DNA of 64,000 nt from Acidobacteriota bacterium (GTDB lineage: Bacteria > Acidobacteriota > UBA890 > WLXD01): positions 96,001 through 160,000 of the forward strand of contig CBDFKD010000002.1 in the NCBI GenBank assembly GCA_965248695.1, read 5' to 3'. Each line of letters begins with the position of its first letter. Within the stretch, counting starts at the first letter, position 1. Below are positions 1 through 64,000 of this stretch, piece after piece. A program made the translations under genes and the position numbers. The notes beneath the pieces are model-generated. The model was not told the DNA's origin. It worked only from the letters and a program-made list of their open reading frames with translations, and did not search any database.

Positions 1-1
1 T

Positions 2-361
2 TTGATAATGGGGGGTCGTATCGGCGGCACGTCGGAACGGGGACGTGCCCGTGCCGAGGCGAAGAAGATCCTGTCGAAGACGAAGGACGCGAGGGGTCGA
101 TCCTTCGAGATCACCCACATTCCGAGCGCCGTGGACGTCCGATCGACTGAGGAGTACTTCTTCACCGGATACGCTAACTACTACGTCGGCAACGGTGCCG
201 TCTTTACGCCTTCATTCGGCGATGCCAAAGCCGACGCATACGCCGTCGAGACGCTCGGTCGCCTGTTTCCCGAACGACGTATCGTTTCTTTGGACGTCGA
301 TCGAATCTACGAGAACGGCGGGGGCATCCACTGCGTGACGCAACAGCAGCCGGCCGCGTAG
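2..361 (+). CDS. Agmatine deiminase / peptidylarginine deiminase family, 3' part (runs off window start)
   Basis: YANYYVGNGAV and the C-terminal catalytic motif GGGIHCVTQQQP. Confidence 0.88.
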   Translation: MIMGGRIGGTSERGRARAEAKKILSKTKDARGRSFEITHIPSAVDVRSTEEYFFTGYANYYVGNGAVFTPSFGDAKADAYAVETLGRLFPERRIVSLDVDRIYENGGGIHCVTQQQPAA

Positions 362-594
362 CAGGAGCTCAGCCCGAACGCTCGAAGAGACAGCCGTGTT
401 GCTTCCCTGAACTGTGAAAGTCAAGAGTTGATCTGACAGACACCGCTGGTCGCGCATCCTTCGCCTCTAACGCCGGGCCCTTAGGGCCCCCGCTCCGTTC
501 ACTGACTCGCCCCGACTCGCCGCCGTTCGGTGCTCCCCACCTCTCGTGAAGTGAAAACGACGTCCGACGCGCACCTCGGAGCGACCCCGTCAGC

Positions 595-700
595 ACGCAG
601 TTACGCCGTCATGCCCGATGGCGATCTTTTCGTCATGATCCGGCCTGCCGCGACGACGGAGCGGAGGGTCAACGTCGCGCTCAACGGATCGGTGCGTGAA
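595..700 (+). pseudogene. Possible remnant of the C-terminal beta-propeller tail of a TolB-repeat Ser/Thr kinase-type protein
   Basis: Translates as SYAVMPDGDLFVMIR...RVNVALN, resembling the YDVxPDGxxFxMI...VNVVLNW tail of such proteins; no upstream gene body. Confidence 0.4.
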
Positions 701-857
701 GCGCGGGTGCAAAGCCGGTCGCTGCTCTGGATTTCATGGAAGGACATGTCCTTGACAGGAGCGGAGCGGCATCTAGGATCGACAGGAACTTCAGAATGAT
801 TTGAACACCTGTTGAAAGAGTGTCTTGGACGGCTAGGAACCAGGAACGGCCCGAACC

Positions 858-3110
858 ATGCCACACTCGAAAACCGCACTACCGACGACGAACTGGCTCT
901 TGCAGGCCGCGTTGGTGATGTCCGTATTTATTGCCGTGATCTTCATCCCCGCGGCGCTCGCTGCGCAGGACAGCGACGCCGATCAGGAGGCGATGGCCTC
1001 GTGGGTGGCACTCGACGTTACTACGGGGTATGAGACTCGTGTCGCGTCAGATCTGGCTGCGGGTATGTCCGGGTGGACGGTCGACCAGTGGGGGAACCTC
1101 GTGAAGCGGGTGGGTTCCGGGTCCCCGCGGCGCGTCGTCGCCTGCGCGCTGGACCGTCCCGGTTACGCGGTGACTCAGATCACCGACGACGGATACCTCC
1201 GGGTCCATCGCATTGGGAGTCGAGGAGGCTCGCGCCACCCCCTGTGGGACCAGGCGTTCGAGGCCCAGCAGGTTCGAATCCTCACCGAGCAGGGTCCAGT
1301 CGCTGGAGTCGTTGCTCGGAGCAACGGCCACTTCGCACGGCAACACCGGGACGAGACCTGGGTTGTCCGCGCCGACGACCTCTGGGTGGATGTTGGTGCG
1401 GAGTCTGCCGACGGCGTTGCGGAGCTCGGGATCGGTCTCTTGGACCCCGTTTCCAGACACCTGCCCCCGTGGACCATCTCTGGAGCGGTGGCTGGTCCGG
1501 ACTCCGGACGCCGCGTGGGCTGTGCCGCGGTGGCGGCACTGGCCGAGATCGCTGAGCGCGGTGACGCCGCCGGGGGAGAAACCCACTTTGTCCTGAGTTC
1601 CCAGGAGGTGTTCGGTTGGGTGGGACTGTCTTCATTGATCGCCCGCGGCGGGCAATTCGATGGATTGATCCTGGTGGCCCCCGGCCAGTCCTCTCGCGTC
1701 GTTCAAGAACGCCCTGCCAGATCTCTCGGTCGGGCTGGGGAGGTTCTCTCCGCCAGGGGTCTGTCCTCGTTGACCTGGATCGCTCCGGAGGTCGGCTCGC
1801 CCGGCTCCCACATGGAAACGATCCGCGTCGAAGAGGCCCTCGCGGTGCTGTCGGCGACCGCAGCGGCTGCCGGCATGAGCCTCCCGACCGGCTTTTCGTG
1901 GGTTCCCGCGCCCGCACCAGCGCCCCTCCGCACAGGTCACATGGACGTCTCACTGACGCGAATCGCTTCTGTCCTGGAGGCGCTGATTGAGCTTCATGGC
2001 GTCTCGGGCCACGAGTGGTCGGTACGACGTTTCGTGCTCGAATCGCTCCCGGAATGGGCCCGGGATCGGGCCGTCGTGGACGACATCGGCAACATTATGG
2101 TTGCGGTGGGACCGGAACGAGACACGACAGTCTTCATGGCGCACATGGACGAAGTGGGTTACGAGGTCGGATCCATCGCACCGGACGGTATCGTCACACT
2201 GGCCCGCAAGGGCGGCGCAACATCGTCGGCCTGGGAGGGCCAAACCGCACTCGTCCACTTCGATCCTGCCGGAGCGCCAAGCACGCGTACGGGGGATGGG
2301 ACCGACATCGATCCCCGCTGGAAAGCCGCGTCTCTTTCGGCATCGGCGCCCGAGCCGCTCCGGGGTGTCTTCCTGTCACGGCACGAGGCGGACGAAAGGA
2401 CCCCGGGCACGCTGACGGCCTGGTTCGGCCTCAACGGCGCGGCGCTCATGGAGCGCGGCGTGCGGGTCGGCGCCATGGTGACGAGTCACAAAGAAGGCCT
2501 GCGCATGGGACCGACCCGGTTCACCGGGCGTGGTCTGGACGACCGGGCCGGCACTACCGCCATGATTCTTGCTGTAAACGACCTGAACCCCGATCAGCTT
2601 CAGAGTCAGGTGATATTCGCATGGTCGGTGCACGAGGAAGGGGCGGCGTTCGGACGGGGGTTCGGTTCGCCGCCGTACCGCTTCACGCCGAGCCCGATCC
2701 AGTCGGTAGGCCTGCAAGGCGCCCACGCCATGGCTCGTCGTTTCGCGGCGACCACACGCAGGATCTATTCAGTAGACACGTTCGTGACGTCGGACACCCC
2801 CCTGGAGTCGCCCCACTTCGCGTACGCGCCCCTCGGAAACGGTCCCGTATTGAAGGCAATCCATGGCGCCTCAATTTCTCCGGATCGCGAACGTGCGCGG
2901 GTGAAACGCATCGCTGCCGCCGCGGGCATCCCTCTCCAAATGGCCCTCGTTCAAGGCAGTACCGACGGGACTCGGTTCACTTTCTGGGGTGCACCGAACC
3001 AGGGACTCTCCTGGCCCGGCCGATACAGTCACTCCCCGGGCGAGACGCTGGACCTACGGGACCTGACCCTCCTCGCCGAACTGATCGCCGCAGTAGCCAC
3101 CGAACCGTAA
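858..3110 (+). CDS. Secreted M42/M20-clan metallopeptidase with two tandem M42-like domains
   Basis: Signal-peptide-like N-terminus; C-domain has GVSGHE, AHMDEVG, LDDRAG, HEEG, VDTF, YSHSP; N-domain has degenerate equivalents (ALDRPG, VDVGA). Confidence 0.85.
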   Translation: MPHSKTALPTTNWLLQAALVMSVFIAVIFIPAALAAQDSDADQEAMASWVALDVTTGYETRVASDLAAGMSGWTVDQWGNLVKRVGSGSPRRVVACALDRPGYAVTQITDDGYLRVHRIGSRGGSRHPLWDQAFEAQQVRILTEQGPVAGVVARSNGHFARQHRDETWVVRADDLWVDVGAESADGVAELGIGLLDPVSRHLPPWTISGAVAGPDSGRRVGCAAVAALAEIAERGDAAGGETHFVLSSQEVFGWVGLSSLIARGGQFDGLILVAPGQSSRVVQERPARSLGRAGEVLSARGLSSLTWIAPEVGSPGSHMETIRVEEALAVLSATAAAAGMSLPTGFSWVPAPAPAPLRTGHMDVSLTRIASVLEALIELHGVSGHEWSVRRFVLESLPEWARDRAVVDDIGNIMVAVGPERDTTVFMAHMDEVGYEVGSIAPDGIVTLARKGGATSSAWEGQTALVHFDPAGAPSTRTGDGTDIDPRWKAASLSASAPEPLRGVFLSRHEADERTPGTLTAWFGLNGAALMERGVRVGAMVTSHKEGLRMGPTRFTGRGLDDRAGTTAMILAVNDLNPDQLQSQVIFAWSVHEEGAAFGRGFGSPPYRFTPSPIQSVGLQGAHAMARRFAATTRRIYSVDTFVTSDTPLESPHFAYAPLGNGPVLKAIHGASISPDRERARVKRIAAAAGIPLQMALVQGSTDGTRFTFWGAPNQGLSWPGRYSHSPGETLDLRDLTLLAELIAAVATEP

Positions 3111-3216
3111 CGGCTCTCACTGCGAAAGCCGAGGCGTTGAAGAATAGGAAGAATAAGAGGCCCGTTCTAGTTGATATTGGCAACCGCTGGCAAGCGGTTC
3201 ACTGTGATGGCCTCGA

Positions 3217-3401
3217 TGACCTGCCCCAAGTGTTTGGGCCACTTCGTAACTCATAGAATCGGTACTGGCAAGAGATTGTTGGAGCTGGCGAAGCGGAGCG
3301 TAGCCGGCTGCAACAACGTCGCTTCGGGTGCAGGCGGTCGATAGCCCAACGAGCTATGGGGCCGCACCTGGTTGTACTGGCGGCGCCAGCGGTGCACCAA
3401 G
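3217..3401 (-). mobile_element. Duplicated right-end fragment (185 bp) of IS407-group element IS-A
   Basis: Matches 6902-7086; starts with IR TGACCTGCCCCAAG; interrupted at 3402 by IS-B. Confidence 0.92.
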
Positions 3402-4252
3402 TGACCTGACCCCGCGGTTAGTACCATGTCTTATCTCAGTAACTCGGTGCTGACAAGAGGTTGTTGAGGCCGGCGAAGCGGAGCGCAGCCGGCTTCAACA
3501 ACGTCGCTTCGGGTGCGGGCGGCCGATAGCTCAGCGAGCTGTGCGGTCGCATGCGGTTGTAGTGCTGACGCCATCTCTCGATCAGAACCTTTGCCTCCTT
3601 GAGCGTGTAGAAGATCTCTCCATCCAGCAGCTCGTCGCGTAGCTTGCCGTTGAAGCTCTCCACGTAACCGTTCTCCCACGGCGAGCCCGGCTCGATGAAC
3701 AGCGTCCCCACGCCCAACCGGCCCAGCCAGTCGCGAACCGCCTCGGCGGTGAACTCTGGTCCGTTATCCGACCGGATGTGCTCAGGTATGCCCCGGTGTA
3801 CGAACAACCTCCCGAGCTGCTCCAGCACGTCCTCAGAGTTGAGCTTCCGTGCTACATGGATCGCCAGGCTTTCTCGTGTGTACTCATCGACGATCGTCAG
3901 CAGCCTCATAGCCCGACCGTCGTGCGTCCGGTGGTGCAGGAAGTCATACGCCCAGACATGATCCCGGTGCTGTGGGCGCAGCCGGATGCAGGAGCCATCG
4001 CTCAGCCACAGCCGTGCTCGTTTGGGCTGTTTTCTCGGTACTTTCAGCCCTTCGCGCCGCCAGATACGCTGCACTCGTTTGTGGTTCACGGACCAGCCCT
4101 CCATGCGCAGCAACGCTGTCACCCTCCGATATCCGTAGCGCCCGTACTGTCGGGCTAAATCCACGATCCGCTCCGTCAAAATCTGCTCCTGTTGCGGCTC
4201 TCTTGGCACGTACCGGTGTGTCGTGCGTGGTTGTTTCAGTACCCGACACGCC
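3402..4252 (-). mobile_element. IS-B outer copy, right arm (IRR + most of orfB)
   Basis: Starts TGACCTGACCCCG; 851 bp matching 4253-5103 and 5104-5954; ends at the CGCC site. Confidence 0.92.
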
Positions 4253-5103
4253 TGACCTGACCCCGCGGTTAGTACCATGTCTTATCTCAGTAACTCGGTG
4301 CTGACAAGAGGTTGTTGAGGCCGGCGAAGCGGAGCGCAGCCGGCTTCAACAACGTCGCTTCGGGTGCGGGCGGCCGATAGCTCAGCGAGCTGTGCGGTCG
4401 CATGCGGTTGTAGTGCTGACGCCATCTCTCGATCAGAACCTTTGCCTCCTTGAGCGTGTAGAAGATCTCTCCATCCAGCAGCTCGTCGCGTAGCTTGCCG
4501 TTGAAGCTCTCCACGTAACCGTTCTCCCACGGCGAGCCCGGCTCGATGAACAGCGTCCCCACGCCCAACCGGCCCAGCCAGTCGCGAACCGCCTCGGCGG
4601 TGAACTCTGGTCCGTTATCCGACCGGATGTGCTCAGGTATGCCCCGGTGTACGAACAACCTCCCGAGCTGCTCCAGCACGTCCTCAGAGTTGAGCTTCCG
4701 TGCTACATGGATCGCCAGGCTTTCTCGTGTGTACTCATCGACGATCGTCAGCAGCCTCATAGCCCGACCGTCGTGCGTCCGGTGGTGCAGGAAGTCATAC
4801 GCCCAGACATGATCCCGGTGCTGTGGGCGCAGCCGGATGCAGGAGCCATCGCTCAGCCACAGCCGTGCTCGTTTGGGCTGTTTTCTCGGTACTTTCAGCC
4901 CTTCGCGCCGCCAGATACGCTGCACTCGTTTGTGGTTCACGGACCAGCCCTCCATGCGCAGCAACGCTGTCACCCTCCGATATCCGTAGCGCCCGTACTG
5001 TCGGGCTAAATCCACGATCCGCTCCGTCAAAATCTGCTCCTGTTGCGGCTCTCTTGGCACGTACCGGTGTGTCGTGCGTGGTTGTTTCAGTACCCGACAC
5101 GCC
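4253..5103 (-). mobile_element. IS-B middle copy, right arm
   Basis: 851-bp repeat ending in CGCC (5100-5103); completed by 6364-6776. Confidence 0.92.
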
Positions 5104-5137
5104 TGACCTGACCCCGCGGTTAGTACCATGTCTTATC

Positions 5138-6030
5138 TCAGTAACTCGGTGCTGACAAGAGGTTGTTGAGGCCGGCGAAGCGGAGCGCAGCCGGCTTCAA
5201 CAACGTCGCTTCGGGTGCGGGCGGCCGATAGCTCAGCGAGCTGTGCGGTCGCATGCGGTTGTAGTGCTGACGCCATCTCTCGATCAGAACCTTTGCCTCC
5301 TTGAGCGTGTAGAAGATCTCTCCATCCAGCAGCTCGTCGCGTAGCTTGCCGTTGAAGCTCTCCACGTAACCGTTCTCCCACGGCGAGCCCGGCTCGATGA
5401 ACAGCGTCCCCACGCCCAACCGGCCCAGCCAGTCGCGAACCGCCTCGGCGGTGAACTCTGGTCCGTTATCCGACCGGATGTGCTCAGGTATGCCCCGGTG
5501 TACGAACAACCTCCCGAGCTGCTCCAGCACGTCCTCAGAGTTGAGCTTCCGTGCTACATGGATCGCCAGGCTTTCTCGTGTGTACTCATCGACGATCGTC
5601 AGCAGCCTCATAGCCCGACCGTCGTGCGTCCGGTGGTGCAGGAAGTCATACGCCCAGACATGATCCCGGTGCTGTGGGCGCAGCCGGATGCAGGAGCCAT
5701 CGCTCAGCCACAGCCGTGCTCGTTTGGGCTGTTTTCTCGGTACTTTCAGCCCTTCGCGCCGCCAGATACGCTGCACTCGTTTGTGGTTCACGGACCAGCC
5801 CTCCATGCGCAGCAACGCTGTCACCCTCCGATATCCGTAGCGCCCGTACTGTCGGGCTAAATCCACGATCCGCTCCGTCAAAATCTGCTCCTGTTGCGGC
5901 TCTCTTGGCACGTACCGGTGTGTCGTGCGTGGTTGTTTCAGTACCCGACACGCCCGCCTCTCCGAGACGCCCAGCCGCCCCCGTACATGTGCCACCGCCT
6001 CTCGCCGCCGAGCTGGGCTCAGAAGTTTCC
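5138..6030 (-). CDS. IS-B transposase OrfB (DDE integrase core), probably fused to OrfA by -1 frameshift
   Basis: RYGYRR, WAYDF, IVDEYTRE, IRSDNGPEF, PGSPWENGYVESFNG, YNRMRPHSSL. Confidence 0.92.
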
Positions 6031-6297
6031 CTCCGCCACTTCCTTCAGGATCGACAGGTCGAGTTCCTTTTCCGCCACCAGCCTCTTGAGCCGGGCATTC
6101 TCCTTCTCCAGTTGCTTGAGCTTTCTGGCCTGGTTGAGCTTCAGTCCGCCGTACTCTCGCCGCCACCGGTAGTAGGTGTGCTCGGTGATTGCTAGCTTGC
6201 GGCAGGCATCCTTGACCGTCGCCCCTCGAGCCAGCTCCACCTCAGCCTCCCGGAGCTTGCGTACGATCTGCTCGGCGCTGTGCCTCTTACTCGGCAT
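6019..6297 (-). CDS. IS-B transposase OrfA (HTH)
   Basis: MPSKRHSAEQIVRKL...TYYRWRREYGG...LEKENARLKRLVA...EGNF; GGGAGG RBS upstream. Confidence 0.92.
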   Translation of the reverse strand: MPSKRHSAEQIVRKLREAEVELARGATVKDACRKLAITEHTYYRWRREYGGLKLNQARKLKQLEKENARLKRLVAEKELDLSILKEVAEGNF

Positions 6298-6363
6298 TCT
6301 GACCTCCCGTTCTTGACCCAGATCGTGAGATTACATCCGGATCCGTTTTCGGGGGTCAGGTCA

Positions 6364-6776
6364 CGCCCGCCTCTCCGAGACGCCCAGCCGCCCCCGTACA
6401 TGTGCCACCGCCTCTCGCCGCCGAGCTGGGCTCAGAAGTTTCCCTCCGCCACTTCCTTCAGGATCGACAGGTCGAGTTCCTTTTCCGCCACCAGCCTCTT
6501 GAGCCGGGCATTCTCCTTCTCCAGTTGCTTGAGCTTTCTGGCCTGGTTGAGCTTCAGTCCGCCGTACTCTCGCCGCCACCGGTAGTAGGTGTGCTCGGTG
6601 ATTGCTAGCTTGCGGCAGGCATCCTTGACCGTCGCCCCTCGAGCCAGCTCCACCTCAGCCTCCCGGAGCTTGCGTACGATCTGCTCGGCGCTGTGCCTCT
6701 TACTCGGCATTCTGACCTCCCGTTCTTGACCCAGATCGTGAGATTACATCCGGATCCGTTTTCGGGGGTCAGGTCA
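6364..6776 (-). mobile_element. IS-B middle copy, left arm (orfA at 6432-6710 + IRL)
   Basis: 413 bp; 851+413-4 = 1260, exactly one element plus one copy of the duplicated site. Confidence 0.92.
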
Positions 6777-6897
6777 CAGCCTCCCGGAGCTTGCGTACGA
6801 TCTGCTCGGCGCTGTGCCTCTTACTCGGCATTCTGACCTCCCGTTCTTGACCCAGATCGTGAGATTACATCCGGATCCGTTTTCGGGGGTCAGGTCA
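6777..6897 (-). mobile_element. IS-B outer copy, short left arm (121 bp, IRL + orfA start)
   Basis: Matches 6243-6363; ends GGGGGTCAGGTCA. Confidence 0.9.
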
Positions 6898-6935
6898 TCG
6901 ATGACCTGCCCCAAGTGTTTGGGCCACTTCGTAAC

Positions 6936-7715
6936 TCATAGAATCGGTACTGGCAAGAGATTGTTGGAGCTGGCGAAGCGGAGCGTAGCCGGCTGCAACA
7001 ACGTCGCTTCGGGTGCAGGCGGTCGATAGCCCAACGAGCTATGGGGCCGCACCTGGTTGTACTGGCGGCGCCAGCGGTGCACCAAGCACTGCGCCTCCTT
7101 GAGCGTGTAGAAGATCTCGCCGTTCAGCAGCTCGTCTCGGAGCTTGCCGTTGAAGCTCTCCACATAGCCGTTTTCCCATGGCGATCCGGGCTCAATGAAC
7201 AGCGTCTTCACACCGATTCGCTCGAGCCATTCACGCACTGCCCGAGAAGTGAACTCCGGTCCGTTGTCGGAGCGGATGTGATCGGCAACACCCCGGTTCA
7301 CGAACAGCTCAGCGAGTCGCTCCAGCACGTTCTCGGAGTTGAGCCTGCGTGCTACATCGATTGCCAAGCACTCTCTCGTGTACTCATCCACGATCGTCAG
7401 TAGACGAAACGCTCGCCCGTCGTGAGTTCGTTCGTGCACGAAGTCATAGGCCCAGACGTGATCTTTCCTCTCCGGCCGCAGCCGCACGCACGATCCATCA
7501 TTGCGCCACCAGCGTCCGCGCTTGGGCTGCTTTTTCGGTACCTTCAGCCCCTCACGACGCCATAACCGTTCGACCCTCTTGTGATTCACTCGCCACCCCT
7601 CACGTACCAACAGCGCCGTGATCCGCCGGTACCCATAGCGCCCGTACTGCGTCGCCAGCTGGGTCATCCGCTCCACCAGTGCCTTCTCCTCCTGCGGCAC
7701 CTTGGGCCGATACTG
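6936..7715 (-). pseudogene. IS-A OrfB 3' part, separated from its 5' end by IS-C
   Basis: QYRPK...YGRYGYRR...SDNGPEF...WENGYVESFNG; upstream part resumes after 9081. Confidence 0.88.
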
Positions 7716-7720
7716 TGGAG

Positions 7721-8716
7721 TTACCCCGTTTCGGTGGACAGTTGAACGCTTGGATTTGAGGCCGTAGTCGTAGTGCTGTGGGAACTCGTGGGAGCCGCAG
7801 AGCGGCTTCCAAGTGGCGGTGCGGATCGCGGCGCGATCTGCATGGGTACGGCAGTTTCCACAGCCGGTGACGGGGTCTCGGAGTAGCTCCTCTCGTAGGC
7901 GATTGGGGATTGGTTTCCGAGCGCCGAGTGGCGCCGTCGTGGGTTGTAGAACCCCTCGATGAACTCGAACACGGCCATGCGGGCTTCGACCTGGCTCTTG
8001 AAGCTCTGCCGCCATAGCAGCTCCGTCTCTAGCGTCGCGAAGAAGCTCTCGGCCATGGCGTTGTCGTAGCAGTCGCGAGCTGATCCGGTCGAGGGACGTA
8101 CACCGAGCTGCTTGCAGCGGTGGCCGAAGGCGATCGAGGTGTATTGCGTGCCCTGATCAGAGTGGTGGATCACGCTCTCAGGTCGGCGTTGCCAGATCGC
8201 CATGTTGAGCGCCTCAAGCACCAGTTCGGTACGCAGGTGGTTGGCCATCGACCAGCCCACCACCCGCCGGCTGAAGGCATCCATCACCACCGCCAGGTAC
8301 AAGAACCCCGACCACGTAGAGACGTACGTGATGTCGGCAACCCACAGGCGATCGGGTGCACCGACCGCGAAGTCACGTTTCACCAGATCGGGCACCGGCT
8401 GCGCGTCAGTACCGCGGCGCGTCGTGCGCAGCCGACGGCGGCGGCTGACACCCTCCAGCCCCGCCTGGCTCATCAGCCGTGCCACGCGTTTGCGCCCCAC
8501 CCGAACGCCGTCGGCGGCCAGTTCCGCGTGTACCCGAGGCACGCCATAGGTCGCACGGCTAAGTCGATGGATCGTCTCGATCTGCTCACGCAGCTGTGCA
8601 TCCTGTCGTGCTCGCATACTGCTAGGGCGTTGTCGCCACGCGTAGTAGCCGCTGGTGGAGACCTCCAGCACTCGGCACATCGTGGCGATCGGATAGCAGG
8701 CCTGGTGAGCTCTCAC
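7721..8716 (-). CDS. IS-C transposase OrfB
   Basis: WVADITY, HHSDQGTQY, CYDNAMAESFF, FYNPRRRHSALG; GTGA overlap with orfA stop. Confidence 0.92.
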   Translation of the reverse strand: MRAHQACYPIATMCRVLEVSTSGYYAWRQRPSSMRARQDAQLREQIETIHRLSRATYGVPRVHAELAADGVRVGRKRVARLMSQAGLEGVSRRRRLRTTRRGTDAQPVPDLVKRDFAVGAPDRLWVADITYVSTWSGFLYLAVVMDAFSRRVVGWSMANHLRTELVLEALNMAIWQRRPESVIHHSDQGTQYTSIAFGHRCKQLGVRPSTGSARDCYDNAMAESFFATLETELLWRQSFKSQVEARMAVFEFIEGFYNPRRRHSALGNQSPIAYERSYSETPSPAVETAVPMQIAPRSAPPLGSRSAAPTSSHSTTTTASNPSVQLSTETG

Positions 8717-9027
8717 GAACCCGAAGACTTCTTGGGTACTGCGCCGGTCTCCCGAGCGAACCAGGCCGCGGCTTTTGCCAGGATCTCCCGCTCCGTCTTC
8801 AACTGGCGGTTTTCCCGGCGTAGCCGCCGTAGTTCTTCCTTGTCCTGGCTACTCAGGCCAGCCGCGCTAAGCCCGTCATCTCGATCCGCCTGCTTGATCC
8901 ATGTACGGATCGTCCAGTACGAGGGCTCGAACTCCTCGGCGAGCTCCTGCACGCTGCGTCCTGCCCGCGCTAGCTCGACGATCTGCCGACGAAACTCCGG
9001 CGGATAAGGCGGTCGTGTTCTTCGCAT
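8713..9027 (-). CDS. IS-C transposase OrfA
   Basis: YPPEFRRQIVEL...ELRRLRRENRQLKTEREILAKAAAWFARE. Confidence 0.9.
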   Translation of the reverse strand: MRRTRPPYPPEFRRQIVELARAGRSVQELAEEFEPSYWTIRTWIKQADRDDGLSAAGLSSQDKEELRRLRRENRQLKTEREILAKAAAWFARETGAVPKKSSGS

Positions 9028-9186
9028 CGCAGACTCCTTTGGCGTTAGCCATAAGGTGTCCACGGAAGCGGGTCAACTCCAACTGCTGCGTCGAGCGCAC
9101 CTGGCCCAGTACTCTGCAGGCTCGCCTCTCGGACACACCCAACGACTGCTGTGCGTGGTGCACTGCCCGGCTCCGTCGTGCCGGGC

Positions 9187-9465
9187 TCAGAAGTTTCCCG
9201 ACGAAACCTCTTTGAGGATGGCGTTGTCGAGCATCGTCTCCGCCAGCAACTTCTTGAGCCGGCCGTTTTCCCGCTCCAGCTCCTTGAGTCGCCGTGCCTG
9301 ATCCACCCTCAGTCCACCGTACTCCTTGCGCCACCGGTAATACGTGTTCTCGCTGATTCCCAGCTTGCGGCATGCCTCCGGTGTCTTGGCCCCTTTCGCT
9401 AGCTCGATCTCTGCCTCCCTGAGCTTGGCGATGATCTGCTCTACAGTGTACCGCTTCCGCGCCAT
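9187..9465 (-). CDS. IS-A transposase OrfA
   Basis: MARKRYTVEQII...TYYRWRKEYGG...GNF; GGGAAACTTCTGA motif at end. Confidence 0.9.
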   Translation of the reverse strand: MARKRYTVEQIIAKLREAEIELAKGAKTPEACRKLGISENTYYRWRKEYGGLRVDQARRLKELERENGRLKKLLAETMLDNAILKEVSSGNF

Positions 9466-9542
9466 TCTTCCCCCTTCCCGAGCCATCCTGAGAGCCTCAA
9501 ATCCTAACTCTCAGACTGGCCCGATTATTGGGGGGCAGGTCA

Positions 9543-9780
9543 CGTAGGTCTCCGACAGGTTTGTGGTTGGCCCCCAATCCGTTTGTTCAGTCCATGCTCG
9601 GCTATGTGCGTGTTCGTGTGATCCGGGGTGGCTGCCACGAAGACCGGTAAGCGCTGGTGGGTAATACGATGGTTGGAGTGCAGCCATAACCGCTTGACTG
9701 GCACCTTCAACCTGAAACATGGAAGTCCCAGCCGCCACTAGAGAGCCATTGATAAAGTCTCTTCTCGTAATATTGCTCAA
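9543..9780 (-). pseudogene. spdH: 5' fragment of a Tat-exported spermidine dehydrogenase-like flavoprotein, truncated by IS-A
   Basis: TTG start with AGGAG RBS; TRRDFING twin-arginine motif; YYPPALTGLRGSHPGS as I recall from Pseudomonas SpdH; frame runs into the IS-A end. Confidence 0.75.
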
Positions 9781-9816
9781 CTGGCTAACTCCTAGTTGGG
9801 CTTTCGTGGACCGATT

Positions 9817-11220
9817 GAGTTATTTGCAAATGTTGTGGATCGGTGGATTTGTTCAGGCGGCGTCTTCGCTAGCGATCAGGTGAACTCCATCGACGAATGT
9901 GGCGCCCTCGAGTACGAGGGCAGTGAGGTGAGGAGCGTTGATGCGGCGCCATCGTTGCTGTGCCATCTCCAGGAGCTTGAATGCCATCGTCAGCGCCTTG
10001 GTGCGTGAGCCGGCGCCCTTGGTGACGCGTTGTCTCAGGCGTACGGTGGCGAACGCCGACTCGATCGGGTTGGCCGTGCGCAGATGAACCCAGTGGTCGG
10101 CGGGGAAGTCGTAGAACGTCAGCAGCTTGTCGGAGTCGCGTTGCAACGACGCCACGGCCTTGGAGTACTTGGCGCCGTAGTCGGCTGCGAACCGCGCCAT
10201 GCCCTCCTGAGCATCCTCGCGCGTTGGCGCACCGATGATCTCGTGCAGCGCGCGCTTGGCTTTGGCCTGCAGCCGCCTCGGTAGCTTGTCGAGCACGTTG
10301 CCAAGCCGATGCACCCAGCATCGTTGCTCTCGAGTCTGGGGCCATACATCCCGCACCGCCGCCCAGAACCCCAGCGCCCCATCACCCACTGCCACGAGCG
10401 GCGCCCGCATGCCTCGACGCTTCAGCTCCCGGAGCACGAACGCCCAGCTCTCGGTGCTCTCTCGATACCCGTCCTCGACCGCGATGAGCTCCTTGGTTCC
10501 GTCCGGCAAAACGCCCAGGATCACCAGCGTGCACAGCCGATCATCCTCGAGTCGAATGTTGAAGTGCACACCGTCCGCCCACACGTATACGTACTGCTTG
10601 GTGGACAGATCCAGCTTCCGGAATGCCTCGTACTCCGTGCTCCAGGCGTTCGTCAGCCGGCAGATCGCCGATGCCGACAGCCCGCTGGCTTCCTGTCCCA
10701 GTAAGATCGGCAGCGCCTCCTTGAAGTCGCCCGTCGACAGGCCCCGCAGGTACAGCACCGGCAGCACCTCCGCCACCTTCGGCGAGCGCCGCATGTAGGG
10801 CGGCAGGATCCGACTGCTGAACCGCTGCCTCAGTCCCTGCTCGTCGAGCCGCTTGTCGTTGACCCGTGGCGCGGCTACTTGCACCGTCCCGCACCCCAAC
10901 GTGATCTTGCGTGCGCGAGCCCGACCGTTGCGTACCACTTGCCGACGGCCGGCTTCATCCAGTTGCCCGGCGTGGCTCTGGATATACTCCTGAACCTCCC
11001 ACTCCAGTGCTGTTGCCAGCATCTGCAGCGCGCCCTGCCGGGCGAGCTCATCGACGTCCAGTGTCAGCTGTCCTTCCTCCGCGTCCGATCCACCGATAAT
11101 CTTGAGCACGGGTGGCGTCTCCTTCCCGGCCTCCACAGCCGGCTGCTGGTTGTTGATGATCCCAGCGAAGGTTACGCCGCCTTTCTTTTTCCTCCCATCC
11201 ACAACTTCCGGTTATATCTC
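9817..11220 (-). mobile_element. IS256-family element (about 1404 bp)
   Basis: Imperfect IRs GAGTTATTTGCAAATGTTGTGGAT / GAGATATAACCGGAAGTTGTGGAT; no matching flanking duplication. Confidence 0.88.
9853..11202 (-). CDS. IS256-family (Mutator-type) transposase; true start may be downstream
   Basis: RNG, LYLRGLSTGDF, WADGVHF, GDGALGFW, QRCWVH, TANPIES. Confidence 0.92.
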   Translation of the reverse strand: MDGRKKKGGVTFAGIINNQQPAVEAGKETPPVLKIIGGSDAEEGQLTLDVDELARQGALQMLATALEWEVQEYIQSHAGQLDEAGRRQVVRNGRARARKITLGCGTVQVAAPRVNDKRLDEQGLRQRFSSRILPPYMRRSPKVAEVLPVLYLRGLSTGDFKEALPILLGQEASGLSASAICRLTNAWSTEYEAFRKLDLSTKQYVYVWADGVHFNIRLEDDRLCTLVILGVLPDGTKELIAVEDGYRESTESWAFVLRELKRRGMRAPLVAVGDGALGFWAAVRDVWPQTREQRCWVHRLGNVLDKLPRRLQAKAKRALHEIIGAPTREDAQEGMARFAADYGAKYSKAVASLQRDSDKLLTFYDFPADHWVHLRTANPIESAFATVRLRQRVTKGAGSRTKALTMAFKLLEMAQQRWRRINAPHLTALVLEGATFVDGVHLIASEDAA

Positions 11221-11344
11221 TTCGACGGCGACGGCATCCCTCTACCTGTTAGTACGCCAGGGCGCGGAAAGCGGTTTGCCGACCTGCTAAGGTGCTGGCC
11301 CTCTACTGTCCACGGGCGCGCAGCTCGGCAGGCCGGAGACCACG

Positions 11345-11842
11345 ATGAGGCAAGTGCTGGACCGTGCCGTGCTCCGTCGGTGCGCTGACCTGCTCCTGCC
11401 GACGGAGCTGTCGGCTCTGGAGCTGGACGCCGCGGTGGACGCGTTCTTGCGATGGGTACGCGGCTATCGTGCGGATGCCGATATGGATCACGGCTACGGC
11501 TTCACCCGCCTACGTGAGACCGACGCATCGCCCGCGGGCGGCTACGCCCGAGATCTCGAGGCGCTCGATGCCACGGCTCGGCGTGACCACGGCGGTGCCC
11601 TCGTGTCGCTCGACGATGAGACCTTGCTAGACCTCTTGAGCACAGCGATCGAGAGCGCCGTGCCGGAAGACGGCGGGATGTCGACACGGCCCGACGCCGG
11701 ACACGTCGTCGTGGGGCTGATGACGCATTTCTTCCGCAGTCCCGAGGCGGCGGATCGATGCTACGGAGTTCACATCCGCAGGGAGATCTGCCGCGGCCTG
11801 TTCACCGATCTCGATGGCCTCGAGCCACGGGCGAACGACTGA
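11345..11842 (+). CDS. Gluconate 2-dehydrogenase subunit 3-like accessory protein
   Basis: Small protein overlapping the start of a GMC oxidoreductase; pattern of LDATARR..GGALVSLD and FFRSPEA. Confidence 0.6.
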   Translation: MRQVLDRAVLRRCADLLLPTELSALELDAAVDAFLRWVRGYRADADMDHGYGFTRLRETDASPAGGYARDLEALDATARRDHGGALVSLDDETLLDLLSTAIESAVPEDGGMSTRPDAGHVVVGLMTHFFRSPEAADRCYGVHIRREICRGLFTDLDGLEPRAND

Positions 11843-13425
11843 TGCGCGTGGTGCAGGCCGACGTTTGCGTTATCGGCGGTGGCATTACCGGTGCGATGAC
11901 AGCGGCGAAGTTGAGCCAGGAGACCGACGCCACGATCACCGTCGTTGAAGCCGGTTCGAAGCTGTTCGACCTCGAGAACCGGTTCGAGTATCGCCAGCGC
12001 AGCCTCGCCTACGGAGAGAACGCGTGGCCCGGCGACCACATTCCCGATCAGGCCGGCGAAGGCGTGATCTCGCGCACGATGGCCGTGGGCGGCTCGGCGC
12101 TGCACTGGGGCGGCGTGGTGCCGCGATTCTCGCGTGAGGACTTCGACGTCCGATCGCGCTACGGGGTCGGCTACGACTGGCCGATCAGCTTCGCTGACCT
12201 GGAGCCGTTCTACTGCGAGGGTGAGCGCCTGATGGGCGTGGCAGGCGAGCAAGGCAGCGCCGGTGAGGATCCGCGCTCGGAGCCCTACCCGATGCCGCCG
12301 CACCCGCTGAACTCCAACCTGCGGATCTACCGCGACTGGGCGGCTGCTGCTGAGATCCCCTTTTGGACCATGCCAGCGGCGAAGAACACCGAGCCGTACG
12401 ACGGGCGCATGATCTGCCAGCGCTGCGATACCTGCATCATCTGCCCGACCGGAGCCAAGTACTCGCCCGACTTCACGTTCAAGCGATTGCTCGACGACGG
12501 CGCCATTGATCTGGTGCCACGCACGCTTGTCCGCCGACTCGACGTGGACACCGACAGCACACGCATCACGCAGGCGCGAGGGGTCGACCGGGACAGCGGC
12601 GAAGAGCTGCGATTCGAGGCCGATGTGTTCGTGCTGGCGGCCGGCTACGCCTGGTCGCCACACCTGTTGCTGCTGTCGGCCAGCTCCAGATTTCCCGATG
12701 GTCTGGCCAACAGCTCCGGGTTACTGGGTCGACATATGGCAGGGCATCGTCCGGTAAGCGCGATGATCGAGATTCCGCATCGGGTCTACCCGGGTGTGAA
12801 CGGCTTCAACACCCTGCTCAGCCGCATGTTCATGCGGCCGCCGCTGGACGAGCCGTATGTGCGCCACGATCTGCGCATCTTCGAATCAACCTACCGACGC
12901 CAGCCGCGCCTGCGCGATGACGCCGGCCGTTTGCTGATCGGCGACGCCGTAATGCGGGACTGGCGAGCGCGCACCCAGGTCGGCACGGCGCGCCTACGCG
13001 CCTACTACGACGTGATCCCCTCGCCCGATAGTCGTCTGCAACTCGATCCGAGCAACACCAATGCCTGGGGCGATCCGATGCCCCGCATCGAGATGGCAGA
13101 TCACGACGACACCGTCAGGTTGCGTCAACACACGCAGGCACAGATCCACGAAGTGTTCGATCGCCTGGTGCAGGCGGGGCGTGGCAAGATCCTGACGACG
13201 AGCACCGGAGGCTTTCTGGATCACCCGTGCGGTGGTTGTCGGATGAGCGACGACCCGGCGACGGGCGTGACCGATCCTCATGGCCGCGCCTGGGACCACG
13301 ACAATCTGTTCGTCGCCGGGGCGCCGACGTGCGTCACCGCCGGCTGCACCAATGGCACCAACACCTTCGTGGCCCTGACGCTGCGAACAGCCGCTGAGAT
13401 CTCGCGCCAGCTGCGCTCGCACTGA
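11842..13425 (+). CDS. GMC family FAD oxidoreductase
   Basis: VIGGGITG FAD motif, VGGSALHWGG, CQRCDTC.ICP, DHPCGGCRM, NGTNT; start overlaps upstream stop (TGATG). Confidence 0.9.
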   Translation: MRVVQADVCVIGGGITGAMTAAKLSQETDATITVVEAGSKLFDLENRFEYRQRSLAYGENAWPGDHIPDQAGEGVISRTMAVGGSALHWGGVVPRFSREDFDVRSRYGVGYDWPISFADLEPFYCEGERLMGVAGEQGSAGEDPRSEPYPMPPHPLNSNLRIYRDWAAAAEIPFWTMPAAKNTEPYDGRMICQRCDTCIICPTGAKYSPDFTFKRLLDDGAIDLVPRTLVRRLDVDTDSTRITQARGVDRDSGEELRFEADVFVLAAGYAWSPHLLLLSASSRFPDGLANSSGLLGRHMAGHRPVSAMIEIPHRVYPGVNGFNTLLSRMFMRPPLDEPYVRHDLRIFESTYRRQPRLRDDAGRLLIGDAVMRDWRARTQVGTARLRAYYDVIPSPDSRLQLDPSNTNAWGDPMPRIEMADHDDTVRLRQHTQAQIHEVFDRLVQAGRGKILTTSTGGFLDHPCGGCRMSDDPATGVTDPHGRAWDHDNLFVAGAPTCVTAGCTNGTNTFVALTLRTAAEISRQLRSH

Positions 13426-13467
13426 CGAGACGACACCGTGAGATCGGCAAACCTCCGACGTGGCCGG

Positions 13468-15312
13468 CTAGCGGAGCCTCGACTCCAGCAAGACGTCGAT
13501 CTCCCGGATCGCGTGCAGAAGCGCGGCCTGCAATCGGTTGCGCTCACGCACCAGATCGACGAGCAGGAACCCGTAGCGTCGGCTGTCCACTTCGAGCCCG
13601 CCGAGCTCGCCTATCGGCGTCAGGCCGGGGAGCATGCCGACGCTCAACGCCGGGTCCGGGTGGAACGCTCCCGAGCGTGTGTGCATCACCCGGTGCAGCG
13701 GGCGCATGATGCGAACCAGAGCGCGATCGATCTCCACTCTCCGGAACCAGCGCCGCGCGCGCCAGGGCAGCAACGCCACCTCTTCGATCCGTGTCGCCAG
13801 CGCATCGCCGCGGGTGTTCAGGAGGCGGGCTGTCTCCAGGGTTCGCGACAGGTCGAACTCCATGCCGCTGATCTGCTCCAGCTCGGTCAGCTGCTCGACA
13901 ACGGCCGCGGTCTCGGCTCGGAGATCGAATGGCGGCACCTCGTCGGCGAGAAGCCGCGACAACGCCGCCGCGTACAGCTCGGCATCGAGCTCCAGAACAT
14001 CGAGGTCGATCTTGTCGCGGGTATCTTCAGCCGTATGCCACCACCAGTAGCCACCGTCCTCGGCCGACCGTGAGTGTCCGAACTGAAGCTGTGGCAGGCC
14101 GATCCCGTTGAACGCCTGATCCGAGTCGCGGCCCGGAAGCCCAATCCTGGGCTCGGATTGGGCCAGCTCGCGAACCATCTCGCTGCCGAACTCGGCAAGC
14201 GACCTACTGGCGCTGACGGAGAAATTCTGCGCGTCGATCTGCCCGATCCCATCGATGTTCATGTAGGCAATGGCGCGTGTCGACAGCTCTTCGAAATAGT
14301 GATCCGCGAACCACGCCGATCCGGCATAGCGGCCATTGCTGTGCCCCGGCCACCAGGCCACCACCAGACCACGGCGCAGGCTGTCACGCTCGGCCCAAAA
14401 GGCGCGCGCCAGCTCGACCATGGCAGCGTTCGAGGCACCCTCGTCGGTGGCGCCGTAGTACCAGGAATCAATGTGACCGCCGAGCAGAACATACGGTGCG
14501 TCGTCGAGGTCGGGCGGATCGATGCGAGCCACAACCAGCCGAAGCTCCCTCCATCCGGTCTGCGTCGCCGCATCGAGGCGCAGCATGGACCCACCGCCGG
14601 CGAGCTCCCGGAGGCGCTCTCCGTCGGAGGCGCGCACCTGCACCACCGGAAGGCTCGGGTCGCGGTGCGCGGAACGCCGCGAGGGCGTTCCCCAAACAGT
14701 GGTCGTGATGAGCTCGTTGAGACGCTCCTGGGGGTTGATGAAGACGGCGCCGGCAGCACCCATCTTCTGCAGCGCCCACGCTGCTTCCGGCATCGGCAAG
14801 CCGTCTACCAACGCGATCTTGCCCGCCAGATCGATAGCGTCGTGTGGCGCCAGCTCCAGTAGCTCACCGCTCGTCAGGTCGATGTTTGGCAGGTCGGCGA
14901 CCGCGCCGATATCCACCGCGATGGCCTCTAGGCCTTCCACCGACCCGGAGTAGGCCGCCGTGATGGCCTCGGGCTCGAAACCTACAGCCGGAACGCTGAC
15001 GGAGGCCGATACCGGATCGCTGACGTAGGCCCAGAACGCCTGCACCTCCGCCGGTACGCCAGAGCCACGTAGCGTGTCAACGATGTGATCGATGGCCGCG
15101 TTCTCGCCCAGGCTGCCGGAAGGCCGCGGGTGTACGACGATGGCGTTCACCTGGGCGCGCAGACCGGCGGCGTCAATTCGGGAACGCACGCGGGTCGCCA
15201 GCGACGCGTCATCGTCCTGACCGTGGGCACCGCCGACAAGCGCGACGGCGATTCCGACAGTACTGACAACGAGAGTCATGGGGCGAATGGACACGCTGAA
15301 TCTCCGGCTCAT
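13468..15312 (-). CDS. Secreted M28-family peptidase with PA domain
   Basis: Signal-peptide-like N-terminus; PA-like GKIALV...GAAGAVF; GGHIDSW, ATDEG, YMNID, WWHTAEDT. Confidence 0.82.
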   Translation of the reverse strand: MSRRFSVSIRPMTLVVSTVGIAVALVGGAHGQDDDASLATRVRSRIDAAGLRAQVNAIVVHPRPSGSLGENAAIDHIVDTLRGSGVPAEVQAFWAYVSDPVSASVSVPAVGFEPEAITAAYSGSVEGLEAIAVDIGAVADLPNIDLTSGELLELAPHDAIDLAGKIALVDGLPMPEAAWALQKMGAAGAVFINPQERLNELITTTVWGTPSRRSAHRDPSLPVVQVRASDGERLRELAGGGSMLRLDAATQTGWRELRLVVARIDPPDLDDAPYVLLGGHIDSWYYGATDEGASNAAMVELARAFWAERDSLRRGLVVAWWPGHSNGRYAGSAWFADHYFEELSTRAIAYMNIDGIGQIDAQNFSVSASRSLAEFGSEMVRELAQSEPRIGLPGRDSDQAFNGIGLPQLQFGHSRSAEDGGYWWWHTAEDTRDKIDLDVLELDAELYAAALSRLLADEVPPFDLRAETAAVVEQLTELEQISGMEFDLSRTLETARLLNTRGDALATRIEEVALLPWRARRWFRRVEIDRALVRIMRPLHRVMHTRSGAFHPDPALSVGMLPGLTPIGELGGLEVDSRRYGFLLVDLVRERNRLQAALLHAIREIDVLLESRLR

Positions 15313-15319
15313 CCGCCAA

Positions 15320-16252
15320 TCAGGGTGTGATGTCGGGACGATAGCTGGTCAAGAATTCGAGAATCGGGGTCGCCGCGGTGATGTCGGCGGCCTCGAATCG
15401 TACCGCGTGTGCGTCGGCGCGTTCGAACAACGGCAGGAAGGCCAGGAGCTGACTCGGCCGGTAGTTCTTGAACCGAACGGTCACCGTTACCGGCGTGCTG
15501 ACCTGATACGGCTCGATCTGATCAAGACGGCGCACGCCGCGCTCGACGGCGTCGCGGATCACCGCCTGCCCAGCCGCGGGCGTCAACGTGGTGGCGGAGT
15601 GGAACGAATGCGACCACTTGACCACCGCCGCCTCGAACCCGTCCCCGAGGGTCTCTCGTGCTTCTGCAATGGTAGCGTCGTCGCCCGAGATCGCGATCAC
15701 CGGCACGCCCAGATGACCGGCGACGGCCGCGTTCCACACGGTCTCGTTTGCAGCGCGATCGTTGATCCGTACAGCGGCGAGGGTGGCGCTCGAGTTAGTG
15801 TGGGCGCGAACCCCTTCCGGGTTGGTCGTGCCGCTGTGGTAGCCGATAAACACAGCGCCACCGAACGTGCTGTCGAGCCCGTGCATCATGCCTAGCCGAC
15901 GCGGCCAAGAGCGCACGACCTTGACATCATCCGGCAACTCGTCGATCAACAGGTTCTCGCCATTGCCATGCGCGTCGGCCACCAGAATCTCGCCTGCGCC
16001 TGCGGCACGCGCGCCTTCTATGGCAGCCAGAACCTCCTGGGTCATGAAACGGCGGAAGCGCTCGTACTCGAATCCCTCCGGCCCCAGCTGCTGGTCAGTA
16101 ACGACACCGGTCACGCCTTCGAGGTCGGCCGATATGTAGATTTTCGGTCCCTGCGAACCGGCAGCCGGGGCAGCAGCCTGAGCGATTGTCGGCAGGATGG
16201 CGGTCAGCGCCAACAAGGCGCCCGTGGCGACGAACGGCGACAGGTCGTACAT
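15320..16252 (-). CDS. dppA: M55 D-aminopeptidase (DppA-like) with predicted signal peptide
   Basis: KIYISADLEG, VADAHG, FIGYH, AHT, ISGDD. Confidence 0.88.
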   Translation of the reverse strand: MYDLSPFVATGALLALTAILPTIAQAAAPAAGSQGPKIYISADLEGVTGVVTDQQLGPEGFEYERFRRFMTQEVLAAIEGARAAGAGEILVADAHGNGENLLIDELPDDVKVVRSWPRRLGMMHGLDSTFGGAVFIGYHSGTTNPEGVRAHTNSSATLAAVRINDRAANETVWNAAVAGHLGVPVIAISGDDATIAEARETLGDGFEAAVVKWSHSFHSATTLTPAAGQAVIRDAVERGVRRLDQIEPYQVSTPVTVTVRFKNYRPSQLLAFLPLFERADAHAVRFEAADITAATPILEFLTSYRPDITP

Positions 16253-16398
16253 GACTGACTCCTCGGTGAGCATGTTGGCTGGACATTCGCTCTCCAACGG
16301 CCCGCCTCGCGGCGCACAGTCTCGTTTGCTACGGTGAATCTGTGCTTGATTCATGATCCGCGCCCTCGCCGCGGCACTCGGGAGACCCTAAGTAGACC

Positions 16399-19161
16399 AT
16401 GTCTCACGCCGGTAGCATGTCCATGGGACTCGTGGTCCTCGGTGCGGTCGCGCTCGCCGCGACGCCGACAACGGCGGCGCCGCGGGGTGTGCAGAGAAGC
16501 CCCGAGCCGGCAGCCAGGACTACGACGGCGCCGAGTACGCGGACTCCGGCAGCGCCGAGCGCCCAAGCGCCGGCGGCCCGGATCCGCGTCAGTACGCTGG
16601 ACGCCGACGGCGCAGGCATCGAAGGATTGCTGGTGCAGGTGCTGGGGCCGGCACGCCAAGTCATGCGCGAAGCACGCTCGGACGCAAGCGGCTCGGCACT
16701 CCTGGATGAGCTGCGCTTCGGTTCGTATGAGCTGCGCATCGTCAGCACTACCTACGCCGACGTGTACCGCGTGCTCGATCTCCGACAAACGGAGCTAGTC
16801 GTCGAGGTAACGATGCTCCCGGCCGGGGTCGAGGAGCGGGTTACCGTGACCGCGGCACGAGGAACCCTGCAAGAGGAGACTCGAAGTCCCGCCACCGTGC
16901 GCTCACTCGACGAGGTACGTCTGAAGGCACGGGCAGTCGACCTGCTCCCGCGGATGCTCGATGAGGAGCCGGGCATCCTGACCCAGCAGACCACGCCGGG
17001 GCAGGGCTCGCCGATTCTCCGTGGTCAGAGCGCCCAGGCAGTGCTCTACCTGCTCGACGGTGTGCGCTACAACAACGCCACTTACCGTGCCGGAAACACT
17101 CAGTATCTGGCCTGGATTCCCGACGTCGCGGTCGACTCGGTGGAGGTTCTCCTCGGTCCGGCAGGCGTCAACTATGGTAGCGACGCGCTGGGAGGCGCTG
17201 TCAACGTCATCAGCAAGCCTCTTCCCGGGTTCGCGCCCGACCACACCCGCTGGTCAGGGAGCGTCCGCATGTTCGGCCAATCGGCGTCGAACGGCGGCGG
17301 CGCCAACGCCACGGTCGGCGGCTCCGGTCGCAACTGGGCCGCCTACCTCGCCACCAACGCCAGCGTTCACGGCGACCTGCGTGGTGGCCGCGGTGTCGAT
17401 TCACACCACTCGACCGTCCGGTTCCTCGGCTTCGAGCCCCAACAGGTCCGCAGTGCTTTCGGCACGCGCTATGGCGATACCGGGTACTCGGCCACTGGCC
17501 TGACCGCCAAGGCCAGCCTTCAGGCCGGCGCCGGTACGGTCTCCGGATACCTTGTGCGCTCAGAGCAATACGACGTGCGCCGATACGACCGGCTACTAGG
17601 CGGCGATGGTCGTGTGGTGGCTGCCTTCGATCCGCAGCAGCTGACGTTCGGATACCTACGCTACTCGCGTTTCTTCGCCAGTGAGTTTCTCCAAGTAACG
17701 CTGTCGCTCAACCGGCAGACCGACGGTCGACGTGACCAGCGCCGGCCGACCAGCAGCCTGCGTTCAGAAAGGAACCGGGACACCGCGCTCGGCTTCGCGG
17801 TGATTGGCTCCAAGAACCTGGGCGAGCACCTGCTGAGCGGTGGAATCGAGATCTACGACGAGGACGTCGACGCTTCCCGGACCGAGACCATGGACGGGAC
17901 CACGGTCGCCGTCCGACCGAGAGTCCCCAATGGCGCGGCCTATCGGTCGCTGGGCGTCTTCTTGCTCGACGAGTGGCACGGCATCGACGACCGCTTGCTG
18001 ATCTCCGCCGGTGCCCGCTACTCGGCATTTCGCTACCGCACCCGCTCTGCCGACAGCATCATCGACGGCGAGGCCCTGGTGCCCGACACGCAAGTAACAT
18101 TCGACGACCTGACCCTCAACCTCGGCGCCAACTACGCAGCTACGGACACCTTCGGGCTATGGGGCCGCGTGGCGCGGGGTTTCCGCGCTCCGTCGGTCTT
18201 CGACTTCGGGGAGATCGGCCTCACCGGCGGGGGCTTCGAAGTTGCGCCGGACGAAGCGGTCGGTTTCGGTGCTGTGGTCGCAGATTCGGCCGGCCGTACC
18301 GCAAGGCGCACCGACAGCATCTGGCAGCCGTTGCGGCCGGAGGTGCTCTGGAGCTATGAGGTCGGTTTCAGATGGGTCGACGACGACGTGCGCGTCGAGA
18401 TTACCGGATTCGACAGCGAGTTCTCCGATGCGATCTCGCGCCGAACGGTGATCATCGACGATCCGGTCGTCGGCCAGACGATCGGCGGTGAGACGATCAT
18501 CGGCCAGGATGCCGCCGGGCGCGTCTTTGTCGGCGCCGATCCCGATCCCGTCGTCTCACGCGCCAATATCGGGCGGTTGCGTGTCTGGGGCCTCGAGGCG
18601 TTGGCACAGAAATCATGGAGCGCGCGCTGGTTGGCGACCTTGAAAGCGTCGTTCCAACGGGGTCATGAGCTCGATACAGGCTTCTTTGCACGCCGGATCG
18701 CCCCGGACAACCTCACCGCTGTGTTGCGCTGGCGCTCCGACTCCGGACGACTCTCGATCGAGGCGGTCCTCAAAGGCGCGCGGCGGCAGGCGCGATTGAA
18801 CCCCGGGGATCTCGAGGACGCACGCATCGGGGCGTTCCGCGACGCCGACGACATCACCGACTTCTTCACCAATCAGGGGCCACGGCTGGGATTGGTGGCA
18901 AACGGCGTCCTGCTTGCCACCGGTGAGACGCTCGACGAGGTCATCGATCGCGTCCTCGGTGCCGGACACGTCGGCGCCCCCCTCTTCACCTCCACGAGCG
19001 GGTGGGCGACGCTCGGGTTGCGCGGCTCGTACGCCCTGGCCGACAACCAAACATTGGTTTTCGCGCTCAGCAACCTCACCGATACCAACTACCGCATGCA
19101 CGGATCAGGCTTCGATGCCATGGGAATCAACCTGAGCCTGGCGTACTCGGTGAGCTTCTGA
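16399..19161 (+). CDS. TonB-dependent receptor
   Basis: N-terminal carboxypeptidase-regulatory-like domain, VTVTAAR, plug (EEPG, LLDGVR, VEVLLGP..YGSDALGGAVN), NLTDTNY, C-terminal Phe. Confidence 0.9.
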   Translation: MSHAGSMSMGLVVLGAVALAATPTTAAPRGVQRSPEPAARTTTAPSTRTPAAPSAQAPAARIRVSTLDADGAGIEGLLVQVLGPARQVMREARSDASGSALLDELRFGSYELRIVSTTYADVYRVLDLRQTELVVEVTMLPAGVEERVTVTAARGTLQEETRSPATVRSLDEVRLKARAVDLLPRMLDEEPGILTQQTTPGQGSPILRGQSAQAVLYLLDGVRYNNATYRAGNTQYLAWIPDVAVDSVEVLLGPAGVNYGSDALGGAVNVISKPLPGFAPDHTRWSGSVRMFGQSASNGGGANATVGGSGRNWAAYLATNASVHGDLRGGRGVDSHHSTVRFLGFEPQQVRSAFGTRYGDTGYSATGLTAKASLQAGAGTVSGYLVRSEQYDVRRYDRLLGGDGRVVAAFDPQQLTFGYLRYSRFFASEFLQVTLSLNRQTDGRRDQRRPTSSLRSERNRDTALGFAVIGSKNLGEHLLSGGIEIYDEDVDASRTETMDGTTVAVRPRVPNGAAYRSLGVFLLDEWHGIDDRLLISAGARYSAFRYRTRSADSIIDGEALVPDTQVTFDDLTLNLGANYAATDTFGLWGRVARGFRAPSVFDFGEIGLTGGGFEVAPDEAVGFGAVVADSAGRTARRTDSIWQPLRPEVLWSYEVGFRWVDDDVRVEITGFDSEFSDAISRRTVIIDDPVVGQTIGGETIIGQDAAGRVFVGADPDPVVSRANIGRLRVWGLEALAQKSWSARWLATLKASFQRGHELDTGFFARRIAPDNLTAVLRWRSDSGRLSIEAVLKGARRQARLNPGDLEDARIGAFRDADDITDFFTNQGPRLGLVANGVLLATGETLDEVIDRVLGAGHVGAPLFTSTSGWATLGLRGSYALADNQTLVFALSNLTDTNYRMHGSGFDAMGINLSLAYSVSF

Positions 19162-19273
19162 TCCCCACGGACGAACAGATGTCCGGATCTGCGGCCGACG
19201 ACGAAACCCGCCCCGCCTTTGGCGCGTACCTGTAGTATCGAACGCGCCCGAGCTTTGCGACGGAGGACTAGCC

Positions 19274-19924
19274 ATGCAGGCCAGCCTGCTCTCTGTATTG
19301 TTGATCGCCGCTGTGGCGGCGCCGACCGCCACGATCGAGTCTGAGGGGCAGACGCGCGAGTACCAGCGCCACTTCGACGCCTCCAACCTCGACGAGGTCT
19401 ACATCGATTTCCCCATCGGGGAGCTACGAATCGAGGGCACGGGCGCGGACCGCATCGAGGTCGAAGTGAGCATCGAGTGCACCGGATGGCGGGCCCGAGC
19501 CTGTCGCGAGCGCGCCGATGACGTCGAGCTCGAGTCCGACCGCCGCGATGATCGTCTGCAGCTATCGTTTGCGGGCTTCAGCAAGTGGCGCAATCGCGGC
19601 ATGCACATCAACATGACGGTCCGATTGCCGGCACCCATCGACCTAGCCGTGGACATGAGCATCGGCGAGCTCGACCTCCGAGAGCTTGCCGGCAACGTCA
19701 CCGTGGATATGAGCATCGGCGAGGTCTCGCTGCGAATGCGGCAGGCGGATGTCGGCCGGCTGAGCATGGACACGGGAATCGGCGAGTCGTCGCTGGTGAC
19801 GCCGGCCGGCCGCTCCGAAAGCGCCGGATTGTTCACCCGCGAGCTCCGGTGGGACCAGGGCGAGGGAGAGGCACAGATCCGCATCGACCTCGGTATCGGC
19901 GAGGTCGGCGTCCGACTGAGCTAG
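19274..19924 (+). CDS. Exported beta-repeat protein (DUF4097 / LiaF-LiaG-like)
   Basis: Signal peptide; repeated DMSIGE / DTGIGE / DLGIGE strands; GGAGG RBS. Confidence 0.65.
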   Translation: MQASLLSVLLIAAVAAPTATIESEGQTREYQRHFDASNLDEVYIDFPIGELRIEGTGADRIEVEVSIECTGWRARACRERADDVELESDRRDDRLQLSFAGFSKWRNRGMHINMTVRLPAPIDLAVDMSIGELDLRELAGNVTVDMSIGEVSLRMRQADVGRLSMDTGIGESSLVTPAGRSESAGLFTRELRWDQGEGEAQIRIDLGIGEVGVRLS

Positions 19925-20028
19925 TGGCTCGACGAGGGCGCACTGCCGGTTCCGGGGCACTGCGGTAGGATCGGTCGATACCGCCTCGACTCGTGGCACG
20001 TCTCTGCTCCTCTCCGGAGCCCCTGGTC

Positions 20029-21636
20029 ATGGACGCGATCGTCTCCAAACTCGACTCCGGCAGCGCCGACACGCGAGACAACGACGCCTACCACCGCCAG
20101 CTCGCTGACGAGCTGCGCGCGCGCGTCAGCGCGGCGCGCGAGGGTGGCGGCGAGAAGTACCGCGAGCGACACAGCAGTCAGGGCAAGCTGTTCGTTCGCG
20201 ACCGCATCGAGCGACTCACCGACGACTCCAGTCCCCTGCTCGAGCTCTCGCCACTGGCTGCGCACGAGATGTACGAGGGGCGAGGCCCCAGCGCCGGAAT
20301 CATCACCGCCGTCGGACGCGTCTGCGGCCATGAGGTCATGATCATCGCCAACGACGCCACGGTCAAAGGCGGGACTTACTACCCGCTCACGGTCAAGAAG
20401 CACCTGCGTGCCCAGCAGATCGCACTCGAGAACCGGCTCCCCTGCATTCACCTTGTGGACTCTGGCGGCGCCTTCCTGCCGATGCAGGACGAGGTGTTCC
20501 CGGATCGGCAGCACTTCGGCCGCATCTTCTACAACCAGGCGCGGATGAGCGCCGCTCGCATTCCACAGATCGCCGTCGTGCTGGGCAGCTGTACGGCCGG
20601 CGGCGCCTACGTACCCGCGATGAGCGACGAGGTGGTGATCGTCCGCAATCAGGGCACGATCTTCCTAGGCGGCCCGCCGCTGGTGAAGGCGGCCACAGGC
20701 GAGGAGATCAGCGCCGAGGATCTCGGAGGCGGCGATGTCCACGCGCGCCAGAGCGGCGTCGCTGACCATCTGGCCGACGACGACGACCACGCGCTCAGAA
20801 TCGCCCGCAACATCGTCGAGAACCTGAACCTGGTGAAGCGAGTCGACGCGAAGCTGACGGAACCGGAGGAGCCGGTCTATCCGGCCGAGGAAATCTATGG
20901 GGTGCTGCCGTCTGATCCGCGCAAGCCCTACGACGTACGCGAGATCGTCGCGAGAATCACCGACGGCAGCCGATTCCACGAGTTCAAGGCGAATTACGGA
21001 GCCACACTGATCACCGGCTTCGCGCGCCTGCACGGCTTCCCGGTCGGTATCCTGGCCAACAACGGCGTGCTGTTTTCGGAAAGCGCATTGAAGGCGACCC
21101 ACTTCATCGAGATGTGTGATCTGCGCCGGGTACCGCTGGTGTTCTTGCAGAACATCACCGGCTTCATGGTCGGTGGGCGGTACGAGGCCGGCGGGATCGC
21201 CAAGGACGGAGCCAAGATGGTGCACGCGGTGGCCAACGCCACCGTGCCCAAGCTGACCGTTATCGTCGGTGGGTCGTTCGGGGCGGGGAATTACGGTATG
21301 TGCGGGCGCGCGTACGATCCGCGATTCCTGTTCAGCTGGCCTAACTCGAGAATCTCGGTCATGGGCGGGGAGCAGGCTGCGATGGTGCTCGCGCAGGTAA
21401 AACGCGACCAGTTGGCGCGCGACGGGACCGACTGGTCAGAGGACGCCGAGGCAGCGTTCAAACAGCCGATCATCGATATCTATGAGCGCGAGGGCAGTCC
21501 CTACTACGCCACCGCACGGTTGTGGGACGACGGCATCATCGACCCGGCGCAGACTCGTGACGTCCTGGGTCTGGCGCTGTCGGCGACCTACAACGCCCCG
21601 ATGCGGGAGCCGCGCATGGGCGTGTTCCGGATGTGA
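20029..21636 (+). CDS. liuB: 3-methylcrotonyl-CoA carboxylase, carboxyltransferase subunit
   Basis: [49 protein letters not shown]. Confidence 0.92.
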
Positions 21637-22463
21637 CCGGGCGGCCGGCAGACCGAATCCAGGACATGGACGACGAATCGCTCACCAGACTCAAGCTCGA
21701 ACGCTCCGACGCGGTGCTGGGCGTGGTGCTCGACCGACCCGAGGTCCACGACGCCTTCGACGAGACAATGATCGCCGAGGTAACCCGGGCGTTCGCCGCC
21801 ATAGCGGCTGACACCACGGTGCGCGTCGTCGTGCTCAGGTCGACGGGCAAGAGCTTTTCCGCCGGCGCTGATCTCAACTGGATGCGTCGCATGGCGGATT
21901 GCAGCGAGTCTGAGAGCATCGACGATGCGCACCGCCTGGAGACCATGTTTCGCGCCATCGCCACCTGTCCGCGCCCGGTAGTGGCGCGGGTTCAAGGGGC
22001 GGCGCTCGGGGGTGGCGCCGGGTTCGTGGCGGCGGCTGACATCGCCATCGCATCGACAGCGGCGACGTTCGGGTTTACCGAGGCTCGTTTGGGTATCTTG
22101 CCTGGGGTGATCTCGCCGTACGTGCTCCGGAAGGTCCGCCAGGGGCCGGCACAGGCGCTATTCCTCACTGGGGCGCGCTTCGATGCCCGGCGGGCGCACG
22201 AGCTGGGCCTGGTTCACCAGGTCGTGGAGCCGGAGCAGCTGGACTCGGCGATCGATCGAGTCGTAGACGATCTGCTCGCCTGCAGTCCGGATGCGCAGTC
22301 GCGCATCAAGCGCCTGGTACCGGCAATCGCGCATCTCGATGTCGAGTCCGCCGCCGATCACACCGCGAGGGCAATCGCCGCCGCGCGCGCCAGCGATGAC
22401 GGTCGGGACGGTATGTCGGCGTTTCTGGCGAAGCAGAAGCCCCCCTGGAGCCCTTCAGAGTAG
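21633..22463 (+). CDS. liuC: Methylglutaconyl-CoA hydratase (crotonase family)
   Basis: [26 protein letters not shown]; operon context. Confidence 0.85.
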
Positions 22464-22531
22464 TGGCCTGTGACAGCGGAATCGATGGCGCCGCAGATGG
22501 GATTTGCGGGCCAGATCAAGGCGTTTCGAGT

Positions 22532-24014
<1,483 letters not shown>

Positions 24015-24031
<17 letters not shown>

Positions 24032-24193
24032 AAGTGTGGTGGGTCTGGCGACAGAGTCTTACGAGGCGCAGGCCAGGAGAGAGGAGGAGGCGATGGTTAC
24101 CCCATCGTTGACGACGAACGACGCAGCATCCGCGCGCAACCCCCAGTCGCCCGAAGGGTTACGGCCCACCACACTTTCACCACAGCCTGCTAG
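24015..24193. mobile_element. MITE-like element with about 30-bp terminal inverted repeats and CTAG at both ends
   Basis: 24012-24043 is inverted at 24165-24196 with 1 mismatch; CTAG at 24015 and 24190; non-coding interior with a hairpin. Confidence 0.8.
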
Positions 24194-24205
24194 CGAGGTA
24201 CCTCG

Positions 24206-24703
24206 ATGAGCATCAGGGCTTTCCGTTGCCGCAACGTCGAGCTGAACGTCGACGCATCGCGCGATGGAGCGAGGATCCGTTTGCGTGGCAACACCGGCGA
24301 GAGCCGCGAATGGGAGACACGACAGCTCGGGACTGGAGAGTTCGGCGTACGTGAGTCGGGCGATCCTTCCGGTCAGCGCACCGTCTTCGCGGTGCGCGAG
24401 GCGGGTCAATGGTGGCTGCACGTCGCAGGCCGTACGTATCACCTGGAGCTGGCGACCAGTAGCCGGACCGCACCGTCGATTGGAGAGCTCATAGCACCGA
24501 TCCCCGGCACGGTAACCGAGATCGCGGTTAGCAACGGGGACGACGTTGAAGCAGGGCAGGTGGTGATGGTGATCTCCGCGATGAAGATGCAGCTGGAGAT
24601 CAAGGCGCCGCACGCGGGCATGATCCAGCAACTGGACCTGGCGGTCGGCGACCCGGTGGATGCTGGTCGTGAGCTCCTGCGCGTCGATGCACCCGACGTC
24701 TAG
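24206..24703 (+). CDS. Biotin carboxyl carrier protein
   Basis: APIPG...SAMKMQ biotinylation motif. Confidence 0.88.
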   Translation: MSIRAFRCRNVELNVDASRDGARIRLRGNTGESREWETRQLGTGEFGVRESGDPSGQRTVFAVREAGQWWLHVAGRTYHLELATSSRTAPSIGELIAPIPGTVTEIAVSNGDDVEAGQVVMVISAMKMQLEIKAPHAGMIQQLDLAVGDPVDAGRELLRVDAPDV

Positions 24704-24767
24704 TCGCTCGAGCGGCGACAGTTTCTGAGTGGCCCGCGCGACGACACCCGGCATGCTGAATGGCCTG

Positions 24768-25682
24768 CTAGGCGTGTATGGGAACCCGTCGATACGACGA
24801 CCGCAGCGCCGCCAGCGCCCGCGAAGGCAGCGTGAGGCCGGTCGATTCCGCCAGGCGAGTGCTGGCGCTGACCAACGCCTGCAGATCGACACCGGTATCG
24901 ATCCCCAGCCGATGCAGCATTGCCACCAGGTCTTCGGTGGCCAGGTTCCCTGTGGCGCCGGCGGCATACGGACAACCACCCAGGCCCCCGGCAGCCACGT
25001 CGAAGACCGTGATTCCGGCTTCGAGCCCGGCGAGCGCGTTCGCCAGCCCGCGACCATACGTGTCGTGCAGGTGCAGCGCGATCGCCGACAGATCGAACTC
25101 GGCCGCGAGACGCTCCACCATGTTGCGGACCTGCACAGGATCGGCGACGCCGATGGTGTCTCCGATCGAGACCTCGGCACATCCCAGTTGAAACAGCTCG
25201 CCTGTCACCCGCACCACATCCGCTGCTGGAACATCCCCTTGATAGGGGCAACCGAAAGCGGTCGACACGTACCCCCGCAGGCGAACGTCGCGCTCGCGGG
25301 CACGCTCGGCAACGGGTCGGAAACGTTCGATCGACTCGGAGATGGAAGCGTTGATATTTCGCCGGTTGAACGTTTCCGACGCTGCCGTGAAAACGGCCAC
25401 CTCGCCAACGCCCGCCGCCAGCGCGCGCTCCAGGCCGAAGCCGTTGGGAACCAACGTCGGGAACCTGACGCCCTCTCGCCGCTCGATGCGCGCCATCACG
25501 TCGCTGGCATCGGCCAGCTGAGGCACCCATTTCGACGACACGAAGCTGGTGGCCTCGACGGCCCGCAGCCCGGTGGCAGAAAGAGCGTCGATGAACTCCA
25601 CCTTGATGTCGGTGGGGATGAAGCGGGCGAGGTTCTGGAACCCGTCTCGCGGCCCGACCTCATACACCATCACGCTCGGCAT
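24768..25682 (-). CDS. liuE: Hydroxymethylglutaryl-CoA lyase
   Basis: EVGPRDGFQN, HLHDTYG, GGCPYAAGATGNLATED. Confidence 0.93.
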   Translation of the reverse strand: MPSVMVYEVGPRDGFQNLARFIPTDIKVEFIDALSATGLRAVEATSFVSSKWVPQLADASDVMARIERREGVRFPTLVPNGFGLERALAAGVGEVAVFTAASETFNRRNINASISESIERFRPVAERARERDVRLRGYVSTAFGCPYQGDVPAADVVRVTGELFQLGCAEVSIGDTIGVADPVQVRNMVERLAAEFDLSAIALHLHDTYGRGLANALAGLEAGITVFDVAAGGLGGCPYAAGATGNLATEDLVAMLHRLGIDTGVDLQALVSASTRLAESTGLTLPSRALAALRSSYRRVPIHA

Positions 25683-25763
25683 GCTCTGTGTCCCGCCAGT
25701 AACCGGACTGGGTGTGGCAAAATCAGCGGCTCGGTGCCCGCTATCATCGCATCACGTTTTATT

Positions 25764-25781
25764 ATTAAATAAATGTTTAGT
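25764..25781. promoter_or_regulatory. Putative TetR operator in the AT-rich divergent promoter region
   Basis: Imperfect palindrome ATTAAATAAATGTTTAGT in a strongly AT-rich patch between liuE and tetR. Confidence 0.5.
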
Positions 25782-25819
25782 TAGCTCAACAATGGAGACT
25801 CCGATGGTAGGTTCACTCC

Positions 25820-26482
25820 ATGGTTGACGGACCGACCTCGCCGCGGAAAGGCGCACGCAACACAGGTGGGACGCGCGAAGCGCTCATGAGCGCCGCCACC
25901 GACCTGTTTGCCCAGCGCGGCTTCGAGGGGACGCGTGTGGACCAGATCGCCGAGACGGCGGGCGTCAACAAGGCGATGATCAGCTATCACTTCGGCGGCA
26001 AGGGCGCGCTGTACAATGAGATCTTGCGCGAGACGTTCGCCGACGCGCACCGACGCTTCGAAGCGATTCGGAGCTCGGACGATCCGGCCGACGAGCGCCT
26101 GCGGGCGTTTATCCAGACGTTCGCCGATCTCGCGCTGCTGCGTCCGGCACTCCCGGCCATGGTCCTCCGAGAGGTGATGTCCGGCGGACTCCACATCGAG
26201 AAGGATCTCCTGCCGAAGCTCCTGGCCATCTTCGGCCTGGTGCAGGAAATCATCGATCAGGGGATCGCGCAGGGGACGTTCTCGGCCGTAAACCCCTACC
26301 TGACGCATATCAGCCTGCTCGGCAGCCTGGTTTTCTTCTTCGCGTTCGCGCCCATCAGGGAGCGCATCGAGGACGGCAGGCTGCCGGTCAGTGTGAACGA
26401 AGTGCGCGAGTACGTCCGCCACCTGCAGCAAGTGCTCGGGCGCGGGCTGGCGCCGACGGTGTCGGATCCGTCGCCGGCCTGA
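25820..26482 (+). CDS. TetR/AcrR family transcriptional regulator
   Basis: AATDLFAQRGFEGTRVDQIAETAGVNKAMISYHFGGK. Confidence 0.92.
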   Translation: MVDGPTSPRKGARNTGGTREALMSAATDLFAQRGFEGTRVDQIAETAGVNKAMISYHFGGKGALYNEILRETFADAHRRFEAIRSSDDPADERLRAFIQTFADLALLRPALPAMVLREVMSGGLHIEKDLLPKLLAIFGLVQEIIDQGIAQGTFSAVNPYLTHISLLGSLVFFFAFAPIRERIEDGRLPVSVNEVREYVRHLQQVLGRGLAPTVSDPSPA

Positions 26483-26497
26483 TCGTCCTGGTTGGCC

Positions 26498-28024
26498 CTA
26501 GCCGACCAGCGGGAACGCCGAGGCAAGCAGCCAGCCGAAGAACATCCCGGCACCGATCCCATAGCCCCACGGCCGGTTGATCCGACTACCGACAATGGCA
26601 AGGCAGCCGATATAGAACGGCAGCACTGGCAACATGAGAGCCACGACCCGCATCGTCGGTACCAACGCGGAAACCAGCAAGAGCCCGACGATGAGCGCCG
26701 CGGCCTGCACCAGGTAGGCGGGCCAGCGACTACGGCCGCGGGGGTCGCCCTGCATCAGCTCGGCGGCAGTGAACCACGGTATGCACGCCAACGCGAAGAT
26801 CGGGAATCTGGCCAGCCTCGTCGACACCAACCGCCAGTTCAGCCACACGAAATCGGAAGTCGCGCCGATGACAAACCACAAGAACAGAAACAAGCCAGCG
26901 CCCCACAGGACGTCGCGACCAGAGGGCGGACCGACGCGAAACCCGACGACCAGCGCCAGCGTGCCAGCAATCAAGAGCCAAAGCGCCAACCCGCCACCAA
27001 CCATCATTCCGCCAAGGTTGCCGACGTCGACCCATCGCGCCAACAGCGCCACCAGCAGGCTGGCGACAACGGGCGCTCCCGCTAGCGCCACCCACTGCAT
27101 CGGCCGACGCACCACGTGGAGCTCGCGGTCCGTATCGCGTCGATACACCGGGGCAAGCGACATGAGGACGAACAACCAGCCGGCGACGTGTACGAACCAC
27201 CAGGCGATGCGTAGGTCGCGGTACTCGACGCGCTCCGAGGGCGCGAAGTCCAGCGACTGGTCGAGCCACTGTATGACTCCCTGATGGCTGGCACTGCGAA
27301 AGAGAATCGAGAGATGATCGGCGGCGGTGATCGGTACCAGGGCACGGGCTCGCCCGCTGGCGAAATCATCACTAGGTCCGCCTGCACGCTGTAGCAAGAA
27401 CTCTCCGTTGCGCAGGTAGGAACGATCCCAGGTGCCAGCCTGGAGAAGCAGATTGCGGGGCGTCGAGCTCGTCACCTCCGCCGCGACCGGAGACACGGCC
27501 ACGGTGGCCCGATAACGCTCCGGGTTGCGCCGTGCTGCCGCCATCGCCGCGCCGCTGCCCATTGAGTGGCCCAGCAGAGCAATACGGTCCGCATCGACCT
27601 CGGGCTGGGCTACCAATACCTCGTAGGCGTGATCAATGCCCTCTTGCAGCGCCTCGGGGTCGAAGGCCAGGGCGTTGCGACCGTGGCCGGTGAAATCAGT
27701 CAACACGACCGCATAGCCGGCAAGCGCCAGCGTGTGCGCGTAGCCGAGCATCAGCCGCTCCGAGGCGGCGAAACCATGCGCGATGATGACCCCGGGGACG
27801 AGAACACCCGCCAGCTCCTCCTCGTGGTCGATCGCCTCGCCGGCATGACTGAGTCGATGTTGCTCTAGCCGGTAGAGCGGGTCGGTGACCATGAAGCGCA
27901 TCGGATGCCCGGCCCGGGTGGACTCACGAGTCAGCAGGCCCGAGCTCGCGTTCGCCAGCGGCACGGTCGAAACGATAAGCAACAGCAAGCCGACCGCCAT
28001 TCGTACCGCTGGACGAGACATCAT
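26498..28024 (-). CDS. Alpha/beta hydrolase with C-terminal multi-pass membrane domain
   Basis: AHGF, GHSMG nucleophile elbow, ADH; hydrophobic C-half; ATGA overlap with upstream gene. Confidence 0.8.
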   Translation of the reverse strand: MMSRPAVRMAVGLLLLIVSTVPLANASSGLLTRESTRAGHPMRFMVTDPLYRLEQHRLSHAGEAIDHEEELAGVLVPGVIIAHGFAASERLMLGYAHTLALAGYAVVLTDFTGHGRNALAFDPEALQEGIDHAYEVLVAQPEVDADRIALLGHSMGSGAAMAAARRNPERYRATVAVSPVAAEVTSSTPRNLLLQAGTWDRSYLRNGEFLLQRAGGPSDDFASGRARALVPITAADHLSILFRSASHQGVIQWLDQSLDFAPSERVEYRDLRIAWWFVHVAGWLFVLMSLAPVYRRDTDRELHVVRRPMQWVALAGAPVVASLLVALLARWVDVGNLGGMMVGGGLALWLLIAGTLALVVGFRVGPPSGRDVLWGAGLFLFLWFVIGATSDFVWLNWRLVSTRLARFPIFALACIPWFTAAELMQGDPRGRSRWPAYLVQAAALIVGLLLVSALVPTMRVVALMLPVLPFYIGCLAIVGSRINRPWGYGIGAGMFFGWLLASAFPLVG

Positions 28025-28470
28025 CGTTGCCCCTTGGGCGGTCGGTCCTTCAACCGATAGACGAATTTGAGGCCTGACCAATCTGCGTCTACAGCGCAGA
28101 TCTTCACATCGACGAGCCCGCCGTCGAGACCTGCCCGCCGGACGTCGGACTCGGCCAGATCCTTGGGCAGATCGGACGCCTTCTTCGGCCATGAGATCCA
28201 CAGCGTGCCGTCGCTTGCCAGGGCTCGCTTAAGGGCCGGAAAGCGACGACAAAGCTCAGCATGGCTGGCAGTGAAGAAGTGCACGAAGTCCATCCCCTGC
28301 CCCAGACGCTGCAGCACGCGTACTTCGTCCGGAAGCGGTCCGAGCAGCGTCCGATAGTGGCCCGGGGCGCCGACGAACGCGACTCTCATTCCCGTCTTGA
28401 TTCCGAGCTTCTGCACCAGTGGTGTGCCCGAGTACCCGGCACTCACCGGGGCTCCGTCCGGCGAAGGCAT
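28021..28470 (-). CDS. DUF3052-like protein
   Basis: GYSGTPL..KLGIK, LWISWPKK, LVDVKICAVD..WSGLK. Confidence 0.8.
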   Translation of the reverse strand: MPSPDGAPVSAGYSGTPLVQKLGIKTGMRVAFVGAPGHYRTLLGPLPDEVRVLQRLGQGMDFVHFFTASHAELCRRFPALKRALASDGTLWISWPKKASDLPKDLAESDVRRAGLDGGLVDVKICAVDADWSGLKFVYRLKDRPPKGQR

Positions 28471-28655
28471 GCTGAGCGCTCCTCTGTCTGCACCAGTCGG
28501 CCACCGTCTCCGTGTGAGTGAGACGACCGCGAGTCGGCAATGTCCTGTGCAAGAATAGTCGCCCCTGCGGCAAAGCGAGCGACATATCCAAACCGCTAAT
28601 CGAAACCGTACGCCAAAAGCCGTGCCTAGCGGCCACGGGATCCCGGAGGCGACGC

Positions 28656-31130
28656 ATGAACCCGTCCCCTGACGCCTACGAGAAACTGGGTGCGTTCTAC
28701 CTCGGGCGCGAATACGACCTCGAGCGCGGCGCGATGAAGGACGAGCTGCTGCTCTACGACTCCAAGGATCTGACCACCCACGCGATGTGCGTGGGTATGA
28801 CCGGAAGTGGCAAGACAGGCCTGTGCGTGGGTCTGCTGGAGGAAGCGGCGATCGACGGGGTCCCGGCGCTGATCATCGACCCGAAGGGAGATCTCACCAA
28901 CCTGCTGTTGACCTTCCCTGACCTCCGGCCGAAGGACTTCGCACCCTGGGTCGATCCGGATGATGCCCAGCGCCAGGGCATGACTCCGGATCAGTTTGCC
29001 CGGGCTCAGGCCAAGCTGTGGCGCGACGGTTTGGGCTCGTGGGGGCAGGACGGCGAGCGCATTCGGCGCCTGCGAGCCGCCGCCGACTTCGCGGTCTATA
29101 CGCCCGGGTCCGAATCCGGGCGGCCGCTGTCGATTCTGTCTTCGTTCGCCGCGCCCGGCCCGGAGGTGATGGCCGACGCCGATCTGTGCCGCGATCAGAT
29201 CAGCTCGGCCGCCACGAGCTTGTTGGGCCTGATGGGCATCGACGCCGATCCCCTGCGATCGCGCGAGCACATCCTGCTTTCGACGATCATCGATCACACC
29301 TGGCGTCAGGGACAGGATCTCGACCTGGGGCGGCTCATCCAGTTGATCCAATCGCCACCGATTCAGCGGGTCGGCGTGCTGGATCTGGACTCGTTCTTCC
29401 CACCGAAGGACCGTTTCGACCTCGCACTGGCGCTCAACAACTTGCTGGCCGCGCCGGGCTTCGGCGCCTGGATGACCGGCGAGTCCATCGACCCGCAGCA
29501 CCTGCTGTATGACGCGCAGGGGAAGCCGAGGGTGTCGATCGTCTATATCGCTCACCTGTCGGACGAAGAGCGTATGTTCGTGGTCACGCTGCTGCTGAAT
29601 CGGTTGCTGGGCTGGATGCGCACGCGGTCCGGCACCACGAGCCTGCGCGCTCTCCTCTACATGGACGAGATCTTCGGCTACATGCCCCCGGTGGCGGAGC
29701 CGCCGTCCAAGAAGCCACTGCTGACGCTGCTCAAGCAGGCCCGCGCTTTCGGCGTCGGCGTCGTCATGGCGACGCAGAATCCGGTAGACCTCGACTACAA
29801 GGGCCTGTCGAACACCGGTACGTGGTTTCTGGGTCGCCTGCAAACGGAGCGCGACAAGCGCCGGGTTCTCGACGGTCTGGAAGGCGTGGCAGCGACGGCA
29901 GCGACGCGCTTCGATCGCGGCGCCATGGAAGAGACCCTCGCCGGGCTCGGCAAGCGAGTGTTTCTGATGCACAACGTGCACGAGGACGGCCCCGTGATCT
30001 TCCACACACGCTGGGCGATGTCGTATCTCCGCGGCCCGTTGACCAGATCACAGCTTCGCCGGCTGACGCAGGCCGACACCATGGCGACACCTATCGCAGA
30101 GTCCGCCGCGCCTGTCGGCCCCGGCCCAGCGGTGCGCGCAGCGCCCACCACCGCTGCCCAGGTGGCCGCCGATGGCGCACCGGTGCTCCCACCGGGCGTT
30201 CCGCAGTGCCACCTGCCGATCCGCGGCACGATGACCTCTGCACAGGTGGTGTACCTGCCGCGCGTCGTTGCGAGCGCGGACGTGCATTTCGTTGACTCAC
30301 GCCGCAGGCTAGATGCCGAGGAAACACTTACGCTGATGGCGTCGTCGGACCTGCCTGCAGCATCCGGACTCGACTGGGACGACGCCGCCACCCTGAAGCT
30401 GGCGCCCGGCGAGTTGCTGTCCACCGCCCCCGTGCCGGGTCGCTTCGCGGCGATATCCGGCCCCGCGTCGCAGGCACGTAGCTACGCTACATGGAAACGA
30501 TCGCTGGCGGCATGGCTGTACCGCACACGCCGCTACGAGCTGTTCCGCTGTCCGGCGCTCAAGCAATACTCAGAGCCGGGAGAGTCCGAAGCCGAGTTCC
30601 GCATCCGTCTGAGCGAGCGTGCTCACGAGGAGCGCGACCTTCAGGTCGAGAAGCTTCGCAAGAAATACGCCAGCAAGTTCAACTCGATCCGCGAACGGAT
30701 CCGCAAGGCCGAGCTATCGGTGGAACGCGAGCGCGAGCAAGCCCGCGGCGCAACCCTGCAGACTGCGATCTCCGTCGGCACGACGGTGCTGGCGGCCATC
30801 CTCGGACGAAAGCTGAGCTCGTCCACGATAGGCAAGGCCACCACCGCCGCCCGCGGGGCCGGTCGCGCCATGACGCAGGCCCAGGATGTGGGTCGCGCCC
30901 GCGCCAACGTCGAGGCAGCCGAGGAGCAGCTGGTCGTTCTGGAGACCGAGTTCGAGGGCGCCGTCAATCAGATCCGCTCGGAGCACGATCCGGCCCGTCT
31001 CGCCCTCGACGTCATCGCGCTCAAGCCGCGCAAGACCGACATCGAGATCAAGACCCTGGCGCTCGGATGGGTGCCGCACGAGCAAGCCGCGGACGGATCC
31101 CTGACGTCCTTAGTGGCCAGTAGCAGATGA
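28656..31130 (+). CDS. HerA/FtsK-superfamily P-loop ATPase (DUF87/DUF853-like) with C-terminal coiled coil
   Basis: Walker A GMTGSGKT, IIDPKGD, Walker B LLYMDE, MATQNP. Confidence 0.82.
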   Translation: MNPSPDAYEKLGAFYLGREYDLERGAMKDELLLYDSKDLTTHAMCVGMTGSGKTGLCVGLLEEAAIDGVPALIIDPKGDLTNLLLTFPDLRPKDFAPWVDPDDAQRQGMTPDQFARAQAKLWRDGLGSWGQDGERIRRLRAAADFAVYTPGSESGRPLSILSSFAAPGPEVMADADLCRDQISSAATSLLGLMGIDADPLRSREHILLSTIIDHTWRQGQDLDLGRLIQLIQSPPIQRVGVLDLDSFFPPKDRFDLALALNNLLAAPGFGAWMTGESIDPQHLLYDAQGKPRVSIVYIAHLSDEERMFVVTLLLNRLLGWMRTRSGTTSLRALLYMDEIFGYMPPVAEPPSKKPLLTLLKQARAFGVGVVMATQNPVDLDYKGLSNTGTWFLGRLQTERDKRRVLDGLEGVAATAATRFDRGAMEETLAGLGKRVFLMHNVHEDGPVIFHTRWAMSYLRGPLTRSQLRRLTQADTMATPIAESAAPVGPGPAVRAAPTTAAQVAADGAPVLPPGVPQCHLPIRGTMTSAQVVYLPRVVASADVHFVDSRRRLDAEETLTLMASSDLPAASGLDWDDAATLKLAPGELLSTAPVPGRFAAISGPASQARSYATWKRSLAAWLYRTRRYELFRCPALKQYSEPGESEAEFRIRLSERAHEERDLQVEKLRKKYASKFNSIRERIRKAELSVEREREQARGATLQTAISVGTTVLAAILGRKLSSSTIGKATTAARGAGRAMTQAQDVGRARANVEAAEEQLVVLETEFEGAVNQIRSEHDPARLALDVIALKPRKTDIEIKTLALGWVPHEQAADGSLTSLVASSR

Positions 31131-31235
31131 ACGTCGCATATCGCAGATGGGCAAACATCGTCTCGTCGGTGCGTCTTGCATCCAGGCCACTTTCGTCACC
31201 ACGATATGCAACGTTCATCTGCTACAGGCCACTAG
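31111..31235. mobile_element. Second MITE-like element with 33-bp inverted repeats between convergent genes
   Basis: TAGTGGCCAGTAGCAGATGAACGTCGCATATCG inverted at 31202-31234 (2 mismatches); TAG at both ends. Confidence 0.75.
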
Positions 31236-33025
31236 TCTGAGTCGTCGGGATCTCCGTCGGCCTCACCCGTAGGAGCTCCGTCAACGTCCCAGCGTTTGGA
31301 CATGAGCGGATGCAGCACCAGCTCCTTCGTCGCTACCACGACCTCTCCCTGACGCAGCTCGAGCTTGACCAACTCGTTCGACTTGCCGCGCATGAGCAGG
31401 TCGCCTGGAGCCTCGGCGGCGTGGACGCCGTTGACCCAGACCTGGCAACCTTCGCGGCTGGTCTGCACGCGTAGCTCCCACTCTGGATCGAGCGGCCCCG
31501 CCGTGAGGTTGCGGGCCTCATCAGAGTCGCGAACCGAACGGCGTCGGGCCCGCCTCCAGTCGGCATTGTAGGCATCGCGCTCGGCCCAGGCGGTGTGGTC
31601 CAACCGCCCGCTGCGACCACGCCACAGGCTCGAGATAGACCGCCAGACAGCACCCGGTGCCGACGTCCTCCGGCGCCGCCCAGTCGCACCTGCAGGCGCA
31701 TCACCATCATGCTCTTCCGCCGCCGACAGCTCGATGACACCGCCCTCCGCCGGGGGCGGGGGTATGTCGATGTGAATGCGCGGCAGATCATCCTGAGGAC
31801 GCGCCACATTGTCGTCCGCAGTAGCCTCCGTAGCCGCCGTGCCGTGGTCGGGGCTCTGCACCTCCGGAGGATCGTCGAGTGGATCGGAATGCGGCGCCGC
31901 CAGGCGCCCACTCGCGTCGTCCTCATCGACGGGCGATGGGCTCGCCGGCGAATCGGCGGTCTCCACAGCAGCGGCGGCGTGGATGTCGGGTGAGCCGGAT
32001 TCAGTGCCTCCGGCACCGGGCTCAGTGAGCTCCGCACCAGGCTCAGCAAGATCGGCACCGGCCTCAAGAAGCTCGACACCAGGTTCAGTGGTCTCGACAA
32101 TCGGTGATACCGGGCGGCGCGGGGCGGGCGGCGTGGCCAGCGGCGAGTCGGGGGCCACGGAGGCAGGCATCGTCGCCCGCCACTCCCCCGGACGCGACCC
32201 GATCGAATCCGCCAGCGCGGCGGCAAACGCTCGACAGTCCGAGAACCGGTCGCCGGGGTCCTTGGCGAGAGCCCGGCGAACGACCCGATCCACCTCGGCA
32301 CCGAGACCGGCCACGCGTACCGGCAGCGCGATCGGCTCCATGTAGACGGTGGCGAAGAGGTAGTCCAGCGAGCTGACGCCCTCGAATGGCGTAGCGTTAC
32401 CGAGCAATCGATAGGCGATCACGCCGATGGCGTACTGATCCGACAGCGCACTCACTGGAGCCCCGCTAATCAGTTCGGGCGCCATATGGCTGACCAGGGG
32501 TTCCGGGAACTCCTCCTCGAGAAGCCGAGGCCCCAGCACACCGACCAGAAACGGGTCCGCGAACTTGACCTTGCCCGACGGTTCGATGAAGACGTTCGAC
32601 AGCTTGAGGTTGGCGTGAACGAAACCGCGTGCGTGAAGCTGATCGACACCCTCAGCGACCGCCAGCACAAGCTCGGCTACTCTCAGCGGCGAGATCTCCT
32701 CATCCGCCTGAACATCGGTCAACGTCGGCGCGTCTACGAACTCTGCCGCGACCCAGGCGCGGTCCCGTTCGAGCCCCAGGTCGAGGAGCGGGACGAGCGT
32801 GTCGCCATCGCACGCGGCAGCCTTTCCGAAAACCGCCTGCACCTCGTCGAACAGCTGCTGTGCGGCGAGCGGATGGCGGCTGCGCGGCGCAAACAGCTTG
32901 ATCGCTACGCGACGCTGAGTACGCGTATCGCGCGCCCGCCACACTTCCCGACCCGCTCCGTCGCCAATCAGGGCAAGCAACTCATAGTGCCCGCAGCGCG
33001 GCAGACGACTCATTTCAACCGGCAT
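31232..33025 (-). CDS. Hanks-type Ser/Thr kinase-like protein (probable pseudokinase) with low-complexity linker and PEGA-like tail
   Basis: VAIK, MAPE, SDQYAIG, KDPGDR present; HRD replaced by HAN and DFG by DPF. Confidence 0.78.
   Translation of the reverse strand: MPVEMSRLPRCGHYELLALIGDGAGREVWRARDTRTQRRVAIKLFAPRSRHPLAAQQLFDEVQAVFGKAAACDGDTLVPLLDLGLERDRAWVAAEFVDAPTLTDVQADEEISPLRVAELVLAVAEGVDQLHARGFVHANLKLSNVFIEPSGKVKFADPFLVGVLGPRLLEEEFPEPLVSHMAPELISGAPVSALSDQYAIGVIAYRLLGNATPFEGVSSLDYLFATVYMEPIALPVRVAGLGAEVDRVVRRALAKDPGDRFSDCRAFAAALADSIGSRPGEWRATMPASVAPDSPLATPPAPRRPVSPIVETTEPGVELLEAGADLAEPGAELTEPGAGGTESGSPDIHAAAAVETADSPASPSPVDEDDASGRLAAPHSDPLDDPPEVQSPDHGTAATEATADDNVARPQDDLPRIHIDIPPPPAEGGVIELSAAEEHDGDAPAGATGRRRRTSAPGAVWRSISSLWRGRSGRLDHTAWAERDAYNADWRRARRRSVRDSDEARNLTAGPLDPEWELRVQTSREGCQVWVNGVHAAEAPGDLLMRGKSNELVKLELRQGEVVVATKELVLHPLMSKRWDVDGAPTGEADGDPDDSD
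32000..32083 (-). repeat. Four imperfect 21-bp tandem repeats in the kinase linker
   Basis: Encode PGVELLE, AGADLAE, PGAELTE, PGAGGTE. Confidence 0.7.
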
Positions 33026-33280
33026 CCTAGACTTTCGATCAGAATCCACGCCATTCTCCAATATCCTCGGTATCGAGCCTGCCGCCAGGGCGCTGCTGAG
33101 GCAAGTGGTGTACCCGTTTGTCCTCCAAGGGCACGTCCAGACACGGAAACCGAGTGACAGACGCGGCCGCCAACTGTCACAGAGCGTCGGTGCCGTACCA
33201 CACCGACGCGAATCACCGATCGAAGATCGCCGCATCGGCTACAATCCCCCGGTCCTGGATTCCTGGTAACCGCGAGCACC

Positions 33281-34030
33281 ATGCCCGATTCCTCTGATTC
33301 GTCGTCGGCGCCCGTCGACGTTGGCTACTACACGTTGGTCGGAAGAGTCCGCGACCACAACGAGGACTCGTTGAAGGTAGACCGCGATTTGGGGCTGTTC
33401 ATCGTTGCCGACGGGATGGGCGGTCACAACGCCGGCGAGCGCGCCAGCCACCTGGCCGTCGAGGTGCTGCACGAGTTCGTCGCCGAGCACGCGGACGGTG
33501 TCGTGGGCGCGGCAGAGTTGACGCGCGCTTTCCACCGCGCCAACACCACGATCTATGACGAGTCGATCGAGCACGCCGAACGCAGCGGTATGGGAACGAC
33601 GCTGACGGCGCTTTTCCTCGACGGCGGTTCTTACCGCGTGGCGCACGTCGGCGACTCGCGCGCCTGGCTCATACGTGACGGCGTCTCCCGCCAGATTACC
33701 GACGACCATTCGGTGCTTGCCGAGCAGGTGCGCCTCGGTGTGATAACTCCCGAGGATGCCGCCCGGCATCCAATGCGCAACGTGCTCACGCGAAGCATCG
33801 GCAACACTCCCGATGTAGAGGTGGACGTGATCGAGGGCGAGGCGCGAGCCGGGGATATCTGGGTACTCGGCACTGACGGAATGACTCAGGTCATAGACGC
33901 CGAGCGCATCGGCGGATTCGCGTCCGGCGGTGCCAACGCCGAGCAGACGGCACGCTCGATTGTCGATACTGCGTGCGCCGAGGACGGCACCGACAACGTC
34001 ACGGCGGTCGTCGTGCGCTGTTCGGCCTAG
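33281..34030 (+). CDS. PP2C-family Ser/Thr phosphatase
   Basis: RDHNED, VADGMGGH, GTT, HVGDSR, TDG, DNVT. Confidence 0.93.
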   Translation: MPDSSDSSSAPVDVGYYTLVGRVRDHNEDSLKVDRDLGLFIVADGMGGHNAGERASHLAVEVLHEFVAEHADGVVGAAELTRAFHRANTTIYDESIEHAERSGMGTTLTALFLDGGSYRVAHVGDSRAWLIRDGVSRQITDDHSVLAEQVRLGVITPEDAARHPMRNVLTRSIGNTPDVEVDVIEGEARAGDIWVLGTDGMTQVIDAERIGGFASGGANAEQTARSIVDTACAEDGTDNVTAVVVRCSA

Positions 34031-34051
34031 CCAGTTTCCGCCCGCATCAGG

Positions 34052-35704
34052 CTATTCCGTCGACCCACCATCGACGACCGGGAGCGGGCTCGCTCCGTCG
34101 CGCTCCAGCCGCGCGCGGATCTCCTGCGAGAGCACCTTGAAGTCCACTCCCAACCTGCGCGCGGTCTCAGTGGCCATCGACGTCCCAGCAACGCCGGCGA
34201 CGAATTGATACGTCGAGTCACCGCCTTCAATGTCGACCTGCAGAAAGTCGAGGTGAGGTAGGGTTCGCTTCTCCTCGAGGTTGCGCGCCAGATCGAGAAA
34301 ATGCGTCGTGATGAAGGCGCGCGGCGAGAGCTCGCTGAGCAGCTCCAGAACCATCAGAACGATCTCGGCCGCCTCGGAAGGGTTGGTACCGGAGCACAAC
34401 TCGTCGAGAAGGACCATCGATCTTGGTCGGATGTGCTGAAAGAGCGTCCGAATGCGCACCAGTTCCTGCCCCAACCGTCCCTCGAGCTGGTCGGCGGAGT
34501 CCGTCTGCACAACCGAGGCAAACAGCCCGCTGCGCAGCGGCACACAAGCCTCTTCAGCGGCGACATAGATACCCGACTGCGCCATCAGCTGTACGAGCCC
34601 GAGGCCCTGCAACAAACGGGTCTTGCCCCCCGAGTTGGGTCCCGTCACGACGGTGATCGACTCGTCGTGGTCGCTGCTCTCGGCGACGTCGCACGCCACC
34701 GGCGGCGCATCGTGCCTCAGCAGCAGCGGGTTGAAGACCTGACGCAACCGCAAAGGACCGCTTTCGGCCACCGTTGGGATGCACACGTCGAGCCCTTGCT
34801 TGCGGCAGTTGTCGGCGAAAGCGCGACTGGTCAGATAAAACTCCAGATGGCCGACGAGCGTCAGAACACGCGCCAGTGATGGGGCGATACGCTGGTACAC
34901 ATCGATGATGACGCGATTGACCATCTCGCGAGAGCTGAGGTTGTAGCCGCGCCAGTAGGTGCCGAAGAGCTCGCGCCAGCGACGCCATGCCGACTTGTAG
35001 AAGCGGTTGCCGCGCGCTTCCTCGAAGTCCTCGATCTGCAGTTTCTTGATGCGGCCGTCAGCGCCGAGCTGCAATGACACGTTCACCGAGGCGATGTTCT
35101 CCTCGTAGGCGAGCAAATCGGTGAGAATTCGATAATCACGCGTCGCCTGGATGCCGAGACCCGCCTCGTGGATCCGACTCAATCCTGACGAACACTCCTC
35201 GAAGTCGCTCACCATCATGGTGATGACGTCGCGCGCCTGTCCGAGCATGCGAAGTCGATGCGGGGTGTTGTCGATCGTCCGGACAGTGTGCGCCGACTTG
35301 ATCAAATCGAGTAGAGCGATCAGCTCGACATACAACCGCTCCGTGCGATCGCGAACATCGGCATCGTTTTCGAGCTCGCGCAGAATTGCCTGTCGGAAAT
35401 GGACCGTTTTCAGATCAACCGGTGGACGCGCCAGTACCCATTGCAGGAATTCCGGGTGCGCGTGGTAGTCAGTGCCACCGATTTCGATACGCGATGTGTC
35501 CTCCACGAACTCGGTGAGGAAGACGTCATCGGCAAACAGCGCCGGATCCCACGGCGACGCCTGCAGAGGCGACGTACCGATGTTCTCGTGGATTCGCGCG
35601 GTCTCGTTTGAGCCGAGAAACGCCAGCTCGAGCAGATCCTCGAGCAGCTCGTTATCAGGGTAGGCGCGCTGCCGGCCATGCAGCAGATCGGGTATCGGAA
35701 TCAT
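34052..35704 (-). CDS. MutS-related protein (ATPase domain V, no recognisable mismatch-recognition domain)
   Basis: TGPNSGGKT, LLDELCSGT, TTHF. Confidence 0.82.
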   Translation of the reverse strand: MIPIPDLLHGRQRAYPDNELLEDLLELAFLGSNETARIHENIGTSPLQASPWDPALFADDVFLTEFVEDTSRIEIGGTDYHAHPEFLQWVLARPPVDLKTVHFRQAILRELENDADVRDRTERLYVELIALLDLIKSAHTVRTIDNTPHRLRMLGQARDVITMMVSDFEECSSGLSRIHEAGLGIQATRDYRILTDLLAYEENIASVNVSLQLGADGRIKKLQIEDFEEARGNRFYKSAWRRWRELFGTYWRGYNLSSREMVNRVIIDVYQRIAPSLARVLTLVGHLEFYLTSRAFADNCRKQGLDVCIPTVAESGPLRLRQVFNPLLLRHDAPPVACDVAESSDHDESITVVTGPNSGGKTRLLQGLGLVQLMAQSGIYVAAEEACVPLRSGLFASVVQTDSADQLEGRLGQELVRIRTLFQHIRPRSMVLLDELCSGTNPSEAAEIVLMVLELLSELSPRAFITTHFLDLARNLEEKRTLPHLDFLQVDIEGGDSTYQFVAGVAGTSMATETARRLGVDFKVLSQEIRARLERDGASPLPVVDGGSTE

Positions 35705-35734
35705 TCGCTGATGCTAGCAGGCCCAGACCAGGGG

Positions 35735-36694
35735 CTAGTGGCCTGTAACCGGGGACTCGATGGCGTCGCGCAGCACCGCGGCCTCGCCGCGCTCGTTGAT
35801 CAGACGCTGTATGTAGGCCACCAGCTCGCCCCGTCGGGAGATCAATGTCTCGAGCTGGGGGGAGTTGAGATACTCCCGCACCGCAGACCGAATCTCGTCG
35901 TCCGTCAGCTGTTGCAGAAGGGCCCACGAGGCACGCGAACAGGAAGCGAACTTGTCGGCGTCCCGCAGGTCGTCGTGTTCCTGGAAAGCACGGGTGTGAT
36001 CGATCATCCACAGCTTCCAGTCGGCGTCGAACAGCAGATTCCCGGTGTTTCGGTCATCGTTGAAGATCAGCGTGTCGAACAACCGCATCGCGTTCATCTG
36101 GCGGATCCAGGTCCGGGCCACCGGTGGCTCGATCCCCTGCTCCAAACGGTCGGCTTCCGACAACCCCCCCTCGACCCAGAGCTGCACGCTGGCGGGCCGC
36201 CCGCGGATCATGCGGCAGACCGTCGGGGGCACGTTGTCGAGACGAAACAGCCGCGCCAGCGCGTAGGCGGCACATTGGCCCTTGTAGCTGTCGTGATAGA
36301 AGCGGAAGCGCCGCCCGAACATGCGTAGGTTGCGCCTGGCCTCGTCGATGGTGTGCACCGCCGCCCGGGCGCTGACGCCACCGCGGTCCAATACGGCACG
36401 CTGAAGCCCCGTCGTGCCGGCTCCGAACGCACGCACTGAAGCCACTTCTGCCTGCTGCAGAAACTCGACCGCCTCGGCATGGCTGCGAAACGGCAGCGCT
36501 TGGCCGTCGGCACCTCGCCACAGGGGCGACGCTTCGACTTCGCCTTGCGAGCCCGGCATGCCCACCGTTCGTGGCGCCCGCCCCGGCGCCAACGGAGCCG
36601 CCGCTGGCTTCCCCGACGTCACGACCGTGCCGACAAGAAAGGCCGCAACGAAAAGCGCCGGACGCCGGCCGGGCCAGGGAGGAAGGGTGGTCAT
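35735..36694 (-). CDS. Predicted secreted atypical kinase-fold protein (PI3/PI4-kinase / HipA-like catalytic motifs)
   Basis: Signal-peptide-like N-terminus; AAY.LAR, VPPTV, FDTLIFNDDRNTGNLL, IDHTRAF. Confidence 0.7.
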   Translation of the reverse strand: MTTLPPWPGRRPALFVAAFLVGTVVTSGKPAAAPLAPGRAPRTVGMPGSQGEVEASPLWRGADGQALPFRSHAEAVEFLQQAEVASVRAFGAGTTGLQRAVLDRGGVSARAAVHTIDEARRNLRMFGRRFRFYHDSYKGQCAAYALARLFRLDNVPPTVCRMIRGRPASVQLWVEGGLSEADRLEQGIEPPVARTWIRQMNAMRLFDTLIFNDDRNTGNLLFDADWKLWMIDHTRAFQEHDDLRDADKFASCSRASWALLQQLTDDEIRSAVREYLNSPQLETLISRRGELVAYIQRLINERGEAAVLRDAIESPVTGH

Positions 36695-36890
36695 GCGATC
36701 CTCGTCGAACAGAGGTCGGGAGTCTAGCAGGCACGCCGCCAGCGGAGAGGTCGCACGAACCGACCCCGCCACAGCGCTCCGCACCGAGTAGCCGGTGACG
36801 CCCGTGTTTGCACCGCCCTTTGACAAATCGCGGTAGCCTAGGCTAAACACGAGAGATCTTCGGTCCCCGAGTCGAGGAGGTACCCATCTC

Positions 36891-38057
36891 ATGCCATTTT
36901 CGCGTCGCGCGCTGTTCGGCGGCCACGCTGCAGCCGGCAGCGGCCCGTCGGGTGCGCTGATCGCTGCTCGTGGCCGTGAAGCTCTGGTCGACGAGCTCTG
37001 GCCCAACTCCCGAGATGCGGCGGTCGTGCCGCCGCCGCCGAACGGCGAGATCCGTCTGAGCAGCAATGAGAACCCGCTGGGGCCCGGCGAACGAGCGCTC
37101 GACGCGGTTCGAGAAGCGTTCCACGACGCCAGCCGATACCCCGACAACACCAGCCCGGGCATGTCGGATCTACAGTCCGCCCTGGCTGCGGCCAACGACG
37201 CCCGCCCCGAGCACGTGGTGCTCGGCGCCGGATCGGGGGAGTTCCTCAAGAACGCCGTCCAGGCGTTCACCTCCAAGACCCGGCATCTGGTCACCGCGAC
37301 TCCGACCTATCGGAGGTCGGAGCAAGTGGCAAGGTACCTGGGAGCCGCAGTAAAGGCGATTCCAGTCGACGCCAGCGGCCAGCTGAACCTCGGCGCGATG
37401 GCAGAAGCGTGTCGCGGAGCCGGGCTCGTCTTCGTGTGCAATCCGAACAACCCGACCGGGACGGTGCACTCGGCAGAAGCGATCGCTGAGTTCACAGAGC
37501 GCGTGCGGCACATTTCGCCGGACACGGTGATTCACTTCGATGAGGCCTACCACGAGTACGTTACCGACCCCGGCTACCGCTCAGCTCTGTCGCTGGCACT
37601 GTGGACACCGAACGTCTTCGTCACCCGCACATTCTCAAAGGTGTACGGGATGGCGGGGCTGCGTATCGGCTACGCCGTAGGCCACCGCGAAGTGATCGCC
37701 GAGCTGTCACGTTACGGATTGCCGGTCAACACCAACAACGTCGGCCTTGCCGCGGCCTACTCGACGCTGCACGATCCGGGGCGCTTGGAGCGCGAGATCA
37801 AGCGCAACGCCGAGGCCCGGCAATTCACCGTCGACTTCTTCACGAACGGTGGCTATGAGGTGCTCGAGTCCAACGCGAATTTCATCTTCGTGAATATCCG
37901 CCGGCCGGCGGCGGAGATGCGTAGGGCCTGCCAGGAGCACGGCATCCGCATCGGTCGGGACTTCCCGCCGATGGAAAAGACCCACGCGCGGATCTCGATC
38001 GGGACCATGGAAGAGATGCAGCGGGCCACCGAGGTATTCACCGAGGTGCTGGCATGA
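36891..38057 (+). CDS. HisC-like class I/II PLP aminotransferase with twin-arginine N-terminus
   Basis: SRRALF; LSSNENPLGP, CNPNNPTG, DEAY, RTFSKVYGMAGLRIGY. Confidence 0.88.
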   Translation: MPFSRRALFGGHAAAGSGPSGALIAARGREALVDELWPNSRDAAVVPPPPNGEIRLSSNENPLGPGERALDAVREAFHDASRYPDNTSPGMSDLQSALAAANDARPEHVVLGAGSGEFLKNAVQAFTSKTRHLVTATPTYRRSEQVARYLGAAVKAIPVDASGQLNLGAMAEACRGAGLVFVCNPNNPTGTVHSAEAIAEFTERVRHISPDTVIHFDEAYHEYVTDPGYRSALSLALWTPNVFVTRTFSKVYGMAGLRIGYAVGHREVIAELSRYGLPVNTNNVGLAAAYSTLHDPGRLEREIKRNAEARQFTVDFFTNGGYEVLESNANFIFVNIRRPAAEMRRACQEHGIRIGRDFPPMEKTHARISIGTMEEMQRATEVFTEVLA

Positions 38058-39241
38058 GCGCGGCGCCGAGGGAGGACAAGGCGATGACGGTTTCACGACG
38101 CGGGTTCGTCAAGCGGGTGGGCGTCGGCTCCGCCGCGGCGGCGATGATGGCGTACGACGGGCCGCGATCCCTGGCACGAGCCTGGTCGCTTTCGTTGCCA
38201 GAGGATGAACGACCGGTGTTCCTGCATTACAACGAGAACCCGCTCGGCCCCGGCGGCCACGCGCTCGAGGGTCTGGAGACCGGTATCACCGCCGGTAGCC
38301 ACCCGACGGCGCGCTACAGCATCAGCACCAACGCCTTAGTGGACGCGATCGCCAAGACTCAGGGCGTGCCGCACGACAACATCCTCATCGGCAACGGCTC
38401 CACGCAGGTGCTGCGAACCGCGACGCACGTATTCACCTCACCGACCCGGCCATTGGTCACCGGCGCGCCGTCGTACGGCGAATGCTCCGGCTATGCCGAG
38501 CTCATCGAGACGCCGGTCGAGTACGTCCCGGTGGATGCTTCGATGCGCCTCGACCTCGACGCCATGGCCGACGCGGCGCGAGGGGCCGGCCTGGTGTTCG
38601 TCGACAACCCCAATAACCCGACTGCGCAGCTGCACAGCGCTGAGGCCATCGGAGCGTTCATCGAGCGCGTCATGAGCGAGTCGGAGGCCGTGATCCTCAT
38701 GGACGAGGCGTATCACGACTACGTCACGGATCCCGGCTACCAGTCGGAGATAACTCGCGCCGTCAACAACAAGCGGCTCCTGGTGGCGCGCACTTTCTCC
38801 AAGGCCCACGGCATGGCCGGGATGCGTATCGGCTACGGTGTGGCGCACGTCGACACCATCGAGGCCATGAGCGAATGGCAATACGGCCTGAGCCTCAACG
38901 TCCTGGCCATCGCCGGTGCGACGGCATCACTACTGGATGCGGCCCACATCGAGGCGGAGCGCGCCCGCAACACCGAGGTTCGCCGCTTTACCGTCGACTG
39001 GTTCAAGTCGCACGGCATCCACCTCACCGAGACGCAGGCCAACTTCTTGTGGGTGCGTACCGGCGTACCGGCGGCCGACTTCCGCAGCGGCTGCGCCGAG
39101 TACGGAATCCTCGTGGGGCGGGACTTCCGGCCGTTCGAGGGCTCCTGGGCGCGCATCTCGCTCGGTACGATGGAAGAGATGCAGCGCGCCACGGAGGTGT
39201 TCGGACGCGTACTGAAGGTCGAGAAGGTAGCCGCCGCGTAG
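38054..39241 (+). CDS. Second HisC-like PLP aminotransferase with Tat signal
   Basis: SRRGFVK; NENPLGP, NPNNPT, DEAY, RTFSKAHGMAGMRIGY. Confidence 0.88.
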   Translation: MSAAPREDKAMTVSRRGFVKRVGVGSAAAAMMAYDGPRSLARAWSLSLPEDERPVFLHYNENPLGPGGHALEGLETGITAGSHPTARYSISTNALVDAIAKTQGVPHDNILIGNGSTQVLRTATHVFTSPTRPLVTGAPSYGECSGYAELIETPVEYVPVDASMRLDLDAMADAARGAGLVFVDNPNNPTAQLHSAEAIGAFIERVMSESEAVILMDEAYHDYVTDPGYQSEITRAVNNKRLLVARTFSKAHGMAGMRIGYGVAHVDTIEAMSEWQYGLSLNVLAIAGATASLLDAAHIEAERARNTEVRRFTVDWFKSHGIHLTETQANFLWVRTGVPAADFRSGCAEYGILVGRDFRPFEGSWARISLGTMEEMQRATEVFGRVLKVEKVAAA

Positions 39242-39276
39242 CGTAGCCGCCGCCACCAGGCGATCGGGAGCTCCGG

Positions 39277-39816
39277 ATGCTCAGCATAGGTCGGCCGGCC
39301 AACGGGCCCTCTTTGCGTGCGGCAGTGTCGATGCTGGTGGTGCTGACCTCACTGCCGGCCACGGCCAGCCTCGGAACCGCCCCGACCGGGCTGAGTGCGG
39401 CCTCCGATGCCCTCATCGCGACTCCCGCTGGGGTGAACGGTGAGCCACCTCAACGTGAAGCTTCGGGCGACACCCGATCGACCCGCGACGGCGTGTTCTC
39501 CAGTCGTGAGGCGTCGCGTGGGCGAGTTCTCTACGACCGCGTCTGCGCCTACTGCCATGACGCAGCCGAGTTCGGCCCTGACTACATGATCAACTGGGAC
39601 GGGCAGCCGATCGGGGCACTCTACGACTTCATCCGCATGACCATGCCGGAAGACAATCCAGGCGATCTCAGCCGCAGACAGTACGCCGATGTCGTTGCCT
39701 ACATGCTACGGATCAACGGTGCGCCGGCCGGGGAGCACGACCTGGGACACGACGCCGGAGATCTCGACCAGGTCCTGATCGAGGGTCCGTTCGACGAGTC
39801 TCGCAATCCCCGCTGA
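39277..39816 (+). CDS. Monoheme cytochrome c
   Basis: CAYCH and downstream TMP axial Met; hydrophobic N-terminus. Confidence 0.85.
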   Translation: MLSIGRPANGPSLRAAVSMLVVLTSLPATASLGTAPTGLSAASDALIATPAGVNGEPPQREASGDTRSTRDGVFSSREASRGRVLYDRVCAYCHDAAEFGPDYMINWDGQPIGALYDFIRMTMPEDNPGDLSRRQYADVVAYMLRINGAPAGEHDLGHDAGDLDQVLIEGPFDESRNPR

Positions 39817-40033
39817 CCCGCTTCCGGTACTGCGCTGACGCGGGCGTTCGGCGGATCACTGCTGCGGCCACGGAACTGCGCCGTCCGGATCCAGCGGACC
39901 GAGACCCTTGTGGACGACTCGGCTGCGAGCCTCCAAGCGTCAAGGCGACTCCGGAGCCCTGAACGGTTAGGATTGCGTCGCGCCCGGCGCCGCCACAGAC
40001 AGCGTGGCGCCATCACGCCACGGAGGATCCTCA

Positions 40034-41062
40034 ATGACCCGCTCGGCTCGCCTCGGTTTCGGCCTCTTGATCGTCCTGGTGGCCACGGGGGCACTGGCCA
40101 ACGTCGTTCCGCAGAACAATTCCCCCAACCCCTACCGCACTCTCGATGGGGTCTGGGGCCAGTTGCCCGACAGCCGAACCTGGGGCGCCACCAGTGCTGT
40201 CTACCCAGACGTCGATGGCATCAATATCTGGGTCGGCGAACGGTGCGGCGCAAACACCTGTGTCGGCACCGACATGGACACGATCTTCCTTTTCTCGCCG
40301 GACGGCGAGTTGCTCAAGAGCTTCGGCGGCGATGGCCTGTTTGCCTGGCCGCATGGCATGCACGTGGATGCCGACGGTAACGTGTGGGTCACCGACGCGG
40401 TCGGCTTCGGAGATCAACCCGAGGGTCTCGGGCACGTGGTGTACAAGTTCAGCCCCGACGGTGAGCTGATGATGACCCTGGGCAAGAAAGGCGTTGCCGG
40501 CGACGGCGAGGACACGTTCCGCCAGCCGTCAGACGTTCTGGTGGCCCCCAACGGCGACATCTTCGTTGCCGACGGACACGGCGCCGGCGGCAACAATCGC
40601 ATCGTCAAGCTGTCGAGCAACGGAACCTTCATCAAGGAATGGGGACAGACCGGCTTCGGTCCCGGTGAGTTCAGAGATCCTCACGCCCTGGCGATGGATT
40701 CGCAGGGCCGGCTATTCGTCGGCGATCGCGGCAACGCCCGCCTGCAGATCTTCGACCAGGACGGTACCCATATCGCTACCTGGACGCAGTTCGGGCGTCC
40801 CAGCGGCCTGTTCATCGATGCCGACGACATGCTCTATTCGGCCGATTCGGAATCCAACGCGCGCGCCAACCCGGGTTGGAAGCGGGGCATCCGAATCGGC
40901 AGCGTGACCGACGGATTCGTGACCGCCTTTATCCCCGATCCCGAGCCCGATCAGGACGGTACGGGCACAAGCGCTGCGGAGGGTGTCGGCGTCGACTCCG
41001 CCGGAAACGTATACGGAGCCGAGGTCGGACCGCAGGCAATGCGCAAGCACGCCAAGCGTTGA
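40034..41062 (+). CDS. Secreted NHL-repeat beta-propeller protein
   Basis: PHGMHVDADGNVWVTD, PSDVLVAPNGDIFVADG, PHALAMDSQGRLFVGDR. Confidence 0.88.
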   Translation: MTRSARLGFGLLIVLVATGALANVVPQNNSPNPYRTLDGVWGQLPDSRTWGATSAVYPDVDGINIWVGERCGANTCVGTDMDTIFLFSPDGELLKSFGGDGLFAWPHGMHVDADGNVWVTDAVGFGDQPEGLGHVVYKFSPDGELMMTLGKKGVAGDGEDTFRQPSDVLVAPNGDIFVADGHGAGGNNRIVKLSSNGTFIKEWGQTGFGPGEFRDPHALAMDSQGRLFVGDRGNARLQIFDQDGTHIATWTQFGRPSGLFIDADDMLYSADSESNARANPGWKRGIRIGSVTDGFVTAFIPDPEPDQDGTGTSAAEGVGVDSAGNVYGAEVGPQAMRKHAKR

Positions 41063-41084
41063 CGCCGGATCGGGCGGCGAGCGG

Positions 41085-43603
41085 CTAGCCCTGAATCGAA
41101 TCCACCAGCGCGGCGATCTCCGCGCTGCCAACAAGGGCTGCGAAGTCCGGCTCGGCGGTGATCAACGCGGCGTCGGAAAGCCCGTATTCCGCTGCCCGGC
41201 CCAGCCACTCGAGCGCAGCGCCGTGATCACCTCGCCTCGCCTCGAGGCGCGCGAGCTGATAGGTCGTATCCACCGTGTCCGGATGCGCCTCGCCGAGGAG
41301 ACGTAGCTCGATTTCGAGAGTTTGCCGATAAAGAGCATTGGCCTCATCGAACCGACGCTGATCGCGAAACAACGTCGCCAGGTTGTACATCGACCACTGC
41401 GTGCGGATGTGTTCCCCACCGAGGACATCGCGACGAAGCTCGAGGGTTTCTCGTAGCCACGGTTCGGCTTCGTCATAGCGACCATCCTTCTGATACGCCT
41501 CCCCCAGCAGGTTCATCGACTCCAACGTATCCGGATGTCCAGCGCCGAGCGTGCGCCTGGCTACCGCGATGCTGGGCGCCATGATCGCAGCGACCTCGTC
41601 GTAGCGCTCTCGATAAAAGAACGTCAGCGCCAGGACGTACTCCGTGGTCAGCGTGTAGCGGTGCTCCGCCCCGAGGATGCGCCGGCGCCCGTCAAGCGCC
41701 TCGCGAGCGCGAGACTCGGCCTCCTCATACCGACCGAGGCTGTTGTTCACCGATGCGAGATTGTGGATCAACGTAAGCGTCGCGGGGCGGTCCGCATCGT
41801 CGATGCGCCGCAACCCGGCCAGCGACTGGCGATACAGGCGGTCAGCATCCTCGAACCGCCCCTGATTCTGATTTACGGCCGCCAGGGTGTTGATTGCTCT
41901 CAGCGTGGCCTCGTGATCATCACCGACCACTCGGCGCAGGGTCTCGACGACGCCCTCCAAGCCCGCTGCAGCGTCGTCGTACCGACCCTGTCCACTCTGC
42001 GCCAGTGCCACATAGCGCATCGACTCCAGCGTTTCGAGGTGATCATCTCCCAGCGCGATCCGCTGCAGCTCCAGCGTCGCGGCCGCGAGCTGCTCGGCAA
42101 GCTCATAGCGCCCTCTCTCGACGTGAAGCGCTACCAGATCGGCCATCGAGGCAAGCGTCTCCGGCGCGTCTATCCCCAGCAGGTCGCGCCGCGACGACAG
42201 CGCCTGTTCCAAAAGCGGAACCGCCGACTCGTACAATCCTAGCCTGGAATACACATCGCCCATCGTCGCCATCAGCTGCGCTTGTGTCAGCGGCTGACCG
42301 CGCAGCTCGGTCGAGATCCGCGCCACACCCTGGTCGAGGATCTCTCGCGCCGTGATTGCGTTGCCCAGCGCCTCGCTCGGCGCCGAGACCTCGAACAACC
42401 CGGTCAGAAAGCTCGATACTTCGCGAGCCGTCTCGGCTTCGCGATTCGCCCGATCTCGCTCACGCGCGATGCGAGCGGTTTGCACGCCCATGGCGATCCC
42501 GAAGCCGATCAGCATGACGGTCAGCACGGCGGCGGCGGCAACGCCGATTCGGTGTCGGCGCGCGAACTTTCGCAGACGATATGCTGCGCTCGGCGGCGTC
42601 GCCTCGACCGGCTCGTCAGCCAGGTAGCGGCCGATGTCGGCAGACAGATCGGCCGGCGAGCCGTAGCGGCGCGAGCGATCCTTCGCCATCGCCTTCATGG
42701 TGATCCAGTCGAGATCCCCGCGTAGCTCGCCAACCAGCCGCATCGGATCGGTCTGGCGTCGAGCGGCGGCGGTGACCGACGCCTCACCCAGGCTGCTGAC
42801 GCGCGTGCTCGGCTTCGACGGCTCCTCGTCGCGGATGCGTCGATGGATCTCGAGCAGGCCGGCCTCGCGCAGCTCGCGCGGGTCGAACGGCAACGCCCCG
42901 ACGAGCAGCTCGTACAGCACGACCCCGAGCGCGTAGACATCTGTCCGCGTGTCGATGCCCTGTGGGCTCATCTCAGCCTGCTCAGGGCTCATGTACTCCG
43001 GGGTCCCGATCAGCTGACCGAGCTCGGTGAACACCGAGCGCTCAGTGAGCCGTTGAGCAGTTGCCTTGGCAACGCCGAAGTCGATGATCTTCGGAGCCGC
43101 TTCACCGTCGCGGATCGCCACCAGCACGTTGGACGGCTTGATGTCGCGGTGAATGATTGCTTTGTGGTGCGCATGCTGAACGCCATCGCATACGCGCTGC
43201 AGCAGCTCCAGTCGCTCCCTTACGCTCAGCCGATTGCGGTCGCAGTGCACGTTGATCGGGATTCCCTCAACGTACTCCATGACGAAGTACGGTCGCCCGG
43301 CCTCGGTTGCTCCGGCGTCGAACACCTTCGCGATACAGGGATGATCCATCATCGCCAGCGCCTGCCGCTCGGCCTCGAAGCGCGCCACCACCTGTTTAGT
43401 GTCCATGCCGTGCTTGATCGTCTTCAGCGCCACACGGCGGCGCACGGCGCCAGCTGTTCGGCCAGGTAGACGTCACCCATGCCGCCTTCGCCGAGCTTCT
43501 GCAGGATCCGGTAGGGTCCGATCGTTTCCGGGACCTCGAGCGGCGACGCCGAGGCCGCCGTCGGGTGATCGGGGGGCGCGGTCGGGTCCGTGGGGTCGGT
43601 CAT
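41085..43603 (-). CDS. Ser/Thr protein kinase with TM helix and TPR repeats, carrying a 1-bp frameshift near 43446
   Basis: LGEGGMGDVY in one frame; VALK, HRDIKPSN, DFG, GTPEYMSPE and TPRs in the next. Confidence 0.85.
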
Positions 43604-43748
43604 TGCTGGAGCCTGCGCAAGCCTGAGTTGTGTCATCGGGCGCCGGCGCTCATCTTACCCGCGCAACACACGGTGGCCGAAAGTAGCACGTCCCCGATGG
43701 CTGTCCCATCGACGACTAGTGGCCACTAGACTATGTCCTGGTGATGCG

Positions 43749-45131
43749 ATGACCGACCCGGAGCGATCCATGCGCCCACGACCCATCCTGCTCTGCGCCT
43801 CGTATCTGGCCTTGCTGCTGTGTCTGGCTGGCGACGCCGCCGCATGGAGCCGCCAGGGCCATATGGTCACTGCCGCGATCGCCTACCAGGAGCTGCGCCA
43901 ATCCGACCCGGCTGCGCTGCGTACCGTCGTCGAGCTACTCGAGCACCATCCGCATTTCGCCGACCAGCTGGCACCACCCCGGAGCTGGAACCTGGACGAC
44001 GAGGACCGCGAACAGGCCATCTTCATGCGCGCCGCGCGCTGGGCCGACGACATCCGCTCCGGACGCCACGAGAGCTATAGCCGGCCGACATGGCACTACG
44101 TCAACTATCACTATTCGCCACCGAACGAGCTGACGCCGCCGGCGGGAAGCGGCGACGGGGAGCTGCTCAACGCGCTGCGCGACAACACCGCGACGCTGGC
44201 TACGAGCGACCGCGCGGCGGACCGCGCCGTGGCGCTGACCTGGCTGTTTCACCTCGTCGGCGATATCCACCAACCACTGCACTCCGTTGCCCTTACCACC
44301 GAGCGTTACCCGGACGGTGATCGTGGCGGCAACCTCTTCTACATTCGCGCCCGACCGAACGCACGGACCATCAACCTGCATCAACTCTGGGACACGCTAG
44401 TCATCGGAACCGATCGCTTTCAAGAGGTCCGGAACCGAGCTGCGGAGATCCGCCAGCGCCGAGGCACGGGCACCAGAGACGGCACCGTGGGCCGGGATTT
44501 CGCGCGCTGGGCGTCGGAAGGGGCGCGCATTGCCGTCGAGCACGTGTACCTGAACGGGAAGTTGCGCGGCGGCACGCAGGAGGCCGGCGCGGTATTGCCC
44601 GCCGGATACCTCGAGGACATTCAGCCGATCGCCGAGCGGCGGGCAATGCTGGCCGGACACCGGCTGGCGCAACTGCTTCGGGGGACGCTTGCCGAACCTC
44701 GGCGACAAACGCCCCCGAACGATCTCGACGCCCTGGCGTTCATGGCCGGCTGCTGGGAAGGATCTTTCGGCGGCGGGCGCGGCACCATCTCGGAGCACTA
44801 CACGTCGCCCACGAAGAACCTTATCCTGGGCACGACGCGGTACATCCGCGACGGCACCGCGGTGCAATTCGAGTTCGCTCGTATTCAGGTAACGAACAAC
44901 AGCATCGTGCTGACGCCCTACCCGAACGGAAGGCAGTCGCCGAGCTCGTTCCGGCTGACCTCGTTGATCGATCGTCGGGCGATCTTCGAGGCGCCGGAGC
45001 ATGACTTCCCGAAGCGAATCGTCTACGCGGCCCAGGACGATGGGACGCTCAGAGCCCAGATCGACGGCGGAGCGGACGACGCTGAGCCTCGTGGCTGGCA
45101 CCTGAGACCGACGGCCTGCGACTCGCCATGA
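43749..45131 (+). CDS. Secreted S1/P1 nuclease fused to a C-terminal DUF6265-like domain
   Basis: Mature N-terminus WSRQGH, WAD, WHY, HLVGDIHQPLH, NLHQLWD; tail LAFMAGCWEG...EHDFPKRIVY. Confidence 0.8.
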   Translation: MTDPERSMRPRPILLCASYLALLLCLAGDAAAWSRQGHMVTAAIAYQELRQSDPAALRTVVELLEHHPHFADQLAPPRSWNLDDEDREQAIFMRAARWADDIRSGRHESYSRPTWHYVNYHYSPPNELTPPAGSGDGELLNALRDNTATLATSDRAADRAVALTWLFHLVGDIHQPLHSVALTTERYPDGDRGGNLFYIRARPNARTINLHQLWDTLVIGTDRFQEVRNRAAEIRQRRGTGTRDGTVGRDFARWASEGARIAVEHVYLNGKLRGGTQEAGAVLPAGYLEDIQPIAERRAMLAGHRLAQLLRGTLAEPRRQTPPNDLDALAFMAGCWEGSFGGGRGTISEHYTSPTKNLILGTTRYIRDGTAVQFEFARIQVTNNSIVLTPYPNGRQSPSSFRLTSLIDRRAIFEAPEHDFPKRIVYAAQDDGTLRAQIDGGADDAEPRGWHLRPTACDSP

Positions 45132-45149
45132 CAACCAGGCGGGCCGCGA

Positions 45150-48100
45150 TCAGGCCGGTCGTCCGAGATATGCGCGCAACTGCGGCGGCACGCTTCGCCG
45201 CACCAGGGCGCTCTGCAGCCGCCAACGGACATCGGGTTCCTCGTCGACCAGGAAGCGGACCTCACCTGCTTCGCGAACCGCCACCGGCACACCCGCCTGA
45301 TAGAGCACGCGGTTGTCGGCAATCGCGGTAACACGGCCACCCGGCGTAATGATGCCGACAAGGTTGAGGGGGTCGGCGGCGCTCAGCGAGACCAGGGCTT
45401 TATCCTCAGCTCGTCGAATCTTCCGGAGCCTTCCGACGGCCTCGGGCAGCGCGAACTGCTCGCCCTGGAATCCGGCCACGAAACGGCCTCCACGGATTTC
45501 ACCGCGCGCCTCCAGGCGACGATAGACGCGTACCAGGTCGCGCCACGGCGGCGCAGTACCCTCGCGCGTCAACAGCCGGCGGAAGACCACCCCGTAACGC
45601 CGTAGATAGAGTCGCGCGGCTCCCTCGATAGCCTCGACAGTGAGTCGGTGTCCGGTGTCGGCCACGCCGCCCCCCGGGCTGGCGTCACCGTCCGCCGCGC
45701 CGTCGACCGACACAGCGCCGATGCGTGTCCGGGCCAGTGACCACCGGCCGGCGTTCTCCATACCGAAGATCGCGGTCCGACCGCGCCGCTTCCCACCCTT
45801 GATCGGGCGGCGGCGGCTCGACGGCACCAGCAAGGCGCGCAGGCCGATGAAAGAATCCGCCGTCACCAGACCCCAGGCCGCAAGCTCGCCGAGGGGCTCT
45901 TCCAGCTGACTGTCGAGCTGTCCGGTAGCACGAGCGAGGTCGCCGAAGAAGCTGGCACCGTCGCGCTGCAGCGCAGCGAGCGTGTCTCGGGCGGCAGCCG
46001 ACAACGACAGCCCCTCCGGGTCGGCGCCCGGCGCCAGCTCTTCCCACAGATCGAGGCTACCGCGAGTCAGCAACGCAATCGGCGTGCTGCGGTTCGGTCC
46101 CGATCGCGGGTTGGCGCGTGGCCCTCGCCCCGGTGGCGTGAGCCTCCCCCAGGCGACGCGACCGGACAAGCACAGCGTGTCGAGCCACACTGGATCGTAC
46201 TGCAGCAATCGGGCCGGCAGGATCTCCGACTCCCAGGCGGCGGCCGGTGCCTCGAACCCCTCGAGCTGCTCCACGAGTGCGCCGAGGCTGTCGGGGCCTT
46301 CGGCCTGCTCGCCGGGCGCGACACGCTGCCAGGCGAACAGGAAGCGCATGAAATCACGCGCCATCACGGGCTCAATCTCGGCCCGCAGTCGGTTGAGCGT
46401 GTATCGATGGATCCGCGACAACAGTCGCCGCTCACACCATTCCGTGGTTTCCAGGCCGGCGGAAAAACGACCGCGGAAGGCGAACCCTTCGGCCTCGAGG
46501 CCGAGCAGCGCGGCATCGATTCGACGCTCGTCCAGTCGCAGTGAATCGGCCAGTTGCGCGACGGTCACCGGGCCGAGCGCCTGGAGCCGTCCCCGAACGA
46601 TCTCGATCAGCGCCTCTTCCGCCGTCCACTCCCGGCGGGAGGCGCGCGCCGGCGCCGAGATCCTCGGGACCATGTCCCATTCAGGCGCCAGCGACCCTAG
46701 CATGGCGTCAAAGAGCGGCAGCCGCTCCGCCGCCGCCCAAATCCGACGTCCATCCTCGGCGTCGTCACCGGATCCACCGAGGATCAGCGTCGTGGCGCGC
46801 CGGTCGCGCACGAGGGTCTCGAAGTGCTCGGTCCACTCGATGCCCTCCGACTGGGCGATGAATCCGTGCAGCAGCAGCGCGTCGTGGAGCTCGTCGGGCC
46901 CTTCGGCAGCGGGCCAGGCCTCGCTTCGAACGCGGTCGATCGCCGCTTGATCGAGGGCGGACAGATCGTCAGCCGATTGCGGATCCGCCAAATGGCGGGT
47001 CTGGATCGCCAGCGTCCGACGCTCCTCGAGCGGCGCGTCGTCGAGGAAGGCGTAGGGCTTGGCGGAGATGATCTCGTGGGCCAACGGCGACGGCTCGCGC
47101 ACGTCGCGCGCCGATAGCTTCTTGTGCCCGCCGACGATCTGGTCCAGCAACGACTTGAACTCATCGAAGTCCATCGCTTCCTGAAGGCAATCACGGATCG
47201 TCTGCTCGATGAGCGGGTGGTCCGGCACCTCACGGGCGCCCTGGATGTTCTCTAGGCAGGCGAGGGAGTCAGGGAAGATCACCGCCAGCAGGTCCTCGGC
47301 ATCCATCCGCTGTAGGGCCGGTGCCAGTCGCTTGCCGCCCACCCATCGCTTCACCGCCAGCGAGCGCGCCGCGTTCCAGCGCCAACGAACCGGGAACATG
47401 GGTGCGTCGAGAAACGCCTGTACCAGCTTGTCGCGCACACTTCCGGGCTGCAGGTATTGGAAGACCTCCTCGAGCGGAAAGCTGTGTGTCGGCCCGAGCG
47501 ACAGGATCAGCGCATCGTCGCTAGCGGCGGCTTGGAGCTCGAAGTTGAAGGTCCGACAGAACACCTTGCGCAACGCCAGGCCCCAAGCACGATTGACCCG
47601 CATTCCGAAGGGCGAATGCACCACGACGTGCATGTCGCCGGCCTCGTCGAAGAAGCGCTCCATGACGATGTTGTCGCGCGTCGGCATCGAGGCCAGCGCC
47701 GTCCGCGACGCCGCCAGGTACTCGACTGCCGCTCGGGCCGCGACCTCGCCGATTCCGACCTCGTCGCGGAGCCATTCGATCGCCGTGTTCAGGGAGCCGA
47801 GATCGAGCTCGTCGCCGACCGGTCCCAGCCTGACATCGATCTCGGTGCGCAAGCGCGATACCGCCTCCGACAGCTCCTTGGTGCGACCCGGCGCCTCGCC
47901 CAGCCAGAACGGTAGGTTGGGAGGCTGTCCCCTGGCATCCTCGACACGCACAGTGCCGGTCTCGACGCGCAAGATTCGCCAGGAGGTATTGCCGAGCTGG
48001 AAGATATCTCCCGGCAGGCTCTCGATGGCGAAGTCCTCGTCCAATGTCCCGACCTGCAGGCCCTGCGGTTCCTGCAGAACCTTGAACTCGAAGGCGTCCG

Positions 48101-49598
48101 GTATCGCCCCACCACACGTGATCGCCGCCAGCCGGGCACCGCGACGACCGCGAACCCGACCGTTCACCGCATCCAGATGCAGGTAGCGTCCACGACGCCC
48201 GCGCCGCGTGCTGAATCCCTCGGCAAGCATGTCGATGGTGCTGTCGAACTCCTTCCGCGAGAGATCACGAAACGGGTAGGCACCGGTGACGAGGTCGAAC
48301 AGCGCCGCCTCCGACCAGTCCTCCGCTGCAGCAGCGGCGACGATCTGCTGCGCCAGAATATCGAGCGGCTTGTCAGGCACCACCAGCCGATCTAGCTCGC
48401 CGCGCCGTGCAGCGTCAATCGCCGCGATGCACTCGACAAGATCGTCACGCGACAACGGGAACAGCCTGCCCTTGGGAACGCCACCGACGTGGTGGCTGGC
48501 TCTTCCGACACGCTGCAGCAGCGTGTTGATCGCCCGCGGCGAGCCCATCTGGACGACCAGGTCAATCGCACCGATGTCGATGCCGAGCTCCAGCGACGCC
48601 GTCGCTACCAGCGCCGAAAGGCTGCCCTCCTTGAGACGCGTCTCGGCATCGAGGCGCTGCTCCGTTGAAAGCGAGCCATGGTGTGAGGTCACCTCGCCCT
48701 CACCAACCCGATCGCTCAGGTGCTTCGCCATGCGCTCCGCCATGCGTCGCGTGTTGACGAAGATGAGCGTCGTGCGGTGCTCGCCGATGAGCGCCGCGAG
48801 GCGATCGTAGATCTCCTCCCACACCTCGCCCGCCATGACCGCCTCGAGCGGCGACCTTGGCATCTCGATCGCCAGATCCATGTCTCGAAGGCCGACGGCG
48901 TCGATCACCTCGCAGTCGGGGAGACCCTGAGCGTCGACGTGTCGTTGTCCGACCAGGAACCGTGCCACTTCCTCGATCGGCTTCTGGGTCGCCGACAGTC
49001 CGATGCGCAACAGCGGGCCAGCGACCAGCGCCTCGAGGCGCTCGAGCGAGAGCGCCAAGTGCGAACCGCGCTTATCGTCGGCGACAGCGTGAATCTCGTC
49101 GACGATGACGGTCTTGACGCGCGACAGCATGCCCCGCCCGCCGTCTGAGGTAAGCAGCAGGTAGAGCGACTCGGGGGTGGTCACCAGGATGTGCGGTGGT
49201 GTCTTGAGCATCCGCTGCCGCTCCGACGAAGGCGTGTCGCCGCTACGCACAGCGGTACGTACTTCGGGGCTCGGCAGCCCGCGATCCATCAACTCGTAGG
49301 CGATGCCCTCCAGCGGCAGCCGCAGGTTCTTGCGCACATCGTTGGACAACGCTTTCAGCGGCGATACGTAGACCACCTGGGTAGCGTCTTCGAGGCTACC
49401 GTCGAGACCCTGGCGCACGAGATCGTCAATGGCGGCGAGGAAGGCGGCCAGTGTCTTGCCCGAGCCGGTGGGGGCGGCGATGAGGGTGTGGCGGCCGGCC
49501 TGGATCGCGGGCCAGCCGCGTTGCTGCGGCTCGGTGGGCGTATCGAACGTGCGTCGAAACCAGGCCTCTACGGCCGGGTGAAAGTTCTGCAGCGTCAT
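45150..49598 (-). CDS. lhr: Lhr-family large SF2 DEAH-box helicase with C-terminal domain
   Basis: [43 protein letters not shown]; C-terminal RRYGVV...GRFV. Confidence 0.9.
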
Positions 49599-49754
49599 CG
49601 CCGAAGTATATGCTTTGGGCCGCCGCGGTCCCCGGCAGCTCGCCGGGCCACACGGCCAGACCGCGGTACAGTGCGGCCGTCCGCCGCCCGAGTCGTCTGA
49701 AGCGACCGCACGGCGCGCCCTCAGCACACCAAGCTACCGCTCCCGGAGCCGATC

Positions 49755-51388
<1,634 letters not shown>

Positions 51389-51392
<4 letters not shown>

Positions 51393-52312
51393 GGCCTGTC
51401 GCTGCCGGCACGCATCTGATCGACGTGCACTTTCGTGGCCGCCCGGAGTATCTCGGCTGCTACGTTGTCGAGGCCGGTGCCGGCGTCATCCTGGTGGATC
51501 CTGGCCCGTCGTCGTCGCTGGCTGAGCTAGAGGACGGACTGCGGCTCGGTGGTCTGTCGATCGACAACGTGAGCACGATTCTTCTGACCCACATTCACCT
51601 CGACCACGCCGGAGCCACGGGCACGCTGGTGGCGCGAAATCCGTCCATCCGCGTCTACGTGCACCAGCGCGGCGCTCGGCACATGATCGATCCGGAGCGA
51701 CTGCTGGCCAGCGCCGGACGTCTCTACGGAGATCGGATGGACGAGCTGTGGGGCCCTTTCGTGGCGGTTCCCGCGGGAAACGTCGCAACGGTGGAAGGTG
51801 GCGAGACCATCAGTGTCGGAGGCCGCGGACTGCTCGTCGAGCACACCCCAGGGCACGCAAAGCACCATGTGAGCTACTTCGACCCCGGCACCGGCGTCGC
51901 CTACGTCGGCGACGCGCTCGGCGTCCGCATCGACAACCGTCCCTACGTCATTCCGGCGACCCCCCCACCGGACGTCGATCTGACCGGCTGGGCGGAGGCC
52001 ACCGCCAGGATCCGCGCCTGGAACCCGACCCTGCTGTGTCCGACGCATTTCGGCCCGGCGCGCCCCGTGGAACAGCACATCGATGAGCATGAGCGGCGAC
52101 TGGCGGACTGGGCCGCGATCGTCCGGGCCGATCTGGACTCCGGTACCGACGACGAGGCGTGTGCGGCGCGCTTTCGCCAGCGAGTAAACAACGACCTCGA
52201 GGCGGCGCTGCCAGGCGACGCCGATACCTACATTGCCAACAGCGCGGCAACCGACTCCTGGTGGGGATTGGCGCGCTACTTTCGCAAGCTCGCAGAAGGC
52301 AGCTCGCGGTGA
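51389..52312 (+). CDS. MBL-fold metallo-hydrolase
   Basis: THIHLDHAG, TPGHAKHH, GD, THFG; GTGA overlap. Confidence 0.88.
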
Positions 52313-54132
52313 GCCAGGGGCGGTTGCGGGCGACGGTTCCGGCGTCACGCGTACTGCTGACGATCGCCGTGGCGCTGTTCGTTCCCATCGGCGGGTCCGT
52401 CGGGGCGCCCGCGAGGTCACCGCTCCGCGCTGACTCGGGAGATGCAGAATCGGCGCTCGCTTCGCTGATCGAAGAGGTGGTCGCGTTTCGTGGCGCCGAC
52501 CGCAGCCTGCCGCTTCCCGAGGGGGCAGATTCGCGCTACGAGAACCGTCTCGACGGTGTCTCGCTGGTGCGATTCGACGAAGAGCTGGCCACGACGCAGA
52601 GCTTCCGCCAACGGCTGAGCGACATCGATCTGGACGAGCTGGAGTCGGACACCGCGATAGACGCGCGCATCCTCTCCATCCAGCTACGCGACCGCGCCAA
52701 CGAGTTGATCCACCGTGGGCACCTTATGCCCATTGGCAGCCGCTACGGGTTTCATTTCGGCTTCGCCGGCGCCCCCGAAAGCGACACGTTCCGCGACGTC
52801 GAGAACTACGATCGCTACGTCGCGCGACTGCAATCGTTCGGGGCCCATGCACACGGCCAGATCGCGCTGATGCGCGCCGGCATCGCCGCCGGACTGGTCC
52901 TCCCGTCTGCCGTCCTGACGGGATACGAGAGCACCGCGAGCGTGCATCTGGCGGACCATCCGCGCCAGAGCGGCTTCTGGTCGCCCTTCGAGCGCATGCC
53001 CGACTCGATCGACCCTGCAGATCGCCAGCGCCTGAGCCGCGACGGCGAAGCGGCGATTGTCGACTCGGTAATCCCGGGCTACCGGGCACTGTTCGAGTTC
53101 CTGCGCGACGAGTACGTCCCCGCCGGCCGCGCCACGCTCGGGGTCACGGACTTGCCCGGAGGGCGCTCCTATTACGCCCATCGGGTGCACATGTACACCA
53201 CCCTCGACCTGACGCCGCGCGAGGTGCACGAAATCGGCCTCCAGGGCGTTGCCACGATCCTCGCAGCGATGGAAACGATCATGGGCGAGGTCGGCTTTAC
53301 GGGAAGCCATCTGCAGTTCGTCGAGCATCTGCGGACCGAGCCGCGCTTCTATGTCGACACGGAGCGTGACTATCTCGCCGCCGTAGCCTACGCCGCAAAG
53401 CAAATGGAGGGCCATCTACCCGAGCTCTTCGGATTGCTGCCGCGGACACCCTACGGTGTGCGCGCGATTCCGGCACATGTGGCCCCGCGTCACTCGGCTG
53501 GCTACTACGACCGCGGCGACGACGACGGAACGCGCGCCGGCTGGATCAACATCAATACGTCCCAGCTGACCAGCAGGCCGCTATTCGTAGCCCGTGCGCT
53601 CGCATACCACGAGGGCGTTCCGGGTCATCACCTGCAGATCATGCTCACACGCGAGAACGAGCTTCTGTCCGACTTTCGGCGCAGCTCCGGCATCACCGTG
53701 TTCACCGAGGGCTGGGGCCTGTATGCGGAGAAGCTCGGCATGGAGGTAGGCCTCTACGAGGATCCCTACGATCGTTTCGGTATGTGGAGCTATCAGATCT
53801 GGCGCGCCTGTCGGCTAGTCGTCGATACCGGGATGCACGCCCTCGGCTGGACGCGGGCGGAGGCAATCGCCTACATGGCCGAGCACACCGGGATGGCACT
53901 CGATACGGTCACCGCGGAGATCGATCGGCACATAACCGAACCCGGCCAGGGACTCGCATACACCTTCGGCGAGTTGAAGATCACCGAGCTGCGGCAGCGC
54001 GCCAGTGAGCGCCTTGGCGACCGGTTCGACCTGCGCGCATTCCACGACGTGGTGCTGGGAAACGGCGCCCTACCGCTGTCCATTCTCGAGGAGGTCGTCG
54101 TGGCCTGGATCGAGGAGACACCCGGAGCATGA
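52309..54132 (+). CDS. DUF885 family protein (metallopeptidase-like)
   Basis: HEGVPGHH, EGWGLYAE, RACRLVVDTGMH, FDLRAFHD. Confidence 0.88.
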   Translation: MSQGRLRATVPASRVLLTIAVALFVPIGGSVGAPARSPLRADSGDAESALASLIEEVVAFRGADRSLPLPEGADSRYENRLDGVSLVRFDEELATTQSFRQRLSDIDLDELESDTAIDARILSIQLRDRANELIHRGHLMPIGSRYGFHFGFAGAPESDTFRDVENYDRYVARLQSFGAHAHGQIALMRAGIAAGLVLPSAVLTGYESTASVHLADHPRQSGFWSPFERMPDSIDPADRQRLSRDGEAAIVDSVIPGYRALFEFLRDEYVPAGRATLGVTDLPGGRSYYAHRVHMYTTLDLTPREVHEIGLQGVATILAAMETIMGEVGFTGSHLQFVEHLRTEPRFYVDTERDYLAAVAYAAKQMEGHLPELFGLLPRTPYGVRAIPAHVAPRHSAGYYDRGDDDGTRAGWININTSQLTSRPLFVARALAYHEGVPGHHLQIMLTRENELLSDFRRSSGITVFTEGWGLYAEKLGMEVGLYEDPYDRFGMWSYQIWRACRLVVDTGMHALGWTRAEAIAYMAEHTGMALDTVTAEIDRHITEPGQGLAYTFGELKITELRQRASERLGDRFDLRAFHDVVLGNGALPLSILEEVVVAWIEETPGA

Positions 54133-54133
54133 C

Positions 54134-55417
54134 GTGATTGAACCCGAGACACCGACCGACGACCGCGACCGGCTACGCGCGCTCTGGGCGCTGGAGATTC
54201 TCGACACCCCGACCGAAGAGCGCTACGACCGTATCGTCAGGGTGGCCGGACTGACCCTCGAGATGCCCATCGCCTATCTGTCGTTCGTCGACGAGAACCG
54301 TCAGTGGCTAAAGGCGAACATCGGCATGCCGCTTCGCGAGACAGATCGAGATATCTCGTTCTGCGGCCACACCATCCTGGGAGATCGTCCGTTGGTCATA
54401 CCCGACGTGGCGAAAGATGCGCGGTTTCACGACAATCCGATGGTGGTCGGAGATCCCTTCATTCGCTTCTATGCAGGCATACCGTTACGAAGCGCCGACG
54501 GACACAACGTAGGCACGCTCTGCGTCGCCGATCGTCAGCCCCGTAGCTTGTCGGACACTTCGTTGGAGCTTCTCGCGGAGCTCGCCGCGCTTATCGAGCG
54601 GGAGTTGCAACTGGTCGAAGTGATCGACGCGCAACACCGCTTGCTCGAGATCCAGACGACGCTGGCCGAGACTCGCCAGCATATGGCCGAGGAGCTTGCG
54701 AAGGCGGCAGGCTACGTGCGCGGGTTGCTACCGGCGCCCTCCGACGGCGACATCCGCGCTGACTGGCGCCACCTGCCATCCGCCCAGCTGGGCGGTGACA
54801 TCTTCGACTACTACGCGCTCGACGATCACCGGACGGCGATGTACCTGCTCGACGTCGCCGGGCACGGAGTCGGATCGGCGCTGCTGTCGGTCTCGGTGAT
54901 GAGCGTCGTGCGGTCACGGTCGCTCCAGCGAGCTGATTTCGCCGAGCCCGCCGAGGTTCTCGCCGGTCTGAATCGCGAGTTCCGCATGACGGAGCACGAC
55001 AACAAGTTCTTCACCATGTGGTACGGCGTCTACGACGCCCGGACGCAGACACTCACCTACGCCAACGGCGGACATCCGCCTCCGCTCCTGATCACCGACC
55101 GGGCCAGCGGTGGCAACGTGGTGAAGCTGCAGGACTCCGGCCTGATTGTCGGAGCGCTGCCGGACGCTAGCTACGCGTCGAGCACACTGCCGATAGCGGA
55201 GCCGTCATCGCTATACCTGTTCAGCGACGGCGTCTACGAGATTTTCCCGTCCGGGGACGACGACTGTGAGCACATGCTCGGCTACGACGGGTTCGCCGAG
55301 ATACTCACGTCGCAGGGGGGCGCCGACTTGGACGCGACCATCGGGCGTCTACGCGAGTACGGTGGCGGCGGCCCGTTCGACGACGACGTGTCGATCTTGC
55401 ACCTGCGGCTCGGTTAG
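54134..55417 (+). CDS. GAF + SpoIIE/PP2C (RsbU-like) phosphatase
   Basis: GAF (LEILDT..EERYDRI, IRFYAGIPL); GGDIFD, DVAGHG, FSDG, DDVS. Confidence 0.88.
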   Translation: MIEPETPTDDRDRLRALWALEILDTPTEERYDRIVRVAGLTLEMPIAYLSFVDENRQWLKANIGMPLRETDRDISFCGHTILGDRPLVIPDVAKDARFHDNPMVVGDPFIRFYAGIPLRSADGHNVGTLCVADRQPRSLSDTSLELLAELAALIERELQLVEVIDAQHRLLEIQTTLAETRQHMAEELAKAAGYVRGLLPAPSDGDIRADWRHLPSAQLGGDIFDYYALDDHRTAMYLLDVAGHGVGSALLSVSVMSVVRSRSLQRADFAEPAEVLAGLNREFRMTEHDNKFFTMWYGVYDARTQTLTYANGGHPPPLLITDRASGGNVVKLQDSGLIVGALPDASYASSTLPIAEPSSLYLFSDGVYEIFPSGDDDCEHMLGYDGFAEILTSQGGADLDATIGRLREYGGGGPFDDDVSILHLRLG

Positions 55418-55463
55418 CGTCTTGACCGGCGCCGTGGCCGGGCACGGAGCTCCGAGCGCGAGG

Positions 55464-56975
55464 CTAGTTGATGCCCACGGTCAGCTTGCGGATCGGTATC
55501 GCGAACATGAAGAACAACGCCCCTGTCGCGATCACGACCATCGCCACCGTGCTGAACAACTCCGCCACCGGTAGAGCGTCCATGTAGCCAGCCGCGAGGC
55601 CCGCGATCAGGTTGCCCAGTGCCGTACCCATGAACCAGATGCCCATCATCTGGCCCTGTAAGCGGCGCGGCGAGAGCTTCGTCGTGGAGCTCAACCCAAC
55701 GGGGCTCAGGCACAGCTCCCCGACGGTGTGAAAGAAGTAGGTCACCACCAGCCACATGGGGCTGACCTGGCCCTCGGTGACGAACTGCGATCCCCAGGAA
55801 AGCACCAGAAAGCCGATTCCGAGCAACACCAGGCCGAGGCCAAACTTGATCGGGATCGACGGGTTGCGAGCACCCAACCGTACCCAGAGCCCACCGACCA
55901 CCGGCGCCAGCAGGATGATGAACGTCGGGTTGACGTTCTGTAGCAGCGAGGCGGGCATTTCCCAGCCGAAGATCACTCGGTTCGTGAAATCGCGCGCGAA
56001 CAGGTTGAGCGACGAGCCGGCCTGCTCGAACCCCGACCAGAACATTGCCGCCCCGATAAACAGCAGGAAGATCGCGAAGACGCGCTTACGCTCCGTGACG
56101 TCGCGGCAAACGAACCCGATGACACCGGCGAAGTAGGCGATCGACACGGCGGTGATGAGGACCCCGGTGATCTGGGCGAAGCCCACCAGCGTGAGCGCAA
56201 TCAGGCCGCTGGCAGTGAGCAGAAAGAAGGCTGCCGTGAGCGCCACCACCACGCCGACGCCGGTGAAGAACTGTCGCACCGACGCCGCGTAGACCTCCTG
56301 CGGGCGCGCCGCTTCCGGCAGCTCACCGCAGCCCAGCAAGTGTTTCTTGCCGGCGACGTACTGAATGATGCCGCAGGTCATGCCGATACCGGCGGCACCG
56401 AACCCCAGATGCCAGTTATAGCCCTCTCCGAGGAACGAGCAGATCGTCGGTCCCAGTACCGCCCCGATATTGATCCCCATGTAGAAGACAGAGAAGCCCG
56501 CGTCGCGCCGAGCACCCCCCTCGGGGTACAGGTCGCCGACGATCGCCGACACGTTCGGCTTCAGGAGACCGGTGCCGATGACGATCAGGATCAGCCCGAG
56601 ATAGAACGTCGGAACCGCCGGAATCGCCATCGAGAAGTGGCCCAGCGCGATGATGATGCCGCCGTACAGCACCGCCTGTCGCTGACCGATGAGCCGATCG
56701 GCGATCCAGCCGCCTGGCAACGCCAGGGCGTAGACGCCAAACACGTACAGCCCGTAGATCGCAGCCGCGGTGGGCGTATCGAGTCCGAAACCGCCGCGCA
56801 CCGAGTCGGTCAGGTACAGGATGAGCAGCCCGCGCATCCCGTAGAAGCTGAACCGTTCCCACATCTCGGTGAAGAACAGCGTCGACAAACCGCGCGGATG
56901 CCCGAAGAACGTCCCTCCGACAGCTTCAGCGCTCAAAATCGCCCTCCGATCGTGACCCCCGGGGTGGTCGCGCAC
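55464..56975 (-). CDS. POT/PTR proton-dependent oligopeptide transporter
   Basis: GHPRGL, EMWERFSFYGMR, FYMGINIG, GELCLSPVG. Confidence 0.93.
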   Translation of the reverse strand: MRDHPGGHDRRAILSAEAVGGTFFGHPRGLSTLFFTEMWERFSFYGMRGLLILYLTDSVRGGFGLDTPTAAAIYGLYVFGVYALALPGGWIADRLIGQRQAVLYGGIIIALGHFSMAIPAVPTFYLGLILIVIGTGLLKPNVSAIVGDLYPEGGARRDAGFSVFYMGINIGAVLGPTICSFLGEGYNWHLGFGAAGIGMTCGIIQYVAGKKHLLGCGELPEAARPQEVYAASVRQFFTGVGVVVALTAAFFLLTASGLIALTLVGFAQITGVLITAVSIAYFAGVIGFVCRDVTERKRVFAIFLLFIGAAMFWSGFEQAGSSLNLFARDFTNRVIFGWEMPASLLQNVNPTFIILLAPVVGGLWVRLGARNPSIPIKFGLGLVLLGIGFLVLSWGSQFVTEGQVSPMWLVVTYFFHTVGELCLSPVGLSSTTKLSPRRLQGQMMGIWFMGTALGNLIAGLAAGYMDALPVAELFSTVAMVVIATGALFFMFAIPIRKLTVGIN

Positions 56976-57051
56976 GTGCCGGGCGCGGAGCAGCGGCCGC
57001 CGCCTCGGTCGGCCCGAGAGCCTATCATCCCCCTACCGGGCCGCGCCGATA

Positions 57052-58338
57052 TCAATCCGGCGCCTTGGGCAGGTCGATGTCATGAGCCCGCTGCCGAGTC
57101 AACTTCTCGACATCGATGCCAGTCGCCGTCTTGAGCTGTTCGAGCATCGCCACGGCGCTGCCGGTGAGGTTGTTGATGTACTTGGGAATCCCGCTGCCAT
57201 CGCCGCCATCGACGATCGTCAGCTTGTCGACCGTAAGGTTGTCAGCGATCACCCGCGTAACCTTGTCGAGCAACTCCGGCATCAACTGGATCAGGAACAG
57301 GTCGCGGGTCTCCCCGTCTTGCCACTGTTCCCGCATCGACTCGACGGCTTGAGCGGTGGCACGTCCGTCTTCGAGGATTCTCGCCGCGTTGCCCTCGGCC
57401 TCCAACATAAGCGCCTGCCGCCGAGCCCGCGCCGGCGCCACGGTGTCGGCCTCCTCGCGCTTGGCGCTGAGCTCAGCGCGCGTACCCTGAAGCTCGACTT
57501 CCTGCTCGGCTCGCGCGATGGCTCCGGCGACTTCTGCACGCTGCTCCGCCCTGTTCGACTCGGCTCTGCGCTCAGCACGCCGAACGGCGAGCGCTTTCTC
57601 GGAATCGACTACAGCCAGCTCGGCTTCGATCTCGGCTTGGCGCCCGACACGCTCCTGCTCGGCGGCAACGCTTCGAGCTTCCGCCTCAGCACGCGCTTCG
57701 GCGATTCGCGCGTCGCGACTGACCTCGGCTACCTTCTTGCGACCGATTGCCTCGAGGTAGCCTTGATCGTCGTAGACGCTCTCGATCTGGAAGATATCCA
57801 GAACAATGCCGAGCTGACTCAGGCCCGCTCGAGCCCGGTCAGTTACCTGTTCCGCTAGCTGCAATCGCTGCGCGTTGGCCTCTTCGGGGCTGACGGTGGC
57901 GAGCACGCCGCGCAGCGCTCCCTCGATGGTCTGCTGGGCCGTCGTCACCACGGTGTCGAAGTTCTTGCCCAGGAAACGCTCCACTGCGGCCTCGAGCCCT
58001 TCCTCCTCGCGACCTGCCAGCTTGATGTTGGCATGACCCTCGATGCTGACCGGGATCATCCCGGCGCACATCGCTTTGCCCAGGCGCAACTGGACAGGAT
58101 GGCTAGTCAGCGGTAGCCGTGCGACGGATTCCAGCAGCGGACGCCTGAAGCCCCGTCCGCCACGGATGATGCGGTAACCCGACGTCTTGCCATCGGCAGT
58201 GCGCCGCTGACGCCCGGCCAGCACCACGAGCTCATTCGGTTGGCAGATAACAATGTTCGACTTGATGAAAATGAGCACCAGGAGAGTACCCAGCGCCCCA
58301 AGCCCCAACGCAATACCCAGAATCTGTGCTTGCTCCAT
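57052..58338 (-). CDS. Flotillin / SPFH-domain protein
   Basis: N-terminal TM, SPFH domain (EGALRGV, GYLEAIG), Ala/Glu-rich coiled coil. Confidence 0.88.
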   Translation of the reverse strand: MEQAQILGIALGLGALGTLLVLIFIKSNIVICQPNELVVLAGRQRRTADGKTSGYRIIRGGRGFRRPLLESVARLPLTSHPVQLRLGKAMCAGMIPVSIEGHANIKLAGREEEGLEAAVERFLGKNFDTVVTTAQQTIEGALRGVLATVSPEEANAQRLQLAEQVTDRARAGLSQLGIVLDIFQIESVYDDQGYLEAIGRKKVAEVSRDARIAEARAEAEARSVAAEQERVGRQAEIEAELAVVDSEKALAVRRAERRAESNRAEQRAEVAGAIARAEQEVELQGTRAELSAKREEADTVAPARARRQALMLEAEGNAARILEDGRATAQAVESMREQWQDGETRDLFLIQLMPELLDKVTRVIADNLTVDKLTIVDGGDGSGIPKYINNLTGSAVAMLEQLKTATGIDVEKLTRQRAHDIDLPKAPD

Positions 58339-58375
58339 GGATCACCAGCCAGCCGTGCTAGGGGTCGAAACCGTG

Positions 58376-59813
58376 CTAGACGTTGAAATAGAGGGCGAAC
58401 TCGCCCGGATGGGGACGTAGGCGCACGAAGTCGACTTCGTGCGTGCGTTTGTGCGCGATATAGGTCTCGAGCAGATCGGGCGTGAACACGCCATCGGCTA
58501 CGAGAAACTCATGGTCGCTCTCGAGAGCATCGAGCGCGTATGCCAACGACCCGGGTGTCTTCTGGATCGCTTCGCCTTCCTCCGTCCCGGCGAGCTCGTA
58601 AATGTCCTTGTCGACTGGTGCCGGCGGTTCGATCTGGCGGCGAATGCCGTCCAGCCCCGCGAGCAACATCGCTGAAAACGCCAGGTACGGGTTGCCCGAC
58701 GGGTCGGGCGTTCTGTACTCGATGCGCTTCGCAGCCGCGCTCGATCCCAGCATCGGCACGCGGATGCAGGCGCTCCGATTCCCACGCGAGTACACCAGGT
58801 TGATGGGCGCCTCGTAGCCGGGCACCAAGCGCCGGTACGAGTTGGTGGTCGGATTGCACAGCGCGCAGAGGGCGGGCGAATGGCGCAAGAGACCGCCGAT
58901 GAAGTGGATCGCGGCGTCGCTGAGGCCAGCGTATCCGTCAGGGTCGTAGAACAGGTTGATGCCGTTCCGCCACAGACTTATGTGCACGTGCATTCCAGAG
59001 CCGTTCTCCTCGAACAATGGCTTGGGCATGAACGTGGCGGCTTTGCCATAGCGGCGCGCAACATTCTTGACGACGTACTTGAACTTCACGGCGTTGTCAG
59101 CCGCCTGCGTCAACGGAGCGTATCGGATTCCGATCTCGTTCTGGCCTGCCGACGCCACCTCGTGGTGGTGCAACTCCGCCCGCACGCCGACGCTGCGCAA
59201 CACGGTCGTCATTTTCGAGCGCAGATTGTGGTACGGATCCACCGGCGGCGCTGCGAAGTAGGCACCTTTCTGGGCTGCCCGATGCGCCAAGTTATTGGCG
59301 GCGCTGTCGCCCGTATTCCAGAAGGCTCCGTCGTTGTTGACGAAGTAGAAGCCGTGCTGGGTATCCTGGTCGTAGCGCAACGTCATCGAACAGGAAGAAC
59401 TCCAGCTCGGGACCGAAAAAGACCTCGTCGGCGATGCCCAGCGATCGCACCAGCTGTGCCGCCCTATGGGCGACGCCACGCGGGTCCCGCGTGTACGGCT
59501 TGAATCCGTTCGGGTCGACAATCTTGCAGAAGAACGACAGGGTCGGGTCGTCAAAGAACGGATCGCGCATCATCGTGCCCGGATCAGGGACCATGATCAT
59601 GTCGCTGTTGTCGATCGCCTGGAAGCCGCGCACAGACGAGCCATCGAGGCCGAGCCCATTGACGAACACGCCAGCATCGATCTCATCGATCGGCAAGGTC
59701 AGATGGTGCAGCGCTCCGAACAGGTCGACGAACTTCACATCGACGAACTCGATGTCGTGCTCCTCTGCGAAGAGGAATACGTCCCGCGCCGTCGTCGCTC
59801 GATCTCGTGGCAC
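58376..59813 (-). CDS. glnA: Glutamine synthetase type I, with a 1-bp frameshift at about 59380
   Basis: DGSSVRGF, GPELEFF in one frame; HHEVA, TFMPKP, NGSGMH, RLVPGYEAP, RSACIR, DKDIYEL in the next. Confidence 0.9.
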
Positions 59814-59816
59814 GGG

Positions 59817-60155
59817 TCAGCCTAGCGCCCGGTCGCCACGCTCACCGGTGGCCACCAGCACGACATCATCCAGGGCGGTGACAAACACGACTCCGAACCC
59901 GCCGGTATCGCGCGCCGCGCGCTCGATAGCGTCCACCGCCACCTCTACGAGCTCGTCGCGCAAGGCGATCTCGATGCGGACCTTTTGGAAAAGGGACACC
60001 TCGTGGACAACCCCACGGAACGAGTGCGCCTCCGCCCCCTCGGGGGCAGTGCCGAGAATATTCGTCGCCGTCAAGTGCTTGATCTGGGCTTCAAACAGAG
60101 CCTCTTTCACCGCCGGAAACTGCTGCGGCTGGACGATGGCCACGACCATCTTCAT
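59817..60155 (-). CDS. Divergent P-II family nitrogen regulator
   Basis: 112 aa in register with PII (MK..VAIV.P, VKEAL, T29, G35, R47-G48, K58, TGERG); between amtB and glnA. Confidence 0.82.
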   Translation of the reverse strand: MKMVVAIVQPQQFPAVKEALFEAQIKHLTATNILGTAPEGAEAHSFRGVVHEVSLFQKVRIEIALRDELVEVAVDAIERAARDTGGFGVVFVTALDDVVLVATGERGDRALG

Positions 60156-60174
60156 GTCGCTGTCGCTCCCGGAG

Positions 60175-61428
60175 TTAGTCGGTGATGAAGATCTGGAAGC
60201 CGCTGTACGACTCGACACCGTGCTCTTCCAGGTCGAGTCCACGCAGTTCGGTCTCCCGTGAGACCCGCAGTCCGATGGTCAGATCAATAAAGCGGAACAG
60301 GACCCACATGGCAATTCCTGTAAAGGCCACACATCCCAATATGCCGAGCGTCTGAATGCCGAGGCCGCCGACGCCGCCACCGTAGAACAGACCGTTGCGC
60401 GGTGCACCCAGTGCGGCTTGGCCGAAGACGCCGACCGCTAGCGTGCCCCAGACGCCAGCCATTCCGTGCACCGGAACGGCACCAACGGGATCATCGATCC
60501 GCAGTCGGTTTAGCCAATCGACACCGAATATCGCGATCATACCGGCGGCGGCACCGATATAGATGGACGCCCCATCGCTCACCACAGCACACGGTGCGGT
60601 GATGCCCACCAGGCCCGCAAGAGCGCCATTCAGAGCCAGCGCAAGGTCAGGCTTGCCGAACTTGACCCAGGCAGTGAACATGGCTGTCATCGATCCCGCC
60701 GCGCCCGCCAGGGTCGTGTTCATCACGATCCGCGCCACCAGATCAGGATCCTCCATACCGAGCGTGGAGCCGGCGTTGAACCCGTACCAGCCAAACCAGA
60801 GGAGAAAAACTCCAAGGGTCACCAGCGGGATGTTGTGCCCACCGATGAAATTCGCCGATCCATCAGGGTTGAATCGACCGATGCGGGGACCCAGCATCCA
60901 GGTCCCAACCAAAGCGGCAACCCCACCGACGGCATGCACGACGGTCGATCCGGCGAAGTCGTAAAAACCCAGCTGCGACAACCAGCCGCCGCCCCATACC
61001 CAGTGTCCTACCACCGGGTAGACGAAGGCGGTAATGGCGAACGAGTAGGCCAGGTAGGCGACGAAGCGCATGCGCTCGGCCACGGCGCCCGAGACAATCG
61101 TCGCGGCGGTACCGGCAAACACGGCCTGGAAGAACCAGAAAGCTGCTAACGGCAAAGTGTCTACGGGACTCTCGGCACCGACCATGAACCAGCCTGTGGT
61201 ACCGACGAACAGCCCTGCCGAGCCGTACATGATCGCGTAGCCGAACACGTAGTAGCCGAACGTCGCGAAGCAAAAGTCCATGAGGTTCTTCATCAGGACG
61301 TTGGCGGCATTCTTGGCGCGAATCAGACCCGCCTCGACCAGGCCGAAGCCCGCCTGCATCAAGAAGACGAGGATCGCCGCCATCAACACCCAGAGAGTGC
61401 TCAAGCCGTCGTGAAGCTCTGCCGCCAT
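60175..61428 (-). CDS. amtB: Ammonium transporter
   Basis: MQAGF..VEAG, SGAVAER, DFAGSTVVH, LWFGWYGFN, DDPVGAVPVHG (both pore His present). Confidence 0.95.
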   Translation of the reverse strand: MAAELHDGLSTLWVLMAAILVFLMQAGFGLVEAGLIRAKNAANVLMKNLMDFCFATFGYYVFGYAIMYGSAGLFVGTTGWFMVGAESPVDTLPLAAFWFFQAVFAGTAATIVSGAVAERMRFVAYLAYSFAITAFVYPVVGHWVWGGGWLSQLGFYDFAGSTVVHAVGGVAALVGTWMLGPRIGRFNPDGSANFIGGHNIPLVTLGVFLLWFGWYGFNAGSTLGMEDPDLVARIVMNTTLAGAAGSMTAMFTAWVKFGKPDLALALNGALAGLVGITAPCAVVSDGASIYIGAAAGMIAIFGVDWLNRLRIDDPVGAVPVHGMAGVWGTLAVGVFGQAALGAPRNGLFYGGGVGGLGIQTLGILGCVAFTGIAMWVLFRFIDLTIGLRVSRETELRGLDLEEHGVESYSGFQIFITD

Positions 61429-61530
61429 GCAGCCTCCCGGTCCGCGAGGGTGAGCGGTGAACGAATGCAGGCCCACCGTCGCCACTGCCGATGGCGCGAG
61501 TCAATCCGCCACGGGCGATAGCCCCGAGGC

Positions 61531-61559
61531 TGTGTACCGCATGCCATCACCGCTGTCAA
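61531..61559 (-). promoter_or_regulatory. Possible sigma70 promoter for amtB-PII-glnA
   Basis: TTGACA (61559-61554), 17-bp spacer, weak -10 TACACA. Confidence 0.3.
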
Positions 61560-61631
61560 AGCTCCGACTGCGGCACGGCAGCGGGACGAGAAAACCGCTA
61601 GCAGGCCGTGGTGCAGCGTCGTGCCTGTGTC

Positions 61632-62927
61632 TCAGCGTAGGACGCGCTCGACACGATCCTCGGGAAGGTAGCAATCGTAGGAACCGCCGATGCCACCGAT
61701 GTCGAAGATCGAGACCGGATCATCGACGCCCTTTACCTTTACTTTCAGCGCCCCGTCGACGCGCACCGGTGCGTCGATACGATCCAGCGTCTCCTGTGAC
61801 GCGAGGATCTGGCCTCCCATTGCCGTTGCCTCCAGGCGCGCTGCCCGATTCACCGCATTGCCGATGACGCTGTAGCTCATGCGCCGCTGCGAACCGATCG
61901 TGCCAGCGATAACGCTGCCAGTGTCGATCCCTATCCCCGCGGCGATCTCCGGCAATCCGTTGGCGCGGTTGCTAGCGTTGACCGTCGACATCGACAGCTG
62001 CATGTCGATAGCGCAGGCCACCGCCCGAGCTGCGTCGTCATTACCGGCGGTCGGCGCGCCGAACAGCGCCATGATCGAGTCGCCGACAAACTTGTCCACC
62101 GTCCCACAGTGGTCCTCGATCACTCCCACCATGACTCCGAAGTAGCTATTCAGCAGACCCACGACCTGCTCGGGTTCGAGTCGCTGGGCCAACGGCGTAA
62201 AGCCACGAAGGTCGGCCATGAGAATAGAGACCGTTCGCTCAGCGCCGCCAAGCTCCAGCTGTCCGGGCGACTGAAGCACGCTGTCGGCCACCTCCGCGGT
62301 GAGGAAACAACCGAGCGTGTCCTCGATGAAGCAATTGCGCACTTCGAGGTCTTCGTTTAGCGCCTCGGCGTGGCGCTTGGCAATCAGCAGGCTCTCCTGA
62401 AGCTCGGCTACCTCGCGAAGGTTGAGCTGATCCTCGGCCAGACGCGCCAGATCGCCCAGCGCCACCAGCTCGTCGGCGCCGAACTCGCGCGGGCGGCGAT
62501 CGGCGATGCACAGCGTGCCGACGCGGTGGCCCTCCGCCGTTGCCAGCGGATGCCCGGCGTAGAAGCGCAGATGCGGCGCGCCGACCACCAACGGATTGTC
62601 CCGAAAGCGCGGATCGTCGGCAGTATCGGGGACGATCAACGGTTGGTCGTGGAGGATCGTGTGTGAGCAGAACGAGATGTCGCGCGCAGTCTGTGGCGTG
62701 TCCAGCCCGCAGGACGACTTGAACCACTGCCGGTCCGCGTCGACCAGTGCGATGTAAGCGATCGGCACGCCGAACGCCTGGGAGGCGATCCTGGAAATAC
62801 GATCGAACCGCTGCTCCGGCGCAGTGTCGAGAATCTGCAGCGCATACAGAGCTGCCAACCGTTCGGTCTCGTCCTTGGGTATCGCAGCAGTGATCACTGA
62901 GGCTCCAGCGTCGACGTGAGCGCGCAT
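61632..62927 (-). CDS. GAF + class III adenylate/guanylate cyclase
   Basis: GAF; ADLRGFT, DKFVGD, GIDTG, GNAVNRAARLE. Confidence 0.9.
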   Translation of the reverse strand: MRAHVDAGASVITAAIPKDETERLAALYALQILDTAPEQRFDRISRIASQAFGVPIAYIALVDADRQWFKSSCGLDTPQTARDISFCSHTILHDQPLIVPDTADDPRFRDNPLVVGAPHLRFYAGHPLATAEGHRVGTLCIADRRPREFGADELVALGDLARLAEDQLNLREVAELQESLLIAKRHAEALNEDLEVRNCFIEDTLGCFLTAEVADSVLQSPGQLELGGAERTVSILMADLRGFTPLAQRLEPEQVVGLLNSYFGVMVGVIEDHCGTVDKFVGDSIMALFGAPTAGNDDAARAVACAIDMQLSMSTVNASNRANGLPEIAAGIGIDTGSVIAGTIGSQRRMSYSVIGNAVNRAARLEATAMGGQILASQETLDRIDAPVRVDGALKVKVKGVDDPVSIFDIGGIGGSYDCYLPEDRVERVLR

Positions 62928-63059
62928 CGTACGATCGGCGTGTAGAAGTTTCCATCATCGCGTTTTCGTGCGCCACCATCCAGCCGTCAAGCGTACACGC
63001 CGCCGGATTGCTACCCTGCAACGGTCAGCCTCGGTCGTCCGCCGCCCGCCTGGATCCCA

Positions 63060-63941
63060 ATGTCTTCAGCCGTCGTCGCAGTGGTGGAGCGCATCAGTGT
63101 TCTGGGCGCCGGCACGATGGGTCACGGCATCGCGCAGGTTGCCGCCCAGGCAGGGTACCGCACGACTCTGTACGACATTGAGGCACGCCTGCTGGATGCC
63201 GCCCGCGCCCGCATCGCGGCCAACCTGGCGGCGGGGATCGAGCGCGGCAAGCTCGACGGGGCCGCCCGAGACACCGCCCTTGCCCTCATCCGCACTACGA
63301 CGCAGATCGAGGACGCTGCCGCCGCGGATCTGATCTTCGAGGCGGTGCCGGAGCGCGTGCCGCTCAAACAACAGATTTTCGGAGAGCTGTCGCGTCACGC
63401 CCCGGACAGTTGCATCTTCGCCAGCAACACGAGCTCACTCAGCATCGGCGAGCTCGCCACCGCTACCGACCGTGCCGACCGGTTTCTCGGCATGCATTTC
63501 TTCAACCCCGTGCACGTCATGAAGCTACTGGAGCTGGTGGTGCATCCAGGCACCTCCGAGGAGGCCCTGTCAGCCGCGCGCGCCGTCGGCGACGCGATGG
63601 GTAAGACGTCGATCGTCGTGCGCGACGTGCCGGGGTTCGCGTCCAGTCGATTGGGCGTTGTACTCGGCCTGGAGGCCATGCGCATGCTCGAACAGGAGGT
63701 GGCCAGCGCCGAGGACATCGACACCGCCATGGTGCTCGGCTACCGGCACCCTATGGGCCCGCTCAGGCTCACCGACCTCGTCGGGCTCGACGTGCGGCTA
63801 GGCATCGCCGAGTACCTGCACGACAAGCTCGGCTCCGACGCCTTCGAGCCGCCCCAGCTGCTGCGCGACATGGTGGCGGAGGGGAAGCTAGGGCAGAAGT
63901 CTGGGCGCGGGTTCTACGACTGGTCCGAGGATGGGGAGTAG
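63060..63941 (+). CDS. 3-hydroxyacyl(butyryl)-CoA dehydrogenase
   Basis: GAGTMGHGIA, EAVPE, SNTSSL, GMHFFNP, PMGPL..DLVGLD, GKLGQKSG.GFY. Confidence 0.92.
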   Translation: MSSAVVAVVERISVLGAGTMGHGIAQVAAQAGYRTTLYDIEARLLDAARARIAANLAAGIERGKLDGAARDTALALIRTTTQIEDAAAADLIFEAVPERVPLKQQIFGELSRHAPDSCIFASNTSSLSIGELATATDRADRFLGMHFFNPVHVMKLLELVVHPGTSEEALSAARAVGDAMGKTSIVVRDVPGFASSRLGVVLGLEAMRMLEQEVASAEDIDTAMVLGYRHPMGPLRLTDLVGLDVRLGIAEYLHDKLGSDAFEPPQLLRDMVAEGKLGQKSGRGFYDWSEDGE

Positions 63942-64000
63942 GGGCACAACCCGCTCTGTTCGCGAGGACCGCCTGGTGGTTGATGAGTTCTTCTGCTTAC

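Follow-up and report, generated by a model that had tools for sequence, protein, structure and literature searches.

A GlnK-derived PII protein of Acidobacteriota that keeps its channel-plug loop and appears to have lost canonical effector sensing

Introduction

Few signal transducers are as widespread as the PII proteins, and the published accounts available to us treat the binding of adenine nucleotides and 2-oxoglutarate (2-OG) in the cleft between subunits as the basis of their function. Can a PII protein stay associated with an ammonium channel once the residues that line this cleft have been replaced? This question is raised by a gene, here termed PII*, within a 64,000-nucleotide stretch of an Acidobacteriota genome (the window; source genome G000, 5.89 Mb in two contigs and 96.4% complete). 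A first-pass annotation had described the gene as a non-canonical PII within an amtB-PII-glnA operon, responding to a different signal or acting as a ligand-blind subunit in heterotrimers.

The PII* gene and its residues

PII* lies at 59817..60155 on the minus strand and is assigned as a GlnK-derived PII by its Pfam P-II match, by residue alignments and by an AlphaFold2 model with a pLDDT of 91.8. The reading frame is intact and open and encodes 112 amino acids from an MKM start common to all homologues, and the match to PF00543 (63.9 bits against a cut-off of 25) spans the profile from end to end (1-102 of 102), in keeping with the earlier description of an intact, full-length gene. A longer reading of 141 amino acids from a GTG at 60242 was rejected, as it runs into the end of amtB and is matched by none of the homologues. 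PII* falls far below the cut-offs of the NCBIfam GlnK and GlnB equivalogs (NF007946 and NF008111), with 59.6 versus 181 and 57.1 versus 202 bits. It nevertheless has the features of a GlnK, being co-oriented with an adjoining amtB and carrying R47 at the tip of a T-loop of canonical length.

Residues were called by alignment to solved 112-residue PIIs (3ncp, 2eg1 and 1ufl) together with two canonical acidobacterial PIIs, and every substitution listed in the first-pass annotation was present in these alignments. T29, G35, R47, G48, K58 and T103-G104-E105 (canonical 104-106) are retained, as are R60, G87 and G89. Positions 37-40 read APEG (A37, P38, E39, G40), position 46 is F and H51 stands in place of Y51; the B-loop has lost one residue and carries F and V at canonical 88 and 90 in place of D88 and K90, and at the C-terminus L and A occupy canonical positions 101 and 103. 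Across the nucleotide-site set G37, R38, Q39, D88, K90, R101 and R103, the last three of which we take to be nucleotide/effector-site residues, PII* carries A, P, E, F, V, L and A. Of the pair of 2-OG ligands, K58 is retained and Q39 has become E. As regards the modification of Y51 by GlnD that marks proteobacterial-type GlnB/GlnK, the residue is a histidine in PII* and the GlnD model TIGR01693 has no match in the 96.4%-complete genome. The alignments thus uphold the view of a non-canonical PII that has kept the R47-G48 loop tip and lost the canonical nucleotide and 2-OG residues.

The roles of these positions are described in the accessible portions of two reports (PMC6908673, PMC3198391), according to which K58 hydrogen-bonds Q39 in the ADP state, Q39 and K58 take part in 2-OG binding, the 2-OG carboxylate competes with E44 for K58, the B-loop serves in nucleotide binding and R47, at the apex of the T-loop, enters the Amt channel. 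From the replaced residues we infer that PII* probably no longer binds Mg-ATP, ADP or 2-oxoglutarate in the canonical manner.

Origin and conservation of the PII* clade

A word index of 5.8 billion proteins yielded 72 matches, 65 of which were aligned with the window protein (alignment A2); all share the altered motifs, at 48-87% identity. The remainder comprised a fragment (P0053), a 69-residue call of the frameshifted gene of genome G003 (P0067) and five proteins with canonical motifs (P0068-72). A 71-row table was made up of A2, the divergent sequences P0073, P0074, P0075 and P0079, and the copy of genome G308 (L126). When 1.84 billion cluster representatives were scanned in full with HMMER, 7,767 PII-like proteins passed E <= 0.001 and only six passed E <= 1e-30, and 24 of the top-ranked matches were inspected; the PII* group is rare among PII proteins. 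Most of the at least 595 genome-contig and at least 600 metagenome-contig stretches listed carry canonical PIIs, which does not bound the range of the family, and matches in the ESM Atlas are generic P-II clusters (0.87-0.88).

G37, R38, Q39 and D88 each occur in 0 of the 71 rows of the table and the one-residue deletion of the B-loop in all 71, as do R47, G48 and a lysine or arginine at position 58. A basic residue at position 90 persists in eight rows, all outside the two large subclades, R101 in two and R103 in 23. The T-loop is gapless within the subclade of the window protein, and five rows of the 71 lack one residue, at position 40.

The 71 rows fall on one side of a branch with an SH-aLRT support of 95, which stands at 79 when the trait columns (36-46, 83-90 and 100-102) are removed; in a more careful tree of a 79-row subsample the branch receives UFBoot 100 and SH-aLRT 98. 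As judged from aligned sequences, these trees show that the substitutions define a clade of single origin, derived from the acidobacterial amtB-glnK-glnA type of GlnK, the canonical sister group of which carries the motifs TNALG, GQQKG, GDGKIF and RIRTGERG. The same alignments show a T-loop base changed from GxGRQKG to GTAPEGAE or GTVANQ, a B-loop that has been shortened and stripped of its charged residues, and loss of R101, with the fold, K58 and the R47-G48 tip kept. Eight further proteins of the same GlnK type that lie outside the clade (P0078, P0080, P0083, P0087, P0089, P0090, P0094 and P0095) have T-loop bases and B-loops that are degenerate or lengthened in other ways, and the GlnK lineage around PII* seems prone to remodelling of the effector site.

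Selection on the gene is purifying. The dN/dS ratio of PII* is 0.10 between the window and the same-order relative G012 (locus L002; dS is about 1, near saturation), 0.19-0.25 among three related metagenome copies (L132, L133 and L134; dS 0.26-0.39, unsaturated) and 0.015 at a dS of 0.27 between the window and the same-genus genome G003, the lowest value among eight genes of the region. Several positions that are variable or different in canonical PIIs have become constrained in the family, namely Q12, L34 and R60 (100%), T31, N32, T36 and Q57 (98%) and Q11 (92%); acidic residues have appeared at the T-loop base (E39 in 68%, E42 in 83%) and the canonical E44 is gone. Given a clade of single origin under purifying selection, the changes in PII* are not decay, and a simple pseudogene was rejected at the level of the family (dN/dS 0.015-0.25). 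The substitutions are therefore conserved, as the first-pass annotation had proposed checking, and its contrary case, canonical nearest homologues with selection relaxed on this branch, is not what was found.

Might canonical sensing have been kept by other means? ATP or ADP, and perhaps 2-OG, could in principle be held through K58, R60, the backbone amides of a glycine-rich B-loop and, in many members, R103. T29, G35, K58, G87 and G89 are indeed retained, together with the 23 arginines at position 103 and the eight basic residues at position 90, and A. fulgidus GlnK2 has lost one effector yet binds nucleotides, according to the portion of the report available (PMC3198391). However, six canonical contact positions are altered together, every row lacks a B-loop residue and the base of the T-loop has switched from basic to acidic, and we consider this explanation improbable for the family. 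Early-branching members may still bind nucleotides, since it is among the 71 rows that R103 and the basic residue 90 survive in part.

The amtB-PII*-glnA-flotillin cassette

PII* sits within a cassette on the minus strand. Upstream, and separated from it by 19 nt, is the ammonium channel gene amtB (60175..61485; Pfam Ammonium_transp, 427 bits; TIGR00836, 452 bits), the true start of which may be an ATG some 19 codons into the open reading frame. The HMMER alignment of AmtB covers residues 28-427 with the motif residues of the family aligned, the twin pore histidines were identified by eye, and the C-terminal tail of AmtB at PII* loci is the same as that at canonical GlnK loci. Among solved chains, the window AmtB is closest to proteins of 644-661 residues named 'Ammonium transporter' (8qj3/8qpf and 6eu6; 285-287 bits), with E. 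coli AmtB at about 218 bits. Downstream, glnA begins 3 nt past the PII* stop codon; this type I glutamine synthetase (GS) gene (58376..59813) is recognised from two reading frames, 59292-59813 and 58376-59554, that match Gln-synt_N and Gln-synt_C and are separated by a +1 frameshift. A fourth gene, encoding a flotillin-like SPFH/Band_7 protein, follows at 57052..58338; it was assigned through Band_7 orthologues (L002, L125 and L126; Pfam Band_7, 74-88 bits) and by tblastn, in which the window flotillin was found directly after glnA at all four other genome loci. Its presence hints at a membrane-microdomain link for an AmtB-PII*-GS module. Upstream of amtB lies a GAF-adenylate/guanylate cyclase gene (61632..62927, minus strand), identified through Pfam on the G003 orthologue and synteny.

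The order amtB, PII*, glnA (GSI) and flotillin is shared by the window, L002/G012, L125/G316, L126/G308 and L127/G003. More widely, amtB lies directly upstream of PII* at nine of nine loci with upstream DNA, and a gene of the glutamine synthetase system adjoins PII* at eight of the ten loci with downstream DNA (GSI at five, GSIII at two and GlnE at one). Loci of the second subclade vary in what lies downstream: L132 has a type III GS gene in the same direction and L134 a convergent one, while L133 has glnE downstream of PII* and a divergent GSI gene upstream of amtB; no downstream GS gene was seen at the short loci L130 and L131. The canonical sister GlnKs also show the order amtB-glnK-glnA. 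The amtB-PII-glnA architecture is therefore ancestral, and the gene context of PII* is in itself no indication of a new function.

A scan of 56900-61750 for sigma-70 promoters gave no promoter-like sites, and no sigma-54 -24/-12 match upstream of amtB was seen by eye. The GC content of the cassette is 0.62 against 0.64-0.68 in the flanks, a difference too small to argue for transfer. Double-domain glutaminase genes of 662 and 686 amino acids (2284-4272 and 9897-11957) flank the cassette at L125 (G316:C80). In the region flanking the window cassette, a GAF-PP2C phosphatase gene (54005-55417) and the GAF-cyclase gene (61632-62927) have a similar N-terminal GAF part, and the cyclase, used as query at locus L210, aligned to the phosphatase gene (51% over 171 amino acids).

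The gaps of 19 and 3 nt and the Pfam and NCBIfam matches bear out the operon of the first-pass annotation as far as its gene order is concerned. That account had missed the frameshift in glnA, the membership of the flotillin gene and the loss of the cassette within the genus.

This arrangement raises the alternative that GS or GlnE is the main target, with PII* regulating either of them directly, or tethering AmtB to GS, and the channel plug being secondary. The proximity of GS-system genes at eight of ten loci, extending to GSIII and glnE in the second subclade, is consistent with such a role, as is the 3-nt spacing between PII* and glnA, and binding of GS by M. mazei GlnK1 through its T-loop has been solved, according to the accessible text (PMC10651883). 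Nevertheless, the same neighbours are found at canonical sister GlnKs, the GS-binding T-loop of the M. mazei protein is described in that text as helical (PMC10651883) whereas the T-loop of PII* is predicted to be a hairpin, and in G000 PII* and amtB are intact though glnA is broken. GS or GlnE as the principal partner is therefore decidedly unlikely.

PII, GlnD and GlnE across genomes

A search of G000 with PF00543 returned a single gene, PII* itself, and with no TIGR01693 match either, a canonical glnB, glnK or glnD was not found in this genome. Models of GlnD (TIGR01693) and GlnE (PF03710) had no match in G000, G003 or G012. PII* is also the sole PF00543 gene of G012 and of G316, the latter having a GlnD-model match of only 40 bits, while G308 encodes, besides PII*, a canonical PII adjoining a glnD-like gene, and glnE is present too. 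These inventories bear on the suggestion that PII* joins a canonical PII in heterotrimers, as their ligand-blind subunit. Such a partner is available in G308, which also has GlnE, but G000, G012 and G316, all 95-96% complete, have one PF00543 gene each. As PII* is the only PII of G000, the proposal fails there, barring a second PII in the unassembled ~4% of the genome, and as a general account it is highly improbable.

In a sample of 401 Acidobacteriota genomes, all at least 85% complete and including the unpublished G046 and G070 in the tally, 195 had a PII match of any kind and 206 had none. PII* carriers in this sample, with the 30 best loci read, were G000, G003, G012, G316 and G308. Any PII match was found in three of 25 relatives from the window's own order. 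PII-free nitrogen control seems to be common in the order of the window. G000 has, in addition, a second Amt gene (G000:C2:5122765-5126368; L129, L084), with a small membrane ORF and then a GS-like gene (447 amino acids) after it; no PII lies between the Amt and GS-like genes at this locus.

State of the cassette in the strain and genus

The frameshift in glnA results from a single additional base, giving TT on the gene strand, at 59379..59380 on the minus strand, located by alignment with L002 and G003; the L002 orthologue is an intact reading frame of 478 amino acids. The site is covered with no gaps by contigs of four runs from one sample, which may be the genome's own source. In G003 (L127, G003:C31:232000-251900) frame-breaking indels fall at 60004 in PII*, at 60871 and 61449 (near the 5' end) in amtB and at 59754 at the 5' end of glnA, and the flotillin gene is also broken. 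All that is left in G004 (L210, G004:C11) is a 5'-truncated flotillin (residues 66-428) beside a POT transporter gene, and the cassette was not found in the same-genus genomes G001 and G002. In G007 the POT and 3HCDH genes are adjacent with nothing between them, the missing stretch including the GAF-cyclase gene. Where the window and G003 align (51.3 kb), about three frame splits occur outside the cassette (some 47 kb of flanks) against at least five within its 4.4 kb. Reading frames of the two genomes also differ at about 35738-37306, 43445-43720 and 49620-49725, which may reflect additional frameshifts, or differing start sites, in one of the two assemblies.

Taken together, this pattern suggests recent loss of the module in this genus, with assembly error as the alternative. 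Between G000 and G003 the other cassette genes have dN/dS ratios of 0.06-0.075, and with values as low as these and that of PII*, any inactivation must be very recent. Because glnA is frameshifted and sister species have a damaged cassette or none, the activity of the PII* system in this strain is uncertain, and the module may be only partly active where its partner glnA is disrupted.

PII* of the window might itself be a relic, still open yet functionally dead within a cassette that is being lost. The recurrence of the glnA frameshift in contigs of four runs would fit, as would the frameshifts of G003 in PII*, amtB, flotillin and the 5' end of glnA, the lone truncated flotillin of G004, the absence of the cassette from G001 and G002, and a density of frame breaks far above that of the flanks. 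Yet PII* and amtB are intact in the window, the dN/dS ratios of 0.015 and 0.06-0.075 are those of constrained genes, and a systematic read error is possible in the runs behind the frameshift. A dead PII* is hardly probable even for this strain, and it would concern the strain, not the family.

Predicted structure and modes of control

AlphaFold2, supplied with a 66-row family alignment, places the PII elements of PII* in the expected order (pLDDT 91.8), and a Foldseek search with the model returned PII/GlnK structures for all top matches (TM 0.74-0.86). The T-loop is predicted as a two-stranded hairpin (residues 42-46 and 49-53) with R47-G48 at the turn and a pLDDT of 85 for block 41-50. In a control built from 66 aligned canonical relatives about as diverse as the family (mean column identity 66% versus 63%), residues 37-54 are coil, block 41-50 has a pLDDT of 52 and residues 43-45 fall below 50. 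The T-loop of PII* is thus predicted to be ordered, on the strength of one AlphaFold2 comparison. Prediction of a complex between AmtB (alignment A6) and PII* (A2) gave a score of 0.02 (mark, 0.32), which weighs neither for nor against an interaction.

The balance of evidence leans towards PII* being an AmtB-linked GlnK derivative that lacks canonical ATP/ADP/2-OG sensing and has a predicted pre-formed plug loop. Under this interpretation the T-loop would be locked as an extended hairpin; E39 and E42 may pair with K58 and R60 at the place usually taken by the nucleotide and by the 2-OG carboxylate and Gln39, so that an internal salt-bridge network would replace the effectors and fix the loop. 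PII* could then still dock on AmtB, with R47 entering the pore exit, without reading ATP, ADP or 2-OG. With the sensing pocket lost and the plug loop kept, control would have to come by some other route, which might be the stoichiometry of co-expression, the co-encoded GS system or a ligand at the remodelled and conserved cleft (Q11, Q12, T36, Q57 and S84). Among the considerations that count against this interpretation, a constitutive plug without a release signal makes little physiological sense, K58, R60, T29, G87 and G89 are still present, and the system may be disappearing from this genus.

A bolder form of the same interpretation holds that PII* is the first GlnK lineage to dispense with adenine nucleotides and 2-OG altogether, a self-locked plug that engages AmtB according to the state of the GS system (GSI, GSIII or GlnE) or to a novel ligand in the cleft with its many glutamines; this is a tentative proposal and we regard it with some doubt.

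Alternatively, PII* could be a re-tuned sensor, a ligand-gated regulator of AmtB or GS whose remodelled cleft binds another small molecule, such as glutamine, glutamate, a cation or another nucleotide. In line with this, the cleft has not drifted and has instead gained strictly conserved polar residues (Q11, Q12, T36, Q57, S84 and E39/E42), and the PII-like proteins SbtB, PstA and CutA bind other ligands, as stated in the accessible literature. However, the sequence points to no candidate ligand, the B-loop residues vary within a hydrophobic or small set (F/S/A/Y at 87, I/M/L/V/K at 89 and I/A/V at 90) and look like filling rather than recognition, and the AlphaFold2 T-loop is ordered without a ligand. 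We therefore hold re-tuning to be unlikely, and a plug uncoupled from the canonical effectors remains the preferred interpretation.

If that interpretation is true, a GlnK clade with a dismantled cleft would separate the channel-plug function of PII from its sensor function, providing a naturally occurring test of what, within PII signalling, the control of AmtB requires, and a possible route to a new input. In its bolder form, the proposal would have ammonium uptake directly linked to the capacity for assimilation in bacteria otherwise without a PII/GlnD/GlnE network. A caution for annotation also arises, as PII* genes are labelled 'nitrogen regulatory protein P-II' though their motifs make canonical sensing unlikely.

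Comparison with known systems

A literature search, with subscription journals outside its coverage, found no description of an amtB-linked PII without the nucleotide-site residues. Among the nearest known systems is the GlnK-AmtB pair of E. coli and archaea, with which PII* shares the PF00543 fold, a length of 112 amino acids, a 19-residue T-loop with the R47-G48 tip and an operon with amtB. It differs from these GlnKs in lacking G37, R38 and Q39, D88 and K90, and R101 (in the window protein, R103 too), in having H51 and in that no GlnD was found. Canonical acidobacterial GlnK (for example L099-L106), the sister group of PII*, has a similar style of N-terminal sequence and the same amtB-PII-glnA order but keeps GxGQQKG, GDGKIF and RIRTGERG; its AmtB is 44-50% identical to the PII*-linked AmtB.

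Among solved structures, the best-scoring relative of PII*, and the characterised protein nearest to it, is A. fulgidus GlnK2 (3ncp/3ncq/3ncr; 70 bits), which is likewise amt-linked and has lost one canonical effector. In the part of the report available it is singled out as the one PII with no sensitivity to 2-OG at all (PMC3198391). The same text has GlnK2 still binding ATP and ADP and keeping the canonical B-loop and arginines (PMC3198391), residues that PII* lacks. On the aligned motifs, PII* goes beyond GlnK2 in that the nucleotide residues are lost as well. M. mazei GlnK1 bound to GS (8tge) provides, in the accessible account, a precedent for a PII acting directly on a co-regulated GS (PMC10651883), and PII* is encoded 3 nt from glnA. 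In contrast, GlnK1 is described there as a canonical effector-binding PII whose T-loop binds GS as a helix (PMC10651883).

Departure from the canonical effector site within the PII fold has occurred elsewhere. SbtB, which plugs its transporter according to the portion available (10.1101/2023.08.10.552651), shares this departure with PII*, as do PstA/DarA, CutA and PII-NG, the last said in the consulted part of its source to have evolved from GlnB/GlnK (PMC7726332). What defines PII-NG is its occurrence in clusters with cation efflux genes of the czcABC type (Sant'Anna 2009, cited in the accessible text of PMC7726332), and assignment of PII* to it was rejected as the neighbours here are amtB, glnA and flotillin, with no czc context. 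PII* was likewise rejected as an SbtB, PstA or CutA, since it nests within GlnK and is amtB-linked. SbtB, PstA/DarA, CutA and PII-NG form separate families with partners of their own (SbtA, czc efflux genes and c-di-AMP targets), whereas PII* lies inside GlnK, matches PF00543 from end to end and has kept amtB as its neighbour.
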